Source: Lachnospiraceae bacterium | GTDB taxonomy: Bacteria > Bacillota > Clostridia > Lachnospirales > Lachnospiraceae | Assembly: GCA_024685315.1 (NCBI GenBank) | Contig: JAIKVW010000020.1 | Span: 7,385-71,384, forward strand | Direction of reading: 5' to 3' | DNA length: 64,000 nucleotides | In this document: positions 1 through 64,000 of the stretch, piece by piece | Position numbering within the stretch: the first letter of the stretch is position 1 | Layout of the letters: every line of letters begins with the position of its first letter | The notes under the pieces: model-generated | What the model was told of the DNA's origin: nothing | What the model saw: the letters and a program-made list of their open reading frames with translations, nothing else | Database searches by the model: none | Translations under genes and position numbers: made by a program

Positions 1-738
1 GAAATCCTGATCGAGCCCGCGCTCCTCCATGCGGCTTCGCACGGCCTCAAGATTATAACGGATTGTCTCATTCTGCTGGGTCAGGAAAAGCACGGTCTTC
101 TTTCCGTTTTCCGCAGAAAGATGCGCCTTCGCTTTGCGGCTGTAGCAGGTCTGGAAACACTTCTGCGCCGCCTTGTGCCCGGTCCGCAGGACCCAGCCCG
201 CGGCCCGCTTTCCGGTATTTTTGATCTTTGCAAGGCGCGAGGGCTTCTTCTCATTATCGAAGCCCTTGTACGCCTTGCGGACGGTATCCATGACCCTCAT
301 ATTAAGGAAGAGCGCGGCGTCGTTATTCTCTATCGAGAAATCTATGCAGAACGCGGCCCAGCCCTTGTCATGGATCAGGACCTTTCCGAGGTCCTTTACC
401 TTTTCCGCGATCCGGCTGCTGACGGCCGCCTTCGCGATGATCTCATTTCCATCGCAGGCGTACAGCGAATAGACCGCGGAAGGCAGACAGCTGCAGTAAC
501 CCGGATTGGTAACGTTTACTCTGAGGCGCAGCTTTCCTCCGGAAATCTCCTCCGCCTCCATCTTCGCCTTTACGGAGCCCTGTTCCGTGACCAGGAAGAA
601 CTCGAGTCCTTCCGCCGCGGGCTGTATCTCCGCCTCTATCACAAGGTACACCCGTTCCCAGCTGATCTCTGTGATAACAAAGGTGACCCGGCCTTCGTCC
701 CGCCGGTCTTCCATCCTGATCTTTCTGCTGCCGTCCAT
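1..738 (-). CDS. TagB/TagF-family CDP-alditol phosphotransferase, N-terminal 246 codons (gene runs off the left edge of the window)
   Basis: Absent from the ORF track because there is no in-window stop. My reverse-strand translation from the ATG at 736-738 stays open to base 1 (MDGSRKIRMEDRRDEG...GKKTVLFLTQQNETIRYNLEAVRSRMEERGLDQDF). An in-frame TAA sits directly upstream of the ATG. The KKTVLF..Q....I.YNL segment resembles the start of TagF-type catalytic regions. The + ORF 121..1263 is its antisense shadow. Confidence 0.5.
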   Translation of the reverse strand, partial: MDGSRKIRMEDRRDEGRVTFVITEISWERVYLVIEAEIQPAAEGLEFFLVTEQGSVKAKMEAEEISGGKLRLRVNVTNPGYCSCLPSAVYSLYACDGNEIIAKAAVSSRIAEKVKDLGKVLIHDKGWAAFCIDFSIENNDAALFLNMRVMDTVRKAYKGFDNEKKPSRLAKIKNTGKRAAGWVLRTGHKAAQKCFQTCYSRKAKAHLSAENGKKTVLFLTQQNETIRYNLEAVRSRMEERGLDQDF

Positions 739-747
739 TTATCTCAA

Positions 748-2088
748 TTAAAAACCATAGAAAATACTGTCAACGTTGTAGCTGTACTTGGTCGCGTAGT
801 TGTAGTCCTCGATCCTGGAAATGATGTGGTCGATCACAAGGTTCCTGGGATCCGGCACGAGCTTGCCGTCGCGCACCTTAGCATACTGCTCGGGCATGTA
901 CTGGTGCAGCATTCCGAGAGGAATGTGGACATTGTTCGTATCGAGGTTCGCCAAGAGCTTCTCAATCGCGCCCTTTACATTGGGGTCTGCGATATAGTAC
1001 CTGGACCTGTCGGAAAGGCTGTACCTGCGCTTGAGGTACTGCTCCTTCTCGGTTCCCTTGTAGTATACCTGCCAGTTGCCCGGATTCTCGAGCATCGCCT
1101 TCTCAAGGACTTCAGGGTAATTCGCGCGCTGGTCTTCGTCGATGAGCTCTTTCTCAATAAGGCTGAGCGCGAAGAGTCCCTCGCGGGCCGCGAATGTGAG
1201 CGAAGGGCCTACTTTAAGGATGCCTACGCCGTCCTCGACCATTTCACGCAGCTGTTTCGGTGACTGGTAGTCGGTGGAATGTCCCTCGAGCACCATTCCG
1301 GGGTACTGCTGGATCGCTTCGCTGAGCGCTACGGTCTTGGTGCGGTTGTACCTGACAAGGTTCTCGTCGCCGAACTCAACGCCGGGCTGTACAACTATGC
1401 CGACTATCGAGGAGAAAGCTCCGGGGATCCCGAGCTTTTCAAACTCTTCCTGATAGACCTGGATCGTGTTGTGAAGGTCTTCGGGCTTGGTGATCGCTAC
1501 CTGGTCCTGCTCCTCCTGCTCGCCGCCGGGGATCGGGACCTCGCTGCCGATGATGTAGGAAGGACGCATCTCGTTAGGATTCTCCTTCAGGAGCTGCTGG
1601 TAAGCCTCCTCGCAGACCTTGTAGAGCCTTGCACCGCGGCGCGCGATCGTCCTGGTCTCGAGCATTTCTGTCTTGGAATCATCGCCGAGACGCATGCTGG
1701 TGTCGAGGTGGATCTTCTTGTAGCCAGCGAGCACGTACTCCCTGACAAGGTCTTCGGCCTTCTTCATCGCCGTTTCCTCGGGCTCCTTGCACCATACCAG
1801 CGGTCCCAGATGGTCGCCGCCCAGGATCACGCGGTCCCTGGGGAATCCGACCTTGTCCGCGATCCCAAGGACATAGTCCCTGAAATCCGCGGGACGCATC
1901 CCTGTGTATCCGCCGAACTGGTTGACCTGGTTCGAAGTACCCTCGATCAGGATGTCGTCGTAGAATCTCTTGCCCTGCTCAAAGCAGGCCTCGATAACGA
2001 GCCCGTTTGCCGTGCAGTATGAAGGTATTCCGCAGTGGATCCCTGCATTACGCTTGGCGATCATTTCATGTAAAGTATCTCTCTGCAT
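748..2088 (-). CDS. GatZ/KbaZ/AgaZ-family protein (tagatose-bisphosphate aldolase accessory subunit / tagatose-6-phosphate epimerase-like)
   Basis: 446-aa ORF. CGIPSYCTAN near the N-terminus, then NQVNQFGGYTGM, GGDHLGP and HLDTSM blocks typical of the GatZ/KbaZ family as I recall it. Confidence 0.8.
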   Translation of the reverse strand: MQRDTLHEMIAKRNAGIHCGIPSYCTANGLVIEACFEQGKRFYDDILIEGTSNQVNQFGGYTGMRPADFRDYVLGIADKVGFPRDRVILGGDHLGPLVWCKEPEETAMKKAEDLVREYVLAGYKKIHLDTSMRLGDDSKTEMLETRTIARRGARLYKVCEEAYQQLLKENPNEMRPSYIIGSEVPIPGGEQEEQDQVAITKPEDLHNTIQVYQEEFEKLGIPGAFSSIVGIVVQPGVEFGDENLVRYNRTKTVALSEAIQQYPGMVLEGHSTDYQSPKQLREMVEDGVGILKVGPSLTFAAREGLFALSLIEKELIDEDQRANYPEVLEKAMLENPGNWQVYYKGTEKEQYLKRRYSLSDRSRYYIADPNVKGAIEKLLANLDTNNVHIPLGMLHQYMPEQYAKVRDGKLVPDPRNLVIDHIISRIEDYNYATKYSYNVDSIFYGF

Positions 2089-2112
2089 ATATCTGATTAC
2101 TCCTCTGTAAAA

Positions 2113-2823
2113 TTATTCCGCCGGGAAAAAATATGTATCAAGAAGGACCTTGAGCAGCTCAAAATCCCCCGGATAGGTGAGTTTAAGGTTCAGCACGTTC
2201 GCGGGGATCACTCTCATGTGTATCCCGTGCGCAAGCGCCATCGCGCCGGCCGATGTCATCGCTGCAAGCTCCTCGTCGGTAGAGCCCATGTAGATGCCGT
2301 AAAGGTCGCCGAACCTGAAGGCTTCAGGTGAAGCTCCGGACACGAGCTCCTCCCTGGGGATCACGGAGACGAGGTCCATATCGGAATTAATGCGGTAACA
2401 GGTGTCATACTGCCTTGCCCCGAGCGTCGCCGCGCCGGATTCATTTACCGCGTCGATAATACCCCTGGTGCCTTCCGCGTCAACATAAGGATGCGTCGCG
2501 TCATGTATCAGGATAACATCGCTGTCACCGGAAAAAGGCTTTATCGCCTTAAGGCCGTTGCGCACTGACTGCGAGCGGTTGTCTCCGCCCTGGGTCACGA
2601 GAATATTCTTCGTCCCCGGATCGATGTCCGAGATCGCTTCCCTGACGTAATCGATCCAGTCCCCGTGTGAAACGATGCAGATGGCCGATACCTCCTCGAC
2701 CTTGGCGTACCTGCGCACGATATAGTAAAATACCGGCTTTCCGTTTATCTCCAGGTACTGCTTGGGACGGTCCGCGCCCATGCGGGTGCCCGTGCCGCCC
2801 ATCATCAACAAAACTGTATTCAT
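2113..2823 (-). CDS. IspD/TarI-type CTP:alditol-phosphate cytidylyltransferase
   Basis: 236-aa ORF. N-terminal LLMMGGTGTRMG...PKQYL nucleotide-binding loop and a later ILIHDATHPYV block typical of IspD/TarI cytidylyltransferases. Its stop lies 24 nt before the GatZ-like start. Confidence 0.85.
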   Translation of the reverse strand: MNTVLLMMGGTGTRMGADRPKQYLEINGKPVFYYIVRRYAKVEEVSAICIVSHGDWIDYVREAISDIDPGTKNILVTQGGDNRSQSVRNGLKAIKPFSGDSDVILIHDATHPYVDAEGTRGIIDAVNESGAATLGARQYDTCYRINSDMDLVSVIPREELVSGASPEAFRFGDLYGIYMGSTDEELAAMTSAGAMALAHGIHMRVIPANVLNLKLTYPGDFELLKVLLDTYFFPAE

Positions 2824-3012
2824 AATTCTGTTCTCCGTTAGGGCCTTCCGGCCTCTGTTTTACATGCACATAGTTATATCTATTATACAAAAACACCCCT
2901 GCTTTGTAAATAAACAGGGCTCTTCCATGAATAATATAATTCTGTTATACTGAGGAGTACAAATGATCCAGATTTCAGAAGGGGAGGTGCGCCTGCGGGC
3001 GCAGATCATATT

Positions 3013-4059
3013 ATGAAAGCAGCAGTTCTCTATTCAAATGAAGATATCAGGTATGCTGACTGGCCGGAGCCCGAAGTCGCTCCGGGGACCGTCAAGATCG
3101 CGGTCAAGGCTGCAGGCATATGCGGCTCGGACGTTCCGCGCGTGCTTAACAATGCGGCCCATTACTATCCTATAGTGCTCGGGCATGAGTTTTCCGGGAT
3201 CGTCGCCGATGTCGGCGAAGGCGTAACAAAGGTCAAGCCTGGCGACCACGTCTGCGGCGTGCCTCTTAAGCCCTGTATGAAGTGCCCCGACTGCGCGAAG
3301 GGCAATTTCTCCCAGTGCAAGCATTACAGCTTCATCGGCTCCCGCGAGCAGGGAGCCTTCGCGGAATATATAGTTATCCCCGAGATCAACGCGGTAAAGA
3401 TCGATCCCGAGATATCATTTGAGCAGGGCGCGCTCTTCGAGCCCTCCTCGGTCTGCATGCACGCGATGCGCTGCACGGATTATAAGGGCGGTGGGAATGT
3501 AGCGGTCCTCGGCTGCGGCACCATCGGCATCTTCACGATGCAGTGGGCAAAGATCTTCGGTGCCCGCACCGTCACGTCCTTCGCGACTTCCCCGAAGAGC
3601 CTGGGGCTTGCCTCACGCATGGGCGCCGACTATACAATTAATACGAAGGATGAGGATTTCTTCGAGAAGGCGATGGAGATTACCGGCGGCGCAGGATTCG
3701 ACTATGTATTTGAATCCGCAGGCTCGAACTTCACTCATGTGCTCGCGCTTAAGCTTGCCGGGAATCACGCACACGTGTGCTATGTCGGGACCCCGAAATC
3801 ACCCCTCACATTTACCGTAAATGAATGGGAGAACCTGAACCGGAAAGAGCTGAAAGTCACCGGATCCTGGATGTCCGGCGCGGCACCCTACCCCGGGAGC
3901 GACTGGGAGCTCACCGACAGGTGCTTTGCAGATGGCAGGCTGAAATACGATCCCGATCTCTTCCACGCGGTCTATCCGCTGGAGCAGTGCGCAGATGCCT
4001 TCCAGGAATACAAGACCCCCGGGAAGGTAAAAGGCAGGATACTGTTTAAGATTAGCTGA
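3013..4059 (+). CDS. Zn-dependent medium-chain alcohol dehydrogenase, GatD-like (galactitol-1-phosphate 5-dehydrogenase family) or TarJ-analogous alditol-phosphate dehydrogenase
   Basis: 348-aa ORF. GICGSDVPRVLNNAAHYYPIVLGHEFSG, structural-zinc cysteines CMKCPDCAKGNFSQC, FIGSREQGAFAEYIV, GCGTIG Rossmann loop and KELKVTGSWM. These blocks look very close to E. coli GatD from memory. Confidence 0.8.
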   Translation: MKAAVLYSNEDIRYADWPEPEVAPGTVKIAVKAAGICGSDVPRVLNNAAHYYPIVLGHEFSGIVADVGEGVTKVKPGDHVCGVPLKPCMKCPDCAKGNFSQCKHYSFIGSREQGAFAEYIVIPEINAVKIDPEISFEQGALFEPSSVCMHAMRCTDYKGGGNVAVLGCGTIGIFTMQWAKIFGARTVTSFATSPKSLGLASRMGADYTINTKDEDFFEKAMEITGGAGFDYVFESAGSNFTHVLALKLAGNHAHVCYVGTPKSPLTFTVNEWENLNRKELKVTGSWMSGAAPYPGSDWELTDRCFADGRLKYDPDLFHAVYPLEQCADAFQEYKTPGKVKGRILFKIS

Positions 4060-4189
4060 GGCTGGCCTGGTTCCAGAGCCTGGCTGTGGCCGGGCCGGGC
4101 TTTGCCTGTTTAAGAGGATGTCTGCTCTAGCTTTTTCATAAAATGGCGCCATCGATTTTTCCGAAGGCGGTGTCACTAACTTGATTTCT

Positions 4190-4230
4190 TTGACCGGGCA
4201 TACCCTGCGGGATGCCCGGTCAATGCTTTT
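4190..4230 (+). terminator. Hairpin plus T-run downstream of the GatD-like gene
   Basis: TTGACCGGGCAT (4190-4201) pairs with ATGCCCGGTCAA (4212-4223), followed by TGCTTTT. Confidence 0.5.
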
Positions 4231-4278
4231 GAAGATCAGGCACCATTCTTCAAAGTTTTATCCCATATGTCTTTGTAT

Positions 4279-4372
4279 GCATAATAGCGCGCGTGACACC
4301 TCTTTAGGATGTCTCGCGCGCTATTATGCTAATCCGGCATACCGCCCGTTTATACCGGGCCGGTATGCCGGA
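4279..4372. repeat. Two further long hairpins in the convergent spacer
   Basis: 4279-4297 GCATAATAGCGCGCGTGAC pairs with 4311-4329 GTCTCGCGCGCTATTATGC (19 bp, one mismatch). 4333-4344 TCCGGCATACCG pairs with 4361-4372 CGGTATGCCGGA. Confidence 0.6.
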
Positions 4373-4572
4373 CATTTGTTATTCACCATTTGGCTTACAT
4401 TAGGGTATGCCTTTATTAGAAAAGTTGCCTACGGGCCTTCCCCTCGTAAAAAATGCGGTGCCGATTCGAAGAAATGCGGTGCCAGGCACCCGCCCGCAAA
4501 CTCCCCGAAAAACAGTTTAACATCATGTAAAGACATATCTGCCTTAAAGGCCCGCACCGTCTCCCCGCAGCT

Positions 4573-7500
4573 TTACTGCTGCCCTTTCTCAGCGATATAT
4601 TTCACAAGCCTTTCGGTGGCATGCCCATCGCATCCGTCGAACATCCGCTCCCTGAAGGCTTCCATCGCGGTATAGTCGTAGTTCTCCCGCGCACGGATCT
4701 CCTTAGCGAGCCCTACGGCACCGGAAACCACCGGACAGAACAGGAAGGACTCGAAATCCCTCGCATTCACGCTCATATTCGTGACCTTGATCACTTCTTC
4801 ATAATCGAAGGCCGTGGAATACACAGGCTTGTGAAGGAGTGCGGACTCAAAGAAGGTGTCCCTGTAATCCCCCACAATGATGTCGCACGCTGCCATGAGC
4901 TCCCGGAGCGAGATCCCTTCCAGGACAAGCTTCGAGAATCCCGGTATCTCCAGGGTGTTCTCGTACCCGTCCTTGATCTGTGCACTGTTCAGGTTCACGA
5001 CCACGCTGAAGCCCTCCCCGAGCTCTTCTTTGAGGACTTCGAGGTCGATCATACTGATCCAGGAAGGACATTTGCTGCGGTACCTGACCGCGGGCATGTA
5101 AAGGATCCTGACCGTTCCCGCAGATTCAGGGAACAGTCCGTCCAGCTTCGCAGCGGCTTTCTCGCAGAAACTTTCCTTAAAAAAGCTGTCCGTCGCGCTG
5201 CATCCCATAAGGTCAGTATGGGTCTTTCTCATGCCCGAGAACATTTGGCTGATAAGTCCTGCACGGCTCTGCCCCGGCACCTGCACCTGGGCAAAATCAT
5301 TTGCTCCGGTGAACCTGGTGTAGAGAGTCTGCCACTTAAGGAAATAATCCGCCAGGCGTCCGTGGTTATAGAGCGGGAAGGCAGTATCGCGCACCAGGAT
5401 CTCCTCGGTCTCCGGCCGGAAAATGACTTTCGCGAAAAGAGGTATCGGCGAGCTCACTATGACGAACTTCGCTTTCGCCAGCTTCCCGGCGACCTCTTCC
5501 TGATCGGCAGGATTGCCGAGACAGAGCTCTTCAACCCTGAAACCGGGGATCTTCTTAAGCGGGGCCTCAAGGTAACCCAGCGACCCGCGGGGAACAGCCT
5601 TTCCCGCAGTCACCATAAGTATGAGATCCTCGGGCATTTCCTCCTCTGCCGCCTTCGCATAAAGGGCCGCAAAAGCTTCTGATTTCTTCAGGATATCCTG
5701 ATATTTCTTCCTGAACTTCTCATTCTGCGACTGCTCAGGCTTCGTGAGTATCCTGTCAAGATTGAATTCCTCGCCCGGAAGGCGCTGGTACATCGTATCG
5801 TAGCGGGCCTTTATCTTTTCAGGAGAGCGCGCATAGGACATTACATAATCCGAAGTGAGCACCCAGTCGGCCCTTCCGTGGATACGTTCCTGAACGAGGT
5901 CCAGGCTCGCGTCTGTGTATGGCGGGGCGAACTCGCGAGTCTTTCCGTAAAGCGGCGTCGCGTCTTTCAGATACCCGATCCTCCCTGCAAAGGCAGGCGT
6001 ATCCCTGTTCTCGTTGTAATAGTCAAACACGAACTCATATAGCAGGCGGCTCGTATCCTCCGGCGTCCTCAGCCCGAGGCGCGCGTAGCGGCGCGCGAAC
6101 TCCGGAAGGATCTCATTCATCGACTCGAAAAGCTCCTCGTCGTAGGAGTCCTCCCTGATGACCGGATAAAGCCTTCCGTTTTCGCGGTATTCATATTTTT
6201 CAATGCTCTTGTAGGGCATGTTCGCGAATACCGCTTCGATAAAGATCTGCCTTACGTCATTCGTCGTAAAGTTGTAGCGCGTGTTGCCCGGAGAGCTCTG
6301 CAGAATGCAGATGCTGTAATAGAAGGCGAGGTCAATATCTTCGTCCCCGAAGGTGTCAACCAGGAGCCTCCGCAGGCAGGCCTGGTTGTATCCGCGGCCG
6401 TAGTATTCCACGATCGCGTACTTTTCGGAAGGATCTATCTCCTGCCTCAGGTATTCCTCCACCGGGACACGTTCCTCGGCAGCCTTGGCCAGCAGATACT
6501 CGCTGTAGGCTTCCGAAGACTTGAAAACTTCCCTAAGCGCCAGTATCTCATCCTTCGTCTCGAAATTGATCCTGTCCGGATCGACCGAAGGGAAGAGGCT
6601 GCGGAATTTTTCCTCAGTGAGGTCCATCGCGCTGAAAAGGCTTTCCTTTGAGGTGATCCCGTTGAAATTTCCGTAATCCTCCCAGAATCCCGGATCTATT
6701 TCGTCAATATATGAAGGGATCCTCCAGGTCTTTCTGGAGGCGTAAATGTAGCGGGTCTTCATGGCTATCCCGCGGGCCTGGATGATCGCGTCTGCGATGC
6801 GTTTCAGATGGTGTCCGTCGCGGGAAACGAAGTACAGTGTCTGATAACCCCTCCTTACCGCATCGCGGAGCACCCAGTCAATATAGGGCACGAACAGGAG
6901 CGAAATGTATGAGATGACAAAATCGTCGTCCCTCAGGGAGTATTCCTCCCTCATCCTGGCCTGCATTGCCGCGGTCAGGAAGGCGTCATAGGTCGCGAGA
7001 TCCTTGGTCATCGCCTTCTCAATATCATTTAATACCGGCTTCCGGACATTCCTGGTCCGGATGCTGAAGAGCTGCGGCTGCCTTCTGTCGGCATTGTCAT
7101 TGTCACCGTAGTGGATCCATTTCTCGAAATCGTAATACGGCTCAAAGCTCTTGTAGACCTCGAAGAACAGCCCTCCGGAAGACTTCATCATGCCGGACTC
7201 ATTCGAGATAAAGACCTTAAGCCTCTCGAGCGCAGGGTCTGCCTTCTTAAGCATTTCCCTGACGAACCAGAGCGGCAGGTACATGTCGCTTATGAGGACT
7301 ACCTCAGCCATGGGGTCCGCCATCAGCTTTTTCACCAGCTCTATCTGCCGGCGGAGAGGGATGACGTTATCGAGCTCGGCATCGAGCTCCCACTCCTTCA
7401 GCAGCTGCGTCTGGCCCTCATCCAGCCCGTAGACGTCCGCCAGCCTGCGGAATATCGAGTCAAATGTGATCTCCTCGGTCTCGCTCTGCCTGACCCCTTT

Positions 7501-8874
7501 GGTCTTCTGCATGAATTCGCGGCAGTTAAGCTCCGCGTCATGCCGGATCTGAGGGTAGCGCCTTACAAGTGCGGCCGGGAAGCCGCCGCGCTCCTCCATC
7601 TTTTCCCTTACAAGGTAGAATATCCCCGAAGGCTCCAGGACTTTCCTCGAGAACAGGGTGTCAAATATATCAAAGCTGTAGAGTGTCTTAAATGAGCGCT
7701 TCACCGGCTCGAACTCAAGCGTCCGGCTGATTATCGTCTCGAAATCAGCCTTTCCCTGCGAATACGACCACAGATCTTTTGCCAGGCGCTTCACCTCGCG
7801 GGACTCTCTGAATTTTAATCCGCCGAATCTTCCCATCGCATCAAGGAGCTCGGGGAAGCTCTTCGCGATTGTCCCTACGGTCCTCTTCATGTATGCGTCG
7901 TGGTTGTCGACACTCCCCATGTACTCATCGTAATCAAATATGTAACGGATGTAGTGGGGCACGCCCATGAGGACCATGTCGGAAACTATGGAAGAATAGT
8001 CATACACCGCGAGGTCCACGGCGTGCATGACCTCGTAGAAATCGTCTTTATTATCCCAGAACCAGAAATAAGGCCTGTCCCCGTATTTCTCCGCGGCAGC
8101 CCTGAATCCGGCGTCATTTTCCATTGCAGGATGCATTTTAAAGATGAAGAGGATCCCATGCTCCTCGCAGAATCTGTACAGCCGCTCTATATCCGGGAGC
8201 GCCCGGGCAAAGGTACCCTCGTGGTCCGCCCTGTAGGTAGGCGCGTACACCGCGGTTTTGGTGCGTGCAGGCAGGCCCTTCCTCCCCCGCAGATCGTGGT
8301 CGAAGGTCCTGACCGGCTCGAAATTCTGCTGGTAGAGACACCTCGGATACCCGCTTCGGATGATCTTTTCCTCGTCGACCCCGGCGTCTAGGATAAACTC
8401 CTTCTCTAGCTCCGGGGAGCTTACGGTCATAAGCTGGTTGTCCCTGTAATAGGTCCCGTGTTTAATATATTTCTTTGCTATACCGCCGGCGATCTCTCCG
8501 GTGAAAAGCCTGCGCTCTATCGTCTTGAACCCGATCCCGTGCCAGAGATTAAGGTAGACCGCGTTCTCGAGCCCCTGAGGGATCTCAACCTTCACCTGCT
8601 CCGCCGCGATCACCCCGGTCCGGTCCATAATGAACTGGGCTTCAGGCGAAGCCGGAGAAAAGGCGTAAAACCCGAGCGAGCGAACTGTCTCTATGGTCTC
8701 TTCGCTCTCGGAAAGCCAGTAAGCCAGGATATCTTTGCGAAAATTGTTGATATAGGCAAAGAGGTATTTGGGGTTCCCCCTGAAATCCTGACTGCTCTGC
8801 CCCGCGATAAAGGCCCAGATATGCTTTCTGTCGAATCCCAGACAGAGCTCACGGAAGTCTACGCTCGTTTCCAT
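4573..8874 (-). CDS. Giant multidomain wall-polymer synthase: TagF-like phosphotransferase, HAD-like domain, unknown region, second TagF-like domain
   Basis: 1433-aa ORF. N-terminal TagF signatures (NLWHGIGFK, AVYAPTYR, FIFKMHP). Central HAD motif I (YSFDIFDTLFSRK) with a later HYGDNDNAD. C-terminal second TagF-like unit (ILYMPAVRYR, IVGDYRDTFFESALLHKPV). Confidence 0.85.
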   Translation of the reverse strand: METSVDFRELCLGFDRKHIWAFIAGQSSQDFRGNPKYLFAYINNFRKDILAYWLSESEETIETVRSLGFYAFSPASPEAQFIMDRTGVIAAEQVKVEIPQGLENAVYLNLWHGIGFKTIERRLFTGEIAGGIAKKYIKHGTYYRDNQLMTVSSPELEKEFILDAGVDEEKIIRSGYPRCLYQQNFEPVRTFDHDLRGRKGLPARTKTAVYAPTYRADHEGTFARALPDIERLYRFCEEHGILFIFKMHPAMENDAGFRAAAEKYGDRPYFWFWDNKDDFYEVMHAVDLAVYDYSSIVSDMVLMGVPHYIRYIFDYDEYMGSVDNHDAYMKRTVGTIAKSFPELLDAMGRFGGLKFRESREVKRLAKDLWSYSQGKADFETIISRTLEFEPVKRSFKTLYSFDIFDTLFSRKVLEPSGIFYLVREKMEERGGFPAALVRRYPQIRHDAELNCREFMQKTKGVRQSETEEITFDSIFRRLADVYGLDEGQTQLLKEWELDAELDNVIPLRRQIELVKKLMADPMAEVVLISDMYLPLWFVREMLKKADPALERLKVFISNESGMMKSSGGLFFEVYKSFEPYYDFEKWIHYGDNDNADRRQPQLFSIRTRNVRKPVLNDIEKAMTKDLATYDAFLTAAMQARMREEYSLRDDDFVISYISLLFVPYIDWVLRDAVRRGYQTLYFVSRDGHHLKRIADAIIQARGIAMKTRYIYASRKTWRIPSYIDEIDPGFWEDYGNFNGITSKESLFSAMDLTEEKFRSLFPSVDPDRINFETKDEILALREVFKSSEAYSEYLLAKAAEERVPVEEYLRQEIDPSEKYAIVEYYGRGYNQACLRRLLVDTFGDEDIDLAFYYSICILQSSPGNTRYNFTTNDVRQIFIEAVFANMPYKSIEKYEYRENGRLYPVIREDSYDEELFESMNEILPEFARRYARLGLRTPEDTSRLLYEFVFDYYNENRDTPAFAGRIGYLKDATPLYGKTREFAPPYTDASLDLVQERIHGRADWVLTSDYVMSYARSPEKIKARYDTMYQRLPGEEFNLDRILTKPEQSQNEKFRKKYQDILKKSEAFAALYAKAAEEEMPEDLILMVTAGKAVPRGSLGYLEAPLKKIPGFRVEELCLGNPADQEEVAGKLAKAKFVIVSSPIPLFAKVIFRPETEEILVRDTAFPLYNHGRLADYFLKWQTLYTRFTGANDFAQVQVPGQSRAGLISQMFSGMRKTHTDLMGCSATDSFFKESFCEKAAAKLDGLFPESAGTVRILYMPAVRYRSKCPSWISMIDLEVLKEELGEGFSVVVNLNSAQIKDGYENTLEIPGFSKLVLEGISLRELMAACDIIVGDYRDTFFESALLHKPVYSTAFDYEEVIKVTNMSVNARDFESFLFCPVVSGAVGLAKEIRARENYDYTAMEAFRERMFDGCDGHATERLVKYIAEKGQQ

Positions 8875-8936
8875 AAAAAATGCCTCCAGTATCTTAAAGC
8901 TCCCGGCGATCAGGCCGGGAGCTTCGCCATGTAGTT

Positions 8937-9536
8937 TCAGCTTTTTACAAATACCCTAATATTATCCAGGGTGAGCCAGAGCCCTCCCTGCGCCAGCTTT
9001 GAAGTAAGCAGGCTGCCGACGGCAGCCTTATTCGCGCTGACGCTCTTCGCCAGAAGCAGCTCCTGGCGGGTGTGTTCCTGCGAGATCAGGAAATCCTGCA
9101 CATGGTTCAAATAGTATGAAGCCGGGGCCGGATCGATGCCGTTAAACATCGTCGGTGCCGTCCTCTCGTCGTAGTACATCGGAAGCACGTTATTGATCAC
9201 CACGGAAGGCGTGTATGAAGTGATCACGAGCGACACCGCGACGGGCACCGGACCGTCCTTATCCGCCTTCACCGAAAGGTCCCCGACGCGCACCGGACCA
9301 AGCTCCCTCGAGAGCAGCCCTTCCAGCTGGGGTATATAATCGGCCTTATGGCTGTTTACCGCCTCCGCGACCATCTCGTGCTTCTTGCCCTCCGGAAGCT
9401 TCTTGACCATCTTCTGCGCGAGCTTCGGGATCTTTACGCCCCCGGCGAGTTCCGGATTCTGCTTAAGCATCTCCATCATCCGGTCGATCAGACTATTGTA
9501 GTCCACCGACCCGATCTCAAATACGAATTTAATCAT
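8937..9536 (-). CDS. Hypothetical protein, last gene of the peptidase/transpeptidase operon
   Basis: 199-aa ORF starting 1 nt after the stop codon of the upstream gene. I recognise no motif. Confidence 0.55.
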   Translation of the reverse strand: MIKFVFEIGSVDYNSLIDRMMEMLKQNPELAGGVKIPKLAQKMVKKLPEGKKHEMVAEAVNSHKADYIPQLEGLLSRELGPVRVGDLSVKADKDGPVPVAVSLVITSYTPSVVINNVLPMYYDERTAPTMFNGIDPAPASYYLNHVQDFLISQEHTRQELLLAKSVSANKAAVGSLLTSKLAQGGLWLTLDNIRVFVKS

Positions 9537-9537
9537 T

Positions 9538-11010
9538 CTAATCTTCTTCAGGGGCTTTGTACGAGTACGCGTTCGCTACCCTGCAGTTCTCGTTGGTGAG
9601 CTCCACTTCCTCAGTGTAATATGCGATGACCGGAGTGCCTATCGCGATCTCGTTGAAGAGCTGCTCCGCCTGCTCGTCAGGCATATTGACGCAGCCGTGC
9701 GAACCGCTGGTCTTGTAGATCTCGCCGCCGAACTCCGTCCTCCAGTCAGCGTCATGGAAGCCTACGTTGTAGGCAAAAGGCATGAAGAACTTGACTGGCG
9801 ACTCGTAGTCTTCACCGGTAAGGGTGGTGTCCGTCATCACGGTCTTTATGAAGAAAACTCCATCAGGGGAACCGTTCCCGGCGTTAAGATTTCCTGTGAC
9901 CACGTCGCAATCGAGGATGAGCTCTCCGTCCTCGTAGTACCACATGTGCTGTGCTGTGTAGTTGACTTCCGCGTAGGTATTGCCGATATCGTCCTTGCCT
10001 GTCACGAAGGCCCTCTGCTCATAGCAGGGCTCCCTGGTGATGGACTCCCCGGCAAGAATGTCCAGAGCAAGCTGCTCTGCCTCCGCGGGCTTATCGATGA
10101 TCCAGCCGTAATCTCCTCCGCCGATCTCAATGGTACCGCTGTCCGTGGTCTTGAAACTGCGGGTCTCAGAGTAGGTGTTGAATTTGTAGGCAAGCTGCTG
10201 CGCGTACTCGGCGCACATGTCTTCATTTACGGTGATAGAAAGATCCGAATTGATCGTGATCCAGGAAAGGATGGTCTTTCCGTCAAGCACGAGCGAAGAA
10301 CCGTCCGGAGTTTCGTAGGTTATCTTCATAGCCTTGTACTTGTCGGAGACCGCTACCTTGCTGAGCAGATCCGGGTCATCCGAACGCACCTGGGGCTTTG
10401 CGTAGTCGTCATCGGTGAGGACGACCTTGCTCGCCTTCGCAGCGATGGCCGCGCGGATATCGATCAGCACCTGCTCAAGCAGAGGCTTGTTGCCTTCCAC
10501 CTCGGGCACGATCACGTACTCATTGTTCCTGTATTCAACGTAAGCGTCCTTGGGCTCGGTAATATTTTTGGTCTGGAAGATATCCAGGTTCTTTACGGTC
10601 TCGACCAGCTTTTCGTCATCGTAGGAAGTGTGGACCTCTACAGTCTGGTTCTCGACCTTCCTGATGTTCAGTATCCACAGGCCGCTGTTCTGGGCCTCCA
10701 TCAGCTTCTCAACACTGTCGCCGATGTAAGCTGTGTAGTCAATATCCGGGCCGTTGATGTACCTCACCCCGCCGTCCCTGTCATGAACAGCCAGCATGTA
10801 GTCCTGCTCGGCAGAGGTGATTGTTTTTTTGACTTCCTCCACGGTCTTAAACGAATATGACTTCCCGTTGATGGTCGTATCCGGGTAAAAATGATCCGAA
10901 AAATAACGCGCGGCAAAGATGTACCCTGCTGCTATCAACGCGAGCACAACTATAAGGATTATCAGAGGTTTTTTGCTTCGTTTCTTTTTCTTCGAGCTTT
11001 TACCTGCCAT
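9538..11010 (-). CDS. Membrane-anchored L,D-transpeptidase (YkuD domain) family protein
   Basis: 490-aa ORF. Lys-rich N-terminus followed by a TM helix (PLIILIVVLALIAAGYIFAA). C-terminal YkuD catalytic motif GSHGCVNM. Confidence 0.8.
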   Translation of the reverse strand: MAGKSSKKKKRSKKPLIILIVVLALIAAGYIFAARYFSDHFYPDTTINGKSYSFKTVEEVKKTITSAEQDYMLAVHDRDGGVRYINGPDIDYTAYIGDSVEKLMEAQNSGLWILNIRKVENQTVEVHTSYDDEKLVETVKNLDIFQTKNITEPKDAYVEYRNNEYVIVPEVEGNKPLLEQVLIDIRAAIAAKASKVVLTDDDYAKPQVRSDDPDLLSKVAVSDKYKAMKITYETPDGSSLVLDGKTILSWITINSDLSITVNEDMCAEYAQQLAYKFNTYSETRSFKTTDSGTIEIGGGDYGWIIDKPAEAEQLALDILAGESITREPCYEQRAFVTGKDDIGNTYAEVNYTAQHMWYYEDGELILDCDVVTGNLNAGNGSPDGVFFIKTVMTDTTLTGEDYESPVKFFMPFAYNVGFHDADWRTEFGGEIYKTSGSHGCVNMPDEQAEQLFNEIAIGTPVIAYYTEEVELTNENCRVANAYSYKAPEED

Positions 11011-11038
11011 GTGAAATCCTCCGTGTAATTATTATTGT

Positions 11039-13525
11039 TTATCTCTCAAGCGCAGGCGTCCAGTACTCCTCGTTGTAGATGTCCGTGAACCTGTATGAGA
11101 TGAGGAGGGTCGTTCCGCTGGGAACGGAAACGTCGCTGAGCGTGAGGCCATCAGCTCCGTCCTCTCCGACAGTTATCGCGGAGCCAAGCTTGTAGCTTCC
11201 CTCATACTCGCCTTCGAGAGTGTAGTAATCGCAAATGAACTGGATGGTGTCGCCTTCGGCCATTTCAGTCGCTGCCTTGGCTACCTGATCAGTCTCTCCG
11301 TCCGCATAAACCGGGCGCACTCCGGCAACATATCCGCCCTCGTTGCTGCTGTCGTATACGACGATGAGTTCGGACTGGACGTCATTGTAGAGCGCCGGAA
11401 CACGGTAGACTATGGAGTACTCTTCCCCGTTGGTCGTGGTGGACATGCGGTAGCATGCGACAGGCTGGTCATTGATGGCCATCCAGCTGCGGTTATCGTC
11501 CGCGATGAGATTTCCTTCCTCGTCAAACGTAAATATTGTGTCAAGTCCGAGATCGATATATCCGTCATCGTCCTTAACAAATGCGTTCAGCTCAAGGTCA
11601 TGGACGAGTGCCCACTGATCCTCGCTGAGGGTAAGGATATCCTCTCCGTCCTCATTCTGGGTCCAGACGAGCTGTGAGGGATCAAAGCTATTGGCAATAA
11701 TGTACTCAGTGATCTCCTGATCCGTCAGAGACCTACCGCCAAAGAACTGCGAAAATCCGTCCATTCCGGAAACTGATCCGGTGTCCCCGCCGAGGAAGCT
11801 CTGGAGAAGTCCGGAAATAAGATCCGAACTGGAGTAGCCTGAATAATAATCAGAGCTGTTCCCCTGGAAGAGGTATGAAGGGCTTGAGGTGCCGCCGTGG
11901 GATGCCTGGCCGCTGACCTCCATGCTCGCGAATTCCCTTATGCAGGTGGAATAATCGTCGTCCATGCCGATGGACTTATAGGTGCTGACTGCCTTGTCGA
12001 CATAGCTCGTCCTCTGGTAAGGGAAGTAGATCGAGATGCCGTAGGCGTTGGTCATATTGGAAGAGGTACGGTTGTACTTCACCGCGCTCTTAAGAGCGGC
12101 CATGAGCTCGGAGCCCTCGGTATTGCCGATCTGCATCGCGAAATGATAAAGGTCGATCTGGTCGATCCTGGAGCTTGTCGCGAACTCCCTGGTCTGGTTC
12201 CTGGCGTTCGATACGGTCCTGTACTGCCCGTCCTTCGTGATCATTTCAGTGATGCTTCTCGCAAATGCGTTAAGCGCGTCCGGAACCGCATAGGAGAACT
12301 CTGCAAGGTCAGTCACGGAAAGAGTTGCGGCCTGTCCGTAGCACTGCGATGCGCAGGTCTTTACAAAGCTGTCTACTATAGTCTGTCCAAGCTCGGGAGT
12401 CGAGATGGAAGTATTCTGGATCAGGGCCTTGAGCCAGTCGGTATAGTACCAGCCGATTCCGGGCTCGGTCTCCTCAGAGGCTATCATGTAGTCAGCGTAG
12501 GGCTCAAGCATGAACGCGGTCTCGGCCGTAGCCATGAGGCAGGCATCGAATCCGATAAAATCAAAGGTAACCCCGCCGTCCTCAAGCGCGGTCTGGATCC
12601 CGTCGAGAGTCATCGAACCGCTTGAGGAATACTTCTCGTCATATCCGTAGCCGCTGACAGATCCGCCGCCGTGATCCCAGAGTATCAGCTCATAGCGGTT
12701 CGCTTCGTAATTCTCAGCGCAGAACTGTATAAACGAGCTGAGAGTCGAGGGATTCGTCATAGAGGCCTTTCCGGCGTTGCTGACCAAGGGGGTGAGCTTG
12801 CCGGGTCCGACCTCATAAATCTGGTTGACACTGCTGTCAACTATATTGTTCCTCCAGCTCCTGCAGCCGCCGGTATAAACAATGAGGTTCACATTGCTGC
12901 CTTCTATGATACCAGAAGCCATTTCCTGTAAGTCCTTCGTAGCCATTCCGTTCTGGGACTCAAGGTCGGTACCGCACATGTAAATCATGATGGTGACTAC
13001 GTCCTCGCCGTTCCCGAGGATTCTCGTCCTCTTGTCCCTTGCCTTTGCAGAAACTTCCGTGTTAAGCGATGCCTGCTGGGCATCCGTATCCGACCAGCCG
13101 GTGCTGATAGAGGAGTTTCCGGCATACAGTCCAAGCGACGACAGATCGGTGGACGTACTGCTTGCGCTGCCCGATGTGCTGCTGCCGTAGCTCTCGCCCG
13201 TCATGGGGTTATATCCGCCGATCAGGTTCGCGCCGCCGCCCATGAAGAAGAAAACGAGAACTATTACCACGGCGGCAAGGATGATCTGCTTGCCGTTTAC
13301 TGCGGTTTTATATCGTTCGGCCCGGGCACGGTCCTCTGCTTCATTTTTTTTTATTCTTTCCTGGCGGTCTTCCTCGAAGGCGCGCCTTTTCTCCTGCTTC
13401 TGCTCTTTGCGGCTCTTGTATCCGTCAGAAGAGCCAACAGGCCCGTTCGTCTCGACCTTGTCGCCCTTGGAAAAATTCCCGGTAGTTCCGCTTTCATTCC
13501 TCTTTCTTCCGGTCGGTCTGTCCAT
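11039..13525 (-). CDS. Clostripain-related cysteine peptidase (C11 family) with N-terminal basic region and TM helix
   Basis: 828-aa ORF. His/Cys dyad context LILWDHGGGS ... FIGFDACLMA typical of the C11 family. TM segment IILAAVVIVLVFFFMGG. Confidence 0.8.
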   Translation of the reverse strand: MDRPTGRKRNESGTTGNFSKGDKVETNGPVGSSDGYKSRKEQKQEKRRAFEEDRQERIKKNEAEDRARAERYKTAVNGKQIILAAVVIVLVFFFMGGGANLIGGYNPMTGESYGSSTSGSASSTSTDLSSLGLYAGNSSISTGWSDTDAQQASLNTEVSAKARDKRTRILGNGEDVVTIMIYMCGTDLESQNGMATKDLQEMASGIIEGSNVNLIVYTGGCRSWRNNIVDSSVNQIYEVGPGKLTPLVSNAGKASMTNPSTLSSFIQFCAENYEANRYELILWDHGGGSVSGYGYDEKYSSSGSMTLDGIQTALEDGGVTFDFIGFDACLMATAETAFMLEPYADYMIASEETEPGIGWYYTDWLKALIQNTSISTPELGQTIVDSFVKTCASQCYGQAATLSVTDLAEFSYAVPDALNAFARSITEMITKDGQYRTVSNARNQTREFATSSRIDQIDLYHFAMQIGNTEGSELMAALKSAVKYNRTSSNMTNAYGISIYFPYQRTSYVDKAVSTYKSIGMDDDYSTCIREFASMEVSGQASHGGTSSPSYLFQGNSSDYYSGYSSSDLISGLLQSFLGGDTGSVSGMDGFSQFFGGRSLTDQEITEYIIANSFDPSQLVWTQNEDGEDILTLSEDQWALVHDLELNAFVKDDDGYIDLGLDTIFTFDEEGNLIADDNRSWMAINDQPVACYRMSTTTNGEEYSIVYRVPALYNDVQSELIVVYDSSNEGGYVAGVRPVYADGETDQVAKAATEMAEGDTIQFICDYYTLEGEYEGSYKLGSAITVGEDGADGLTLSDVSVPSGTTLLISYRFTDIYNEEYWTPALER

Positions 13526-13577
13526 AATTCCCTCCGTAAACTCTTGCTGTATTACCTGTGAAGTGTCATCTGTATAG

Positions 13578-14174
13578 TTACAGTAATGTGTCTATATCTG
13601 TCAGATCCGGAAAAGCCTTTACTTGTTCCGGGCTTTCCGGCCTGTCTCCCTCGAAAAGTGCCTTCTCCATGAAGATCATGTCATACCAGGTGCCGAACTT
13701 GTAGCCGCATTTCCTGAAGCGGCCGCAGGTGCGGTACCCCATGCTGTAATGGAAAAGGGGGCTGGAATTATCCAGATTCACGTCCTCTCCCTCAGCGATG
13801 CCGATGCAGGCATACAAAATCTGGATATTCTGGGCTCTCGAGACCCTCTCGAGCCTCTCGTACAGGGCTTTCCCGAGCCCCTGCCCTTTTGCGTCCCAGC
13901 GAAGGTATATCGTTGTCTCGGCGGTCCATGCGTATGCGCTCTGCGGCCTGAACGGCCCTGTACAGGCATAGCCGTCGATCCTTCCGCCTTCAGCCTCGGC
14001 CACAATGCAGGGATACTTTTCCAGATTCCTCACGAGCCTCTCCCTGAACTCGTCTAAGTCCGGGACATTATACTCAAAAGTCACCGCCGTGCCCCGCACA
14101 TACGGCGCGTAGATCTCAAGCAGCTGCGCCGCGTCATCCGGGACCGCAGCCCTGAAAATATAATTGCTGTCCAT
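13578..14174 (-). CDS. GNAT N-acetyltransferase (phosphinothricin acetyltransferase-like)
   Basis: 198-aa ORF. RAAVPDDAAQLLEIYAPYV...TFE start and QGLGKALYERL acetyl-CoA loop. Confidence 0.8.
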   Translation of the reverse strand: MDSNYIFRAAVPDDAAQLLEIYAPYVRGTAVTFEYNVPDLDEFRERLVRNLEKYPCIVAEAEGGRIDGYACTGPFRPQSAYAWTAETTIYLRWDAKGQGLGKALYERLERVSRAQNIQILYACIGIAEGEDVNLDNSSPLFHYSMGYRTCGRFRKCGYKFGTWYDMIFMEKALFEGDRPESPEQVKAFPDLTDIDTLL

Positions 14175-14198
14175 CTGGCTCTGCCTCCGCTGCCGGCA

Positions 14199-15155
14199 TC
14201 AGAAGCTGCAGACGTTCTCCGGGCTTCCCTTGATCCAGGAGGCCACGTTGCTGAACTCTATGATGCCGCGTCTTACCATCGCTTCCTTGGTGAGGAATCC
14301 CACGTGAGGCATGAGCACGGTATTCTTCGCGGATACCAGAGGATAATCCGCAGGGATCGGGGGCTCCATGTCAAATACGTCTATCCCTGCTCCTGCGATC
14401 CTGCCGGCGTTAAGCGCCTCTGCAAGGGCTTCGTTGTCCACGATCGGGCCGCGCGCGCAGTTTATCAGGATGCTGCCGGGCTTCATTGCATTGATCTGCT
14501 CCCTGCCAAAGAACCCCTTAGTGGAAGCGTTATTCGGCATATTTATGGAAATGATGTCGCATTTCTCAAGGATCTCCTCGACGCTCGCGGGGATGAATCC
14601 CTCTTCCTTCCACTCCGGACGCTCGTGGCGGGCATATGCAAGGACTTCTGCGCCGAAAGCCTTGAAAAGCTTTCCGGTCTGGATCCCGATCGTGCCGCAT
14701 CCGAGGATGCCCACGGTCTTCCCTGCAATCTCAAGGCCCGTAAGGCCCGCGCTGGTCTTTCCGCCGCGGACCGCGCTGTCGCCCTCAAGGAGCTTCCTGT
14801 AAACAGCCAGCGTAAGCCCGATGACTTCCTCAGCGACCGATACGGTCGAATAGCCCGCGCAGTTCAGGACCATGATCCCTTTCTCACGGCAGGCTTCCAG
14901 GCCCACATGATCGATGCCAGTGAAAGCTACGGCTATCATTTTGAGATCCGGCAGCGCCCTTACGACCTCGTCGGGATAAGGATTATTCGCGATCATTACC
15001 GCGTCCTGCCCTTCCGAGCGGCGTATAAGCTCCGCGGGATCGGTCGTCTTAGTATCATAATAGGTAAACTCTGCTCCGAGAGAACGGATCTCCTTCGCAA
15101 GCTCTTCTATTTCGTCAAAAGTGAGCCCGATAGGCTCGAGAAGGCTAATTTTCAT
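14199..15155 (-). CDS. D-isomer-specific 2-hydroxyacid dehydrogenase, NAD-binding
   Basis: 318-aa ORF. GKTVGILGCGTIGIQTGKL Rossmann loop, NCARGPIVD and DVFDMEP blocks. Confidence 0.85.
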   Translation of the reverse strand: MKISLLEPIGLTFDEIEELAKEIRSLGAEFTYYDTKTTDPAELIRRSEGQDAVMIANNPYPDEVVRALPDLKMIAVAFTGIDHVGLEACREKGIMVLNCAGYSTVSVAEEVIGLTLAVYRKLLEGDSAVRGGKTSAGLTGLEIAGKTVGILGCGTIGIQTGKLFKAFGAEVLAYARHERPEWKEEGFIPASVEEILEKCDIISINMPNNASTKGFFGREQINAMKPGSILINCARGPIVDNEALAEALNAGRIAGAGIDVFDMEPPIPADYPLVSAKNTVLMPHVGFLTKEAMVRRGIIEFSNVASWIKGSPENVCSF

Positions 15156-15237
15156 GATGCTCTGCCTCCCTTCATATAAGAAGTAAATGGTTGTGTTTCA
15201 TTTTATCACAATACTGCCGTTTTTGCGAGTATATGCT

Positions 15238-15492
15238 TTACAGGTTTTTGCCGATGAGCTCCATCTTCTGCTCACGTGTGAGCTGCTTCAGCGCAAATTC
15301 GCGCTTCATAGCCTCTTCCTTCGTCGCAAAAGTTTCGTGGTAGACCATCTCCACCGGGCGGCGGGACCTCGTGTATTTTGCGCCGTTCCCGCTGTTATGG
15401 GCCTTCAGGCGCTTCTCGAGGTCATTCGTCCAGCCTGTATACAGCGAACCGTCGGCACATTTAAGAATATATACAAAATTATCTTCCATCAC
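15238..15492 (-). CDS. GIY-YIG nuclease-family small protein
   Basis: 84-aa ORF. FVYILKCADGSLYTGWTNDLEKRLKAHN is a classic GIY-YIG (UPF0213) signature. Its start overlaps the stop of the upstream gene by 4 nt. Confidence 0.85.
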   Translation of the reverse strand: MMEDNFVYILKCADGSLYTGWTNDLEKRLKAHNSGNGAKYTRSRRPVEMVYHETFATKEEAMKREFALKQLTREQKMELIGKNL

Positions 15493-16244
15493 ACGTACCT
15501 CTCCGCCACTATGCTGCTCTTGCCCTTCTTGGTAATGTGTGAGAGCCCTGCGTACCTGAACCTTCCGAATCCTCTCACGGAAATGATGTCGCCTTCCTTC
15601 GGGACATAGGTCCGGTCCGGCGTCATTTTCCCGTTCACGAACACCCGCTCCGCGCGGAAAAGGTCCGCCGCGCGGGTCCTCGGGAGCTTTAAGATATGCG
15701 CGATCACAGCGTCGAGTCTCTCGGAGCTCACCTGCACTTCCACACGCATTAGCTTCGGCCGGATGTCCTGCGGAACTTCATCCGCCCCCTCGCAGGATAC
15801 ATTTGTATGCCTTACCCTTACGAGATTTTCAATAATATAGTCCGCGATCTTCTCTTCGCAGAAAAGGTACCCGGTCGTGCCGTCCGTGATAATATCCCCG
15901 GTCACCTTGCGGTCTATTCCAAGATTCAGCACCGCCCCCAGGTAATCCCGGTGGCTCAGCTTGTCGGAAAACTTCACGCTCCCCTGCGAGATCTTTATTA
16001 TCTTTATCGGAAAAGGCTCTTCGCAGCCCGCGCTCTCCGGATCCCCAAAGCGGACCATCACCCTCTCCGCGCTCTCGTGGCCGCCGTAAGCTTCGTAGGG
16101 GGAGCTGTAGGGGCCCTCCCGGATCAGGTCGGAATACTCACTTTCGGAAAGAAAATCCGTAAAGCAGTAAGTCCCCCTGTCCGCGGCCGCCTCCGCGAGA
16201 TCGTGCAGCCGCTTAATAAACTGTTTTTCATCATCTGTCCGCAT
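15489..16244 (-). CDS. ylmH: YlmH-like RNA-binding protein with S4 domain
   Basis: C-terminal S4 motif (ERLDAVIAHILKLPRTRAADLFRAERVFVNGK). Start placed at the internal ATG 16242-16244 (MRTDDEKQF), preceded by AGAGGTGG. The ORF-track start at 16286 looks like an extension. Confidence 0.7.
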   Translation of the reverse strand: MRTDDEKQFIKRLHDLAEAAADRGTYCFTDFLSESEYSDLIREGPYSSPYEAYGGHESAERVMVRFGDPESAGCEEPFPIKIIKISQGSVKFSDKLSHRDYLGAVLNLGIDRKVTGDIITDGTTGYLFCEEKIADYIIENLVRVRHTNVSCEGADEVPQDIRPKLMRVEVQVSSERLDAVIAHILKLPRTRAADLFRAERVFVNGKMTPDRTYVPKEGDIISVRGFGRFRYAGLSHITKKGKSSIVAERYV

Positions 16245-16342
16245 TAGACCACCTCTGCCCTCCGGGCATGATAAACCTCTCACCAATTATATCATATGTG
16301 GTAAAATATCCCTCAGGAGAATAAGTTCAAGGAGAAATCACC

Positions 16343-18433
16343 ATGAATAAGATCGAAATCAATGACCTTCTGTCATTTCGTTTCCCTGAAAACGCGCGGT
16401 TCAATCCGGAAGGCAGCTGCCTTGCCTGGCAGGCGGCATCCTGCGACGCGAAGGAGAACCGCTACACCCGCGATGTCTATATATACAGGGACGGCCGCAC
16501 AGTGAAGATGACTTCGGGCGGCAATTCTTCGCTCCTCGCCTGGGAAGACAGCGGGACCATGATCCTTGTGAAACAGATAAAGGATGACAAGAGCGGCCTG
16601 ACGCATCTGTTTAAGCTGAGTATTAACGGCGGAGAGGCGCAGCCCTGGATAGACCTGCCCCTCCCGGCGGAAGAGCTGATCCCCTGCGGGGATTCGTATA
16701 TTCTCAGGGCTCACATCGACGCAAATGACCCCGACGCCTATCTGGATGACCCGGAGACCGCCAAAAAGAAGGCTGATGCGAAGAAGGAAAGCCTCGAATC
16801 CGACTACGAAGTCCTGGACGAAGTGCCCTACTGGTTCAATGGAGCAGGCTTCATGAACAAAAAGCGCTCAGCGCTGTTCATTATGAGCCCCTGGAAAAAC
16901 GATGGATCTTCACCTGCGATCAAGGATCTCTCCTCTTCCGAAAACGAGGGATTTAGCCTGAAACGCATCACCGGGCCGCTGTTTGACGCCGGCGCAGCAA
17001 GGCTTAAGGACAAAAAGCTCTTCTTCACCGGCGGCGACCGCGGGAGCCGGATGACTTTTTACAACAGTTTATTCGTATATGATCTTGATAAAGATGAGCA
17101 GGAAGCGCTCTATGACAGGGAAGATCTCTCGATAAGCGACGTGATCCCTCTCGGAGGAAAAATATTTATCGAAGCTTCCGACATGAAGGAGTACGGTGTG
17201 AACGAGACCGCTCACATCTTTGAGCTCACGGAAAAGAATACCCTGAAGGACTGCGGAAAGCCCGAAGTGCAGCTTGGGAACAGCGTTGTCGGGGACTGCA
17301 CCCTCGGCGGCGGCAAGGGCCGCGTGATCTCCGGAGATGTCTGGTACACCCTGGCCACAGTAGAGGACCACAATGAGATATTCGCCTACGACGCAGATAT
17401 GAACCGCAGCTCGGTACTCTCCTTTGGCGCCCAGATCCCTTTCTTCGATGTCTGCGATGGAAAGATCGCCTTCTGCGCCTCGGACAGCACGCACCTTCCT
17501 GAAATATATCTTGCAGATCTCGCCTCGATGGACGCCGCCGCAAGCGGCAGGCAGAACGTCTCGCACCTTAACGATAAGGTCCTCGAGGGAAAATACGTCG
17601 CGCTTCCCGAGCGCATAGACTACTCCTCCTGCGGGCTCGATCTCCACGGCTGGGTCCTGCTCCCCGAAGGATACAAAGAAGCGGTTTCAGATGGCACAGA
17701 TAAGCTGTTCCCGGCAGTGCTCGACGTTCACGGCGGCCCCCGCTGCGTCTACAGCACCCAGTATTTCCACGAAATGCAGGTCTGGGTGTCCCGCGGCTAC
17801 GTGGTAATGTTCACCAATATCAAGGGCTCCGACGGACGCGGCGACGAATTCGCCGACATCCGCGGAGATTACGGCGGGACCGACTTCCAAAACCTCATGG
17901 ATTTCGTCGACACGGTTCTTGAAAAATATCCAAATATCGACAAAAACCGGCTCTGCGAGACAGGCGGAAGCTATGGCGGCTTCATGACCAACTGGATCAT
18001 CACCCACACCGACCGTTTCTGCGCGGCAGCGAGCCAGCGCTCCATAGCAAACTGGGTATCCATGTCTCTAATCTCGGACATCGGCCCCTGGTTCGGCCCT
18101 GACCAGTGCATAAGGGAGATCCATTTTACCGACAGCTCCGCCCGTATCTGCTCGCCGGAAGTCGTCGAAAAGCTCTGGGACCGCTCGCCGCTTAAATACG
18201 CGGAAAACGTCTCGACGCCAACGCTCTTTATCCACAGCGACCAGGATTACCGCTGCCCGATGCCTGAAGGGATGCAGATGATGCAGGCTCTCTCGGTGCA
18301 CGGCGTTCCGGCAAGGCTGGTGCTCTTCCACGGTGAGAACCACGAGCTCTCCCGCGGAGGCAAGCCTCTCCACAGGATCAGGAGGCTCACCGAGATCTCG
18401 GACTGGTTCGACAAGTACGCAAAAGAGAATTGA
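16343..18433 (+). CDS. S9-family serine peptidase (prolyl oligopeptidase / acylaminoacyl-peptidase type)
   Basis: 696-aa ORF. Beta-propeller-like N-terminal half, nucleophile elbow GGSYGGFMTNW and a later HSDQDYRCP block. AAGGAGA RBS before the ATG. Confidence 0.85.
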   Translation: MNKIEINDLLSFRFPENARFNPEGSCLAWQAASCDAKENRYTRDVYIYRDGRTVKMTSGGNSSLLAWEDSGTMILVKQIKDDKSGLTHLFKLSINGGEAQPWIDLPLPAEELIPCGDSYILRAHIDANDPDAYLDDPETAKKKADAKKESLESDYEVLDEVPYWFNGAGFMNKKRSALFIMSPWKNDGSSPAIKDLSSSENEGFSLKRITGPLFDAGAARLKDKKLFFTGGDRGSRMTFYNSLFVYDLDKDEQEALYDREDLSISDVIPLGGKIFIEASDMKEYGVNETAHIFELTEKNTLKDCGKPEVQLGNSVVGDCTLGGGKGRVISGDVWYTLATVEDHNEIFAYDADMNRSSVLSFGAQIPFFDVCDGKIAFCASDSTHLPEIYLADLASMDAAASGRQNVSHLNDKVLEGKYVALPERIDYSSCGLDLHGWVLLPEGYKEAVSDGTDKLFPAVLDVHGGPRCVYSTQYFHEMQVWVSRGYVVMFTNIKGSDGRGDEFADIRGDYGGTDFQNLMDFVDTVLEKYPNIDKNRLCETGGSYGGFMTNWIITHTDRFCAAASQRSIANWVSMSLISDIGPWFGPDQCIREIHFTDSSARICSPEVVEKLWDRSPLKYAENVSTPTLFIHSDQDYRCPMPEGMQMMQALSVHGVPARLVLFHGENHELSRGGKPLHRIRRLTEISDWFDKYAKEN

Positions 18434-18473
18434 CCGGCAGCAGTTCAAGTCCCACTGCCGGCATAACAAAAAG

Positions 18474-18510
18474 TACCGCCGGTTCAAATTGAACCGGCGG
18501 TATTCTTTTA
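18474..18510. terminator. Bidirectional terminator between convergent S9 peptidase and etfA
   Basis: 29-nt perfect palindrome TACCGCCGGTTCAAATTGAACCGGCGGTA (18474-18502), followed by TTCTTTT and preceded by an A-run. Confidence 0.6.
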
Positions 18511-18531
18511 ATCATCCTGTGGAGAGAGATT

Positions 18532-19503
18532 TTACCCTTTGATCTCCTTCAGTTTCTCGATCATTGCAGGCAGCACCTCGTTGAGGTCCTTTACAACGCA
18601 CTGGTTAGCGACCTTAAAAATCGGTGCGTCCGGATCGGTGTTCACCGCAACGATGTATTCGGAATTCTTCATTCCGTTCACATGCGGCACCGCGCCGGAG
18701 ATACCAAAGGAAATGTACAGTTTTGGCGTAACGGTCTTTCCGGTTATGCCGATCTGGTGGTCATGGCTGATCCATCCGTTATTTACCGCGATACGGCTTG
18801 CCCCGACGCTGCCGCCAACAAGGCGGGCGAGCTCATAAAGCCTGTCGAAGCTTTCCTGGCTTCCCATTCCGTTTCCGCCGGCAATAATGATGTCGGCGTT
18901 TTCTATGTCGGCCTTTGCCACGTCGTCATCCGGAGTAAATCCGAGGAGCGATGTCAGCATTACCGAATCCGGTACATCCGGATCCTCTTTAACTATCTCA
19001 GCGGATGCCGCGGTATCCGGCTCGCCAAGCTTAAATATTCCTCTGCGGAAGGTGCCGATCTTCGGCTCGCCTTCTATCACGATATCGGTGTTCAGCAGGC
19101 CGTCATACGAGGGCCTTATGAAATGGACCCCGTCCTCGCGGCATTCGATATCCGTGCATTCGCTCGCGATGCCGGCCCCGAGCCTCGCTGAAACCGCAGC
19201 GGCGAGGTCGCGCCCGTAAGCGGTGGATCCGATAAGGATGACGCCGGGAGCATATTTTCCGGATAGTTTCTCAACTACTATGCTGTCTCTCTCAAGCACG
19301 GACGCCCTGTCAACAGCGTATACTTTAGAAGCTCCGTATGCCGCGGCCTGCTCTGCCGCGATTCCGGTATCCTCTCCGATCACCACAGCCTCTGCCGCGC
19401 ATCCGGCTTCAGAGGCAAGGGCAGCTGCCTTTCCCATTATCTCGAGGCTCGCCCTGGAGGGCTTTCCTTCGGTCAGTTCAAATATTACCCAGATATTATT
19501 CAT
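18532..19503 (-). CDS. etfA: Electron transfer flavoprotein, alpha subunit
   Basis: 323-aa ORF. C-terminal FAD-binding block ISFGISGAVPHVNGMKNSEYIVAVNTDPDAPIF. Confidence 0.9.
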   Translation of the reverse strand: MNNIWVIFELTEGKPSRASLEIMGKAAALASEAGCAAEAVVIGEDTGIAAEQAAAYGASKVYAVDRASVLERDSIVVEKLSGKYAPGVILIGSTAYGRDLAAAVSARLGAGIASECTDIECREDGVHFIRPSYDGLLNTDIVIEGEPKIGTFRRGIFKLGEPDTAASAEIVKEDPDVPDSVMLTSLLGFTPDDDVAKADIENADIIIAGGNGMGSQESFDRLYELARLVGGSVGASRIAVNNGWISHDHQIGITGKTVTPKLYISFGISGAVPHVNGMKNSEYIVAVNTDPDAPIFKVANQCVVKDLNEVLPAMIEKLKEIKG

Positions 19504-19515
19504 GCCGGCACCTCC

Positions 19516-20292
19516 TTAAATGTAATGCTTTTCTGTGAGAAGGTCGACAAGTTTCACTCCGGCTTCCGCGCCGTCAGCTGCTTCAAGCACCGCTCCTTTC
19601 GCTTCGGCTTTCGGAGGGTAGAGCGAGACCACTTTCGAGCGGCTCGCAAGCTCTTCCTCTGAAAGTCCGAGGATGCTGTTGTCAAGCACGGTCACGACCG
19701 CCTTCTTTGCCGCGGTCTTTCCCTTGAGCGAGGGTGCCGCAGGCCTTCCGGCGTCCGTTGTAACGGAAATGACTACCGGAATCTTCCCGGACAGGGTCTC
19801 GTAGCCCTTTCCGGTCTTGCGCTCGGCTTCAACTCCCTCTTCGGTGAGCGATGCGCTGCTTACATGCGAAAGGATCCCGGCCCCGAGCATTGCGGCGAGC
19901 TTCGGCCCGATCTGCCCGGTGGCTCCGTCTATCGAGGATGCCCCGCAGAAAATAATGTCGTAACCGCCTGCGCGGTCGATCGCTGCCTTAAGTACCCTTG
20001 CGGTAACCAGCGAATCCGCTCCTGCGTATGCGTCATCGGTGATCCTCACGAGCTCGCCGGCCCCGTATGCGGCCGCGTCCCGCAGGATCCCCTCGCAGCT
20101 GTCCGGCCCCATCGACATCGCGGTAAGCGGTGCGCCGGCTGCTTTCGCAAAGGCAACTGCGCAGTTTACTGCGGAAAGTCCGGCGGGGTCGGACATTTTT
20201 CCGGCGCCGGATCTGTCAACGGTGAGTGTCTCCCTGTCGATCTTTATGTCATTGACGACAGGAACTTCTTTGATAAGCACAAGTATCTTCAT
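19516..20292 (-). CDS. etfB: Electron transfer flavoprotein, beta subunit
   Basis: 258-aa ORF. MKILVLIKEVP... start and IIFCGASSIDGATGQIGP block. Lies directly upstream of etfA. Confidence 0.9.
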   Translation of the reverse strand: MKILVLIKEVPVVNDIKIDRETLTVDRSGAGKMSDPAGLSAVNCAVAFAKAAGAPLTAMSMGPDSCEGILRDAAAYGAGELVRITDDAYAGADSLVTARVLKAAIDRAGGYDIIFCGASSIDGATGQIGPKLAAMLGAGILSHVSSASLTEEGVEAERKTGKGYETLSGKIPVVISVTTDAGRPAAPSLKGKTAAKKAVVTVLDNSILGLSEEELASRSKVVSLYPPKAEAKGAVLEAADGAEAGVKLVDLLTEKHYI

Positions 20293-20312
20293 CCCTTACC
20301 TCCTGTTAAGAT

Positions 20313-21125
20313 TTATAGTATCTGTTTGTTGTATCTGTATAAAAATGTAACTATGATGCGGCGTACGCATTCTTTCTCAGGATGGAAAGTCCCGTCCTTG
20401 TATCCCTCGGTGATCTGATTTTCGGCCGCCCAGAGCACCGCTTTGTAAAAAGGATTCTCTGATCCGTCTTCCAGCCTCTCCGGAACGTCTGAAAAAGGAA
20501 TGCCTTCGGCTTCCGGTTCCGGCTTCCCGGCCAGGATCCACAGGGCCCGCATTACCATTCCGCGGGTGCAGTTCTCCTTAACGTCCGCGGTAAATGTGCC
20601 GTCTTCATTCCTGCGCGGCTCCATTATCCCGTTCTCAGCGCCCCACAGCACCGGCTTGTAGAAATAATTCTTCTCCACAGCGTCGGTATAGACAGCTTCG
20701 GTTTCCTCCGGTTCAGGGCTTCCCGACATCCTCCAGAGGAATGTCACCATCTGGGCGGCGGTACAGATATTTTCCGGCCGGAATGTCACATAGTCGCCTG
20801 CGGTATCTTCGTATCCGTTGACTATTCCGCTGCTGCGGCCCCAGTAAACCGGTGTAAACCAGAAATCGCCCGGATCCGTAACGTCCTTGTACATCACGAG
20901 GATATCCCTCTCCGCGGACGCCCCGTTGGAGCCTTCCGCGGTCACAGTGACTTCTCCCGCGCTCCTGCCGGTGACTTCTCCCTTGTCGTTCACGGAAACA
21001 TTTTTGTTTGAGGCCTTCCAGACGACCTTAAGCTCCGGATCCGGCGGATCAGGCTGTGCGGCGAGGTATATCTTCCTCCCGCAGATCACTGTGAGATTGT
21101 CTTTATTAGTCAGATCAAGATCCAC
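20313..21125 (-). CDS. Protein with a Big_2-like Ig domain and three SLH-like repeats (GTG start, no signal peptide seen)
   Basis: 270-aa ORF. VSVNDKGEVTGRSAGEVTVTAEG resembles bacterial Ig-like group 2. Three repeats of the type F..PV.W....GI..GY.D....F.P (FWFTPVYWG, FYKPVLWGAENGI, FYKAVLWAAENQITEGYKDGTFHP). Confidence 0.55.
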   Translation of the reverse strand: MDLDLTNKDNLTVICGRKIYLAAQPDPPDPELKVVWKASNKNVSVNDKGEVTGRSAGEVTVTAEGSNGASAERDILVMYKDVTDPGDFWFTPVYWGRSSGIVNGYEDTAGDYVTFRPENICTAAQMVTFLWRMSGSPEPEETEAVYTDAVEKNYFYKPVLWGAENGIMEPRRNEDGTFTADVKENCTRGMVMRALWILAGKPEPEAEGIPFSDVPERLEDGSENPFYKAVLWAAENQITEGYKDGTFHPEKECVRRIIVTFLYRYNKQIL

Positions 21126-21140
21126 TTTGCCTTATCCCCC

Positions 21141-21590
21141 TTAACCAAGCAATTCCGGAATCAGAATAAACGAAGCACCTATCAGCACCGCGATCAGGAT
21201 AATGAACAGGACCGAAAGGACCAGCCCCACGATCGAGCAGATCTTTCCTGCTTTAAGAATGCTTCCGGTATAACCGTCTCCCCTGGCCATGTTGTTGAGG
21301 ACAAGCCCAACTACTCCGAGTATGACCCCGGCAATAGGTGTGAGCACAAATATCAGGACTATGGAAAGGATTCCCACGATCATACTGACAAGTGCTTTGG
21401 TATATCCCGGACGGTCAGATTCCTTCTCCGGAGCCTGGCCAAAGCTCTCATATACCGGCTCTCTGGTATATTCCGGTTCCCTGTCGAACTTCGGTTCCGG
21501 CTTTTTAACGACTCCTGCGCCGCAGTGGGAACAGAATTTATCATTCTCCCCAATCACACTTCCGCAATATTCGCAAATCATTTCTGACAC
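21141..21590 (-). CDS. Zinc-ribbon membrane protein (DUF4190-like)
   Basis: 149-aa ORF. N-terminal CEYCGS...DKFCSHCG double CxxC, then two or three hydrophobic helices. Confidence 0.65.
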   Translation of the reverse strand: MSEMICEYCGSVIGENDKFCSHCGAGVVKKPEPKFDREPEYTREPVYESFGQAPEKESDRPGYTKALVSMIVGILSIVLIFVLTPIAGVILGVVGLVLNNMARGDGYTGSILKAGKICSIVGLVLSVLFIILIAVLIGASFILIPELLG

Positions 21591-21765
21591 CTTCCCTTCA
21601 CTACTATTTTACATCCTTAGGGCACCTGCTGTACACCTTTTCCGGAGTTTTTTTTATTTTTCGGATCGGGGCGGTGCCGCCGGCCTGCTTCTCAATGCCG
21701 CGGCATCCCCTAATAAAAAAGGAGATGCCGGCACCCGATAATTGGATGCCTGACACCTCCCGCTT

Positions 21766-22656
21766 TTAACTATACTGAAGCCCGGCCGCCTCGCAAAGGC
21801 TCTTCAGCCTTTCGTGAGAAATCTCATATTTGCTGCCGCAGAACTCGCAGGCAACTTCCACCGGTTTCCCGTCGTCCAGGATCTCCTTAAGGTCGTCCCT
21901 GCTGATGCTGAGCAGCACCTTTTCAACTTTTTCCTCGGAGCAGTCGCACACGAAGGCCGCCGGAATGGGGTCGTAAAATTCAGTATCGAGCCCCTCCATG
22001 ACCCTTCGGATAATGTCCTCCGGGGTCATGCCTTCCTCAAGCATGGTGGTGTAAGGCGGAAGCGCGCCGATATTTTCCTCCAGCTTTGCGATCACGCGCT
22101 CCTCGGTATTCGGCATCAGCTGCAGGATAAAGCCGCCGGCCTGCTTCACGCTCTGGTCCCTGTCGACCAGCACGCCGAGGGCCACGCTGGAATTCGTCTG
22201 CTCGCTGTTCGCGAAAAAATACGCGAGGTCTTCCGCGATCTCCCCGCTGACTATCTGGGTCTCTCCGACATAGGGATCCTTCAGCCCGTAATCCCTTACG
22301 ACGCTGAGCACGCCAAGGTCTATCGCGCCGGAGACGTCAAGCTTGCCTTTTGCGTTAAGCGGAAGATCCACGAAAGGATTAATGGCATAGCCTTTAACGC
22401 TCCCGTCGGTCTTTGCTACCACGGTCATTCCCTTGACCGGCCCGCTGCAGTTGATCCTGAGGGTCAGGCTCGCGTCCTCGCCTTCCATCATGCTGCCCAT
22501 CAGGGCCCCGGCCGTGAGAAGCCTCCCAAGCGCGGCGGTGATCACCGGAAGAGTGTGGTGATACTGCCTTGCCTGCTCTACCAGATCCTTCGTCGTTGCC
22601 GCAAATATGCGGACCTGATGATCCGCGCCAGAAGCATGCGCTATATAATCATGCAT
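21766..22656 (-). CDS. hslO: Redox-regulated chaperone Hsp33
   Basis: C-terminal zinc centre CDCS...CEFCGSKY and N-terminal VRIFAATTKDLVEQA. Start set at ATG 22654-22656 (MHDYIAH), preceded by AGGAGA. The track start at 22710 is an extension. Confidence 0.9.
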   Translation of the reverse strand: MHDYIAHASGADHQVRIFAATTKDLVEQARQYHHTLPVITAALGRLLTAGALMGSMMEGEDASLTLRINCSGPVKGMTVVAKTDGSVKGYAINPFVDLPLNAKGKLDVSGAIDLGVLSVVRDYGLKDPYVGETQIVSGEIAEDLAYFFANSEQTNSSVALGVLVDRDQSVKQAGGFILQLMPNTEERVIAKLEENIGALPPYTTMLEEGMTPEDIIRRVMEGLDTEFYDPIPAAFVCDCSEEKVEKVLLSISRDDLKEILDDGKPVEVACEFCGSKYEISHERLKSLCEAAGLQYS

Positions 22657-22710
22657 ATTTTTTCTCCTGATAATATTCTGAAGGCCCTGCAAAGCAGGGC
22701 CCGGATCCAT

Positions 22711-22887
22711 TTACATCTGATGCTTTACGACGGCATACTCGTCGTCAAGACGGTAGTATGGGCAGGAGGTGTGGCTTTTAAATGCTGTCAGCCTGTATAC
22801 GTCGTCTTCGTCCATATCTACATAGCAGTAGTATGCCTCATCATCCTCGTCGTAAACATAATTAACGCAGGTATCGCACTGTGACAT
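22711..22887 (-). CDS. Small acidic Cys-rich protein (58 aa), below the ORF-track cutoff
   Basis: My translation: MSQCDTCVNYVYDEDDEAYYCYVDMDEDDVYRLTAFKSHTSCPYYRLDDEYAVVKHQM, with CxxC...C...C spacing. Its stop abuts the hslO upstream region and it fills an otherwise empty gap between hslO and the XRE gene. Confidence 0.45.
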   Translation of the reverse strand: MSQCDTCVNYVYDEDDEAYYCYVDMDEDDVYRLTAFKSHTSCPYYRLDDEYAVVKHQM

Positions 22888-22923
22888 ATGGCCGTATCAT
22901 CCTCCCGGCAGAACGTGGATCTC

Positions 22924-23574
22924 TCATGCCTCCCTGATAAGGGTGAGATACCAGTCTCCGACGTCATTCCTGTCAAACATCTCGTCTGCTTCCACAGTTT
23001 CTGCAGTTTCAATTGTCTTTGCAGTCTCTTCGGCCTCTTCGATGCCAAGGACTTTGTTCCAGTGCTTCCTGATGATGTCCGAAAGCTCGCCGATCCACTC
23101 GGAATATGCCTTTACCAGGGTTTCCTCTCCCGGAATTTCCTCTGCGTTCTTGCCGAATAACCCGCGAAGCGCTGCCTCAAGCACTCCGTTTACCTCTGCG
23201 AGGAGAAGGGGCTTCACTTCTTCATCGCTGGAATTCAGGCTCTTCTCAATTATGCCGAACCTGCCGGGCAGGGGCTTTTTGCCGGTGCGGGCTGCCGCCG
23301 GTGCGCTGCTCTTCTCTGGAGCGGGATTCCCCTCCTTAACGGAAGAGGGGCTCATAGCCAGCGCCTCAAGCTCCTTCTGCTCTACGTCGGTGATCTCTCC
23401 GAAGAACTTCTCGTCGATCCCGAAGAACTCGGCCATCTCGGCCTTCCTCTTGGGCGGGATCTGCTTGCGGCCGTTCTCCCAGCTGCTAATTGCCTGCCTG
23501 CTGACACCAAGAACTGCAGAAAGCTCTGCGAGAGAGAGGTTGCTCTTTCTCCTTATATAAGTTAATCCTATCAT
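22924..23574 (-). CDS. XRE-family helix-turn-helix protein with long C-terminal extension
   Basis: 216-aa ORF. LSLAELSAVLGVSRQAISSWENGRKQIP is a canonical Cro/C1-type HTH. Confidence 0.75.
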   Translation of the reverse strand: MIGLTYIRRKSNLSLAELSAVLGVSRQAISSWENGRKQIPPKRKAEMAEFFGIDEKFFGEITDVEQKELEALAMSPSSVKEGNPAPEKSSAPAAARTGKKPLPGRFGIIEKSLNSSDEEVKPLLLAEVNGVLEAALRGLFGKNAEEIPGEETLVKAYSEWIGELSDIIRKHWNKVLGIEEAEETAKTIETAETVEADEMFDRNDVGDWYLTLIREA

Positions 23575-23714
23575 TTTATCTTATTCCTTCCCGGGCTTTT
23601 CGCCCTGTGCGGCTCGGATGACCATTTTCTCGTTGCAGAAATTTTCCCACAGGTTTACAGAGGTGTCAACCGCAACAGGGAAGAAATTGTATTTTTTAGG
23701 AGACAATTTGGGGC

Positions 23715-24659
23715 TTAAAGCTCCTCGATCACTTTTTTCAGGGCCTCTCCGCTTGCAATAAGCTTTTCATGCTCTTCATCGCTTAATTTTATGGTCAGGA
23801 CCTTCTCTATCCCGCTGCTTCCAAGGATCGTCGGAAGCCCCAGATGTACGCCTTCCAGGCCGTATTCGCCGTGGAGCGGGACCGATACGGTCAGCACGGC
23901 ATGCTCATTCTTGGAAATGCAGGTACAGATCCGGGAGACCGCCATCGCGATTCCGTAATAAGTCGCGCCTTTCTTGCTGATGATCTTTGAACCGCTGTCG
24001 CGCACGTTTTCGTATATTTCCTGTAAGGTCTCGCTCTGGTCGCCCTCGTAGCCGCGGATCCTGCAGAATTCAGCCAGAGGCACTCCTGCGATATTCGTGA
24101 TGCTCCAGAGCGGGACCTCGCTGTCCCCGTGCTCGCCTATTATCATGGTGTGTACGTTCCTCGCATCCACGGAAAGCAGCTGCGAAAGCTCGTCCTTAAG
24201 CCTTGCGGTGTCAAGCACGGTGCCGCTCCCGATCACGCGGTTCTCCGGGTATCCGGACATCTCCACCGCAAGGTGCGTGAGGATATCCATGGGGTTGGAG
24301 ACTATCAGGAGGATCCCTTCAAATCCGGAAGCCTTTATGGGATCTATCACGGATCTCAGGATCGCGCTGTTCCTGTTTATCAGGTCAAGCCTGCTCTCGC
24401 CCTGCTTTCTTGCGGTCCCCGCGGTAATTATTATGATCCCGGCGTCCCCCACGTCGGAATAATCTCCGGCATGTATATGCATTGCCCCGGTGTAGGGAAG
24501 CCCGTTCGAGAGGTCCATCGCTTCTCCCTCGGATTTATCGGTATTGTAGTCTATCAGCACAAGCTCGCTGTAAATGTCCTTCTGCATTAGCGCGAACGCG
24601 ATGGACGCCCCCACGTTGCCAAGGCCTATTATAGCGGCTTTCCTCGGATTGATTGCCAT
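23715..24659 (-). CDS. ldh: L-lactate dehydrogenase
   Basis: 314-aa ORF. AAIIGLGNVGAS Rossmann loop, ITAG, IGEHGDSEVPLWS. Confidence 0.9.
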   Translation of the reverse strand: MAINPRKAAIIGLGNVGASIAFALMQKDIYSELVLIDYNTDKSEGEAMDLSNGLPYTGAMHIHAGDYSDVGDAGIIIITAGTARKQGESRLDLINRNSAILRSVIDPIKASGFEGILLIVSNPMDILTHLAVEMSGYPENRVIGSGTVLDTARLKDELSQLLSVDARNVHTMIIGEHGDSEVPLWSITNIAGVPLAEFCRIRGYEGDQSETLQEIYENVRDSGSKIISKKGATYYGIAMAVSRICTCISKNEHAVLTVSVPLHGEYGLEGVHLGLPTILGSSGIEKVLTIKLSDEEHEKLIASGEALKKVIEEL

Positions 24660-24701
24660 ACTCTCCGTCCTCCTGAATATATATTTGATAAAAAGTTCTG
24701 T

Positions 24702-24980
24702 TCAGAACCGCTGCATTACCAGAAAAATCATCGCCGCGTTCGCGGCAAGCCCCAGAATGTTCACCAGTATGAAATACCATTTCCGGGTCTTGTGGCGGAA
24801 TGCCTTCATGCCGGCAAACGCTCCGGCCGCGCCCCCTGCAAGCGCGGCAAAAAGCAGCACTGCCTCGGGGATCCTGTATTTGCTCTTTTTCGCGCGGCTC
24901 TTGTCGATCCCGTAAAGGATAAAGCAGAGCGCGCACATTGCTGCCAAATAGACCAGATAATATTTTAATTCGTCAGTCAT
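24702..24980 (-). CDS. DUF1294 small membrane protein
   Basis: 92-aa ORF. YGIDKSRAKKSKYRIPE...GGAAGAFAGMKAFRHKTRK signature. Confidence 0.75.
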   Translation of the reverse strand: MTDELKYYLVYLAAMCALCFILYGIDKSRAKKSKYRIPEAVLLFAALAGGAAGAFAGMKAFRHKTRKWYFILVNILGLAANAAMIFLVMQRF

Positions 24981-25854
24981 TCTTCCCGAAGACCTTTTCC
25001 CTGAGTTTTTCCCCGGTGGGCGTAGCCGCGAGCCCTCCGAGGGAAGTCTCGCGCAGCTGCCTGGGCATGTCCCTGCCGACCTCGCCCATCGCGTCTATGG
25101 CCTCGTCTGCGGGAATGTACGCGGGAATCCCGGCAAGCACCATGTCCGCCGCCGCAAATGCATTCATTACTCCAGAGACGTTCCTTTTGATGCAGGGGAT
25201 CTCGACCAGCCCTGCCACCGGATCGCACACAAGCCCCATCTGGCAGGCCAGCACAATGCTGCAGGCGTCGGCGCACTGCCTGGGCGATCCTCCGCCGAGC
25301 TCCGCAAGAGCCGCGGCCGCCATTGCTCCCGCTGCCCCGCATTCCGCCTGGCATCCGCCCTCGGATCCTGCGATGGTCGCTCTCGATGCGATCACCATTC
25401 CGACCGCGCCGGCAGTGAAAGCCGCCATTACCAGCTCTTTTTTACTGTATTTTCCTTCCTCGTACAGTGAGACGAGACACCCCGGAAGTATCCCGCAGCT
25501 CCCTGCGGTCGGGGCCGCGACTATTTTTCCCATCGAGGCGTTGCAGCAGGACACCGCAAGGGTCCTTGCCATCACCCCGGTCATAAAGCTCCCGGAGAGC
25601 CCTCCGGAGCCTTTAGCGTAGAGCGCCATCAGGAATCCCTCGGGGCCTGTGAGCCCTGAGGTCGAGCGCAGGCCCTCTGCCTGCCCCTTCCTGACGGATT
25701 CGCACATTACGTCGAAATTCTCCTCCATCTGCAGATATACTTCCTCCTCGGAAAGCTCCATCTGCGCGGCCTGGTCCCTGAGTACCGCCTCGCTTATCCG
25801 CAGGTCCGCGTCCTCTGCCGCCTTAACTATTTCCTCTATAGATTCGTAGAACAA
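24973..25854 (-). CDS. sdaAA: L-serine dehydratase, iron-sulfur type, alpha subunit
   Basis: 293-aa ORF directly downstream of the beta subunit gene. AAPTAGSCGILPG and GGCQAECG blocks. Confidence 0.9.
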   Translation of the reverse strand: MFYESIEEIVKAAEDADLRISEAVLRDQAAQMELSEEEVYLQMEENFDVMCESVRKGQAEGLRSTSGLTGPEGFLMALYAKGSGGLSGSFMTGVMARTLAVSCCNASMGKIVAAPTAGSCGILPGCLVSLYEEGKYSKKELVMAAFTAGAVGMVIASRATIAGSEGGCQAECGAAGAMAAAALAELGGGSPRQCADACSIVLACQMGLVCDPVAGLVEIPCIKRNVSGVMNAFAAADMVLAGIPAYIPADEAIDAMGEVGRDMPRQLRETSLGGLAATPTGEKLREKVFGKND

Positions 25855-25867
25855 TTTTCCTTCTCCG

Positions 25868-26536
25868 TCATATAGACTTGATCAGTATCACGTTCAGGAC
25901 GTAATCAAGCTTACGCAGTTCTTCAATCATGCCTTCCGGGGGCACTGCGTCGATCTCGATCGTCATCAGCGCGTGCCCGCCCTTCACGGGCCTCGTGAGC
26001 CTGAAATTCCCGATATTTACGTCGCTGAACTTTTCGCGCATGAGGTTCGTGACCTCTGCTATCACTCCGGGCCGGTCCTGATGCAGGATCAGTATGGTAT
26101 TGTGGTCGCCGTTAAAATCGACCTTAAGGCCGTTGATATTGTCGACGCGGATATTTCCGCCGCCTATGGAGGCTCCCTGCACAGTGATCACCGAGCCGTC
26201 TTTGCTCTTTATGGTGATCCTCGCGGTGTTCGGGTGCGTCCCGGGGATCTCGGTGCTTATGAACCTGTAATCTATCCCCCGTTCTTTCGCGATCTCGAAC
26301 GCGTCTTTTATCTCTTCGTCATTGCTCTTGTAGCCCATGATCCCGGCGAGGAGGGCCCTGTCGGTCCCGTGGCCCCTGTAGGTCTTTGCAAATGACCCCG
26401 AGAGCTCGACCGTGACTTCGGACGGCTCCCTTCCGTCAAGCACCTTCATTGCAACCTTTCCGAGGCGCAGTGCCCCGGCAGTATGCGAGCTTGAGGGCCC
26501 GATCATCACCGGCCCGATTATATCGAAAACGTTCAT
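25868..26536 (-). CDS. sdaAB: L-serine dehydratase, iron-sulfur type, beta subunit (with ACT-like C-terminus)
   Basis: 222-aa ORF. MNVFDIIGPVMIGPSSSHTAGALRLG start. Confidence 0.9.
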   Translation of the reverse strand: MNVFDIIGPVMIGPSSSHTAGALRLGKVAMKVLDGREPSEVTVELSGSFAKTYRGHGTDRALLAGIMGYKSNDEEIKDAFEIAKERGIDYRFISTEIPGTHPNTARITIKSKDGSVITVQGASIGGGNIRVDNINGLKVDFNGDHNTILILHQDRPGVIAEVTNLMREKFSDVNIGNFRLTRPVKGGHALMTIEIDAVPPEGMIEELRKLDYVLNVILIKSI

Positions 26537-26543
26537 TACAGGA

Positions 26544-27149
26544 TCATTCCTCCCAAGGCCTGATACGGTAGCTCACTCCGAGGCTTTCGCAGATCTGTCT
26601 GCACTTCTCCTCTTCTTCCTTCGGGATCGTGGTGTCCACCGTCGTAAGGACTACCTTCGGGATCACCTTTGCGCACTCTGCCGCGAAACGCAGCATCTCG
26701 GCGTGGGAAGCCCTCCCGAAACGCGGCCTTACGATATTATAATACTCCTCCGGGTCCGGCGTGTTAAGGCTAATGCTCACGGTATCTATAAGCCCTGCCA
26801 TCTCGGGCACTATGTCCCTCCCGTTCACCAGGCAGCCAAGCCCGTTGGTGTTAAGCCTGATCGGGACACAGCTTCTGCTTTTGATCTCGGCAGCGGTCTC
26901 TTTCAGGAGCTCAAAGGCCTCCGTAGGCTCGCCGAATCCGCAGAATACGACTTCCTCGTACTTAGAAAGGTCCTGTTCATCGAGCGCTGCAAAGACCTCC
27001 TCTTTGGAAGGAGAATGATCGAGCCAGAGCGGGCCCGAGCCGCCAACTGACTCCATGGTCTTCCTGAGGCAGAAAGTGCAGTTGCAGGGGCATTTATTTG
27101 TCAGATTTACGTAGAGGCCGTTATGTACCTCATAAAATATAGTCATCAT
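26544..27149 (-). CDS. Small radical SAM protein (TatD-associated type)
   Basis: 201-aa ORF. LTNKCPCNCTFCLR cysteine cluster near the N-terminus. Confidence 0.7.
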   Translation of the reverse strand: MMTIFYEVHNGLYVNLTNKCPCNCTFCLRKTMESVGGSGPLWLDHSPSKEEVFAALDEQDLSKYEEVVFCGFGEPTEAFELLKETAAEIKSRSCVPIRLNTNGLGCLVNGRDIVPEMAGLIDTVSISLNTPDPEEYYNIVRPRFGRASHAEMLRFAAECAKVIPKVVLTTVDTTIPKEEEEKCRQICESLGVSYRIRPWEE

Positions 27150-27173
27150 ATCTATTCGCCTTCTTTACGTTTT

Positions 27174-28352
27174 TTAGAGCAGATGCATCAGTTCTTCAAA
27201 AGGTACCCCGTCGGTTACCGGCAGTCCCATTTCTATCGCCTTGCGGATGCAGCGCTTAATGAACTGCGAGGCCTTGTGCACGGAATCCTCGAAAGGCTCC
27301 CCGTTTACCGCGCCCGCGGCAACTATCGCGGTAAAAATATCCCCGGTCCCGGAGCGGCTGGTCCCGTTCTTGTGGGTCCTTATGATGTGGACCGGCTTCC
27401 CGGGCTCGTAGCACAGGTTCGCGATGAACCCGCCCTGCGGGATCCCGGTTATGACCACTTTTTCAGGCCCCATGAGGTTCAGTTTCTCGGCTACCGCGGT
27501 GAGGTCCCTGATGGACCAGTGATCCTCCTTGTAGGGCGTTCCGGTCAGGAAACAGGCCTCCGTGAGATTAGGTACCGTGATGTCCGCATATTTCAGCAGC
27601 TCCTTCATCCCCTCCACCATTTCCGCGGAATATGTCGGATAAAGCATCCCGTAGTCGCCCATGACCGGATCGACCACGTTGATCGTTCCCTCGGAATCGA
27701 ACTCGCAGAAAATATTCTTGACCAGCTCGATCTGGTCCGGGCTGCCAAGGAAGCCTGTCATTATAGCGTCAAACTTAAGCCCTAGTTTATGCCACTCATT
27801 CACGTAGGGGATGATGTTCTGGGTGAAATCCTGGTAGTAAAAGCTCTGAAACCCGGTATGGTTCGAAAATATCGAGGTCGGGAGCGGGCAGCACTGCACC
27901 TTCATCGCGGAAATGACCGGGACCGCGGCCGAAAGGGAGCACCTCCCGAAGCCGGTGAGGTCGTTGATCGCCATGATCTTCTTCTGGCGGTTGTGGTCCG
28001 CTCCTTTCATCGAGGGATAAAAGACCTGCTCTTTCCTGAGCTTCACGGTGCCCGGAGTCGCAGGGGCTTTAGACTCCTCCGGGACGTTCCTCGCCTGCTT
28101 TTTAACATAAAATCCGCTCCGCGGCACCGCGCGGATCAGCCCTTCCTCAAGAAGGCTCTGGTAGGCGTTCTGCACCGTGACCGTGCTCGCTCCCAGATGC
28201 TCCGCCATAGCAAGCTTCGATGGCAGCTTTTCCCCGGGATTAAGCTTACCGCCTTCTATCATCTGTTTAATTGACAAAGCGATATAATCAGTTTTGCTCT
28301 GTTTTCCTCTATCCGCCAGGATAATATCGCTGAATTTCTCTAAATCTGACAT
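27174..28352 (-). CDS. Fusion protein: GntR-type winged-helix DNA-binding domain plus pyridoxal/pyridoxamine kinase
   Basis: 392-aa ORF. N-terminus LPSKLAMAEHLGASTVTVQNAYQSLLEEGLIRAVPRSGFYV (GntR wHTH). After a roughly 50-aa linker comes a ribokinase-fold PdxK body (INDLTGFGRCS, VVDPVMGD, SRSGTGDIFTA). Confidence 0.8.
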   Translation of the reverse strand: MSDLEKFSDIILADRGKQSKTDYIALSIKQMIEGGKLNPGEKLPSKLAMAEHLGASTVTVQNAYQSLLEEGLIRAVPRSGFYVKKQARNVPEESKAPATPGTVKLRKEQVFYPSMKGADHNRQKKIMAINDLTGFGRCSLSAAVPVISAMKVQCCPLPTSIFSNHTGFQSFYYQDFTQNIIPYVNEWHKLGLKFDAIMTGFLGSPDQIELVKNIFCEFDSEGTINVVDPVMGDYGMLYPTYSAEMVEGMKELLKYADITVPNLTEACFLTGTPYKEDHWSIRDLTAVAEKLNLMGPEKVVITGIPQGGFIANLCYEPGKPVHIIRTHKNGTSRSGTGDIFTAIVAAGAVNGEPFEDSVHKASQFIKRCIRKAIEMGLPVTDGVPFEELMHLL

Positions 28353-28414
28353 AATTTTGCCCCATCTGGATATATTTACTGAAGTATATCCCAGTTGGGG
28401 CTTAAATGCAAATA

Positions 28415-29248
28415 TTATTTCTCGTGAACGTCGATCTGCGAGTACGGAATGCTGATCCCGAGCTCTTCGAGCGTCTTAACGACGGTTACGAGGGCGTTCC
28501 TTCTGATCTGGAATTTCTGCTGCGGATCGCAGACCGTCTTCAGGTAATAATTGATAGAGGAGTCGGCGATCGCGTTGATCCCGACGTATTCGCAGCTCTT
28601 CACGCCCTCCAGCGCTGAGGCTCTCTCTGCGATCTCCCTCATCGCTTTTTCAGACGACTCAAGGTCAAGCTCGTAGGGGAGCGGGACTTCCAGGAAAAAT
28701 ATGCCCTTCAGCACCGCGATCTGCTCGATATTCCGGTTGGCCACAGAGACCACGCTGTCTGTTCTGAGGTCCCTGATCTTCGTTGACCGGGGCCCGAACA
28801 CAAGCACAACGCCCTCGATGTCGCCGTACTGGACAACGTCCCCGACCTTGAAATACTCATCCGAAAGGATCGTCGTTCCCCGGATGATGTCCTTCAGCGC
28901 GTCCTGTACCGCAAGTCCGATCACGACGGATGCGATCCCGATCCCTGCAAGGAGCGAGCGGACATTGATATTATTTATCTCAAGGATGACCAGGAACGCA
29001 ATTATCGTGATCAGGTACCGCAGGAAATGGTCCGCCACCGCGGCATAGGCGCCGGTCCTGGCATTTTTCGTAAACTTCGCGCTCAGCTCGATGTACGTTC
29101 CGAGAATATACTTCTTGATGAGCTTGTACAGCAGTATTGCGACCACGATCACAATAATAGTGCTGACCACGTTTACCGAAAAGATCCTTTTCAGCGCTTC
29201 GGCAACATCATCGTAGCTTATATTCGTAGCTACTCCGAGTGAATCCAT
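28415..29248 (-). CDS. Small-conductance mechanosensitive channel (MscS family)
   Basis: 277-aa ORF. Three N-terminal TM helices, then the beta-domain block YFKVGDVVQYGDIEGVV. Confidence 0.8.
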   Translation of the reverse strand: MDSLGVATNISYDDVAEALKRIFSVNVVSTIIVIVVAILLYKLIKKYILGTYIELSAKFTKNARTGAYAAVADHFLRYLITIIAFLVILEINNINVRSLLAGIGIASVVIGLAVQDALKDIIRGTTILSDEYFKVGDVVQYGDIEGVVLVFGPRSTKIRDLRTDSVVSVANRNIEQIAVLKGIFFLEVPLPYELDLESSEKAMREIAERASALEGVKSCEYVGINAIADSSINYYLKTVCDPQQKFQIRRNALVTVVKTLEELGISIPYSQIDVHEK

Positions 29249-29519
29249 ATAAAAACCTCCGGATCGATTCTGCCTTCCGGCCCGTCAAAAGGCCCGGATT
29301 TTTCAAAAAACGGCAAAAAAGTTGAGCTTTTCACAATTTGTTAACAGGTTTTCTAAAATTTGCTCACAAATCGGGAGTAATATGATAATCGTAAAGGATA
29401 GCTGCATACACTTTACAAAGCATTACCAAATACTTCTTTTTCATATTCATGGCCGGGCGGCGAAAGCTTCCCGGCTCTCCTCCTCTTATGGAGCCGTTTT
29501 TCTAAAAGGACCCCGCGGA

Positions 29520-29846
29520 TCAGGTCTGCTTCCTGAGCTTCCCGTTGTACTCTTCGATCCCGCCGATGTCCGTCACATTCGTGTAGCCCATTTTCCTAAG
29601 CTTTTTCTCTGCCTCTTTGCTGCGCTTGCCGCTCTGGCAGTAAACAAATACCGGCGCGGATTTATCCCTCACCAGGGACTCTATCTTATCTATCTGCGAT
29701 AGAGGAAAACTCCTGGAACGCGCAAGGTTACCCTCGTTAAATTCGTATCTCTCGCGAACGTCAAGCAGGTATGCCCCGGGGGTCTCCAGAAACTTTCTGT
29801 AGCCTTCGCGAATGTCCTTCTTCTTTGCAAAATCAAATATTCCCAT
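29520..29846 (-). CDS. Rhodanese-like single-domain sulfurtransferase
   Basis: 108-aa ORF. Active-site loop VFVYCQSGKRS. Confidence 0.8.
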   Translation of the reverse strand: MGIFDFAKKKDIREGYRKFLETPGAYLLDVRERYEFNEGNLARSRSFPLSQIDKIESLVRDKSAPVFVYCQSGKRSKEAEKKLRKMGYTNVTDIGGIEEYNGKLRKQT

Positions 29847-29983
29847 GTCCGGTCTCCTCCAGCTGATTTCTTTGTAAAGTCTTTCTGGGATATCATATCA
29901 TATCTGAAGACAATAAAAAAGGACGCCCCCGGATCATATTGACCTGCCAGAGGCGTCCTCTGAATTCATTCTTTGCTCGCGGA

Positions 29984-30358
29984 TTATTCCAGAATCACAA
30001 TATCTGCTTCCGGAGCATTCTTCTTTACGGAAGCAACCCCGTTCTGGCAGCTCTTCATTGCCTTGTAGCCCTCACTGGTCGCGATGATCTGGCCATTTTT
30101 AGCTTTCAGGCGGAAACGGAACTCACCGGTCTTGTCAGTGTAGATCTCAAACTTCGGGTTTTTCTCTACAGTGAAGCCTTCTACGGTCTGATCCTCGATG
30201 GAAGCAAGAGGGGCATTTACTGCCACGCTGTTAACGCCCTTAAGGCATGTTGCCTTGGATTTGTAGGTCTGGGAGGTCGCAATGACCTGTCCGTTCCCTG
30301 CCTTAAGGTTGAACTTCATTCCACCGGATTTTGTGGTGCTAACTTCAAACTTAGCCAT
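29984..30358 (-). CDS. YegP-family protein (two DUF1508 repeats)
   Basis: 124-aa ORF. Repeated F.LKA.NGQ(V/I)IATS..Y.SK..C..GV.SV units. Confidence 0.8.
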   Translation of the reverse strand: MAKFEVSTTKSGGMKFNLKAGNGQVIATSQTYKSKATCLKGVNSVAVNAPLASIEDQTVEGFTVEKNPKFEIYTDKTGEFRFRLKAKNGQIIATSEGYKAMKSCQNGVASVKKNAPEADIVILE

Positions 30359-30515
30359 AACACTACCTTCTCTTTCATAATAAACACGAATAGCTGCTTC
30401 GTTTTTATTATAAAATCTCTTGAGACAATTTTCAATATTTTATTGCATTTTCTGAATATTTATTCGTGACATAGCCGGGTTTTCGAAGATTCGCGGCCCA
30501 GGATCCCTGATGTCC

Positions 30516-31007
30516 TTATACTGAGAACACTTCCGTATACACGGGCTTCCCATCCTTTATCTGGCTCTTCATGAGGGAGATCTTATCCACCGTCATCTCT
30601 CCCTTAGGCGCGGGCACCCTTTTCCAGTTACCGCCGGCCTTGCGGACCAGAGTGATATGAGGCACGAATTTCTTCCTGTCATAGGGGATCCCCGCTGAGT
30701 CAAGCGCCTCCCGAACGGCCCTCGCCGCAGCTGAAAGGCCCTGGTTTCCCTTCACTCCGGCATGAAGAATGTCCCCAAAGGCCGAAAGTTCAGACAGCGA
30801 AAGCCTGAAAGATTTATATTTTATACCTCTCAGGGCTTCCTTCACCGGCTCCGCGCTCTCCATCTCCCCGATGAAAGCAAGGGTTAGATGCAGGTTCTGG
30901 ACAGGTACGTATTTCCCGCTGACTCCTGCCTTTTTCAGCTCGTGAAGCGTGCCAGTGAGTTCCTTCTTCATTTCGTCCGACAGCCGGATCGCGATAAATA
31001 AGCGCAT
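30516..31007 (-). CDS. thpR: RNA 2',3'-cyclic phosphodiesterase (2H family, LigT/ThpR)
   Basis: 163-aa ORF. MRLFIAI start and two HxT motifs (NLHLTLAF, PHITLVR). Confidence 0.8.
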   Translation of the reverse strand: MRLFIAIRLSDEMKKELTGTLHELKKAGVSGKYVPVQNLHLTLAFIGEMESAEPVKEALRGIKYKSFRLSLSELSAFGDILHAGVKGNQGLSAAARAVREALDSAGIPYDRKKFVPHITLVRKAGGNWKRVPAPKGEMTVDKISLMKSQIKDGKPVYTEVFSV

Positions 31008-31022
31008 TTGTCTCCCTCCAAA

Positions 31023-31421
31023 CTAGTCAAAATCTTCCCACTGCTCCAGTATCCTGCCTATCAGAGAAAGGTCGGCAGGGAGCCAGTCCACCGAGTACAG
31101 CTCCTCCCGGGAAAGCCACCTGCTGTCCTCCGCCTCAAGGAGCGTCAGCCTGCCGCTTGAGACCCTGCACCAGAAGCAATCCATCGACAGGTGGAACCCC
31201 GGATAATCGTATTCGACGGTGTCTATCAGCTCTCCGACCGCGATCTCCGTGTCAAGCTCCTCGCGGATCTCACGCGCAAGTGCCTCCTGCGGGGTCTCGC
31301 CGGGCTCTATCTTCCCGCCCGGGAATTCCCAGCCGTCCTTGTACTCTCCGTATCCACGCTGCACCGCGAATATTTTTCCGCCGTTCCTGATGACTGCCGC
31401 CACCACGCGAACCGTTTTCAT
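31023..31421 (-). CDS. NUDIX hydrolase, MutT-like
   Basis: 132-aa ORF. Nudix box GGKIEPGETPQEALAREIREELD. Confidence 0.85.
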   Translation of the reverse strand: MKTVRVVAAVIRNGGKIFAVQRGYGEYKDGWEFPGGKIEPGETPQEALAREIREELDTEIAVGELIDTVEYDYPGFHLSMDCFWCRVSSGRLTLLEAEDSRWLSREELYSVDWLPADLSLIGRILEQWEDFD

Positions 31422-31430
31422 AGAATCCTC

Positions 31431-32306
31431 TCAGCCTTCCTCTTCCGCTTCCGCGGCGTTCCTGTTATGCCAGTCCTCCAGGAGTTCGTTCGCCTCGGTC
31501 CTCCTGATGATCTTTTTGATCAGCTCGTCCAGCGGCGAACCCTCAGTGTAATCCGCAGGCGCGAAATATTTGATCCTGTTCTCGCGCACCATTTTCCGCA
31601 CTTTTTCGCGGTCGTTGGTCTCCGGATCATACACGCCGACCGCGTGCCCGCCGTTGACGTTGACGAGCTTCATGCAGGGTATGTCTGTCTCGCTGTCTCC
31701 AATGTAGACCATGTTGCGGAACGGCACCCTTATCCTGTCAGGCGGGAAATAATTGTTTACCGCATCGTCGTTGATGTCCAGGACGCCCTTCTCGATCCTG
31801 AAAAGGAGCTGCGTTTTAGCCGTATAGTTGATGACCTGGGCGGGCCACTTTGCCACCCCGCGCTCATTGTAGTAAAAAGAGCTGGCGTAGATCTTCTCAA
31901 ATTCGCCCGCGATCCGGGTCCCCTCGATCATTTCCTTAAGTCCGGAGGAAATGATGTAGTGCTCGACGATGACTCCGTGCTCCTGCCCGTACTCCCGGAT
32001 CCGCGAAAACCACTCCTCCACGCCGGGGAAAAGGCTAACCCTGGAACCGTACTCCTCAAGGGCCTTCCTTGTAAGCACAAGGTTCCCCTCAGCCTCCTGG
32101 ACCATCTTCAGCATATAGGCAAGGTTGCTGTCCATCTCGTTGGCCTGAGCGACCGCGTTCGACTCTTTCCAGAATCTCTCCGCGTCAAAGCCTACCGACT
32201 GGATATACCCCTGCGCCTGCATATTGTCGGGGGAAAGGGTCTTGTCAAAATCGTAGCAAATCGCCAGAACAGGCCTGTCCTCCCTGGTCCTTCTGCAAAA
32301 TTCCAT
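31431..32306 (-). CDS. HAD-superfamily hydrolase
   Basis: DFDKTL motif I near the N-terminus and YIGDSETDIPCM motif IV. Start set at ATG 32304-32306 (MEFCRR), preceded by GAGGAA. The track start at 32366 would overlap bcp. Confidence 0.7.
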   Translation of the reverse strand: MEFCRRTREDRPVLAICYDFDKTLSPDNMQAQGYIQSVGFDAERFWKESNAVAQANEMDSNLAYMLKMVQEAEGNLVLTRKALEEYGSRVSLFPGVEEWFSRIREYGQEHGVIVEHYIISSGLKEMIEGTRIAGEFEKIYASSFYYNERGVAKWPAQVINYTAKTQLLFRIEKGVLDINDDAVNNYFPPDRIRVPFRNMVYIGDSETDIPCMKLVNVNGGHAVGVYDPETNDREKVRKMVRENRIKYFAPADYTEGSPLDELIKKIIRRTEANELLEDWHNRNAAEAEEEG

Positions 32307-32343
32307 ATCTGTTCCTCTGTCTGATAAATGACGTTTACGGATC

Positions 32344-32805
32344 TCAGCCCTGCTGCAGCGCGTCAAGCATCTCCTGGGGATTCTCCGCTGCCTTCACCTT
32401 GTCCATTGCCTTAATGATCACGCCCTCTTCGTCGATAAGGTAGGTGGTGCGGACGACGCCCATGGAGACCTTGCCGTAATTCTTCTTTTCCTTCCAGACG
32501 TCATATGCTTCCAGCACTTCATGCTCCGGGTCTGAAAGGATGGTGAAGGGAAGGCCGTACTTCTCCTCAAAGTTCTTGTGGGATTTCACGCTGTCCTTGC
32601 TCACGCCGAGCACCACAGCACCCTTCTCGGTGAACTGGGGATAGCGCTCCGCAAAGCCGCACGCCTGCTTCGTGCAGCCTGAAGTGTTGTCCTTGGGGTA
32701 GAAATAGAGAATGACTTTCTTCCCGCGGTAATCTTTGAGAGAATGTATTTCCCCGTTCTGATCCGGGAGGGTAAACTCCGGAGCCTTAATTCCTGTACTT
32801 AGCAT
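32344..32805 (-). CDS. bcp: Thiol peroxidase Bcp (peroxiredoxin)
   Basis: APEFTLPDQNG...VILYFYPKDNTSGCTKQAC active site. Start set at ATG 32803-32805 (MLSTG), 7 nt after AAGGAGG. The track start at 32823 lies inside that RBS. Confidence 0.9.
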   Translation of the reverse strand: MLSTGIKAPEFTLPDQNGEIHSLKDYRGKKVILYFYPKDNTSGCTKQACGFAERYPQFTEKGAVVLGVSKDSVKSHKNFEEKYGLPFTILSDPEHEVLEAYDVWKEKKNYGKVSMGVVRTTYLIDEEGVIIKAMDKVKAAENPQEMLDALQQG

Positions 32806-32952
32806 GATGCGGTCCTCCTTCATACGTAATTCTTTTTTCTGTCTCTATTATATCCCCGGGAAGGCCCAGAAATCAATTCGGGGATGCCGCATAAATACGG
32901 CATCCCCGAAGAGCTGCAGAGATTCGTTATATTGTGAAGGACATCTCCGCTG

Positions 32953-33627
32953 TTATTTCCTGTGCCTGCGCTTATAATCCTCCCTGATCTCCATGAGAGT
33001 TTCCTCGCTGTCAAGCGCTTCGGCCATCTCTTCCACGGAAGGGGCCTCCCTGACACAGCTGACAGTTTCCGACATGACCTTATAATTCAGCTCCACCCCA
33101 CGGCGGTCCTTTTCAAAATTCACAGCGTGTGTCGGCCTGATCCCTACCCTCTGCGCGGTGCTTATCGCGTCGATATCCGCTCCGAGGAACAGGAATTCCC
33201 ATCCGTACTTCTCCTGCATTTCCCTTACCATCCGGCGCACCCTGTCGTAACTGTAGTTCCTGCTGGCATTCTCCATCCCGTCCGTGGTGATGATGAATAG
33301 CGTCTTCTCCGGAACGTCCTCCTCCCTGGCGTACCTGCGTACATTGTAGATATGATGGATGGCCCCGCCTACAGCGTCCAGGAGCGCCGTGCAGCCTCTC
33401 ACATAGTACTGTCTGTCGGTCATGGGCTCTGCCTTCTGGATATCGGTCCTGTCGTAGAGGACTTCTGTACGGTCATCGAAAAGCACGACCGAAACATAGG
33501 CTTCCCCGTCCTCATTTTTCTGTTTTTCGAGAAGGGAATTGAACCCGCCGATAGTATCACCTTCCAGCCCTCTCATGGAACCGCTCCTGTCAAGAATAAA
33601 AACAAGCTCTGTTAAACCTTTCTTCAT
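32953..33627 (-). CDS. Cytoplasmic von Willebrand factor A (vWA) domain protein
   Basis: 224-aa ORF. MIDAS motif LVFILDRSGSM and a later IITTDGMEN block. No signal peptide or TM helix. Confidence 0.8.
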   Translation of the reverse strand: MKKGLTELVFILDRSGSMRGLEGDTIGGFNSLLEKQKNEDGEAYVSVVLFDDRTEVLYDRTDIQKAEPMTDRQYYVRGCTALLDAVGGAIHHIYNVRRYAREEDVPEKTLFIITTDGMENASRNYSYDRVRRMVREMQEKYGWEFLFLGADIDAISTAQRVGIRPTHAVNFEKDRRGVELNYKVMSETVSCVREAPSVEEMAEALDSEETLMEIREDYKRRHRK

Positions 33628-33708
33628 TTTCGTACCTCCTGCGCATTGCTCTTTGCCTCATCGGCCGTTTCTTTTTTCTTTCCGGGGACAGTATATCAGG
33701 AGGGAATT

Positions 33709-33741
33709 AAAAAACGGTCGCCGGTGAAGCGACCGTTTTTC
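33709..33741 (-). terminator. Rho-independent terminator closing the TIR/Macro operon
   Basis: ACGGTCGC (33714-33721) pairs with GCGACCGT (33729-33736). A/T runs flank both sides, and the minus strand reads stem-loop-stem-TTTTTT. It lies 26 nt downstream of the Macro-HTH stop. Confidence 0.65.
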
Positions 33742-33766
33742 ATGCAGGAACTTTCTCCGTTCCCCG

Positions 33767-35074
33767 TCATGTAATGATGCAGGGGATCCCGTGTTCCTCG
33801 AGCTGGATGTCAAGTTCGATCATGTCGTATATCTTGTTTTCTATGAAAAATGTGAAGATAATGTCCGTCTTGTCGCTGGGCGACAGGGCGTACCCTGCCC
33901 TCGCAAGCAGGTCCCTCGACTCATCCAGGTTCAGCTTCGCCCCAATGCACAGACACAGCGCGGTCAGCTTCTGAGGATGGTATTCCGGGTTGTTTTTTAT
34001 CTTGGAAAAGACCTTCTTGTCAATTATCGCCCGTTTGTAAACGTCTGCGTTTTCCATTCCCTTCCGCTCTATCAGGTAAAGCAGGTACTGCGAGAAGGTA
34101 TCGGCCCTGTGGGACATCCTCTCCCTCAGCTTCCGCTCCAGGGCTTCGTAATCGACTTCCGGCTCTTCGAAGGACTCGGAGGCACATTCAGCTTCTTCCT
34201 CATATAGATCGTCTTCAAACGATAACTCATCCTTTTTCGATACATCGAAGACCGGCCGGGGAGAGGAAGGACGCCGCCTCGCGTTATTAATAAAAATGCT
34301 GCTTCTGGGAGCCTTTTGTTTCTGTGCTTTTTCCTCAGGTGCCCGCGGATGGGTTCTGCTGCCGGAAGCAGGCATACTGGGCTTGCTTCCGCATAAGCCC
34401 GGCATATAGTCGTCCTTCCGCAGCTCTTCCTCTCTTCTCCGTAAAAACTCGGCCCTCCGCCTTTCCCGGAGCGCGATATCCTTTTCCGGATCGAAATCAT
34501 AAGAATGATACGCTCCGCCGTACTCCTCCCTGCGCTTCTCGTCAACATAATTCCTGCTGATATACTCCTCAAGCCCCGCGTAAAGGTTCCTCCCCATCGA
34601 AGTTGCCTTGTCATCGAATACTACAAGGTATATCTCCATATCAGAATGCAGGAGAAATGCGTGTATCTCGTCGACCGCGATCCTCATCCCTTCTTCCCTG
34701 GGATATCCGAATCCGCCGGTCGAGATCAGCGGGAAAGCAATCGACTGGATCCCGCGCTCCGCCGCGAGGTCAAGGCTCTTCCGGTAGCACGAACGCAGAA
34801 GCTCTTCCTCGCCGTGCTCACCGTCGATATAGAGCGGGCTCACCGCATGGATAATGTATTCTGCAGGAAGGTCAAAACCCGGGGTGATGAAGACTTCCCC
34901 TTCCGGGACCGCCCCGATATGCTCCTTGCGGTAATCAAGGAGCTTCTCATAGCCCGCGGCCTGATACACCGCATGGTCACAGCCCGTCCCCGCGACCGGT
35001 TCGGTATTCGCGGTGTTCACGATGGCCTGCGTTTCCATCCTGGTTATATCGTTCCTAACGATCTTAAATGACAT
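33767..35074 (-). CDS. Macro domain protein with charged low-complexity linker and C-terminal XRE-like HTH domain
   Basis: 435-aa ORF. N-terminal macrodomain blocks (AIVNTANTE, GTGCDHAVYQAAG, IIHAVSPLY, IAFPLISTGGFGYP). Arg/Glu/Pro-rich middle. C-terminus TFSQYLLYLIERKGMENADVYKRAIIDKKVFSKIKNN...LLARAGYALS looks like an HTH. GGGAGG RBS lies 9 nt before the ATG. The gene starts 35 nt after the TIR gene stop. Confidence 0.8.
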   Translation of the reverse strand: MSFKIVRNDITRMETQAIVNTANTEPVAGTGCDHAVYQAAGYEKLLDYRKEHIGAVPEGEVFITPGFDLPAEYIIHAVSPLYIDGEHGEEELLRSCYRKSLDLAAERGIQSIAFPLISTGGFGYPREEGMRIAVDEIHAFLLHSDMEIYLVVFDDKATSMGRNLYAGLEEYISRNYVDEKRREEYGGAYHSYDFDPEKDIALRERRRAEFLRRREEELRKDDYMPGLCGSKPSMPASGSRTHPRAPEEKAQKQKAPRSSIFINNARRRPSSPRPVFDVSKKDELSFEDDLYEEEAECASESFEEPEVDYEALERKLRERMSHRADTFSQYLLYLIERKGMENADVYKRAIIDKKVFSKIKNNPEYHPQKLTALCLCIGAKLNLDESRDLLARAGYALSPSDKTDIIFTFFIENKIYDMIELDIQLEEHGIPCIIT

Positions 35075-35109
35075 TTAAGAATTCCTCCCTTAAGTCAAAA
35101 CAATACTGT

Positions 35110-37662
35110 TCAGCTCTCCTCTTCCAGTTCCCTGAGGGCGTCTTCAGACCCGGATATGAAAGCCCTGTATGTACCGTCCCCTGTATTGTCGAGAAGTTCC
35201 CTGCTGAAGCCGATGGATCTATGCAGAAAGTCTCTCCGGACATCCAGAGGAAGCCCTTCCCTGCTTCCTGCCCTGTAAGCGTTGATCGCAAGCTTTTTCA
35301 TGACCTTGAGCTTCTGATCGCTCCAGCCCTCGCCGGTCTCTTTGAGCGCTTTTTCAAATTCATAGTAAGCATTCTTATAGTCTTTCGAAGCCCGGACAAG
35401 TTCATTCCTGCATTCATACGACACCGCGTTATCCATAAATGCGTCGCCGAAGAGGAACCGCGCATCTTTCTCACAGTTATTGTATTTGCAGGCTTTGTAC
35501 AGATTATCATAATCGGCTTCCATTTTTGCCCAGGCATCATCCGTCTCTGCCAGTCCCCATTGCCCTATACTAACCCTCAGCTGAGTATAACGGGCATCCT
35601 GCATGACCGGGCCGTCGCCGTTCATTTCTGCCAGTCTGAAGGTCAATTCCGCGAGATTGTGCAGCTTCTGAAAAGTATCGTCTTCCTTCACGTCCATGGC
35701 AATTGCCATATTTAAAGGAAGCGCTTTTTCAAAATTCTCCTGGGCGTTTTTATAGTCTTTCAGGCGCAGATATTCATACGCAAGATCTACATAGGCCCGA
35801 TAAAGCGCATGTTCATTTGATCTGCTGTTGTCCTCATCGTAAGCTTCCCGGTACAGGCCGCAGGCCGTTTTGTAAAGATCCCTTGCCTTTACATGGTCTT
35901 CCTGAAATTCCCGTACTTCTCCAAGGTCCCTGTATATCCTGGCTTTTTTATTTTTGCTGACCGCCGTATCGGGTCCTCCGGAGATCTTTTCGAATATGGA
36001 AAGAGACTGTCGGTAACAATCTGCCGCAAGGTCATAATTTCTCCTTGCCTTTTCAATATCCCCTTTCAGCGAATATGCACTCGACAGGTCTGAGTTGGAA
36101 GAAGCGTCATCCTTTTTCCTGACCTCGTCCTGCGCCATAGGAAGAAGCATATTTACATACTTTTCCGCAGCATCGATCTCTTCCCTTTTGATCAGGACTC
36201 CGCTGAGATATATATATAGGGCTATATGCATTTTCCCGGAGGCGGTCTTTGAGGCTTTTACGATCTTTACAGCCTCTTCCAGGAGTTTTACGGCTTCTCC
36301 GGTATCATCTTTTTCATTTTTGATCTTGGCAAGCTGGTAATAGCTCCATGCCAGCCGGACCTGTGCGGTATCGGACAGGTTCCATTTTGTCCTGGCACTG
36401 ATCTCGGAAAGCTCCCGGAGCACAGCTTCCGCCTCGTCCAGCTTGCTGATCTCAATAAGCTGCTTCCCCTGGGCCGTCAGGACCTCCATAAGCTCATTTC
36501 CGTTGTCCTCGCTCGGATTTCTCTCAAAGCGCTTCCTCAGGAGCTCCGCCTGCTTTGCCTTCCACCTGGCGCCCCATACGCGGACGCGCTCCACTCCTTT
36601 TCCGTTCTCAAACATCATTGAGAGCTGGCCCGCGGCTTCGGGAAGCCCTGCCTCGGCCGCTTCCTCCAGCAGTTTTTCAGCCCTCCAGGGATCTTTCTCA
36701 AGATCGATCCCGTCCAGATACGCAAGCGCTATCAGGTACTTGTGCTCTGGGGTATCGTCCGGCTGCGGGATGGCAAGCCTCTTGAGGAGCCCATCAAGGA
36801 TCTCCTGAAATCTTATTTCATCGTAAATATTTACGCATTCCGTCAGGCCGGAATATGAATCAAATAGAGCCCTGCGGTCCGTCTGTACCATTTCCACGGC
36901 AAATACCGGCTTGTTATCGGCCAGTGCCGCAGGATACTCAATGTCCCTGACATAATTGCTCTCATTCACCAGGTTAGGCGTCACCGTAAGCGCGAAGATG
37001 CTGCTCTTTTTGAGCATTTCACTGATGGAAAGATTGAAATCCTCTCCCGGGATCAGGAACTCGTCATACCAGATGGCTATGTCGCGGCAGGCAGGGTTCC
37101 GGTGTATCATCTCCATCAGCTTTTGCGCCGCGGCCCTGTCCTTCTTTCTGTAGCTGAGGAAAATGTAAGCGTCAAAAGCGTCCCGGACTTTTTCCGCAAG
37201 CTCATCGCTGATAATAACGCTGTGAATGTATTTGGACAGCACGTCATCAAAACTTAACTTGGTCGGGTCGTCAGCATTAGGGTCCAGATACTGAAGATTG
37301 CCGAAACGCTTTGAGTAGGCTGCATCAAGACCGGTCTCCATCATAAGCGGAAGCACAGGAATGTGGAGCTCAAATGCCAGCGGGATATCAAAGTACATTG
37401 CGCGGTTCGGCTTAGTAAGCAGATCCGCCGTGACCGGCACCACAAAGAGCTGCATCCGTGAAAGCTGCAGTTTCAGGTCATCTTCATCCCAGTCTTCTCC
37501 AAAAGAACTGTCGTACCATACAGCGCAGTCCTGGATCTTAAATAACTTCGCGGAATATTCTTCAAAATACTTCGCGAAATCATCAGGATAGCAGACGAAA
37601 TAGATCCTGGGTTTCCCTTTAGGATCAGCATTTCCTATAGTCTTGTATTCAAAATGCGGCAT
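35110..37662 (-). CDS. Tandem TIR-like domains fused to Sel1/TPR repeat array
   Basis: 850-aa ORF with GGAGG 7 nt before the ATG. Residues around 175-270 fit TIR_2 (YIFLSYRKKDRAAAQKL...IAIWYDEFLIPGEDF...SSIFALTVTPNLVNESNYVRDIEYPAA). Residues around 15-115 form a second TIR-like unit (RIYFVCYPDD...AVWYDSSFGEDWDE...LFVVPVTADLL). Next comes a Sel1-like repeat (LAYLDGIDLEKDPWRAEKLLEEAAEAGLPEAAGQLSMMFENGKGV), then about 480 aa of TPR-like helical repeats. Confidence 0.7.
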   Translation of the reverse strand: MPHFEYKTIGNADPKGKPRIYFVCYPDDFAKYFEEYSAKLFKIQDCAVWYDSSFGEDWDEDDLKLQLSRMQLFVVPVTADLLTKPNRAMYFDIPLAFELHIPVLPLMMETGLDAAYSKRFGNLQYLDPNADDPTKLSFDDVLSKYIHSVIISDELAEKVRDAFDAYIFLSYRKKDRAAAQKLMEMIHRNPACRDIAIWYDEFLIPGEDFNLSISEMLKKSSIFALTVTPNLVNESNYVRDIEYPAALADNKPVFAVEMVQTDRRALFDSYSGLTECVNIYDEIRFQEILDGLLKRLAIPQPDDTPEHKYLIALAYLDGIDLEKDPWRAEKLLEEAAEAGLPEAAGQLSMMFENGKGVERVRVWGARWKAKQAELLRKRFERNPSEDNGNELMEVLTAQGKQLIEISKLDEAEAVLRELSEISARTKWNLSDTAQVRLAWSYYQLAKIKNEKDDTGEAVKLLEEAVKIVKASKTASGKMHIALYIYLSGVLIKREEIDAAEKYVNMLLPMAQDEVRKKDDASSNSDLSSAYSLKGDIEKARRNYDLAADCYRQSLSIFEKISGGPDTAVSKNKKARIYRDLGEVREFQEDHVKARDLYKTACGLYREAYDEDNSRSNEHALYRAYVDLAYEYLRLKDYKNAQENFEKALPLNMAIAMDVKEDDTFQKLHNLAELTFRLAEMNGDGPVMQDARYTQLRVSIGQWGLAETDDAWAKMEADYDNLYKACKYNNCEKDARFLFGDAFMDNAVSYECRNELVRASKDYKNAYYEFEKALKETGEGWSDQKLKVMKKLAINAYRAGSREGLPLDVRRDFLHRSIGFSRELLDNTGDGTYRAFISGSEDALRELEEES

Positions 37663-37774
37663 AACGAGGCCTCCGTAGATTCGATACCAATATGATGTCC
37701 GGTACGCCTGTATTATACAAAAATACTACAGGAAAACAAACTGTCCTTTGACTGGCCCGCCTGTGATTTTTCTC

Positions 37775-37803
37775 TTTACATTTGCCCTCAGCTGTTATAT
37801 ACT
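37775..37803 (+). promoter_or_regulatory. Candidate sigma-70 promoter of pyrG
   Basis: TTTACA (37775-37780), 17-nt spacer, TATACT (37798-37803). Confidence 0.35.
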
Positions 37804-37819
37804 GAAGCATATTTTTTAT

Positions 37820-37875
37820 GGGTGGCAGGACCGTCAGGTGTGGGAACATCTGGTGGGACTGTCACCCCTTTTTTT
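37820..37875 (+). terminator. pyrG leader hairpin plus T7 run (putative transcription attenuator)
   Basis: GGGTGGCAG (37820-37828) pairs with CTGTCACCC (37859-37867), including one G-T wobble. A single C and then TTTTTTT (37869-37875) follow. It sits about 30 nt upstream of the pyrG RBS GGGAGG. Confidence 0.45.
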
Positions 37876-37907
37876 GAGAAAAACAGACTTTGCAGGGAGG
37901 TAGAGGC

Positions 37908-39521
37908 ATGAAATATGTTTTTGTGACCGGCGGCGTTGTTTCAGGACTTGGAAAGGGCATCACGGCGGCTTCTCTCGGGCGCCTTCTGAAGGCGCGCGGC
38001 TTCAGCGTTACGATGCAGAAATTTGATCCCTACATAAATATCGATCCGGGCACCATGAACCCGATCCAGCACGGTGAAGTTTTCGTTACCGACGACGGCA
38101 CCGAGACCGATCTCGACCTCGGACATTACGAGCGTTTTATCGACGAAAGCCTTGACCGCCACGCAAACATGACCTCCGGAAAGGTCTACTGGTCCGTCCT
38201 CAACAAGGAGCGCCACGGGGACTACGGCGGAGGCACCGTCCAGGTCATCCCCCACATCACAAATGAAATTAAATCCAGTTTCTACGGCTCGCAGGATCCG
38301 GACAGCGCCGACAATAAGATCGCGATCATCGAGGTCGGCGGTACCGTCGGCGATATCGAGAGCCAGCCCTTCCTGGAGGCGATCCGCCAGTTCCAGTGGG
38401 AGCGCGGCCGCGAGAACGTCATCATGATACATGTCACCCTGATCCCCTACCTGCGCGCTTCCGGCGAGCTGAAAACAAAGCCCACGCAGATGAGCGTCAA
38501 CCGTCTGCAGGGCTTCGGAATACAGCCGGACATCCTGGTCTGCCGAACCGAGCACCCTCTCGATGAGGGCCTGAAAAGGAAGATCGCGCTCTTCTGCAAC
38601 GTCCCCGCGGAAAATGTCCTGGAAAACCTTGACGTAGAATATCTCTACGACGTTCCCCTCGTTATGGAGAAGGAACACCTTGCAGACCGCGTGCTCTCCT
38701 GCCTGCACCTTGAATCGCCCGAGCCGGACCTCTCCGAATGGGAAAATATTTCACATGCCCTGCGCAATCCGAAGAGCTTCGTCACGATCGCCCTTGTCGG
38801 AAAATATACCGTCCTTCACGACGCCTACCTCTCTGTAGTTGAAGCTTTAAAGCACGGCGGGATCGCAAACCACGCGGAAGTCACTATTAGATGGATCGAA
38901 TCTGAAGACCTTACCCCTGAGACCGCAGAAGAGCTGCTTGGAGGAGCTGACGGGATCATCGTTCCCGGCGGATTCGGAGACAGGGGAATAGAAGGGATCA
39001 TTTACGCTGCGACCTACGCCCGCGAGAAAGGCATCCCTTACCTGGGGATCTGCCTGGGAATGCAGATGGCTATCGTCGATTTCGCTAGGAACGTTCTGGG
39101 TCACGCCGGTGCGAACAGCACGGAATTCGCGCCGGATTCGCCCTATCCGGTCATCGACCTCATGCCTGAACAGAAAAATGTGACCGATCTCGGCGGCACG
39201 ATGAGGCTGGGAGCTTACCCCTGCGACCTCAGGACCGACACCATCGCGTACCGGCTTTACGGCGAAGAGCATATCTCGGAGCGCCACAGGCATCGCTATG
39301 AAGTCAATAATGACTTCAGGGAGGAGCTGCAAGCCGCCGGAATGACTCTTTCCGGCACTTCCCCCGACAACCGGATCGTCGAGATGATAGAAATACATGA
39401 CCATCCTTTCTTCGTCGGGACCCAGGCGCACCCTGAATTCAAGTCGCGCCCGAACAAGGCCCACCCCCTGTTCCGCGGGCTTATAGAAGCGGCGATAGCG
39501 TATCAGAAACACAATTCATAA
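37908..39521 (+). CDS. pyrG: CTP synthase
   Basis: [28 protein letters not shown] start and glutaminase triad context GICLGMQ. Start set at ATG 37908 after GGGAGG. Confidence 0.95.
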
Positions 39522-39567
39522 AACCGTTTATAAACTGCTGCCTGTCAACAAACTACAAAATAACTTT

Positions 39568-39600
39568 CTGCCATCAGATTACTGTCTGGTGGCAGTTTTT
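39568..39600 (+). terminator. pyrG rho-independent terminator
   Basis: CTGCCATCAGA (39568-39578) pairs with TCTGGTGGCAG (39585-39595), including one G-T wobble. TTTTT follows. Confidence 0.7.
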
Positions 39601-39747
39601 ATGTCCTCATAAGAAAAGTTTATGTTCTTCCGGATGTATCAGTACCCCTGGATCTGGTTTTAATCACCAGATGCTACAATAGTTAATGTAATTCTCATAT
39701 TGTTTTGTCTCTTGCAGCTTGAAAATTTAATTTCATGAAACGAACAG

Positions 39748-40317
39748 TCAGGGCAGAGCGGAATAGCTGCGGTCAGTCAGGCTGACCGCGTATCCTCCTC
39801 CCGGAGCGGGCTGCCATTCATAGCGGTTTTTGTTTTCTTCCGGAAAAAGGCTCGCCATGATAAGCGCGATCACGCCGCCGTGGGCAACCAGAAGGGTGTC
39901 CCGTCCCGACGCGGTCAGTCGGTCAAGCCCTTCCATCACGCGGGACCGCATCATCTCTCCGCTCTCTCCGCCCGGGGCAATATTCGCTTCATTATCCCCG
40001 CTGATCCAGGCAATATAGTCCGGATCAGCTTTTAATTCTGCGTAAGAGCGCATTTCAAAGGCTCCGAAATCCATCTCCCGGAAATCCGGATCGGCCTCGT
40101 GCGGCACCTCGCCGAAAAGAAGCTCCAGCGTCTGCTCGCACCGCTTCATGCCGCTCGTCAGCACACTCATTTCTGAGGGATCGAAAAGACTCTTATCATA
40201 TTTAAGATTTTTCAGTTCATTCCTGCCGTTTTCGGAAAGCTCCAGGTCGGTCTTCCCGCAGTACAGATGGTTTTCGTTGGCTGCGGTCTTTCCATGGCGT
40301 ATCAGTACAAGCATCAT
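39748..40317 (-). CDS. cobC: Histidine phosphatase family protein, probable alpha-ribazole-5'-phosphate phosphatase
   Basis: LIRHGKT catalytic motif right after the proposed start (MMLVLIRHGKTAANE) and a later VAHGG. Last gene of the cob cluster. Its ATG overlaps the upstream stop (ATGA). Confidence 0.7.
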   Translation of the reverse strand: MMLVLIRHGKTAANENHLYCGKTDLELSENGRNELKNLKYDKSLFDPSEMSVLTSGMKRCEQTLELLFGEVPHEADPDFREMDFGAFEMRSYAELKADPDYIAWISGDNEANIAPGGESGEMMRSRVMEGLDRLTASGRDTLLVAHGGVIALIMASLFPEENKNRYEWQPAPGGGYAVSLTDRSYSALP

Positions 40318-40691
40318 TTCAGTTTTTGCTCCAGTCCGCAGAAAATGCGCGTCACGCTTTCGGCTTCGCCTGAGAGATACGCGCATAGCCTGCCTGTCAT
40401 CTCACGCCAATCCCGCATATCTTTGCCAAGCGGCACCACTCCGCAGAAAATGTCCTCGCATATCAGGACGCTGTCCTTCCAATCATCCCTATGCGCCTTA
40501 AATATTTCCAATGCATCTATGCCGTTTTTCACGCAATACAGCGTGTATTCCTGTATATTGTATACGCACTGCCGGGCGAATTCTATGCCTTTATCTTCCG
40601 TGCAGACAAATATCTCTTCATCACTTAATGAACACCTGCTCTTCGCGTATTCAAGCTTCCCCTGGTACGCGCCGCCGATTATCAGATCCAT
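40314..40691 (-). CDS. CobU-like protein with degenerate P-loop
   Basis: The C-terminus (ICEDIFCGVVPLGKDMRDWREMTGRLCAYLSGEAESVTRIFCGL) resembles the CobU C-terminal region. The N-terminus reads GGAYQGKL where CobU has a GxxxxGKS Walker A. Start set at ATG 40689-40691, 6 nt after GGAGG. Confidence 0.5.
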   Translation of the reverse strand: MDLIIGGAYQGKLEYAKSRCSLSDEEIFVCTEDKGIEFARQCVYNIQEYTLYCVKNGIDALEIFKAHRDDWKDSVLICEDIFCGVVPLGKDMRDWREMTGRLCAYLSGEAESVTRIFCGLEQKLK

Positions 40692-40701
40692 CCAAATCCT
40701 C

Positions 40702-41451
40702 CTATACCAAAGCAAATACCGCTATCCCGCAGAGTTCCCCGATCGTCAGCGCGTATCCGGAAATGTCTCCGGACATGCCGTCAAGCGAGCAGAAACCCCG
40801 CCGCAGGAATATAAGATACCCCGCAATGACTGCCAGGGACGCAAAGCCGTATCGGCCAAGCAGAATAAATCCCAAAATAACAGACACTGCAAGTATCGCC
40901 AGCAGGATCATGGCATGCTCCTTTTTTACGCCCTTTCTGTAGGCGCCGGAGTATTCGCTCGCCGATATCGGGCGCAGTATCGTTACGCCGAGCGCCGCGA
41001 CCGTCCTTGAAACAACGGGAATGAAGATAAGGGTAAATATATCCGAGGTATCTTTTGCCGAGGCAAAAAGCGCGACCTCCGCAATTATCAGCAGGCACGC
41101 GGCAATCACCGCGAATGAGCCGACGTGCGGGTCCTTCAGTATCCTTCTGCGCTCTTCCGGGCTCCGCCAGGACTTCACCGCGTCAACGGTATCCATGAAG
41201 CCGTCCATGTGTATTCCTCCGGTCAGGACTATCGGGAACGCGCAGAGAATGATCCCGTCGACCAGCGAAGGGAACTGGATCAGCCGCAGGATCCATGCGG
41301 CCAGAGCCCACAATGCTCCGATCACCGCGCCGACCAGCGGCAGGAAAAGCGTCATCAGCGGACGCGCGTCCTCGTCCCATTCGCCAAACGGACAGGGCAA
41401 TGCGGTGAACATCGAAAGGCTCATCATAAATGCCCGGAAGTATTTATTCAT
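40702..41451 (-). CDS. cobS: Adenosylcobinamide-GDP ribazoletransferase (cobalamin synthase)
   Basis: 249-aa polytopic membrane ORF. MSLSMFTALP near the N-terminus and GGIHMDGFMDTVD block. Confidence 0.85.
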   Translation of the reverse strand: MNKYFRAFMMSLSMFTALPCPFGEWDEDARPLMTLFLPLVGAVIGALWALAAWILRLIQFPSLVDGIILCAFPIVLTGGIHMDGFMDTVDAVKSWRSPEERRRILKDPHVGSFAVIAACLLIIAEVALFASAKDTSDIFTLIFIPVVSRTVAALGVTILRPISASEYSGAYRKGVKKEHAMILLAILAVSVILGFILLGRYGFASLAVIAGYLIFLRRGFCSLDGMSGDISGYALTIGELCGIAVFALV

Positions 41452-41987
41452 ACTTTAGGCCCTCCTTTGTGGAATATCAGGTTCCCCGCGCAGAGCTCCA
41501 GCACTGCGTCACATTCTTTCGCAAGGAAACGGTCGATCGCGGCCAGGGACGCGCGGTATTTTTCGGTAATGTCATCATAACGGAAAGCGTCGGAATATAT
41601 GTAATCGCTGACAAAAACCGCGTTTTCGGCCTTTTCAATGATCGCGCCGAGGTCCCGGATGCAGCGGCTTTCCGCTTCCGGATCGGCCTCTCCGCCTGCA
41701 GAAAACATTTCGTTCTGCAGCAGCGCTGTTATGCTGTCGACCAGGAATGTTCCGTTCCCGCCCACTTTTTCAAGGCAGGAACCGATGTCCCTTGGAATCT
41801 CGACCGTCTCGAAGCCCAGACCTGCGCGGTCAGCGATGTGCCGCGCTATCCTTTCGCGGTCTTCATCGTCATAAGGGACCATCGTCGCCACGTAATAGCG
41901 CTTTCCGCCCGCGGCCAGCTTTACCGCAAGCTCCTGGGCGAATCCGGATTTTCCGTTCTTGCAGCCGCCCGAGATCAAAACATTCAT
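41448..41987 (-). CDS. cobU: Adenosylcobinamide kinase / adenosylcobinamide-phosphate guanylyltransferase
   Basis: 179-aa ORF. P-loop ISGGCKNGKSGFAQ and YVATM..YDDE..ERI.RH block. Confidence 0.85.
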   Translation of the reverse strand: MNVLISGGCKNGKSGFAQELAVKLAAGGKRYYVATMVPYDDEDRERIARHIADRAGLGFETVEIPRDIGSCLEKVGGNGTFLVDSITALLQNEMFSAGGEADPEAESRCIRDLGAIIEKAENAVFVSDYIYSDAFRYDDITEKYRASLAAIDRFLAKECDAVLELCAGNLIFHKGGPKV

Positions 41988-41988
41988 T

Positions 41989-43098
41989 TCACTGTCCCTT
42001 CACCGAAAAAGAATCGGTCTTCCTGATTTCATCAAGGTAACTGTCGTCGATATCTGCCTCTTCAAAGGTCGCCATATCGTTCATCACGGCGCAGGCGGCG
42101 TCCAGCATCATCATGGCTATCGGGCACCCGCTGCCTTCGCCGAGCTTCATGCCGAGATCGAAAAGCGGTCTCAGCCCGAGCTCCTCCGCGGCAATATCGC
42201 TGCCTCTCTCAAATGACCTGTGCGAGGGGATCATGTACCCGCGCGCGTCAGGGCAAAGCCGGCAGGCGCAGAGCGCGGCGACATCTGAAATGAAACCGTC
42301 GATCACCACGGGAACGCGGCTGTATGCGGCGCCGATGAACGCCCCGGCCATCGCGGCAATGTCAAGCCCGCCGACCTTCGATATTACACCGACCACGTCG
42401 TTTTTGTCGGGGGCGTTAAGGGCTATCGCCTTTTTGATAACCGCTATCTTGTTTTTATATGCAGACTCGGTTATGCCGGCGCCGCGGCCGGTGACTTCCT
42501 CCGCGTCATGCCCTGTGAGCACGGCCAGAACGGCGGACGAAGTAGTGGTGTTCCCAATGCCCATCTCGCCGACGCCCAGCACCTTCACGCCTTCTTCCGC
42601 GGCCCCGCATGCGGTCTCTATCCCGCACAGAACAGCGCGCAGCGCCTGTTCGCGGCTCATTGCCGGCTGTTTTGCGATGTTCTGCGTACCTAAGGCGATC
42701 TTTCTGTCAAACACTGCAGGATCGCTTACTTCCGCGTTCACCCCGACGTCTATAACACGCATCTCGCAGCCAAAGCGCTTCGCCAGGACCGCTGCGCCGG
42801 TCTTTCCGCGCGCCATATTTACAGCCTGGGCCCGCGTGACGGACTGCGGGGCGCTCGCAACGCCCTCCTCGGTCACCCCGTTATCCGCGCAGAAAACAAG
42901 GATGCATTTTTTATCAAGTTCATTATGAATCTTCCCGGTAATGCCCGCGAGCTGCGCCGAAAGCTCTTCCAGCCTCCCAAGGCTCCCCGGAGGCTTCGCA
43001 AGCCTGGCCTGGCGCTCTTCCGCCTCTGCTGCGGCAGCACTGTCCGCCGGCCCGACCGCATTTATTATATTGTTTAGTCTTATTTCAAGCTCATCCAT
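41989..43098 (-). CDS. cobT: Nicotinate-nucleotide--dimethylbenzimidazole phosphoribosyltransferase
   Basis: LAKPPGSLGRLEELSAQLAGITG, CADNGV and GEMGIGNTT blocks. Start set at ATG 43096-43098 (MDELEIRL). The track start at 43263 overlaps cobQ and looks like an extension. Confidence 0.85.
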   Translation of the reverse strand: MDELEIRLNNIINAVGPADSAAAAEAEERQARLAKPPGSLGRLEELSAQLAGITGKIHNELDKKCILVFCADNGVTEEGVASAPQSVTRAQAVNMARGKTGAAVLAKRFGCEMRVIDVGVNAEVSDPAVFDRKIALGTQNIAKQPAMSREQALRAVLCGIETACGAAEEGVKVLGVGEMGIGNTTTSSAVLAVLTGHDAEEVTGRGAGITESAYKNKIAVIKKAIALNAPDKNDVVGVISKVGGLDIAAMAGAFIGAAYSRVPVVIDGFISDVAALCACRLCPDARGYMIPSHRSFERGSDIAAEELGLRPLFDLGMKLGEGSGCPIAMMMLDAACAVMNDMATFEEADIDDSYLDEIRKTDSFSVKGQ

Positions 43099-43138
43099 GG
43101 CCCTCACCAGATCTCCCTTCACGCCAAGGCGGCCCGCC

Positions 43139-44629
43139 TCATATACCGTTCTCCAGGATAGAATAAATAAGCTCCATGTCGAGGGCTTTACGCACCTCGG
43201 CGGCGAGCTTGTCATACTGCCCCTCCCGGTAGGTCTGCGCGTCGAACCCGGCATTTTCGTCAAACCTGAGTCCCCGCGCTTCGTAAAGCGCCTTGACGAC
43301 CGTCCCGGCTATATTGTTTGCATCGAAAAGCCCGTGAATGTAACTGCCGTAAACATTCCTGCTCTGCAGCACGGGGCGGTCTGTGCCACTCTGCCCCAGG
43401 TGCATCTCATATCCGCGGTATCCTATGCCATTCAAACCCTCGAACATACCGGTCAGGCCGGAAAAAGTGCCTTCCGCCTGCCTTCGTGTTTTCTCGCACG
43501 AGAATACGGTCTCTATGTCCAGAAGCCCCATGCCGGAGATCTCTCCCCCGCCTTCAGCTTCGTCCGGATCGGAGATCCTTTTCCCCAGCATCTGGAGCCC
43601 TCCACAGATGCCAAAAACCGGCGTTCCGCGCGAGGCGGCTTTGAGGATCTGGGCTTCCAGGCCGTTCTGCCGCATCCATTTAAGGTCAGATATCGTAGAT
43701 TTCGTTCCGGGCAGGATGATCATATCCGGCTTCCCGAACCCGGACAATTTCCTTACGTAGCGCACGGAAACGCCCGGAAAGCGCTCAAATGGTGAGAAAT
43801 CGGTAAAATTCGAGATGCGCGGCAGGCATATGATCGCTATGTCTATCTCCCTGCGCTCCCCTGATCTCAGCCGTTCGCTCAGGCTGTCCTCGTCGTCAAT
43901 ATCGACATTCATATAAGGAATGACTCCGGCGCAAGGGATCTTCACCAGGTCATACAGCATATCGAGCCCCGGAGCGAGTATAGATCTGTCGCCCCTGAAT
44001 TTATTTATCACCGTGGCTTTCACCAAGGATCTTTCATCCGGCTCAAGGAGCGCGATCGTCCCGTAAAGCTGAGCGAAAACTCCCCCGCGGTCTATATCGC
44101 CCGCGAGCAGCACCGGCGCCTCTGCCATCTTCGCAAGCCCCATATTCACTATGTCGTCGGTCTTGAGATTTATCTCCGCGGGGCTGCCCGCGCCCTCGAT
44201 CACAATGATATCATTTTCGGATGCCAGAGCATCGTAGGCGCGCATGATCTCAGGCACCAGCTGCTTTTTGTATTTAAAATATTCCGCCGCCGGCATATTT
44301 CCGAGCACCTTCCCGTTTACAATGATCTGCGATCCGGTGTCGGTCGTAGGCTTCAGAAGCACAGGGTTCATCAGTACCGAAGGCCTGATCCCCGCCGCCT
44401 CGGCCTGCACCGCCTGCGCACGGCCCATCTCGAGGCCTTCCTCGGTAATATACGAGTTCAGCGCCATATTCTGGGATTTAAACGGAGCCACGCAGTGCCC
44501 GTCCTGCCTGAAGATCCGGCAGAGAGCCGCGCAGAGCAGGCTTTTTCCTGCGTTTGACATCGTCCCCTGTATCATGAGCGGTTTCGCTATTTTCAATTTA
44601 AATGCTCCTTCACACAGCCGTAAAAGCAA
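43139..44629 (-). CDS. cobQ: Cobyric acid synthase
   Basis: [21 protein letters not shown]-loop and C-terminal glutamine amidotransferase block [12 protein letters not shown]. The exact start is uncertain (ATG 44629, TTG 44596 or ATG 44575). Confidence 0.85.
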
Positions 44630-45593
44630 GTATCACCGCGATCCTTGCAAGGATCCCGATCCCCAGAATCAGCCACGAGGCGGCGTACATAAGGCGGTTT
44701 GACCGCTTTATATCCTCCGGCTCAATGGGTCTTATATCATCGCCGAGATATTCTTTTTTACGCACAACCCCGCCGTAGACCGCGTCCCCCGCGAGTCGCA
44801 CGTTCAGCGCCCCAGCGCAGACAGACTCGGTCTGCGCGGAGTTAGGGCTCGCATGCTTATAGCGGTCGCGCCGGAATATCCGGTACGCGGTCCTGCCGTC
44901 AAGGCCGCAGGCCGGGCAGACTGCGACCATCAGAAGCGCGCAGATCCGCGCCGGTATAAAGTTTACCGCGTCATCGGTCTTCGCCGCGGCTCTCCCGAAG
45001 TACAGGTATTTCTCGTTTTTGTATCCGAGCATTGAATCCATGGTGTTGACGGCTTTGTAAAAGAAGCCGCCTGCCGCGCCGAAAAGGAATATCCAGAACA
45101 GCGGGGCGGTCACCCCGTCGGAAGCATTCTCCGCGACGGTCTCCACTGCCGCGCGGCAGATCCCGCTCTCATCAAGCACATCCGTATCGCGGCCGACAAT
45201 ATACGATACCGCGTTCCGGGCGCCCTCAACATCACCCTTTTCAAGCGTCCTCTGCACTTTCGAGCTCTCTATCTCAAGCTGCCTCGCTGCGACCAGCTGC
45301 CAGCACATGATGCTGTTTACCGCAAGGTAAACGATGGGATGGATCTTCCACATGCAGAAAAGGAGCGCCGCCGGGACCGCGGTCGAAACTGCTGCGACGA
45401 TGATCACCGTCAGTATACCTCGCCCGACATCATTTATATTGCTGTTCCCGCGCCGGAATTTTTTATCCAGAAAGGAGATCAGCCTGCCGATCGCAGCTAC
45501 CGGGTGAGGCAGCGCGTAGGGATCCCCGGCAAAAAAATCTATAATGAAGCCGATCAGGACAGCTGCGGTCTGGTAAATGATTAGTCTTGTCAT
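44610..45593 (-). CDS. cbiB: Adenosylcobinamide-phosphate synthase
   Basis: Membrane protein with [19 protein letters not shown] signature. Start set at ATG 45591-45593 (MTRLIIY). Confidence 0.85.
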
Positions 45594-45706
45594 TTGTTTG
45601 TCCTCTATTGCCTTTCCATTATAGTGCATTTCAGCAAAAAACGGAAACGGCGCTCTTAAGGATCCTTCCTCAAGAACGCCGCTGCTTTTATCACCTGCCG
45701 GATAGT

Positions 45707-46150
45707 TTATTTTTCTGATGCTATTTTGCTGTAAAGGGAAGAAAGCGATATTCCGAGAGCCTCGGTTGCGGCCTTTTTCCCTTTGGTGTCGTGTCCGAAC
45801 CGGTCGAGAGCCTTCTCGATTTCATTTCTCCCGAACGCCCTGACGAGCTCCGAAAGTTCCTTTACGGGATGGTCCTGCTCGTCCTCCGTGTACATCTGGC
45901 GCGGCAGGCATCCGGCATCAATATAACCGTCATTGGACATCATTGCCGCATACTCGACGCAGTTCCTGAGTTCACGGATATTGCCAGGCCAGCTGTATCT
46001 CCTAAAGAAGCAAGAAATGATGCCCGTGATAACGGGAACGATGATAAGTGCTACCAGTGGTGATAATTTCTTTGTCATTATCAGCACCAGCATAGCGATG
46101 ACTGTCAGAAAGCCAAGAATTGCTAACTTTTTTCCTCCCCTAAAAATTTT
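45707..46150 (-). pseudogene. Chimeric remnant: CitMHS transporter 5' end (start codon lost) fused in frame to the 3' end of a sigma-54 activator
   Basis: 45707-46003 aligns with 54397-54693 (regulator C-terminus RRYSWPGNIRELRNCVEYAAMMSNDG...SLSSLYSK). About 46004-46150 aligns with 58960-59110 (transporter N-terminus LGFLTVIAMLVLIMTKKLSPLVALIIVPVITGIISCFF plus its RBS). The transporter ATG is replaced (AAAAAAGTTAGCA versus AAAAAAATGTTAGCA). Confidence 0.75.
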
Positions 46151-46290
46151 AGATGATAGAACTTCAGGACCATCCCTTCTTCGTCGGGACCCAGGCACAC
46201 CCTGAATTCAAGTCACGCCCGAACAAGGCTCACCCCCTGTTCCGCGGGCTTATCAAGGCGGCCGTAAAATACCAGGGCGAAAAAGCATAA
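46151..46290 (+). pseudogene. Orphan 3' fragment (about 45 codons) of a diverged pyrG copy
   Basis: Aligns with the authentic pyrG 3' end (about 39380-39521). It reads [45 protein letters not shown] against [47 protein letters not shown]. Confidence 0.75.
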
Positions 46291-46356
46291 AAAGAAATTT
46301 CAGTATAAAAAAAGGGCTGTCGCAATAGATGTTGCTGCAGCCCTCACTTATCGGCG

Positions 46357-46386
46357 AAAATCCGGCCTCCTCAGCCGGATTTTTTC
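46357..46386 (+). terminator. Terminator following the pyrG fragment
   Basis: AAAATCCGGC (46357-46366) pairs with GCCGGATTTT (46374-46383). The T-run continues past the stem. Confidence 0.55.
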
Positions 46387-46492
46387 CGGTTATGACGAAA
46401 TTACTGGCGGAATCCAAAATTCTGGAGACTCTAACTAAAGCCGCCCACAAACTAAGCGCCTTCGATTGATCTTTGTTTTGACTGGTCAAATT

Positions 46493-48118
46493 TTATGAAG
46501 CTTTCAGTTCCGTCAGGAACTTGCCTGTCCGGCCTCCCTGAATCTTGAAATGAAGCTTGTTGATGTTGTAGGCAATGGCAAGCAGAACGCTCTGGGCCAG
46601 TACGTTTTCCTTTCCCCGGTAAAGATATCGGCGGAAATTCATGTCCTCTTTTATAACGGCAAAGCTGCCTTCGGCCTGAATGCTTCTGTTCATCCTGAGC
46701 TGTGTCCCGTACTCCGTTGTGATCCGTTCAAGAGTTTCCTGCCTCTTCTGTTTCATCACTTTAGAGACGTTCAGCCGTTTATTGCGTTCCTCCAGCGGTG
46801 TCTTGCAGTTGTTGCCGTGAATACATTTGTCTTTATAAGGGCATCCCTGACAGCTTTCACATTCGTAGACAGTCACTGTACTTACGTAGCCATTCCGGTT
46901 TTTGCTGCGACGGTCATATAACGGCCTGAGCTTCTTTCCTTTTGAGCAGATATATTCATCCGTCTCAGGATCATATTCCATGTTCTCTCTCCGGCTGATA
47001 TCCTGGCGATATTTCCGGGTCTTCGATATTTAGTAATTCTGTGGCTTCAGATACGATTCCTGTCCATTCTGCTCCAGAAATACATAAGCTTCCTCGCTTT
47101 CATATCCGGCGTCCGCAACGATCTCTTTGTACTTAAACGACAGATGCTCCTCCATGTCTTTTAAAAATGGGACAAGCGTCAGGACATCCGTTGGATGACT
47201 GCTCAGATCGAGCCATGTGATGTATTGCGCGTCAACTCCATGCTGAAGATTATAGGCGGGTTTCAGCTTCCCATTCAGCATCGCGTCTTCCTTCAGCCTC
47301 ATGAATGTCGCATCCGGATCCGTTTTAGAATAACTGTTCCGCTCTCCGCAGATATGAAGATGTTTTGTGTATTCTTTCAGCTTGCTGATATATTCCTCCA
47401 GCGTTTCAATGGACTTCTGCAACTGGCTTTTCCGGTGGCCGGCACCATAGACGAAAGGGATCTGTTCATCTTCCTTGATCTGATAGAGTTTTTTGCGCAG
47501 CCGCTTCATGGTATGCAGCGTCGCTTTTCCGTTATAAACCACCTTGATTCCGTACAGCGCCTCGCATTCTTCAATGAAAGAAACGATCTTCTCAAACAGA
47601 TGGGCCTGGCGCTTTGTGACAGACTTTTTCCAGACAAAAGTGTACTTATTCGCGCAGGATTCTATCTTTGTCCCATCAATAAATATCGTCTTGCCGGAGA
47701 TCTCCCCCAGTTCATAGAGCACAGAGGAAACATTGGCCAGGATCGTTTTGGAACAGGCGGAAAGGTGGAGTGAAAGAAACCGTGCAATCGTGGCATGATC
47801 CGGAGCCGGCATCCCTTCAAGGAGGAACATGAAGTTAATGTCTCTTTTGCAGACTGTCTCGATGTCACGGCTGGAAAACAGACGGTTCATGGAAGCGTAG
47901 ATCATGATCTTAAGCATCTGACGCGGTGACGCCTGATTTTTCCGGACCCTGTCGTAGGTAGCATAGAGTTCCGAAAGGTCCATTCCCTCCACAAATGCGC
48001 TCAGAAGGCGGACTGGGTCATCAGCCGGGATCATGGTTTCCATTTCGAGTGGAAGTTTGAATTGATAATAGCCTTGATATGCTGTATAATTTGGCTGTAA
48101 ATGTAATGGTTTTCGCAT
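46493..48118 (-). mobile_element. IS1182-family insertion sequence: transposase gene interrupted by a single in-frame TAA (element ends not defined)
   Basis: ORFs 47030..48118 (MRKPLHLQPNYTAYQGYYQFKLPLE...DDPVRLLSAFVEGMDL, IS1182/IS5-type N-terminus) and 46493..46981 (DDE C-terminal part ...QAEGSFAVIKEDMNFRRYLYRGKENV) are in the same frame. They are separated only by TAA (47030-47032) plus 16 sense codons (ISKTRKYRQDISRREN). Confidence 0.8.
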
Positions 48119-48217
48119 GCTATTATTTTACAACAAAGCCCGGACTTTTCGAAGCCCGGGTCTTTGTTTTTAAGAGAAATTCAGCCAGCCGGCCTAATTT
48201 CCATCCTATGTAAAAGA

Positions 48218-48246
48218 GCTGTCGCACTATTCCTTAGTGCGACAGC
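48218..48246 (-). terminator. Terminator hairpin of the MFS/hydrolase unit (left copy of an inverted repeat pair)
   Basis: GCTGTCGCACTA (48218-48229), loop TTCCT, TAGTGCGACAGC (48235-48246). The minus strand continues TCTTTTAC. Confidence 0.55.
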
Positions 48247-48310
48247 CCCGAATTAAAAGTGTCGGGAGTTTTTTGTATTTCTCCGAAGGAAAGTGCTGAT
48301 TTTATGCGGG

Positions 48311-49582
48311 CTACAGTGCCTCTTCCTTCTTGTTCGGAGCCGGGATATACTTATCCGGAATAACGAACGAGAGGATGAGGGGAACTATAGAGAGTGCGCC
48401 AAAGAACAGCACGGAATAGGTAACTCCGCCAAATCCCGCAATGATCTTCGCAACGATGATGTATGCCAAGGCTACGATGGCGTTTACGAGCGAAGTCAGA
48501 TAGCGGTTCGCATAGTTGAAGTGGACCGCGCCATAGAGGTTTACGAGCGTGCTTACCATCAGGTTCGCGAGAGCGCCTGCTCCGAAGTACATCAGGAACC
48601 ACATTGCAAGACCGATCTTGCTGTTGGTCCTGCCAAGGAAGAAGCAGCACAGCATCGCGATCGTGAATAGGATAGAGAAGACACTCGTTGCAAACTTTGT
48701 ACCCTTTTTGCTGTCGATGACGCCTAAAACAAAACTTCCGAGGCATGCGGTCGCAGCCAATGCCATCGTAATTTTTGCAACACTGTCGCCATAGCCGAAT
48801 TCCGTTATCAGACTGGAAGAGATGACGCCGCAGCCTCTGTTGCACAGATTAAGAACGCCAAACAGCAGAATATATACGATACCTGTCTTGCTGCAGATCA
48901 GCTGTTTGACTGTCCAGTAGCTTCCATCGGACTGAACGGTCTTCTGTGCATCAGCCTCCATCGGGCGGTTATCAGGAAGCATATTTACCAATGCGGGAGT
49001 CTCTTTTATCCAGAACAGGCAGACGATTCCGAGTATCAGGTAAAACACGGCAAAAAGGTCCATCGTTCCAGTAAAACCACGGGCGGCAACACTGGCCTTA
49101 ATGATGGGCACAATGATGAAGGAAACAGCAAATACACCGATCGTCGTGATACCGAATACTGTGCCTCTAGTTCTCGGGAACCAGTTGGCGATCAGTCCGT
49201 TACCGCCGATCTGAACGATGCAGGCAAGACCGAACCCCTGGATGATGACAAGAAGTGTATACGCACCGATCGTCATGCAATGACCCCACATAAATGAAGT
49301 GATGCATAAGATGATAAAGCCTACGCAAAAGATCCTGTTGAGTTTGATCTTTTTAGCCAGTGGCGCTATGGCAAAAATACCCACGCACAGAGCCAGGGTC
49401 CCATAAGTGTTCACAGATAAGATGTCGGTAAACGGGATCCCGGTGTTGGCCGCAAACAGCGCACAAATAGTGCTGACGCCCAAAACCTGATATAACGAGA
49501 ACAGCATGTAGTGCAGGAAATTGAACACTACGTATGAGTAACCTAAAGCAAAGAAGGGCCTTACTGTACCTTTGGTCTCCAT
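48311..49582 (-). CDS. MFS transporter
   Basis: 423-aa ORF with about 12 hydrophobic helices throughout. Family call is from topology only. Confidence 0.75.
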   Translation of the reverse strand: METKGTVRPFFALGYSYVVFNFLHYMLFSLYQVLGVSTICALFAANTGIPFTDILSVNTYGTLALCVGIFAIAPLAKKIKLNRIFCVGFIILCITSFMWGHCMTIGAYTLLVIIQGFGLACIVQIGGNGLIANWFPRTRGTVFGITTIGVFAVSFIIVPIIKASVAARGFTGTMDLFAVFYLILGIVCLFWIKETPALVNMLPDNRPMEADAQKTVQSDGSYWTVKQLICSKTGIVYILLFGVLNLCNRGCGVISSSLITEFGYGDSVAKITMALAATACLGSFVLGVIDSKKGTKFATSVFSILFTIAMLCCFFLGRTNSKIGLAMWFLMYFGAGALANLMVSTLVNLYGAVHFNYANRYLTSLVNAIVALAYIIVAKIIAGFGGVTYSVLFFGALSIVPLILSFVIPDKYIPAPNKKEEAL

Positions 49583-49637
49583 TATTTTCCTCCTTAATTA
49601 TTGTCACAAAAGCAGTATATGCAGGATTGATCAACAG

Positions 49638-51335
49638 TTATCTTTTGGGAATTACCGGTAACAGTATGTACGGTCTTTCTTCACCCTTTGAAATGATCGT
49701 CGTAGTCCCCAACAGCGAAGCGGGTTTCTTCTCCATATTGTGAGAATAAGCGCCCTGCCCTTTCCAGGGGGCTCCATAGGCATTCTTTGTCCAAAGTCTT
49801 TCGTCTTTCAGTTCAAAGTCTTTGCTGCTTACGGAGAAACCGAACCTATAGCCTTTGGGAATGATGACCGATGTCGGCCATACTTCCACATCCAGCTCGG
49901 TCTTCTCACCGGGAACTAAAGGGATCACTTCATCATGCGTGTGATAAGGCCGAAAGAACGTGCTCTTTTCGGGGTCGAGCTTTCTGTGGGAAGCCCGGAG
50001 CCAGCCCGTTGCAACAACTCCGTGAGGATCGCTTGCAGCAACAAAAGTCACGTCCGTTCCGCTCGGATCGATCACTCTCATCGTCAGGAAAATATCCGCG
50101 TCCGTCGTGTCGGAAGCCGCGTAGATCTTTGCAGCGATAGGCCCGGTGATCTCCAGCTGCTCTTCGAGCGGCTCAGAAATGAAATCGAGCCCCTCGCTGT
50201 CCGCGCTGAACGATAATTCGTAATCGGCATTCGGATCTTTCGAGAATCTGCCTTCAGCACTGAAATAATACTTTGTCCACTCTGTACGGGCGATCGGCCA
50301 TTCCTGTTCCTCCACATCCACAAAGGAGCCGTCTACATTTCTCAGTCTAAGATGTACCGGAGCCTGGTGCCAGGTATCAAGTCCCTTAAGGTAGTGATCA
50401 AGGAATGCCTGCTGCATCTTTCTGCCGTAATCCGTATAGAATTCCGTAAAATGCTCAAGGCCATGGATCTCAAGGAACTTGTCCTTGGAGGGTACATTAA
50501 GAAATCCTTCAATATTTCCGCGGAGATGAAGGGCATTGCCGCCCCAGTTCCCGCAGGAAAGGACCGGAATCTCGATCTTTGAAAGATCGATCTTCCTCTC
50601 GTTATAAACATCCGCATCTACGAGCTCTTCTTTGCCGAACTCACTGATGAAATCGATACGCTTTTTTTCAAGCTCTTCTTCAGAAAGCATTTCGGGACCG
50701 CAAAGCCAGTCTCCGGTCAGGGCCCCGATCATTCCGTTATATCCCAGACCGTGCTGAAGAGTTTTGACCTGGCGGGGATACCATAATGCCAGCATATCGT
50801 GAAGGACACCGCCATGACGTGCTGCCTCCCGATAAAAATCGTTGAATCCCTCAAAAGGAATGATCGCTTTCAGATGCGGGGGACGCTTTGCCGCAGCTGC
50901 CCACTGCATCGTTGCATAGTACGAAATGCCCAGGCCTCCGATATTGCCGTCACACCACGGAAGGCTGGCAATATGTTCTATGCACTGGCAGTAGTCTTCT
51001 GCCTCCCGTTCGCTCCAGCAATTGATCTCGCCTTCTGACCTGCCTGATCCTCTCGAATCGAAGCGAACACTGGCATACCCCTCAGGGATCCATTTTTCCG
51101 GATCGATATTCTCCCAATTGAGATACTTTGCACTCGTATTCTCGAGGATCTCGGGATAACAGGTCCTGATCCGATCCCAGAAAGCCTGATAGTTCTGGGT
51201 AAAATGCATGCCCTTTCCATATGGTCCGTAAGTAACGATCGCGGGATACTGTTTGTCATCGTCAGGCCGATAGACGTCATATCGCAGAACAGTGCCGTCA
51301 TCCACGACCAGTTCCAGATCATGTTCAATAATCAT
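49638..51335 (-). CDS. CocE/NonD-family serine hydrolase (X-Pro dipeptidyl-peptidase S15 fold)
   Basis: LRYDVYRPDDDKQYPAIVTYGPYGKG start typical of the CocE/NonD family, then a GISYYA nucleophile-like elbow and a large C-terminal beta domain. Start set at ATG 51333-51335 (MIIEHD). An upstream TTG or ATG start is also possible. Confidence 0.75.
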   Translation of the reverse strand: MIIEHDLELVVDDGTVLRYDVYRPDDDKQYPAIVTYGPYGKGMHFTQNYQAFWDRIRTCYPEILENTSAKYLNWENIDPEKWIPEGYASVRFDSRGSGRSEGEINCWSEREAEDYCQCIEHIASLPWCDGNIGGLGISYYATMQWAAAAKRPPHLKAIIPFEGFNDFYREAARHGGVLHDMLALWYPRQVKTLQHGLGYNGMIGALTGDWLCGPEMLSEEELEKKRIDFISEFGKEELVDADVYNERKIDLSKIEIPVLSCGNWGGNALHLRGNIEGFLNVPSKDKFLEIHGLEHFTEFYTDYGRKMQQAFLDHYLKGLDTWHQAPVHLRLRNVDGSFVDVEEQEWPIARTEWTKYYFSAEGRFSKDPNADYELSFSADSEGLDFISEPLEEQLEITGPIAAKIYAASDTTDADIFLTMRVIDPSGTDVTFVAASDPHGVVATGWLRASHRKLDPEKSTFFRPYHTHDEVIPLVPGEKTELDVEVWPTSVIIPKGYRFGFSVSSKDFELKDERLWTKNAYGAPWKGQGAYSHNMEKKPASLLGTTTIISKGEERPYILLPVIPKR

Positions 51336-51412
51336 ATTATCTCTTTTGATCAAAATATGGCCTCCGTTTACATACATCAAAATAATACGTAGTGTGCGCA
51401 CAAGCATTTTGG

Positions 51413-51517
51413 TGTATACATCAAAATGCTTATTTAGAGCATATCAGCCTATATATGGTTTGTCAAGCCGCTTTTATAGGATTATATGTATACATTCAAT
51501 CAAATTTAGTGTATACA
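51413..51517. promoter_or_regulatory. Three copies of the palindrome TGTATACA(T) in the divergent promoter region: candidate GntR/FadR operators
   Basis: TGTATACA occurs at 51413-51420, 51487-51494 and 51510-51517, each followed by T. A 12-nt direct repeat ATACATCAAAAT occurs at 51373-51384 and 51416-51427. Confidence 0.45.
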
Positions 51518-51627
51518 TTTGGGGCTTGTTTTGTTACACTAATTGATGTAAAATCGTTATAATATTTGCTGCGGCAAAAACAGAAACAACGCAAAATTGG
51601 CAGAAGCATAATCGAAAGAAAGGATAT

Positions 51628-52320
51628 ATGATGCCGCTTCCGGCTGCATCATATCAAAACAGAATGGCCAGATCGAATAATACACCGGCATGGAAGACCG
51701 TTTATGATTCTTTAAAATCTCAGATTCTGATGGGAACATACGGTAAGGATTCATACCTTACCGAAACTTCCATCGCAGAACAGTTTAATGTCAGCAGGAC
51801 TCCTGTCCGTGACGCCGTGCAGAGACTTATTGCCGAAGGCTTCCTGACCAGTGTTCACCGGAAAGGATTAAGGATAAACTATTCCCGGAATGAAGACGCA
51901 ATACATCTGTTCTATATTTTTAAAGCGCTGGAGCCCATCTCTGCGAAACTTGCTGCGCTGAACAGAACCGAAGAAGAACTGGAAGAATTGATTGCGATCC
52001 ACAAGGGCGATCTGTTTTATTATCAGGAGGAAGGACAGAATTCGCCCGCATTATCAAATTACAATTTTCATATCGCTATCGCAAAAGCATCGCACAATCC
52101 GTATATTATAGATTTTGTCAAACAGCTTCACTCCCACCTGCTTAGTATAGATGCATTTGGCATCAACGTTGTCGCTTCCTCCAATAACCGGATATCAAAC
52201 GAGGAACTGATACTGCATGAAAAGATTCTTGATGCGATTGCTCATCATGATGCTGACCTTGCGGAATTCTTAATGAACAGACATATCGACCAGTTCATCG
52301 AACTCGCCTCTGGAAAATAA
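51628..52320 (+). CDS. GntR-family transcriptional regulator, FadR (FCD) subfamily
   Basis: 230-aa ORF. wHTH LTETSIAEQFNVSRTPVRDAVQRLIAEGFLTSVHRKGLRI and an all-helical C-terminal domain. Confidence 0.85.
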   Translation: MMPLPAASYQNRMARSNNTPAWKTVYDSLKSQILMGTYGKDSYLTETSIAEQFNVSRTPVRDAVQRLIAEGFLTSVHRKGLRINYSRNEDAIHLFYIFKALEPISAKLAALNRTEEELEELIAIHKGDLFYYQEEGQNSPALSNYNFHIAIAKASHNPYIIDFVKQLHSHLLSIDAFGINVVASSNNRISNEELILHEKILDAIAHHDADLAEFLMNRHIDQFIELASGK

Positions 52321-52353
52321 TCTAATAGCCTGATATGACAAAAAGCGTTAGAA

Positions 52354-52388
52354 GGGGCTGTTGCACTAAGGAATAGTGCGACAGCCCC
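52354..52388 (+). terminator. Terminator hairpin shared by the GntR gene and convergent glmS (right copy of the inverted repeat pair)
   Basis: GGGGCTGTTGCACTA, loop AGGAA, TAGTGCGACAGCCCC. TTGTCTTTTAC follows. Confidence 0.55.
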
Positions 52389-52409
52389 TTGTCTTTTACG
52401 TTATATATA

Positions 52410-54278
52410 TCATTCCACTGTAACGCTCTTCGCGAGGTTCCTCGGCTTATCCGGGTCAAGGCCTTTCGCGATGCTGATGTAGAATCCGAGGAGCTGCAGC
52501 GGTATCAGCGCAAGGCTGCCCATGAAAGGCTGCGCGGTCTCCGGAACATACATGGTGAAATCAGCGGTCTCCTCGATGCCGCTGTTCCCTCTTCCGGTCA
52601 GAGCCGCAATGTAGGCTCCCCTGGCCTTGCATTCGATCAGGTTGCTCAGGGTCTTTTCATACAGGTCCTTCTGCGTCAGGATCCCGATGACCAGGGTCCC
52701 CTTCTCCAGAAGGCTGATCGTCCCGTGCTTCAGCTCGCCTGCCGCGTAGGCCTCGGAATGGATATATGAAACTTCCTTCACCTTAAGGCTCCCTTCCATG
52801 GAGACCGCGTAGTCGATGCCCCTGCCGATCAGGAAAGCCTCCTTCGCGTTCGAGAATTTAGAAGCCAGCCACTGTATCTTCGTCTTGTCCGACAGGATCT
52901 CCTCGATCTTTTCAGGGATCTGCCTTATCTCCTCAAGGTATTCCCTGCAGCGCTCACGGTCCATACGCCCCTTTCCGGACCCGATCCAGAGCGCAAGCAG
53001 ATAGAGTACGATGACCTGCGCGCTGAAAGCCTTCGTCGTAGCCACCGCGATCTCCGGTCCCGCGGGCGTGCGGAGGGTATAGTCGGACTCCCTTGCGATG
53101 GAGCTCCCGGAAACATTTACGATGGACAGGGTCTTAAGCACCTGCTCCTTTGCCTTCCGGAGCGCCGCAAGGCTGTCCGCGGTCTCGCCCGACTGGGAAA
53201 TGACGATCGCGAGGCTGTTCTTCTCGAGAGGCACCGCCCTGTACCTGAACTCCGATGCCATTTCCACCCGCACCGGGATCCCCGCAAGCTCTTCAAAAAC
53301 ATATTGCGAAAGCACCGCCGCGTGATAGGCGGACCCGCAGGCAAATATGTACAGCCGCTCGACATTTTTCGCGTCATCGGGAAGCAGCCCCTCCGCGGAG
53401 AAATCCACCTCCCCGTCAGGCGTAAACGCGCTTATCGTATCCCTGACCGCCTTCGGCTGCTCGTAGATCTCCTTCAGCATGAAGAACTCGTAGCCGCCTT
53501 TTTCCGCCGAATCAGCCGAATATTCGGCAATCTGCGGGGTCTTGGGCACTATGTCCCCATTAAGGTCGTAGAATATCGCCTGCCCCGGTATCAGCCTGGC
53601 CATCTCCAGATTCTCAGCATAATAAATGCTCTGCGTATATTTCAGGATCGCGGGAATGTCCGAGGCAACGAAGGTCTCGTCCTCGGTGACGCCGATGATC
53701 ATCGGGGAATCCTTCCTCGCGGTGTAGATCTCTCCCGGGTAATCCGCAAACATCACCGCCAGGGCGTAGGACCCCTGCACGCGCACCATGGTCTTTGCCA
53801 GCGCGTCGATCGGCCCGACCTTGTATTTTTTGTAATAGTAATCTACGAGCTTTACCAGCACCTCGGTGTCGGTATCGCTGTAGAAGCGGTACCCGTGCCG
53901 CAGCAGCTTAATGCGGAGCTCCTGGTAATTCTCAATGATTCCGTTGTGGACCCCGGTGACCTGGGGCACCACCGCCGCCCCGGAATGCTCCTCCTCATTA
54001 AGGCTGATATGCGGGTGCGCGTTGGTCTGTGTCGGCTCGCCGTGGGTCGCCCACCTGGTATGTCCGAGCCCGCAGGTACCCTCGAGGCTGCTGCCGTTCT
54101 GCGTCATCTCAGCCAGGTTCTTCAGCTTCCCCGCCGCTTTTACGATGCGGACGTCTCCGCTATCGTCCCTGACAGCGATGCCTGCGGAATCGTAACCGCG
54201 GTACTCAAGTCTCGATAATCCGTCAAGTATGACCGGGCCGGCCTGCTTCTTCCCAACATATCCCATTATGCCGCACAT
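52410..54278 (-). CDS. glmS: Glutamine--fructose-6-phosphate aminotransferase
   Basis: 622-aa ORF. MCGIMGYVG N-terminal nucleophile, two SIS domains and C-terminal KSVTVE. Confidence 0.95.
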   Translation of the reverse strand: MCGIMGYVGKKQAGPVILDGLSRLEYRGYDSAGIAVRDDSGDVRIVKAAGKLKNLAEMTQNGSSLEGTCGLGHTRWATHGEPTQTNAHPHISLNEEEHSGAAVVPQVTGVHNGIIENYQELRIKLLRHGYRFYSDTDTEVLVKLVDYYYKKYKVGPIDALAKTMVRVQGSYALAVMFADYPGEIYTARKDSPMIIGVTEDETFVASDIPAILKYTQSIYYAENLEMARLIPGQAIFYDLNGDIVPKTPQIAEYSADSAEKGGYEFFMLKEIYEQPKAVRDTISAFTPDGEVDFSAEGLLPDDAKNVERLYIFACGSAYHAAVLSQYVFEELAGIPVRVEMASEFRYRAVPLEKNSLAIVISQSGETADSLAALRKAKEQVLKTLSIVNVSGSSIARESDYTLRTPAGPEIAVATTKAFSAQVIVLYLLALWIGSGKGRMDRERCREYLEEIRQIPEKIEEILSDKTKIQWLASKFSNAKEAFLIGRGIDYAVSMEGSLKVKEVSYIHSEAYAAGELKHGTISLLEKGTLVIGILTQKDLYEKTLSNLIECKARGAYIAALTGRGNSGIEETADFTMYVPETAQPFMGSLALIPLQLLGFYISIAKGLDPDKPRNLAKSVTVE

Positions 54279-54300
54279 GATATCGCCCTCCTTCTTCCGT

Positions 54301-54349
54301 AAAAACAGTTAAAGGGCGCACTGAAGAAACCTTCCTCAAAAGCGCCCTT
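54301..54349 (-). terminator. Hairpin plus T-run after the sigma-54 activator gene (lies in the glmS leader)
   Basis: The minus strand reads AAGGGCGC, a 22-nt loop, GCGCCCTT, then TAACTGTTTTT. A diverged copy of the same hairpin follows the chimeric remnant at about 45640-45700. Confidence 0.4.
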
Positions 54350-54396
54350 GCTTTTTATATATCTATTTTACACATGCATCTCTGCTTGTCAAATAT

Positions 54397-55734
54397 CTAT
54401 TTTTCCGCTGCTAATTTGCTGTAAAGGGAAGAGAGCGATATGCCCAGCGCCCCGGCCGCGGCCTTTTTCCCTTTGGTGTCGTGGCCGAACTGGTCAAGAG
54501 CCCTCTGGATCTCATTCCTCTCGAACTCCCTGACGAGCTCCGAAAGCTCTTTTACGGGATAGTCCTGATCATCCTCCGAGTACATCTGTCGAGGCAGACA
54601 TGAGACATCGATGCAGCCGTCGTTAGACATCATTGCCGCGTACTCGACGCAGTTCCTGAGTTCACGGATATTGCCCGGCCAGCTGTACCGCCTGAAAGCA
54701 TCAATGACCTCATCAGAAAAACTGTACTCGCGCTTATTCCTCTCCTCGGCACGCTTGACGAAATGATAGCAAAGGATAGGGATATCTTCCATCCTCTCCC
54801 GCAGGGCCGGAACACTGATCGGGACCACGGCTATCCTGTAGAAGAGATCCCTTCTGAATTTTTTCTCATCAATGTATTTCATCAGGTCGACGTTGCAGGC
54901 GGAAATGATCCTGACATCGGTCTCGATCTCTTTGGTGCCGCCGATCCTTCTGAACCTGTTCTCCTGGAGGACGCGGAGGAGCTTTGCCTGAAGCTCCATA
55001 TCCATCTCGGATATTTCGTCAAGGAACAGGGTCCCGCCTTTGGCGGTCTCGAACAGGCCGGGCTTGCCGCCTTTCCTGGCGCCGGTAAACGCCCCCTCCT
55101 CATAGCCGAACATCTCGCTCTCGAGCATGGTCTTACTGAGCGCAGCGCAGTTTATCGCTACGAACGGGCCGGCCCTCCTGCTGCTCTCGTTATGTATGGA
55201 CTGGGCAAAGAGCTCCTTTCCTGTACCGCTCTCGCCCTGAAGAAGGATGTTCGTATCATGCTTTGCCACCCTCTTCGCGAGAGTCATCGTATCAAGAAGC
55301 CTGCGCGAACTGCCAACTATGCTGCTGAAGCTGTACCGGGTACCGTTGGTGAGGTTCAGCCTGACCTTAAGGGCCTCTTCTTCACGGTTCAGCTGCTCCA
55401 TTCTTTCCTTGAGATAAGATACCATCTCGACTTCAGTCACGACTGAGACCGTACCGACGACTCGCCCATCCTCCATGATCGGATAAATGTCCGCGAAATA
55501 GTCCCTGCCCCTTTCCTTCCTGAGCGCAGATACGATCTTCTCCCCGGTCTCGAGCACCTTTGGGGCAACGGCTCCCGGCCGAAGCTCAACAAGCTTTTTT
55601 CCTATGGCTTCACTCCTGGGCACTCCTATAAAATCAGCATAGCTGTCATTACAATAAGCGATCCTGGCCTCTTCGTCGCAGATAAGAATTCCCTGCTCTA
55701 TCGCATCGTAAATGGCCTTGTCCCTGATCTGCAT
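54397..55734 (-). CDS. Sigma-54-dependent transcriptional activator (PAS sensor, AAA+ domain, Fis-type HTH)
   Basis: Walker A LLQGESGTGKE, GAFTGA motif (EEGAFTGARKGG), RRYSWPGNIRELRN and a C-terminal HTH. Start set at ATG 55732-55734 (MQIRDKAIYDAIEQGILICDE), 5 nt after GGAGG. The longer track ORF runs through a big hairpin. Confidence 0.85.
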   Translation of the reverse strand: MQIRDKAIYDAIEQGILICDEEARIAYCNDSYADFIGVPRSEAIGKKLVELRPGAVAPKVLETGEKIVSALRKERGRDYFADIYPIMEDGRVVGTVSVVTEVEMVSYLKERMEQLNREEEALKVRLNLTNGTRYSFSSIVGSSRRLLDTMTLAKRVAKHDTNILLQGESGTGKELFAQSIHNESSRRAGPFVAINCAALSKTMLESEMFGYEEGAFTGARKGGKPGLFETAKGGTLFLDEISEMDMELQAKLLRVLQENRFRRIGGTKEIETDVRIISACNVDLMKYIDEKKFRRDLFYRIAVVPISVPALRERMEDIPILCYHFVKRAEERNKREYSFSDEVIDAFRRYSWPGNIRELRNCVEYAAMMSNDGCIDVSCLPRQMYSEDDQDYPVKELSELVREFERNEIQRALDQFGHDTKGKKAAAGALGISLSSLYSKLAAEK

Positions 55735-55860
55735 CCTGTCCTCCAAAAACATCCCGGCTGCCGTCCTGTACCATGCCGGAAAGCTCGCTGCGGCTCCGCT
55801 TTCAGCCATGCCGACAGACTCGCGACCTTCGGTCTCTCGTTGTCGCGGCATTCGCCGTAT

Positions 55861-55923
55861 AGGTCCTGTCTGACATCAGCCTCTTCCGAGCCAGCTCGCT
55901 GCGGCTGATGTCAGACAGGACCT
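55861..55923. repeat. Perfect 20-bp inverted repeat with 23-nt spacer
   Basis: AGGTCCTGTCTGACATCAGC (55861-55880) pairs with GCTGATGTCAGACAGGACCT (55904-55923). The loop contains AGCTCGCTGCGGCT, which also occurs at about 55783-55796. Confidence 0.8.
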
Positions 55924-55953
55924 GCATGGCTCATTGCTGCGCGCAAATCATGA

Positions 55954-55977
55954 AAGCCGGATACTATCATCCGGCTT
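55954..55977 (-). terminator. Small hairpin after the DUF4387 gene
   Basis: The minus strand reads AAGCCGGAT, loop GATAGT, ATCCGGCTT, then TCATGATTT. The T tract is weak. Confidence 0.35.
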
Positions 55978-56008
55978 CCTGATAACTGCTATTAATATTT
56001 TATCACCC

Positions 56009-56314
56009 TTAAATTTCCATATCAAGGAGATATGAAGAGAATCCTTTTCCGTGCATGTCAACGGAGAGTGAACGTGTAACGCCGCCGCCCAGGGCTGCCT
56101 GCATAACGAAGTTCAGTCCGCAGATGTTCGGAAGCTCATATCTAACGACATCGCCCTTGACCATGCCCTTGAAATGCTCTTTTACTCTCTCGGGAGTAAC
56201 CTTTTCCTTCAGCATCTCGAAATCTGCAGGATCATAAGCAATAAGTGATAAGTTTGAAATATTTCCCTTGTCGCCTGTACGGGAATGTGCAACCTCATAT
56301 AATTTCATGATCAA
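56009..56314 (-). CDS. DUF4387 (AtuA-associated ferredoxin-like) protein
   Basis: 101-aa ORF. YEVAHSRTGDKGNISNLSLIAYD signature. It always sits beside DUF1446 genes as far as I recall. Confidence 0.75.
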   Translation of the reverse strand: MIMKLYEVAHSRTGDKGNISNLSLIAYDPADFEMLKEKVTPERVKEHFKGMVKGDVVRYELPNICGLNFVMQAALGGGVTRSLSVDMHGKGFSSYLLDMEI

Positions 56315-56326
56315 ATACCCCCTAAA

Positions 56327-57673
56327 TTATACCGTGAAAATCTCAACTTCAGGCTTAACATCGTTCCTGTCAACAAGAATGGATGCAACAGATACGATCT
56401 CTCTGGTGCGCTTAACTGCTCCGCATCCGCCTGCAGGGCCGTTGGTGTAAAGCGCCTCTACCTCGTTCGGTACCAGGTCTGCGATTGCCTTGGTGGAAGC
56501 ACGGCCGGCAACACGTACGCGGACCTCTGAAGGCTCTTCGTTGTACTTGTAATCAGGATTCCAGTAGAGGCTGTTGCAGCCGATGATGTCATATTTCATC
56601 TCATCGAACTGACCGGGAGCGACAAGCTCAAGTCTCTCTTTAAGGATCTCAAGGGCAAGCTTTGCTCTCTCAAGGCATCCGGGGCCGCCGTAGCTGATCT
56701 CGCCGTCGCCGATGAAGCAATCCTTGTAGCCGATGGAGCACTTGAAGGTATCGGTCTTTGCCTTACCGGTTGCGCCTTCAACCTTGACATAATCCTTAGC
56801 GGTCTCGGTGAACTTGACCTGCTTGAAGTTAGCAACAACGTCAGGTGTGAAATAATTCTCGGGATCATGGATCTCATAGATGATCTGCTCGGAAAGGGTG
56901 GACGGAGTTACGATACCGCCTGCGCCTTCAACCTTGGTGATAGCGAAGGAACCGTCTTCATTGACCTCAGCGATCGGGAATCCAAGATGTCCTACGCCGG
57001 GAACGTCCTTCTTGCCGGGCTCTACATAGTAGCCGCCGGTAGCCTGTCCGCCGCACTCAAGGAGATGTCCGACCATGGTGCCCTTGCCGAGCTTGTCCCA
57101 GTCTTCCATATCCCAGCCGAACTCGTAGATGCAGGGAGCCATGAAGATAGCCGGATCGGATACACGGCCGGTGATGACTACGTCAGCGCCCTGCTCGAGA
57201 GCCTTGATGATGCCCTCAACGCCCATGTAAGCGTTAGCGGAAACGATCTTGCCGGGAAGCTTTGCCAGAGGCTCATGGGTCTCCCAGACCTCAACGTCCA
57301 TGTACTTATCAATAACCGGAAGAAGGTCATCGCCGGTAACGCAGGCGATCTTCATGCCGGTAAGTCCGTGCTTCTGAGCGATCTCAACGCACTTCTTAGC
57401 AGCTGCAACAGGGTTTGCGCTTCCCATGTTGGTGATGAGCTTTACCTTGTGCTCCCAGCAAAGAGGGAGAGCCTTTTCCATACGGTACTCAAGAAGTCCG
57501 TTGTATCCCTTGTTAGGATCCTTAAGCTTTGCTTCCTGGCCGATAGCGATGGTACGCTCTGCGAGGCACTCGTAGCTGATATAGTCAAGGTTTCCTTTCT
57601 CAATGAGTTCAAGCGAAGGTTCAAGGCGGTCGCCGGCGTATCCGGCACCGGAGCCTATTCTGATTGTTTTCAT
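56327..57673 (-). CDS. DUF1446 / AtuA-family protein (function unknown)
   Basis: 448-aa ORF. MKTIRIGSGAGYAGDRLEPSLELIEKGNLDYISYECLAERTIA start typical of the AtuA family. Confidence 0.8.
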   Translation of the reverse strand: MKTIRIGSGAGYAGDRLEPSLELIEKGNLDYISYECLAERTIAIGQEAKLKDPNKGYNGLLEYRMEKALPLCWEHKVKLITNMGSANPVAAAKKCVEIAQKHGLTGMKIACVTGDDLLPVIDKYMDVEVWETHEPLAKLPGKIVSANAYMGVEGIIKALEQGADVVITGRVSDPAIFMAPCIYEFGWDMEDWDKLGKGTMVGHLLECGGQATGGYYVEPGKKDVPGVGHLGFPIAEVNEDGSFAITKVEGAGGIVTPSTLSEQIIYEIHDPENYFTPDVVANFKQVKFTETAKDYVKVEGATGKAKTDTFKCSIGYKDCFIGDGEISYGGPGCLERAKLALEILKERLELVAPGQFDEMKYDIIGCNSLYWNPDYKYNEEPSEVRVRVAGRASTKAIADLVPNEVEALYTNGPAGGCGAVKRTREIVSVASILVDRNDVKPEVEIFTV

Positions 57674-57723
57674 GTTTTTTTCCTTTCCTAAACTGTTCTA
57701 TGATTTGCCTATAGTTAAAGTTC

Positions 57724-59085
57724 TTAAATATGTACTGCTCCGGTAACGATAGCTACTGCAAGCATTACAAGTGATACAAGCCATGCAAGCGGAAGAGTCT
57801 TCTTCTGATGCTCGCCAAGGTCAACGCCTGCAAGACCGATGAGCAGGAATGTTGAAGCGGTAAGAGGAGAGATCGGGAAGCCGACTGTCATCTGGCCGAG
57901 GATAGCTGCACGGCCGATATCGGAAGCAACTACGCCGAAGCCGGTAGCGGTCTCTGCAAGTACCGGAAGAACTCCATAGTAGAAGGAGTCAGGATCGAAG
58001 AGCAGGGATGCAGGGCATGCGATAACGCCAACGATGAGCGGGAAGAACTTGCCGAGCGCTGCAGGGATAATGGATACAAGTGCCTGAGACATAGCGGTGA
58101 TCATTCCGGTGCCCTTCATGATACCGGTGAAGCAGCCTGCTGCGAAAAGCACTGAGCACATCATGAGGCAGCTCTTTGCATGAGCGTCGACCCTTGCCTT
58201 GGAGTCTGCTACCTTCGGATAGTTGATGAGTGTTGCAAGTACGTAGAATACCATGAAGATGACTGCCGGAGCGAAACCAGACTTAAGCAGGCAAACGATT
58301 GCGGCAATGATCAGGATGATGTTGATAACGAAGTTCTTGGGTCTGAGAAGAGCTGCCTCAGCTTCGCTGAGCTCAGGCTCTACATACTCGGAAACCATTG
58401 CTCCGCTCTCGGTAAGGTGCTTTTTCTCGGATCTTCCGAGCATAACTGCGATAACGACTACACATACAAGACCTGCGATAACTGCAGGAAGGTCAGCCAT
58501 GAAGAAGGAAACAACGTTTGCCTCTCCAAGTGCGGTAGCTGCTCTGATCGTAGGACCGCCCCAAGGCAGGATGTTCATAACGCCGGCCGAGAGAGCTACT
58601 ATCGTGGCGAGTGTCGTCCTCCTCATTCCAAGTGCGTCATACAGAGGCAGAAGCGCGGGTACGCAGATAAGGAATGTAACAGCGCCTGATCCATCGAGGT
58701 GAACGATTGCTGCAAGGAAAGCGGTTCCAAGGCAGATCTTCACGGGATCGGTTCCAACGATCTGAAGGATCTTTTTAATGATTGGTCTGAAGGTACCTGC
58801 ATCTGTCAGGATCCCGAAGAACAGGATCGAGAAGATGAACATAACGCCGGTAGCTGCAACGGATCCGATTCCTGATGATCCGGTAATGAAGCCGCCGAGC
58901 TTTTTGAAGTTCGCAAATGCATTGATAACGCCGGGAGCGTTTTCAGCATCAGTTACAAAGAAGAAGCAAGAAATGATGCCCGTGATTACGGGAACGATGA
59001 TAAGTGCTACCAGCGGTGATAATTTCTTTGTCATTATCAGCACCAGCATGGCAATGACTGTCAGAAAGCCAAGAACTGCTAACAT
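57724..59085 (-). CDS. CitMHS-family organic-anion (citrate/tricarboxylate-type) transporter
   Basis: 453-aa polytopic ORF. N-terminus LGFLTVIAMLVLIMTKKLSPLVALIIVPV typical of the CitMHS family. AAGGGAGG RBS. Confidence 0.8.
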   Translation of the reverse strand: MLAVLGFLTVIAMLVLIMTKKLSPLVALIIVPVITGIISCFFFVTDAENAPGVINAFANFKKLGGFITGSSGIGSVAATGVMFIFSILFFGILTDAGTFRPIIKKILQIVGTDPVKICLGTAFLAAIVHLDGSGAVTFLICVPALLPLYDALGMRRTTLATIVALSAGVMNILPWGGPTIRAATALGEANVVSFFMADLPAVIAGLVCVVVIAVMLGRSEKKHLTESGAMVSEYVEPELSEAEAALLRPKNFVINIILIIAAIVCLLKSGFAPAVIFMVFYVLATLINYPKVADSKARVDAHAKSCLMMCSVLFAAGCFTGIMKGTGMITAMSQALVSIIPAALGKFFPLIVGVIACPASLLFDPDSFYYGVLPVLAETATGFGVVASDIGRAAILGQMTVGFPISPLTASTFLLIGLAGVDLGEHQKKTLPLAWLVSLVMLAVAIVTGAVHI

Positions 59086-59130
59086 TTTTTTCCTCCCTTA
59101 AAAATATTTTATGTTGCAGCAATATAATGA

Positions 59131-59145
59131 GCAAGCACCGTGCCA
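59131..59145 (-). promoter_or_regulatory. Sigma-54 (-24/-12) promoter of the CitMHS/DUF1446/DUF4387 operon
   Basis: The minus strand reads TTGGCACGGTGCTTGCT, which is TGGCAC-N5-TTGC and an exact match to the core consensus. It lies about 45 nt upstream of the ATG. Confidence 0.75.
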
Positions 59146-59196
59146 AAAAATAAAAAATCCCGGAAAGCCCTGTTTTTAAAGGTTTTCGGGATTTTT
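59145..59196 (-). terminator. Hairpin with flanking T-runs insulating the sigma-54 promoter from the upstream GAF gene
   Basis: 59153-59166 pairs with 59183-59196 (core AATCCCG/CGGGATT). On the minus strand it is followed by TATTTTTT, running into the -24 element. Confidence 0.45.
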
Positions 59197-59298
59197 CGTT
59201 TTGAAACGGTTTTTCCAATATTCTGGACTTTATTGTTAAAATTTTGTCGATTTGAACGTTCTAACCAAGCCGGAAAGCCGAATATATGCGGTGTTTTA

Positions 59299-59343
59299 GC
59301 TATTCCAGAAATCTGGAACAGCATTCCGAATTTCTGGAATAGC
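59299..59343. promoter_or_regulatory. Candidate upstream activator sequence (enhancer) for the sigma-54 activator
   Basis: GCTATTCCAGAAAT (59299-59312) and ATTTCTGGAATAGC (59330-59343) form a perfect 14-nt inverted repeat with a 17-nt spacer. The spacer contains further TCTGGAA / TTCCGAA half-sites. It sits about 155 nt upstream of the -24 element. Confidence 0.5.
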
Positions 59344-59370
59344 TTTCTTTAACGAAGCGCAGGCGGAGGG

Positions 59371-59820
59371 TCAGCAAATAATTTGTTCCAGCATCTTTAC
59401 CAGCTCCTCCAGCCCCTGCCGGTCCTCCTCACTGAAACGCTCTCTCACCGGGCTGTCGATGTCAAAGACCCCCCAGACCTTTCCGCCGCGGTGCACCGGG
59501 ATCACGATCTCCGACTCCGAGGCGCTGTCGCAGGCAATATGCCCGGCAAATTCATGAACGTTCGCGACCACAAGAGTCCTGTCCTGTTCCGCGGCGGTCC
59601 CGCAGACGCCCTTCCCCATCGGGATCGCCACGCACGCAGGCCTTCCCTGGAAGGGCCCCAGGACCAGCTTGTCCTCTTCCATAATGTAGAAGCCCGCCCA
59701 GTTAACTTCATCGAGCGATTCGTAAATAAGCGCGGAAATATTAGCGAGATTCGCGGTCAGGTACGGCACGCCCTCGGTCAACGCCTCCGCCTGTTTTATT
59801 AATAATGAATAATCAGTCAA
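59371..59820 (-). CDS. GAF-domain protein, free methionine-(R)-sulfoxide reductase-like
   Basis: 149-aa ORF (TTG start overlapping the upstream stop). [45 protein letters not shown] blocks. Confidence 0.8.
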
Positions 59821-60497
59821 CTCCTGTCCTCCGTTCTGTTCAAAGCCTCCTCGTAGGCCGCGTAGGTCCTGCTGTCAAAAAGCACCCACTCCACGAGATC
59901 AAGCTCTCCCGGATGTTCATCGATAAAGCGGCTGACCTCGCTGAGTGCGGTCCCGGCCGCCTTGTCAAGGGGATATCCGAAGACTCCGGTAGCGATCGAG
60001 GGAAAAGCTACCCTGCGCAGGCCCTTGTCCACGGCGAGCTGCAGAGAATTCCTGTAGCATGAGGCAAGGAGCTCTTCCTCGCCTGCGCTTCCCCCGCGCC
60101 AGATCGGTCCGACCGTGTGGATCACATATCTGCAGGGAAGCTCGTATGCCCCTGTGATCCTGGCCTCCCCGGTCGGGCAGCCGTGCAGTTTCCTGCATTC
60201 CTCGAGGAGCTTCGGCCCCGCGGCGCGGTGGATCACTCCGTCTACTCCGCCCCCGCCGAGCAGGCTCTCATTCGCGGCATTTACGATCGCGTCAACGTCA
60301 GATATTTTTGTGATATCGCCCTGGACCAGGCGCATTTCCGCCCGCGGCGCGGCCTGCTTTGAAAACTCGGAGCGAAGTTCCATGAGGGCCAGTCCAAGCA
60401 GCCCCTGTCCCGGCCATTTGGTCACGGGAGTTGTCTCCGCGCTCTCAGCGTCCAGGCCGATCCCCCAGATCTTGTTTTTTGGGGCTCGCCTCCGCAA
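59817..60497 (-). CDS. C-terminal part of a frameshifted ARH-NADAR-Macro gene: end of the NADAR domain plus a complete MacroD/YmdB-type macrodomain
   Basis: The ORF begins (TTG) inside the NADAR motif: [11 protein letters not shown]...[15 protein letters not shown]. The macrodomain follows: [35 protein letters not shown]...VIHTVGP...[14 protein letters not shown]. Confidence 0.8.
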
Positions 60498-62016
60498 GGA
60501 TCGCGGTGCCGGTATAAAGGAGCTTTTTCATCAGATCCGGATTCTGCTCGAATTTCGCGCGGTTTCCTTCCTTTACAATGTCGTACCTTGCCGCAGCCCA
60601 GGTATCCTCGTCAAAATTCGCGACTTTCTTCCCGAGCTCCTTGCACTCCCAGGGCTCTTCCGCCTTCAGTATCGCGGTATAGATCGCGGGATCATGGAAA
60701 AGCCTTGCCTTCTGCGCCATCATATACTGCTCAACATGCAGGTACTCAAAATCATCTATCGTAAATTTGCGCCTGAACCAGTTGGAGAAGCAGCCGTTCT
60801 CTTCACTCTCTTTCCAGAAGAACACGAAGGGGCTCTGCTTCACCGGCCGGTGCATGTACATATACTTTATCTCCCAGTCCGGGTCATAATACGAACTGCG
60901 CGCACTCATCCGGCAGCCCATGCAGAGGTCGTCCGCGATCTCAAGGATCACCTCGGATATCTCCAGGTCTTTCTTCCATTTATCCTCTATCGCCTCGTAT
61001 CCAAGCAGCGCGCCGAGGATATTTCCTGTCACCGCGCCGGTGGAATCGCTGTCGCCGCGGTGGTTTACAGCCGCACGTAAACCTTCTGAAAAGTCATCCT
61101 GGTGCCGGAGCGCGCAGTAGATCGCGATCCCGAGAGTCTCCTCCGCTACCCAGCCCTGTCCGAGCTTATGAATATTATCAAGATCATCCTCCGAACCGTT
61201 CTCCGAGAGATCCACCGCGAGATCAATGATCCCGACAAGCTCCGGAAGGTTCGGGTCCCCCGCAAATATTTTCGCAGCGGTATCCCTCGCCTCAAGCACG
61301 ATCTCTTTAAGCGGCAGCCGCTCTCCTTCCGGGAAAACAATACGGTTTATGATATGCACCAGCACTGCTGCCGGCATGTAGCCCAGGGAATGTCCGTGGG
61401 TGACCGCCGCGAGCTCGGCGCCCTCCATGTCGAGCATCTCAATATCCGGTATCTCCCGGCCGGGCTTATAATCAACCGCGATCGGCGCGACGCGCATGAT
61501 CCCGCCGCAGCCCTTGCTGCTATTGCGCTTTGCCTCCACATAATCATCAAATGTCTCCCCGCTATTCTCCTTCATGAGCGCGGACAGGCAGGTGGTCCCG
61601 GGAGCCCTGCGTGAAAAAAGCTCCGGAACGTCGAGGAGCCATGAGTAACCTCCCTCTTCAGAAAACCTTTCATGGCGGTTTACCTCTTCAAATGAAAGCT
61701 CCTGGGTCTTCAGCCAGTCAAGATAAGCCATGGCAACGTAGGCCCTCGGATTCCCCATTACCCCCCGCATCTTCCTGCGGGTATCACCGACCAGAAGCCC
61801 GTTCGCAGTGAAAAGGCTCATCTGCGTGTCGTCCGAGATATGCGCCTTCCCGGATGCCGGATCAAGCTCGTAGCGCGAGATCCCCTCCGGGCCGTATAGA
61901 TTAAAGATCTCTTCCTCTCCGAAAAATTCCACGGGGTATCCGAGCGCGTCGCCAGCCGCTCCGCCGAAAATGCATCCCCTTATGGCGTCAAGATAATCTT
62001 CTCTCTTCATGATCAT
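60445..62016 (-). CDS. N-terminal part of the same frameshifted gene: ADP-ribosylglycohydrolase domain plus most of a NADAR (YbiA/DUF1768) domain
   Basis: ARH blocks [45 protein letters not shown] blocks FSNWF...[14 protein letters not shown]...[27 protein letters not shown], after which the frame is lost. Likely start is ATG 62016 (ATGA overlap with the ybaK stop) or ATG 62010 (6 nt after GAGGAA). Confidence 0.8.
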
Positions 62017-62498
62017 TTCCTCGTAATGTCCGCCCACTCGCCCTGGCTCGCGGCCTTAAGGTCTTCCGGCTTCAGGTTTATCTGACACCCGATCCGCCCC
62101 GCGCTGACGTAGATATCATCAAGTCCCTGCGCTTCACCGGCGATCCTCACCGGGTACTGCTTCTTCATGCCGATGGCGGTGCAGCCCCCGCGGACATAGC
62201 CGGTAACGTTCTTGATGTCCTTCACATGTATCATTTCCACGCTCTTCTCGCCGACGCTCCTCGCGGCCTTTTTGAGGTCGAGCTCCTCGTCGATCGGGAT
62301 CACGAATACGAAATATCCCTTGCCGGCGCCCTGGCATACGAGAGTCTTGTAAACCTTCTCGTGCGGGAGTCCGAGCGCGTCCGCGGTCTTGCCGCCGTCC
62401 TCAAACTCTCCGCATTCATACGACTGCGCTGTATAATTGATCCCAAGCCCGTCGAGTATCCTCATGGCGTTGGTCCTTACTTCCTTCTGTTTTGACAT
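62013..62498 (-). CDS. ybaK: Cys-tRNA(Pro)/Cys-tRNA(Cys) deacylase YbaK
   Basis: 161-aa ORF. TNAMRILD start, KTLVCQG and GYVRGGCTAIGMKK blocks. Confidence 0.85.
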   Translation of the reverse strand: MSKQKEVRTNAMRILDGLGINYTAQSYECGEFEDGGKTADALGLPHEKVYKTLVCQGAGKGYFVFVIPIDEELDLKKAARSVGEKSVEMIHVKDIKNVTGYVRGGCTAIGMKKQYPVRIAGEAQGLDDIYVSAGRIGCQINLKPEDLKAASQGEWADITRK

Positions 62499-63031
62499 TA
62501 TTTCTCTCCTGATGCAAGGTATTCGGCGGCCATATCGTGCCAGACCCCGCCGCCCCAGACCGATCTGGATATGCCGAGGTCCTTAAAGCCCATTTTCCGG
62601 TACATCTCTATCTTCTCTTCGTGGCAGGTCAGTATCGCCTTCCCGGAAGCCGCCCTCCGCTTGTACTCCCTCTCCAGGAAAATGCGCACCAGCGCTTTCG
62701 CGAGCCCCCGACCGCGGTATTCCGGAAGGACGTCCAGCCCGAGCAGCATCACGTTCTTCCCCGCGGGGTCGTAAAGCTCCGCGTCGGTAAAGAATTCGTC
62801 GCGGAAGACTTCTTCATCCGTAGATAATCCGTTAAGAAATCCCGCGAGACGGCCGGCCGCCTTATCCTCCGCCACCAGGAACAGCTCCGGAGCTTTGCGG
62901 ACCCGGGCCGCCATATGCTCCGGGGAGCAGGCCTCATTCGGCGGAAAGCATATTTTCTCTATCTCGATCGCCTGGTCCTCCTCCTCCGGGCGTATGTCCC
63001 GGAACTCAAAAAGATCCTGTATATTATTCAT
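62498..63031 (-). CDS. GNAT N-acetyltransferase
   Basis: 177-aa ORF. LDVLPEYRGRGLAKALV acetyl-CoA binding loop. Confidence 0.75.
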   Translation of the reverse strand: MNNIQDLFEFRDIRPEEEDQAIEIEKICFPPNEACSPEHMAARVRKAPELFLVAEDKAAGRLAGFLNGLSTDEEVFRDEFFTDAELYDPAGKNVMLLGLDVLPEYRGRGLAKALVRIFLEREYKRRAASGKAILTCHEEKIEMYRKMGFKDLGISRSVWGGGVWHDMAAEYLASGEK

Positions 63032-63069
63032 TAATGTTTTCCCTCTTTTTATATGCAGAAAACGCAGTC

Positions 63070-63627
63070 TCAGTCCTTCAGAAATTCGACCTTCCCGGTC
63101 TCAATATCGTACATGGCCCCTACGACTGAAAGCCCTTTCGCCTCGTCCTTTCTGATCGAAACGCTGCTCTCGATGAGCGCTATGCTGCGCTTCACGTTAA
63201 GGCACCCGGCCTTATAGGGGTCGCGCTCCGCACCGATAGCGGCCTGGATCTCGTCCGTAATGAACTTGATATATCCTTCCGGGTCATGATTTATCGCAGC
63301 GTCCACCGCGCCGCAGCAGGTATGTCCCAGCACGACGACCAGGTTCGTCCCGAGATGGTCCGCGGCATATTCAATGCTTCCGAGCTGGTGATTGTCGATC
63401 ACGTTCCCTGCGACCCTGATCACGAAAAGGTCACCGATCCCGCAGTTAAATATTGCCTCGGGGATCACCCTCGAATCGGAGCAGGTGATGATTACCGCGA
63501 AGGGGGTCTGCCCGCACCGCGCGGTCTTCAGGCGGACCGCCGGGGAGATATCCCCGATCGCACTGCGTGATCCCTGATATTCTTCATTTCCTCTTATGAG
63601 CCTAAGCATGGCTTCGTCTTTATCCAT
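63070..63627 (-). CDS. Beta-class carbonic anhydrase
   Basis: 185-aa ORF. Zinc ligands in ITCSDSRV and LGHTCCGAV. Confidence 0.85.
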   Translation of the reverse strand: MDKDEAMLRLIRGNEEYQGSRSAIGDISPAVRLKTARCGQTPFAVIITCSDSRVIPEAIFNCGIGDLFVIRVAGNVIDNHQLGSIEYAADHLGTNLVVVLGHTCCGAVDAAINHDPEGYIKFITDEIQAAIGAERDPYKAGCLNVKRSIALIESSVSIRKDEAKGLSVVGAMYDIETGKVEFLKD

Positions 63628-63640
63628 AGTTTTCCTCTCC

Positions 63641-64000
63641 TCACAGATCCTCGATGTCTACGACCGAGAATCCGGCCTCCGCCGCCATTGCCGCATAGAC
63701 CCCTTTCCCGGGAACCTTTCTCCCGGAAAAGCTTCCGTCATAAACCTCTTTTACCCCGCAGCTCGGGCTACGGGACTGGAGCACGATGAGGTCAGGCATC
63801 TCCTCCCGGGCTATCTCCAGCGCTTCTGCCGCGCCGGCCCGGAACTCACGGTCCACCGAAACGCCCTCACGGTTCGTGACATTTCCGTTTACGATCTCAG
63901 AAGGAACGCGCGGCACCGGCAGCCCTCCGAGGACCTCCGGGCACACGGTCACGACCTGGGCATTATTCCTCTCGATGAACTCAAGGAGCTTCTCGGAAAG
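63641..64000 (-). CDS. DUF523 family protein (partial; 5' end beyond the right edge)
   Basis: VCPEVLGGLPVPRVPSE motif. The reading frame stays open upstream of the track ATG (…LSEKLLEFIERNNAQVVTVCPE) to base 64000. Confidence 0.7.
   Translation of the reverse strand, partial: LSEKLLEFIERNNAQVVTVCPEVLGGLPVPRVPSEIVNGNVTNREGVSVDREFRAGAAEALEIAREEMPDLIVLQSRSPSCGVKEVYDGSFSGRKVPGKGVYAAMAAEAGFSVVDIEDL

Follow-up and report, generated by a model that had tools for sequence, protein, structure and literature searches.

The window, the 64,000-nucleotide stretch of Lachnospiraceae DNA analysed here, carries near its start three genes (hereafter the trio) that sit between genes of the TagF family. The ORF list of the window places a GatZ/KbaZ-family protein of 446 aa at exactly 748–2088 (minus strand), an IspD/TarI-family cytidylyltransferase of 236 aa at 2113–2823 (minus strand) and a GatD-like medium-chain Zn-dehydrogenase of 348 aa, divergently oriented, at 3013–4059 (plus strand), and PF04464 is found in the proteins on both sides. 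The layout described in an earlier sequence-only reading, with a TagF-family gene on each side of the trio, is thus confirmed. The ispD-like, gatZ-like and tagF genes form one transcription unit, in which tagF comes last, 9 nt after the gatZ-like gene. The 189-nt divergent intergenic region (2824–3012) carries back-to-back promoter-like sites, identified as consensus matches and the best in positions 1–9700: TTTACA-17-TATAAT on the minus strand (2910–2882, 11/12) for the ispD-like operon, and TAAACA-18-TATAAT on the plus strand (2911–2940, 10/12) for the gatD-like gene. A clostripain-like gene lies nearby, and its neighbours are not conserved in same-genus relatives, so that it does not serve to delimit an inserted island around the trio.

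On one side lies the gene of a TagF-family CDP-alditol phosphotransferase of 597 aa (contig C30, 6329–8122); its opening 246 codons occupy positions 1–738 (minus strand), and the remainder is upstream of the window. The 246 residues within the window have no Pfam match of their own, and the full protein matches PF04464 at residues 211–563 (218.9 bits). On the other side, a 1433-aa protein (4573–8874, minus strand) has a TagF-type domain at each terminus, with PF04464 matches (185.3 bits) at residues 11–376 and again at window positions 4591–5478. In its middle ~750 aa, no Pfam family was detected at E values up to 1, and no HAD domain was detected. Scores with the TarL, TarF and TarB equivalogs fall far short of their cut-offs. 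The 1433-aa protein is a candidate primase/polymerase for the alditol-phosphate polymer. Homologues of these proteins recur beside the trio elsewhere: relatives of the 597-aa protein (38–61% identity) directly adjoin it in eight other loci, and a full-length homologue of the 1433-aa protein (54% identity) does so in one more.

The GatZ-like protein matches PF08013 (GatZ_KbaZ-like) over positions 1–419 of 420 with 571.7 bits, against a gathering score of 26.7, shares 45% identity with its E. coli counterpart GatZ and finds 2fiq and 3txv in the PDB (374 bits). GatZ proteins of E. coli and Agrobacterium are known to epimerise fructose-6-P and tagatose-6-P. The residues proposed for catalysis and metal binding in this reaction in E. 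coli GatZ are C20, E44, D87, H88, E171, H257 and K279 (PMC11907403). All seven are present in the alignment of the window protein; among 53 homologues, C20 occurs in 52 (the other has a gap) and the remaining six in every one. The protein scores 522.4 bits with the 'tagatose-bisphosphate aldolase subunit' equivalog TIGR02810, below the cut-off of 568.8. A class II aldolase partner (GatY/KbaY, PF01116) has no match in the host genome, which is 90.65% complete, and not one of 86 trio loci shows a GatY-like match.

The cytidylyltransferase matches PF01128 (IspD) with 116.1 bits against a gathering score of 27, and among solved structures it is matched best by ribitol-5-P cytidylyltransferases (4jis, 108 bits). 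It falls under the cut-offs of both the TarI model NF001183 (131.3 bits against 166) and the IspD equivalog TIGR00453 (135.8 against 181.3), shares 30% identity with the TarI of its own genome, and in a tree a branch as long as 2.76 changes per site lies between its subfamily and TarI. That TarI, on contig C21, is canonical (345 bits against the cut-off of 166) and is paired with a canonical TarJ (PDB 6xh9, 411 bits). Because the genome has this separate TarI/TarJ pair, the trio does not represent the pathway to CDP-ribitol. We had also considered the trio as the sole CDP-alditol source, which would have forced its use by the TagF enzymes; this idea was dropped because of the pair on C21. TagD, LicD and matches to E. 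coli GatA and GatB were not found in the host genome, which has one GatD-like and one GatZ-like gene only.

The dehydrogenase consists of ADH_N and ADH_zinc_N domains. Its best NCBIfam model is GatD (NF007642, 302.7 bits, under the equivalog cut-off of 550), and its best PDB match is E. coli GatD (4a2c, 253.8 bits; the next match reaches 141.6 bits), with which it shares 38% identity overall. The sequence-only reading proposed that long blocks are shared with E. coli GatD and that in them the protein does not resemble staphylococcal TarJ. The blocks GICGSDvPR..AHYYPivLGHEFSG, FIGSReqGaFAEYIV and KELkVtGSWM do appear in the HMMER alignment, and the protein is not TarJ-like, its identity to the genome's own TarJ being 24% (31 bits). 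The dehydrogenase falls within the GatD family rather than with ribulose-5-P reductases, and it is 58–63% identical to clostridial GatD genes of catabolic operons. In an alignment, E. coli GatD has 61 positions in common with both the catabolic clostridial proteins and the trio-linked ones, among them the catalytic Zn ligands C38, H59, E60 and E144, the structural Zn cysteines C89, C92, C95 and C103 (E. coli numbering) and conserved Arg, Ser and Lys residues. Only five weak and inconsistent columns part the catabolic from the trio-linked proteins in this alignment, and none amounts to a consistent change in the pocket.

The two groups differ in their tendency at the cofactor site. In the NAD+-type Rossmann fold of E. 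coli GatD, strand beta-2 ends in an acidic residue that specifies NAD, Asp192, where the window protein has Ala191 (motif FATSPKS). By direct inspection of this position, the Asp is kept in all 79 non-trio GatD homologues and lost in 35 of the 44 trio-linked ones, an association that rests on few independent contrasts (2), since the trio label changes only 2–3 times on the tree, and that allows no significance test. Its replacements in trio-linked proteins are mostly Gly, Asn or Val followed by Arg; nine of the 44 retain it. The loss of the Asp points to a reductase that would use NADPH and serve biosynthesis.

In the metagenome scan, 26 loci extend 3 kb or more in both directions from the cytidylyltransferase relative. 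In 22 of them a GatZ-like and a GatD-like gene both lie within 3.5 kb of it, in varying gene order; a gene for a TagF or LicD phosphotransferase occurs within 8 kb in every one of the 26, and a GatY-like gene in none. This linkage is far beyond chance, and the refutation foreseen in the sequence-only reading, a trio unlinked to TagF genes elsewhere, is not borne out. Cytidylyltransferase homologues of this subfamily almost always adjoin GatZ-like and GatD-like genes, and the three that were sampled at 57–67% identity all lie within a trio beside a PF04464 gene. In two loci, tarIJ and the trio occur together in one cluster. Many related loci contain LicD-family transferases, Wzy, Wzx-type flippases and glycosyltransferases instead of, or besides, TagF. 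When the survey started instead from the 80 best GatD-like loci of species genomes, the trio was found in only two, the query matching mostly catabolic GatD. One such catabolic operon encodes an aldolase, LacI, an FGGY kinase, GatD and PfkB, and three further catabolic loci have GatD and GatZ without GatY, a precedent for that combination.

Taken together, we suggest that the trio is probably a biosynthetic module for the CDP-activated hexitol of a teichoic-acid-type wall polymer. It looks like the catabolic GatD–GatZ pair, which leads from galactitol-1-P through tagatose-6-P to fructose-6-P, run in reverse and joined to a cytidylyltransferase. The route from fructose-6-P to CDP-galactitol put forward in the sequence-only reading is supported by this comparative evidence, and none of the refutations foreseen there came about; we infer from it the activities, the choice of galactitol over talitol/altritol and the sequence of steps, and the product may be a homopolymer. 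The GatZ-family protein would epimerise fructose-6-P at C4 to tagatose-6-P, and the GatD-like dehydrogenase, acting in the reductive direction and probably with NADPH, would reduce the C2 keto group of tagatose-6-P to give L-galactitol-1-P (the same compound as D-galactitol-6-P). The IspD/TarI-like enzyme would then use CTP to convert galactitol-1-P to CDP-galactitol, and the flanking TagF-family enzymes would extend a lipid-linked or growing chain by units of galactitol phosphate. It counts against this proposal that CDP-ribitol is made in this genome too and could be the donor for the neighbouring TagF enzymes. The module would coexist with the ribitol-phosphate pathway, so that the wall may contain two chemically distinct polymers of alditol phosphate, or one in which both are mixed.

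The order of the last two steps before polymerisation is the point on which the same genes are most readily read differently. Tagatose-6-P might be activated to CDP-tagatose before reduction, and the alditol could be D-talitol/altritol; we consider this unlikely as an account of the module as a whole, and on the order of steps taken by itself we lean modestly towards reduction before cytidylylation. Activation of tagatose-6-P would parallel the action of Mnp1 and HS5.18 on fructose-6-P, and HS5.18 takes only the keto sugar phosphate (PMC10918830). Moreover, two loci (L112 and L117) have IspD-like and GatZ-like genes without the medium-chain dehydrogenase and carry a PF01370 extended SDR in its place, related to the CDP-6-fructose reductase HS5.17 (8v4g, 120 bits, about equal to its match with UDP-glucuronate decarboxylase). 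Their cytidylyltransferases are nested within the family linked to the medium-chain enzyme. The replacement argues that activation precedes reduction there, if not elsewhere; it is, however, a single lineage, with the two copies 87% identical. Against an early CDP-tagatose also stand the 61 positions shared among GatD proteins, Zn ligands and Arg, Ser and Lys residues included, and the lack of a consistent pocket change, which fit an unchanged substrate pair, tagatose-6-P/galactitol-1-P, and the stereochemistry of GatD.

One could instead suppose that GatD and GatZ here are catabolic enzymes for galactitol or tagatose that lie in a wall locus by chance, next to a second TarI for CDP-ribitol. 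The nearest dehydrogenase homologues in species genomes are indeed mostly catabolic, with a GatY-like aldolase beside 69 of the 80 best GatD-like loci, and the dehydrogenase gene is oriented away from the other two. We nonetheless regard such a coincidence as highly improbable. The genome lacks matches to the aldolase and to an E. coli-type galactitol PTS, the three ORFs beside the trio are of the TagF family, so that no hexitol or tagatose-6-P kinase adjoins it, and the trio stays with TagF or LicD genes even as gene order changes. Furthermore, the cytidylyltransferase is below the TarI cut-off in a genome that has its true TarI/TarJ pair elsewhere, and the NAD-specifying Asp has been lost. 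The repeat-unit genes of many related loci could likewise suggest that the tagatose-derived product is, for example, a CDP-linked metabolite that stays soluble, or a lone decoration joined to a glycan by a phosphodiester, and not a poly(hexitol phosphate); LicD, Wzy, flippases and glycosyltransferases typically mark a repeat-unit polysaccharide that bears an alditol-phosphate substituent, and capsules carry mannitol-P and glucitol-P in this manner (PMC10918830). For the locus studied here there is very little probability in this, since only TagF-family enzymes flank the module, with three catalytic domains in two proteins, and no LicD was found in the genome, as would be expected if TagF-type enzymes prime or synthesise a chain. 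Sugar-alcohol breakdown genes run backwards between wall-polymerase genes, with a product that is probably CDP-galactitol, is the most likely interpretation.

The proposed module can be set beside three known systems. The TarJ/TarI pathway to CDP-ribitol in S. aureus, B. subtilis W23 and S. pneumoniae, together with Bcs1 of H. influenzae, likewise combines a medium-chain (MDR) Zn-dehydrogenase acting on a ketose phosphate, an IspD-family enzyme making a CDP-alditol, polymerisation by the TagF family (TarK/TarL) and a place in wall-polymer loci. It differs in that the reductase of the trio belongs to the GatD family, its cytidylyltransferase is 30% identical to the genome's own TarI and under the TarI cut-off, and its product would be a hexitol rather than a pentitol. 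Tagatose-6-P, moreover, does not belong to central metabolism, so that GatZ would have to supply it by an additional epimerase step.

Closer in substrate are Mnp1/Mnp2 of S. pneumoniae 35A, which yield CDP-mannitol, and HS5.18/HS5.17 of C. jejuni HS:5, which yield CDP-6-D-glucitol; these too lead from fructose-6-P to a CDP-hexitol for surface polysaccharides by an IspD-family enzyme and an NADPH-dependent reductase (PMC10918830). In these pairs, however, fructose-6-P is activated first and the CDP-fructose is then reduced by an extended SDR (PF01370), a type of enzyme absent from the window module and found only in the variant loci L112 and L117. They work without an epimerase and give gluco or manno alditols, whereas in the trio GatZ would set the galacto/tagato configuration and the reductase is an MDR enzyme. 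With galactitol catabolism, as in E. coli gatYZABCD, in Agrobacterium tumefaciens via GatZ and in the clostridial operons with aldolase, FGGY kinase, GatD and PfkB, the trio has in common the GatD and GatZ families and the intermediates galactitol-1-P, tagatose-6-P and fructose-6-P. Its proposed direction, by contrast, is the reverse; no aldolase or E. coli-type galactitol PTS was found in the genome, no kinase gene adjoins it, its GatD lacks the NAD-binding Asp, and it is coupled to a cytidylyltransferase and TagF genes.

The searchable literature, outside which many subscription journals lie, yielded no description of CDP-galactitol or of a wall polymer with galactitol phosphate, nor anything relevant on tagatose together with teichoic acid and CDP-ribitol, in agreement with the earlier remark that no standard description of the pathway is known; such a product would thus be without precedent. 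Phosphodiester polymers of the wall, teichoic acids among them, affect phage adsorption, immune recognition and autolysin targeting, and few are known chemically from the gut Clostridia that dominate there and are mostly uncultured. We consider it somewhat better than an even chance that CDP-galactitol is a new nucleotide-activated alditol and galactitol phosphate a new unit of teichoic-acid-type wall polymers in gut and rumen anaerobes, made by a catabolic GatD–GatZ pair whose direction was turned round after its recruitment and whose cofactor changed from NAD+ to NADPH. If so, a tagatose-derived galactitol donor would add one to the characterised CDP-alditols of glycerol, ribitol, mannitol and glucitol, among which CDP-arabinitol also counts, and the routine mis-annotations 'tagatose-bisphosphate aldolase subunit', 'galactitol-1-phosphate 5-dehydrogenase' and 'IspD' would be corrected. 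The module would also show clearly how two catabolic enzymes can be turned to biosynthesis by running in reverse with another cofactor.

The sequence-only reading placed a trio of genes between two TagF-family genes, and ORF listing together with profile searches confirmed all three, in an assembly of 1.94 Mb in 54 contigs that is 90.65% complete and in which the window spans C30:7385-71384. They encode a GatZ/KbaZ-family protein of 446 aa (748-2088, minus strand), which matches PF08013 over its full length with 571.7 bits, an IspD-family cytidylyltransferase of 236 aa (2113-2823, minus strand; PF01128, 116 bits), whose best solved relatives in a structure-database sequence search are ribitol-5-P cytidylyltransferases, and a medium-chain Zn-dehydrogenase (MDR) of 348 aa (3013-4059, plus strand). 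The best family model of the dehydrogenase is that of GatD (NF007642), with a score of 302.7 bits that lies under the equivalog cut-off of 550. Among solved structures, E. coli GatD ranks first (4a2c; 253.8 bits, runner-up 141.6), with 38% identity overall and an alignment in which the GatD sequence blocks named by the sequence-only reading can indeed be seen. The TagF flanks hold as well: PF04464 is found at residues 211-563 of the complete 597-aa protein, whose 246 in-window residues (1-738, minus strand) alone give no Pfam match, and profile searches find two TagF-type domains in the 1433-aa protein (4573-8874, minus strand). Between these domains, the middle of the latter protein (5480-7745, residues ~377-1130, ~750 aa) gives no Pfam match with an E-value of 1 or below; the HAD motif FDIFDTL occurs in this protein, and a HAD domain was not detected there.

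The ispD-like, gatZ-like and tagF genes share one direction, with intergenic gaps of 24 and 9 nt, and the gatD-like gene diverges from this unit across a 189-nt intergenic region that contains the best promoter-like matches for both strands (consensus matches only). Outside the window on the same contig, the gene that immediately follows the 597-aa TagF gene on its downstream side codes for a YkuD L,D-transpeptidase with repeats of the choline-binding type (C30 4580-6271, minus strand), and a second YkuD protein, with PG_binding_4, is encoded at 9538-11010; the wall-polymer genes are therefore flanked by peptidoglycan cross-linking enzymes. Downstream of the 1433-aa gene is an ORF of 199 aa (8937-9536, minus strand) without a family match, which is probably outside the module because no homolog of it was found in any of 86 trio loci. 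A 714-aa paralog of the 597-aa TagF protein, 58% identical and with an acidic low-complexity insert, is encoded outside the window at the end of another contig (C53 181-2325, minus strand).

The closest homologs of the dehydrogenase occur mostly in catabolic operons. In a survey of the 80 best GatD-like loci (species genomes of Clostridia, 58-63% identity), a GatY-like aldolase gene lay nearby in 69 and a GatZ-like gene in eight, and a cytidylyltransferase together with TagF was present in only two (L019 and L065). The commonest setting of these nearest homologs is a galactitol-type catabolic operon of the kind found in Anaerocolumna (L024, 6385-12012: class II aldolase, LacI, FGGY kinase, GatD and PfkB kinase), in which FGGY and PfkB kinases with a class II aldolase replace the E. 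coli-type galactitol PTS. A sequence search with the window cytidylyltransferase recovered relatives in at least 120 clusters (56-92% identity), and the trio lay beside PF04464 genes in all three members sampled, one of them within a large cluster that also encodes Wzy, glycosyltransferases, LicD and an ABC transporter. When metagenomes were scanned with an alignment of this family, 80 loci were recovered, of which the 26 that had 3 kb or more of sequence on both sides were evaluable. The expected linkage of the trio to TagF genes elsewhere was borne out: a TagF or LicD gene lay within 8 kb in all 26, and GatZ-like and GatD-like genes were both within 3.5 kb in 22, with several gene orders of the trio among the metagenome loci. 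None of the 26 had a GatY-like gene. Homologs of the 597-aa TagF protein (38-61% identity) were repeatedly found directly beside the trio, and in L154 the trio adjoins a 54% identical homolog of the 1433-aa protein. In species genomes the module is rare and patchy, with one occurrence in 398 further genomes from its class and none in 80 relatives, five species of the same genus included, as is typical of variable surface-polymer loci.

At the enzyme level, an alignment of E. coli GatD with 69 catabolic clostridial and 44 trio-linked GatDs has 61 conserved columns, the catalytic and structural Zn ligands among them. Because no pocket substitution consistently divides the catabolic (n=69) from the trio-linked (n=44) enzymes, the sequences argue for an unchanged substrate pair, tagatose-6-P and galactitol-1-P, in the latter. 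In Rossmann folds, an acidic residue ending strand beta-2 specifies NAD. The equivalent of this residue, Asp192 in E. coli GatD, is retained in 79 of 79 non-trio GatD sequences, and 35 of the 44 trio-linked sequences have another residue there, mostly Gly, Asn or Val with Arg as the next residue. These counts are not independent, as the trio label switches only two or three times on the GatD tree. The window dehydrogenase has Ala191 at this position, in the motif FATSPKS. Such loss of Asp is the usual NADP(H) signature and would suit an enzyme that acts as a reductase in biosynthesis. In a tree rooted on E. coli GatD, the trio-linked GatDs are long-branched lineages around a well-supported 73-row clade of almost entirely catabolic sequences (a GatY-like gene lies beside 65, and a few more are of unclear context). 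GatD and GatZ also occur without an aldolase in L014, L079 and L081, which show that this pair exists as a catabolic unit too; the simplest account of the biosynthetic module is that such a pair came to run backwards and was combined with a cytidylyltransferase.

In vivo, fructose-6-P is turned into tagatose-6-P by GatZ and by KbaZ of E. coli, and the mechanism proposed for GatZ is a Zn-dependent retro-aldol reaction involving C20, E44, D87, H88, E171, H257 and K279 (PMC11907403). The window protein keeps all seven residues; among 53 GatZ homologs, C20 is present in 52, the one exception being a gap, and the remaining six are invariant. The host genome has one GatZ-like and one GatD-like gene only, tblastn with E. 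coli GatY, GatA and GatB gave no matches in it, and no class II aldolase (PF01116) was found in the assembly, whose missing part could hold a class II fructose-bisphosphate aldolase gene. These results speak against the GatZ-like protein acting as an aldolase partner in this genome.

The CDP-ribitol route is already present in the organism. A canonical tarI-tarJ pair lies outside the window (contig C21, 12713-14511, minus strand), with TarI scoring 345 bits against NF001183 (cut-off 166 bits) and the adjoining TarJ matching the S. aureus ribulose-5-P reductase 6xh9 with 411 bits. The pair adjoins a CsaB-like polysaccharide pyruvyl-transferase-like gene, and no TagF gene is near it. The window cytidylyltransferase is 30% identical to this TarI and the dehydrogenase 24% (31 bits) to this TarJ; the latter value, with all trio-linked GatDs falling inside the GatD family, upholds the reading of the dehydrogenase as a GatD relative. 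Because of this canonical pair, and because tarI, tarJ, two TagF genes, the trio and LicD share one cluster in L149 and L158 (~3789-12763), we read the trio as another CDP-alditol module, distinct from the ribitol one, and these two loci suggest polymers combining ribitol phosphate with hexitol phosphate. Since tblastn of the host genome with the IspD-like protein matched only itself and TarI, no canonical MEP-pathway IspD was detected in the 90.65% complete assembly, in whose missing part it could lie. Neither TagD nor LicD was found in this genome, and its three PF01467 matches resemble NadD, CoaD and a TmcAL-type protein, judged by eye from length and N-terminal motifs.

The linkage of the trio, the host context and the GatZ and GatD residues all support the CDP-hexitol interpretation put forward by the sequence-only reading. 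We consider it probable that the product of the module is a CDP-hexitol derived from tagatose and destined for a wall polymer, and give slightly better than even chances to galactitol as the specific hexitol. In the most likely route, as predicted from the genes, the GatZ-like protein would convert fructose-6-P to tagatose-6-P, the GatD-like dehydrogenase would reduce this with NADPH to L-galactitol-1-P, the IspD-like cytidylyltransferase would form CDP-galactitol, and the flanking TagF enzymes would use it. We infer the alditol configuration (galactitol versus talitol or altritol), the donor of each TagF domain and the polymer architecture; CDP-ribitol is also available to the TagF domains as a donor. 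Activation might instead precede reduction. This order, which the Mnp1/Mnp2 and HS5.18/HS5.17 systems follow, is suggested for a lineage formed by L112 and L117 (cytidylyltransferases 87% identical), where the GatD-like MDR is missing and the IspD-like and GatZ-like genes are accompanied by an extended SDR of PF01370 (L112:6787-7869 and L117:6367-7410, minus strand) related to CDP-6-fructose reductase. Matches of this SDR to HS5.17, the CDP-6-fructose reductase of C. jejuni (8v4g), and to UDP-glucuronate decarboxylase are about equally strong, and the cytidylyltransferases of the lineage are nested in the tree within the MDR-linked family. The L112/L117 locus additionally contains an FkbM methyltransferase, a GT2 glycosyltransferase and a Wzx-type flippase.

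A CDP-arabinitol pathway has been characterized. So have pathways to CDP-glycerol, CDP-ribitol, CDP-mannitol and CDP-6-glucitol, and both known hexitol routes employ an IspD-family enzyme on fructose-6-P and then an SDR (PMC10918830). Compared with these two routes, Mnp1/Mnp2 and HS5.18/HS5.17, the window module would add an epimerase step, has a GatD-family MDR in place of the SDR, and should yield a galacto-configured product. Full-text searches, with subscription journals thinly covered, returned no paper linking galactitol phosphate or CDP-galactitol to a polymer. The trio, with the route predicted from its genes, is different from the characterized CDP-alditol precursor pathways, and its host would be a genome with two CDP-alditol routes, one encoded by tarI-tarJ and the other by the trio.

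What the first reader, a model, noticed from the sequence alone, without database searches (positions are those of the whole stretch)
59817..62016. ARH-NADAR-Macro triple fusion (three different ADP-ribose-removing domains) broken by a +1 frameshift in an A6 run
Seen in sequence:
- ORF 60445..62037 ends ...[25 protein letters not shown].
- The overlapping ORF 59817..60497 continues in another frame with ...[13 protein letters not shown]...[15 protein letters not shown], which is the missing end of the NADAR domain. A full macrodomain follows.
- The switch point is the run CCCC-AAAAAA (plus strand T6 at 60475-60480, G4 at 60481-60484).
- Removing one A restores a single ORF of about 740 aa reading [12 protein letters not shown].

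Established knowledge:
- ARH (DraG-like) enzymes remove Arg/Ser-linked ADP-ribose.
- Macrodomains remove acidic-residue, O-acetyl or thymidine-linked ADP-ribose.
- As I recall, NADAR domains reverse guanine ADP-ribosylation.

Inference:
- The intact gene would encode a broad-spectrum eraser of ADP-ribosylation, possibly a counter-measure to ADP-ribosylating toxins.
- The frameshift may be a sequencing error at a homopolymer, a recent inactivation, or a slippage-based phase switch.
- This is the second macrodomain gene in the same window as the TIR locus.
Basis: partly seen in the sequence, partly recalled or inferred. Interest (0 to 1): 0.65.

Follow-up and report, generated by a model that had tools for sequence, protein, structure and literature searches.

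The report
Frameshifted three-domain ADP-ribose hydrolase gene
A gene that fuses three different enzymes for removing ADP-ribose tags is really there and is really broken by one extra base, but it is a trimmed, probably recently inactivated copy of a gene family common in gut and rumen Clostridia, not a new mechanism.

Summary
On the minus strand, ORF 60445..62037 carries ARH plus NADAR profile positions 1-125. ORF 59817..60497 carries NADAR positions 123-162 plus a MacroD-type macrodomain. They meet at CCCCAAAAAAC. Removing one base gives a 732-aa protein that aligns end to end with 75 single-ORF homologues.

- The closest relatives (60-72% identity; Lachnospiraceae, Blautia, rumen MAGs) are about 1050 aa and carry a fourth eraser, a bacterial PARG domain, at the N-terminus. 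The window copy is a secondarily reduced form.
- The extra base could lie in the C4 or the A6 run. No single-base repair restores the Asp that is invariant in all 75 homologues, so the lineage also carries Asp-to-Asn.
- No relative shares the shift, but four other lineages are broken elsewhere in the gene.

The downstream frame shows no decay, and 50 other ORFs scanned in the window show no frameshift. I read this as a non-programmed, very recent inactivating indel (about 55%) or a consensus error (about 30%). Reads are needed to decide.

A phase switch, programmed frameshifting and a link to the TIR locus 22 kb away are not supported. No paper describing the fusion was found.

The parts
59817..62016 (-). 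Whole interrupted gene (ARH-NADAR-MacroD). It would encode 732 aa if one base were removed at 60475-60484.
62013..62016 (-). ATGA overlap between the stop of the upstream YbaK-like (tRNA_edit) gene and the ATG start of the hydrolase gene. A second ATG lies at 62010 and a GAGGAA Shine-Dalgarno-like motif just upstream.
60982..61977 (-). ARH (ADP_ribosyl_GH, PF03747) domain. The SDDT and GDSDST acidic motifs are conserved.
60478..60822 (-). NADAR domain, N-terminal three quarters (profile 1-125 of 163). It holds E429, K436 and E509, the equivalents of P. nicotianae NADAR E43, K50 and E125.
60475..60484 (-). Indel site CCCC-AAAAAA (plus strand T6 then G4). One surplus base sits in the codon of the conserved NADAR Asp, the D130 equivalent.
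60445..60447 (-). Premature TGA that ends ORF1 eleven codons after the shift.
60363..60485 (-). NADAR C-terminal quarter (profile 123-162 of 163), now in the +1 frame. It includes the W517 equivalent of W133 and the last helix.
59949..60284 (-). MacroD-type macrodomain with NAAN and GGGGVDG motifs intact, in the +1 frame.
60333..60425 (-). Candidate restart codons in the downstream frame: GTG 60425 with GGAG 9 nt upstream, ATG 60383, and ATG 60335 ([10 protein letters not shown]...). This is inference only.
59817..59820 (-). TTGA overlap between the hydrolase stop and the TTG start of the downstream GAF-domain gene.

Best explanation
This is a chromosomal gene of the Clostridia multi-hydrolase family, whose full form is bacterial-type PARG, then ARH, then YbiA-type NADAR, then MacroD. 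The copy here has secondarily lost the PARG domain. It sits in a tightly packed same-strand run of ordinary genes: beta-carbonic anhydrase, GNAT, YbaK-like, the hydrolase, GAF.

The intact 732-aa protein would be a cytoplasmic enzyme with three chemically different active sites that cut ADP-ribose off different linkages (inferred):
- ARH: N- or O-glycosidic protein linkages; its own substrate is unknown.
- NADAR: N2-guanine on DNA and RNA.
- MacroD: ester and phosphate linkages and O-acetyl-ADP-ribose.
Its most plausible role is clean-up or non-cognate protection against ADP-ribosylating toxins.

In this sequence the gene is interrupted by one surplus base in the C4A6 tract, at the codon of a conserved NADAR Asp. 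The break is not programmed. It is most likely a genuine, very recent loss-of-function mutation. The main product would be ARH plus a NADAR that lacks its last ~40 residues. The macrodomain would go untranslated unless ribosomes restart downstream.
For: Shown:
- Domain content and the split of one NADAR profile across two frames.
- Colinear 60-72% identity to 75 single-ORF homologues.
- The window copy nests inside a 36-member clade that is almost entirely four-domain, so PARG loss is secondary.
- Catalytic residues of all three domains are present.
- No relative has a shift or an A/C run here. They read CCN AAR GAY AAG, i.e. P-K-D-K.
- No RNA structure stands out at the site (z = -0.95).

Favouring a real mutation over an error:
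- 50 other ORFs in the window give essentially full-length Pfam matches and no other frameshift, although 31 homopolymers of 6 nt or more lie inside ORFs.
- The site differs from relatives by a substitution as well as an indel.
- The window holds another true pseudogene, an IS transposase with an in-frame TAA.
- Family members are demonstrably disrupted in nature. A Blautia lineage has an out-of-frame macrodomain deletion seen in five independent assemblies. L057 has a frameshift, a stop and changed invariant residues in Macro. L022 has a frameshift in ARH.

Context for function:
- Gene neighbourhoods vary. They include a KptA/Tpt1 ART-superfamily gene (L015, L004) and a toxin/immunity/AbiE island (L021).
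- All NADAR subfamilies tested hydrolyse ADPr-guanine.
- Bacterial PARG protects against an RNA-targeting ART toxin.
Against: - No reads and no same-species sequence exist in any collection searched, so a consensus error at a homopolymer cannot be excluded.
- The downstream frame shows no decay. All 175 invariant columns are kept, and the window copy has only 3 singleton deviations, against at most 7 in the other sequences. This fits an artefact as well as a very recent mutation.
- The proposed physiological role is inferred from domain biochemistry. No neighbour is conserved across loci, no ART gene lies nearby in the window, and no enzyme of this family has been assayed.
Confidence: 0.55

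Rival explanations
1. Sequencing or assembly artefact. The real genome has one base fewer in the C4A6 tract, and the organism makes an intact 732-aa ARH-NADAR-MacroD protein.
For: - The break lies in adjacent homopolymers, the classic site of consensus indels.
- The downstream 226 codons are open and keep every invariant residue of the family, so there is no decay at all.
- There is only one observation of this sequence anywhere.
Against: - None of the 50 other ORFs scanned in the window shows a frameshift, despite 31 intragenic homopolymers of 6 nt or more. The assembly is therefore not generally error-prone at homopolymers.
- A pure length miscount does not explain the Asp-to-Asn difference at the same codon.
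Confidence: 0.3
2. Functional gene fission. The strain makes two useful polypeptides: ARH (with a dead NADAR stump) from ORF1, and a stand-alone MacroD made by re-initiation at GTG 60425 or ATG 60335.
For: - In-frame restart codons lie 20-110 nt after the ORF1 stop. One has a GGAG 9 nt upstream, and ATG 60335 gives [10 protein letters not shown], at the beginning of the macrodomain homology region (residue ~560).
- The family is modular. ARH-NADAR, ARH-Macro and PARG-ARH-NADAR forms exist, as does a locus with a separate NADAR gene.
Against: - The break is inside the NADAR domain, not at a domain boundary. It separates the catalytic Glu from the Trp and helix that follow.
- No relative is split here.
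- The restart signals are weak and unverified.
Confidence: 0.08
3. A programmed +1 ribosomal frameshift, transcriptional slippage, or a slipped-strand phase-variation switch at the A6/C4 tract controls whether full-length protein is made.
For: - A +1 slip of tRNA-Lys on AAA-AAA-C would give exactly the homologous ...PKNKIWGIG... sequence.
- Homopolymers are the substrate of slippage.
Against: - The site is not conserved. Every relative encodes the region in one frame without a run.
- No slow codon or stop follows the slip codon, and the local RNA fold is unremarkable (z = -0.95).
- By general knowledge, runs of 6 are too short for efficient transcriptional slippage or high-frequency phase variation, which usually need about 8-9 nt or more.
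Confidence: 0.04

Closest known systems
Uncharacterised PARG(PF10021/TIGR02452)-ARH-NADAR-MacroD proteins of Lachnospiraceae, Blautia and rumen Clostridia (e.g. P0001, 1053 aa)
   Same: Colinear 60-72% identity over ARH, NADAR and Macro, with the same linkers and the same invariant residues. The window copy nests inside this clade.
   Different: The window copy lacks the ~310-aa N-terminal PARG domain with its GGG-X6-8-QEE signature. It starts exactly at the PARG/ARH linker, directly after the ybaK stop. It is also frameshifted and has Asn at the conserved NADAR Asp.
YbiA-subfamily NADAR (E. coli YbiA, PDB 2b3w; P. nicotianae NADAR, PDB 8bau)
   Same: The repaired protein passes TIGR02464 (146 vs 73.7 bits) and hits PDB 8bau and 2b3w. 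It has the Glu that defines the YbiA subfamily (E509 = E125) plus the E43 and K50 equivalents.
   Different: It is embedded between two other hydrolase domains, whereas most NADARs are described as free-standing. The D130 equivalent is Asn, and the domain is split between two frames.
MacroD-type macrodomains (human MacroD1/2, E. coli YmdB, D. radiodurans DR_2288, O. iheyensis MacroD)
   Same: E-values of 1e-47 to 1e-51 to these PDB chains. NF001664 'O-acetyl-ADP-ribose deacetylase' scores above its cutoff (217 vs 200). The NAAN and GGGGVDG motifs are present.
   Different: It is C-terminally fused rather than stand-alone, and here it lies out of frame with its start codon.
ARH/DraG-like hydrolases (DraG, ARH1, ARH3, Tri1; closest solved structure M. 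jannaschii MJ1187, PDB 1t5j)
   Same: Full-length PF03747 match. The two conserved acidic motifs are present and align with MJ1187.
   Different: It is only distantly related to any characterised ARH. The profile E-value is 1.7e-23 to the uncharacterised MJ1187 and about 1e-16 to 1e-14 to DraG and ARH3. It scores far below the equivalog cutoffs for DraG and Tri1. Substrate is unknown, and no cognate toxin gene lies beside it as with Tre1/Tri1.
DarTG1 (DarT1-NADAR) and YarT-YbiA toxin-antitoxin pairs
   Same: They use a NADAR hydrolase to undo ADP-ribosylation of guanine.
   Different: No ART toxin gene is adjacent in the window. The neighbours are YbaK-like, GNAT, carbonic anhydrase, GAF and CitMHS genes. 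The NADAR is Glu-type, not the Asp-type that is linked to DarT1.
[quoted passage not shown] 2022, PMC9503650)
   Same: NADAR and Macro in one polypeptide, interpreted as two specificities for different ADPr linkages.
   Different: Those are viral and lack ARH and PARG. No phage or plasmid record holds 80% or more of the window protein.

Membership tests
ARH / ADP-ribosylglycohydrolase (PF03747) | Full-length match to the family profile above the curated cutoff | tested here: met
   207.9 bits against a cutoff of 26.2, profile positions 1-286 of 287.
ARH / ADP-ribosylglycohydrolase (PF03747) | Two acidic motifs that bind the di-metal centre | tested here: met
   S61-D62-D63-T64 and G321-D322-S323-D324-S325-T326 are invariant in the family alignments. 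The second motif aligns with GGDTDS of MJ1187. Assigning them to specific metal ligands of ARH3 and DraG rests on my memory.
ARH / ADP-ribosylglycohydrolase (PF03747) | Hydrolysis of an ADP-ribosyl linkage; substrate identity | not testable with these tools
   Needs enzyme assays. The protein scores below the equivalog cutoffs for DraG and Tri1.
NADAR, YbiA subfamily | Profile match above the curated cutoff | tested here: met
   The N-part scores 119.9 bits against 35.1. The repaired protein scores 146 against 73.7 for TIGR02464.
NADAR, YbiA subfamily | Catalytic Glu in the last strand, plus the E43 and K50 equivalents | tested here: met
   E509, E429 and K436 are invariant and have the same spacing as E125, E43 and K50 in PMC11543638.
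NADAR, YbiA subfamily | Conserved Asp (D130 equivalent) three residues before the conserved Trp | tested here: not met
   Asp in 75 of 75 homologues. The window gives Asn (or Lys) under every single-base repair.
NADAR, YbiA subfamily | Whole domain encoded in one reading frame | tested here: not met
   Profile positions 1-125 are in ORF1 and 123-162 in ORF2.
MacroD-type macrodomain | Equivalog-level profile match and the NAAN / GGGGVDG motifs | tested here: met
   NF001664 scores 217 against 200. Motifs are seen. The best PDB hits are MacroD-type chains.
MacroD-type macrodomain | Actually translated in this organism | not testable with these tools
   The domain lies downstream of the frameshift. 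Restart codons exist but are unverified.
Four-domain PARG-ARH-NADAR-MacroD family | Colinear homology over ARH, NADAR and Macro | tested here: met
   60-72% identity over 98-99% of the query.
Four-domain PARG-ARH-NADAR-MacroD family | N-terminal bacterial PARG domain (PF10021) | tested here: not met
   The gene starts at the PARG/ARH linker. The YbaK-like gene ends at 62013, leaving no room for remnants.
ART toxin / hydrolase antitoxin pair (DarTG, Tre1/Tri1, YarT/YbiA) | Adjacent ADP-ribosyltransferase gene | tested here: not met
   The flanking genes encode tRNA_edit, GNAT, Pro_CA, GAF, CitMHS and AtuA domains.
Programmed frameshift / transcriptional slippage site | Shift site and two-frame arrangement conserved in orthologues | tested here: not met
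   All relatives are in one frame and read CCN AAR GAY AAG.
Programmed frameshift / transcriptional slippage site | Stimulatory element (structure, slow codon or stop in the A site) | tested here: not met
   Fold z = -0.95. The next codon is CAA.
Phase-variable contingency locus | Tract-length heterogeneity within or between strains | not testable with these tools
   No reads and no same-species sequences are available. The tract is only 6 nt (A) or 4 nt (C).

The most novel reading that the evidence does not exclude
The family to which this gene belongs may be a single-polypeptide, pan-linkage ADP-ribose eraser. It would combine PARG, ARH, NADAR and MacroD active sites to give gut and rumen Clostridia generic, non-cognate protection against ADP-ribosylating toxins of competitors or phages acting on protein, DNA and RNA. 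Its recurrent domain losses and frameshifts, including the one in this window, would then record a changing toxin landscape. No experiment on any member was found.
Probability: 0.3. Interest if true: 0.6.

Novelty: new member of a known kind. Interest (0 to 1): 0.28.

Why it matters
The frameshift itself matters little. It is an ordinary disrupted accessory gene or a consensus error.

The family behind it is worth a note. Proteins that join up to four mechanistically unrelated ADP-ribose hydrolases in one chain are abundant in gut and rumen Clostridia. In the literature I could search they are neither described nor assayed. If they act as broad 'universal antidotes' to ADP-ribosylating toxins, they would extend the idea of enzymatic, non-cognate immunity (Tri1, bacterial PARG against RhsP2, NADAR against DarT1) to a multi-specificity enzyme. 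They would also supply natural domain-loss variants for dissecting substrate range.

For annotation, the window gene should be flagged as a frameshifted pseudogene candidate, not as two genes.

Tried and rejected
- Same-species sequence to judge tract length. The genome-contig scan found at best 74% aa identity. An exact-pattern metagenome scan allowing A5-A7 gave 0 hits. The protein-based metagenome scan reached at most 70%. The truncated product is not on record elsewhere. Nothing usable came of this.
- Conserved gene neighbourhood. All-against-all clustering of ORFs from 57 sources (56 loci plus the window segment 52001-64000) found no neighbour shared beyond same-species groups. The only hints were a KptA homologue in two lineages and a beta-carbonic anhydrase in L009/L042 and the window.
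- AlphaFold2 of the repaired protein with a 20-sequence alignment gave mean pLDDT 61 and pTM 0.47. It was too poor to use and no fold search was run.
- Rfam over the whole window gave 0 hits. The promoter/terminator scan found nothing inside the gene string on the coding strand.
- Phage and plasmid tblastn found only single-domain matches. No record covers 80% or more of the protein.
- PADLOC gave only a domain-level hit of NADAR to the candidate model PDC-M42C.
- Literature. Five searches and the papers read found no description of an ARH-NADAR-Macro or PARG-ARH-NADAR-Macro fusion. de Souza & Aravind 2012, which defined NADAR and may list such architectures, is not held.
- Relaxed selection before the frameshift. 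Rejected, because the window protein has only 3 singleton deviations at otherwise invariant columns, within the range of intact homologues.
Full report
**1. The observation**

- ORF 60445..62037 is 530 aa and ends ...[19 protein letters not shown].
- ORF 59817..60497 is 226 aa and contains ...[13 protein letters not shown]...[15 protein letters not shown].

The junction on the coding strand is GAGGCGAGC-CCCC-AAAAAA-CAAGATCTGGGGG. On the plus strand the T6 run is 60475-60480 and the G4 run is 60481-60484.

Pfam places these domains:
- ORF1: ADP_ribosyl_GH at residues 21-352 (3e-61), and NADAR profile positions 1-125 of 163 (1.7e-34).
- ORF2: NADAR positions 123-162 of 163 (9.5e-7), and Macro (1.5e-47).

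One domain profile therefore runs on across the frame change. Removing one base gives one ORF of 739 aa from GTG 62037, or 732 aa from ATG 62016.

**2. What the gene is**

These carry a fourth, N-terminal domain, PF10021, the microbial-type PARG. In the alignment that domain shows the PARG signature GGG-X6-8-QEE (NPGGGVRRGAKAQEE; signature as given in PMC8120803).

Genomic relatives come from Lachnospiraceae, Blautia and rumen or gut Clostridia MAGs.

The family is modular. The following forms all occur:
- PARG-ARH-NADAR-Macro, PARG-ARH-NADAR, PARG-ARH-Macro, ARH-NADAR-Macro, ARH-NADAR and ARH-Macro.
- ARH-Macro followed by a separate or fused NADAR (L009, L041, L042).

A search of 1.84 billion cluster representatives suggests, from hit lengths and matched ranges, that ~690-aa PARG-ARH proteins are the broad core. 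The NADAR- and Macro-bearing forms make up a few clusters at 50% identity.

In a neighbour-joining tree of 76 three-domain regions, the window protein nests inside a 36-member clade that is almost entirely four-domain. Its lack of PARG is therefore a secondary loss. The gene begins exactly at the PARG/ARH linker, and its ATG overlaps the stop of the upstream YbaK-like gene (ATGA at 62013-62016).

GC content is 57%, the same as its immediate neighbours.

**3. The domains**

*ARH.* It gives a full-length profile match, and the SDDT and GDSDST acidic motifs are invariant. It is only remotely related to any characterised member. The best solved relative is the uncharacterised MJ1187, followed by DraG, ARH3 and ARH1. 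Its substrate is open.

*NADAR.* It belongs to the YbiA subfamily: TIGR02464 scores 146 bits against a cutoff of 73.7. E429, K436, E509, position 514 and W517 have the same spacing as E43, K50, E125, D130 and W133 of the P. nicotianae enzyme. E125 is the Glu that defines the YbiA subfamily. All NADAR subfamilies tested hydrolyse ADPr-guanine in vitro (PMC11543638, PMC11125620).

*Macro.* It is MacroD/YmdB-type. NF001664 scores above its cutoff. The best PDB hits are DR_2288, MacroD1/2, OiMacroD and YmdB.

**4. The break**

Relatives read CCN-AAR-GAY-AAG-ATC-TGG (P-K-D-K-I-W). The window reads CCC-AAA-AAAC-AAG-ATC-TGG.
- The surplus base may be a C (C3 to C4) or an A (A5 to A6). Both repairs give ...SPKNKIW...
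- Deleting the C that follows the A run gives ...PKKKIW...
- No single-base repair recovers the Asp that is present in all 75 homologues.

The lineage therefore carries an Asp-to-Asn change, at the D130 equivalent that makes a water-mediated pyrophosphate contact, as well as the indel.

Restoring the frame needs a +1 shift. A -1 shift runs into a stop.

ORF1 as written keeps the catalytic Glu but loses the Trp and the last ~40 residues of NADAR. The macrodomain is uncoupled from its start codon.

**5. Programmed or accidental?**

- The shift is not conserved in any relative.
- The local RNA fold is unremarkable (z = -0.95).
- The codon after the run is an ordinary CAA.
- By general knowledge, a 6-nt run is short for efficient transcriptional slippage or phase variation.

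I therefore reject recoding and phase switching as likely (about 4%).

The break also lies inside a domain, not between domains. That argues against a clean gene fission. Restart codons do exist downstream: GTG 60425 with GGAG 9 nt upstream, and ATG 60335 giving [10 protein letters not shown].

**6. Real mutation or assembly error?**

This cannot be settled without reads. No same-species sequence exists in any collection I could search.

For an error:
- The site is a homopolymer.
- The downstream frame shows no decay. All 175 invariant columns are kept, and the window copy has 3 singleton deviations, against at most 7 in the other sequences.

For a real and very recent mutation:
- 50 other ORFs in the window give essentially full-length domain matches and no other frameshift, although 31 homopolymers of 6 nt or more lie within ORFs.
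- The codon also differs by a substitution.
- The window has another true pseudogene, an IS transposase with an in-frame TAA.
- Disruption is recurrent in this family. A Blautia lineage carries an out-of-frame deletion of the N-terminal half of Macro, reproduced in five independent assemblies (L003, L026-L029). L057 has a frameshift, a stop and changed invariant residues in Macro. L022 has a 1-nt deletion in ARH.

L057 shows what an old break looks like. The window break looks fresh. My split is about 55% genuine recent inactivation, 30% artefact, 8% tolerated fission with re-initiation and 4% programmed or phase-variable.

**7. Function and context**

In the window the gene sits in a tightly packed same-strand string: beta-carbonic anhydrase, GNAT, YbaK-like, the hydrolase, then GAF, followed by CitMHS and AtuA genes. 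No promoter or terminator was predicted inside it.

Relatives sit in unrelated places:
- beside ribosomal and housekeeping genes (L020);
- in a toxin/immunity/AbiE island (L021);
- near NERD/UvrD and MZB-domain genes (L022);
- next to a KptA/Tpt1 gene and an integrase (L015; a KptA homologue also in L004).

No neighbour is conserved across loci. The fusion is absent from the annotated phage and plasmid collections. PADLOC recognises only the NADAR domain, through a candidate model.

The best-supported mechanism is inferred from the biochemistry of the domain families, not shown. It is a cytoplasmic enzyme whose separate active sites remove ADP-ribose from different linkages, serving as clean-up or non-cognate protection against ADP-ribosyltransferase toxins. 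Precedents are Tri1, bacterial PARG against RhsP2 and NADAR against DarT1 and YarT.

The TIR-TPR gene (35110..37725) and its neighbouring 435-aa macrodomain gene (33767..35074) lie about 22 kb away, behind many unrelated genes. No functional link is supported.

**8. Novelty**

All domain families are known, and multi-domain members are plentiful in sequence databases. I found no paper describing or testing the ARH-NADAR-Macro or four-domain fusion. Schuller et al. state that most NADARs are free-standing. Tandem NADAR-Macro has been noted in viruses. The 2012 paper that defined NADAR could not be read.

The window gene is a new, reduced and broken member of a known but uncharacterised kind. 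Interest is low to moderate, and it attaches to the family rather than to the frameshift.

Noticed in passing
window 46493-48127 (-): An IS1182/IS5-like transposase is interrupted by an in-frame TAA (…KPQNY*ISKTRK…). DUF772 and DDE_Tnp_1 lie before the stop and DDE_Tnp_1_6 after it. It looks like a nonsense pseudogene of an IS element.
   Followed up: partly
window 30516-37725 (-): A TIR-TPR/Sel1 protein (871 aa, 35110-37725) sits directly upstream of a 435-aa protein with an N-terminal macrodomain (33767-35074) and a VWA protein (32953-33657). A 2H/LigT phosphoesterase lies at 30516-31022. PADLOC gives only weak TIR hits (ThsB 1.7e-5) and nothing for the partners. This may be an uncatalogued TIR-Macro defence pair.
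   Followed up: partly
window 40177-42928 (+), 21754-23560 (+), 13587-15179 (+): Runs of consecutive ORFs have no Pfam match at E <= 0.001: four ORFs at 40177-42928, two at 21754-23560 and two at 13587-15179.
   Followed up: no
L003:7600-7970 and L026-L029 (Blautia lineage): The homologous gene has lost the N-terminal ~60-70 residues of its macrodomain through an out-of-frame deletion (…LMELK|ADWCI*). The remaining half-domain is still recognisable in another frame. The lesion is identical in one isolate genome and four metagenome contigs, so it is real.
   Followed up: yes
L057:6640-7083: A 70%-identical relative has a decaying macrodomain. It shows a frameshift after …GVDGAIHRA, an in-frame stop, and changes at invariant residues (GGGG to GGDG, HTVGP to HIVGH). 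About 1.6 kb after the truncated PARG-ARH-NADAR gene has no called gene.
   Followed up: yes
L022:4585-6893: Another family member is split into 138-aa and 630-aa ORFs by a 1-nt deletion inside the ARH domain, and not at a long homopolymer. It is a single metagenome contig, so real or error is unknown.
   Followed up: partly
L015:4715-5269; L004: A KptA/Tpt1 RNA 2'-phosphotransferase gene (PF01885, ART superfamily) lies two genes upstream of the four-domain hydrolase gene in L015. A homologue is present in the L004 locus. It could be a functional partner in some lineages.
   Followed up: partly
L009:2215-4832, L041, L042: A different domain order occurs in a Lachnospiraceae lineage. ARH is fused directly to Macro, and NADAR follows as a separate ORF or a C-terminal fusion. 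A beta-carbonic anhydrase gene is nearby, as in the window.
   Followed up: partly
window 59371-63627 (-): Five to six genes are packed with overlapping stop and start codons (ATGA at 62013-62016, TTGA at 59817-59820), which suggests translational coupling. A premature stop in the hydrolase could therefore affect expression of the downstream GAF-domain gene.
   Followed up: no
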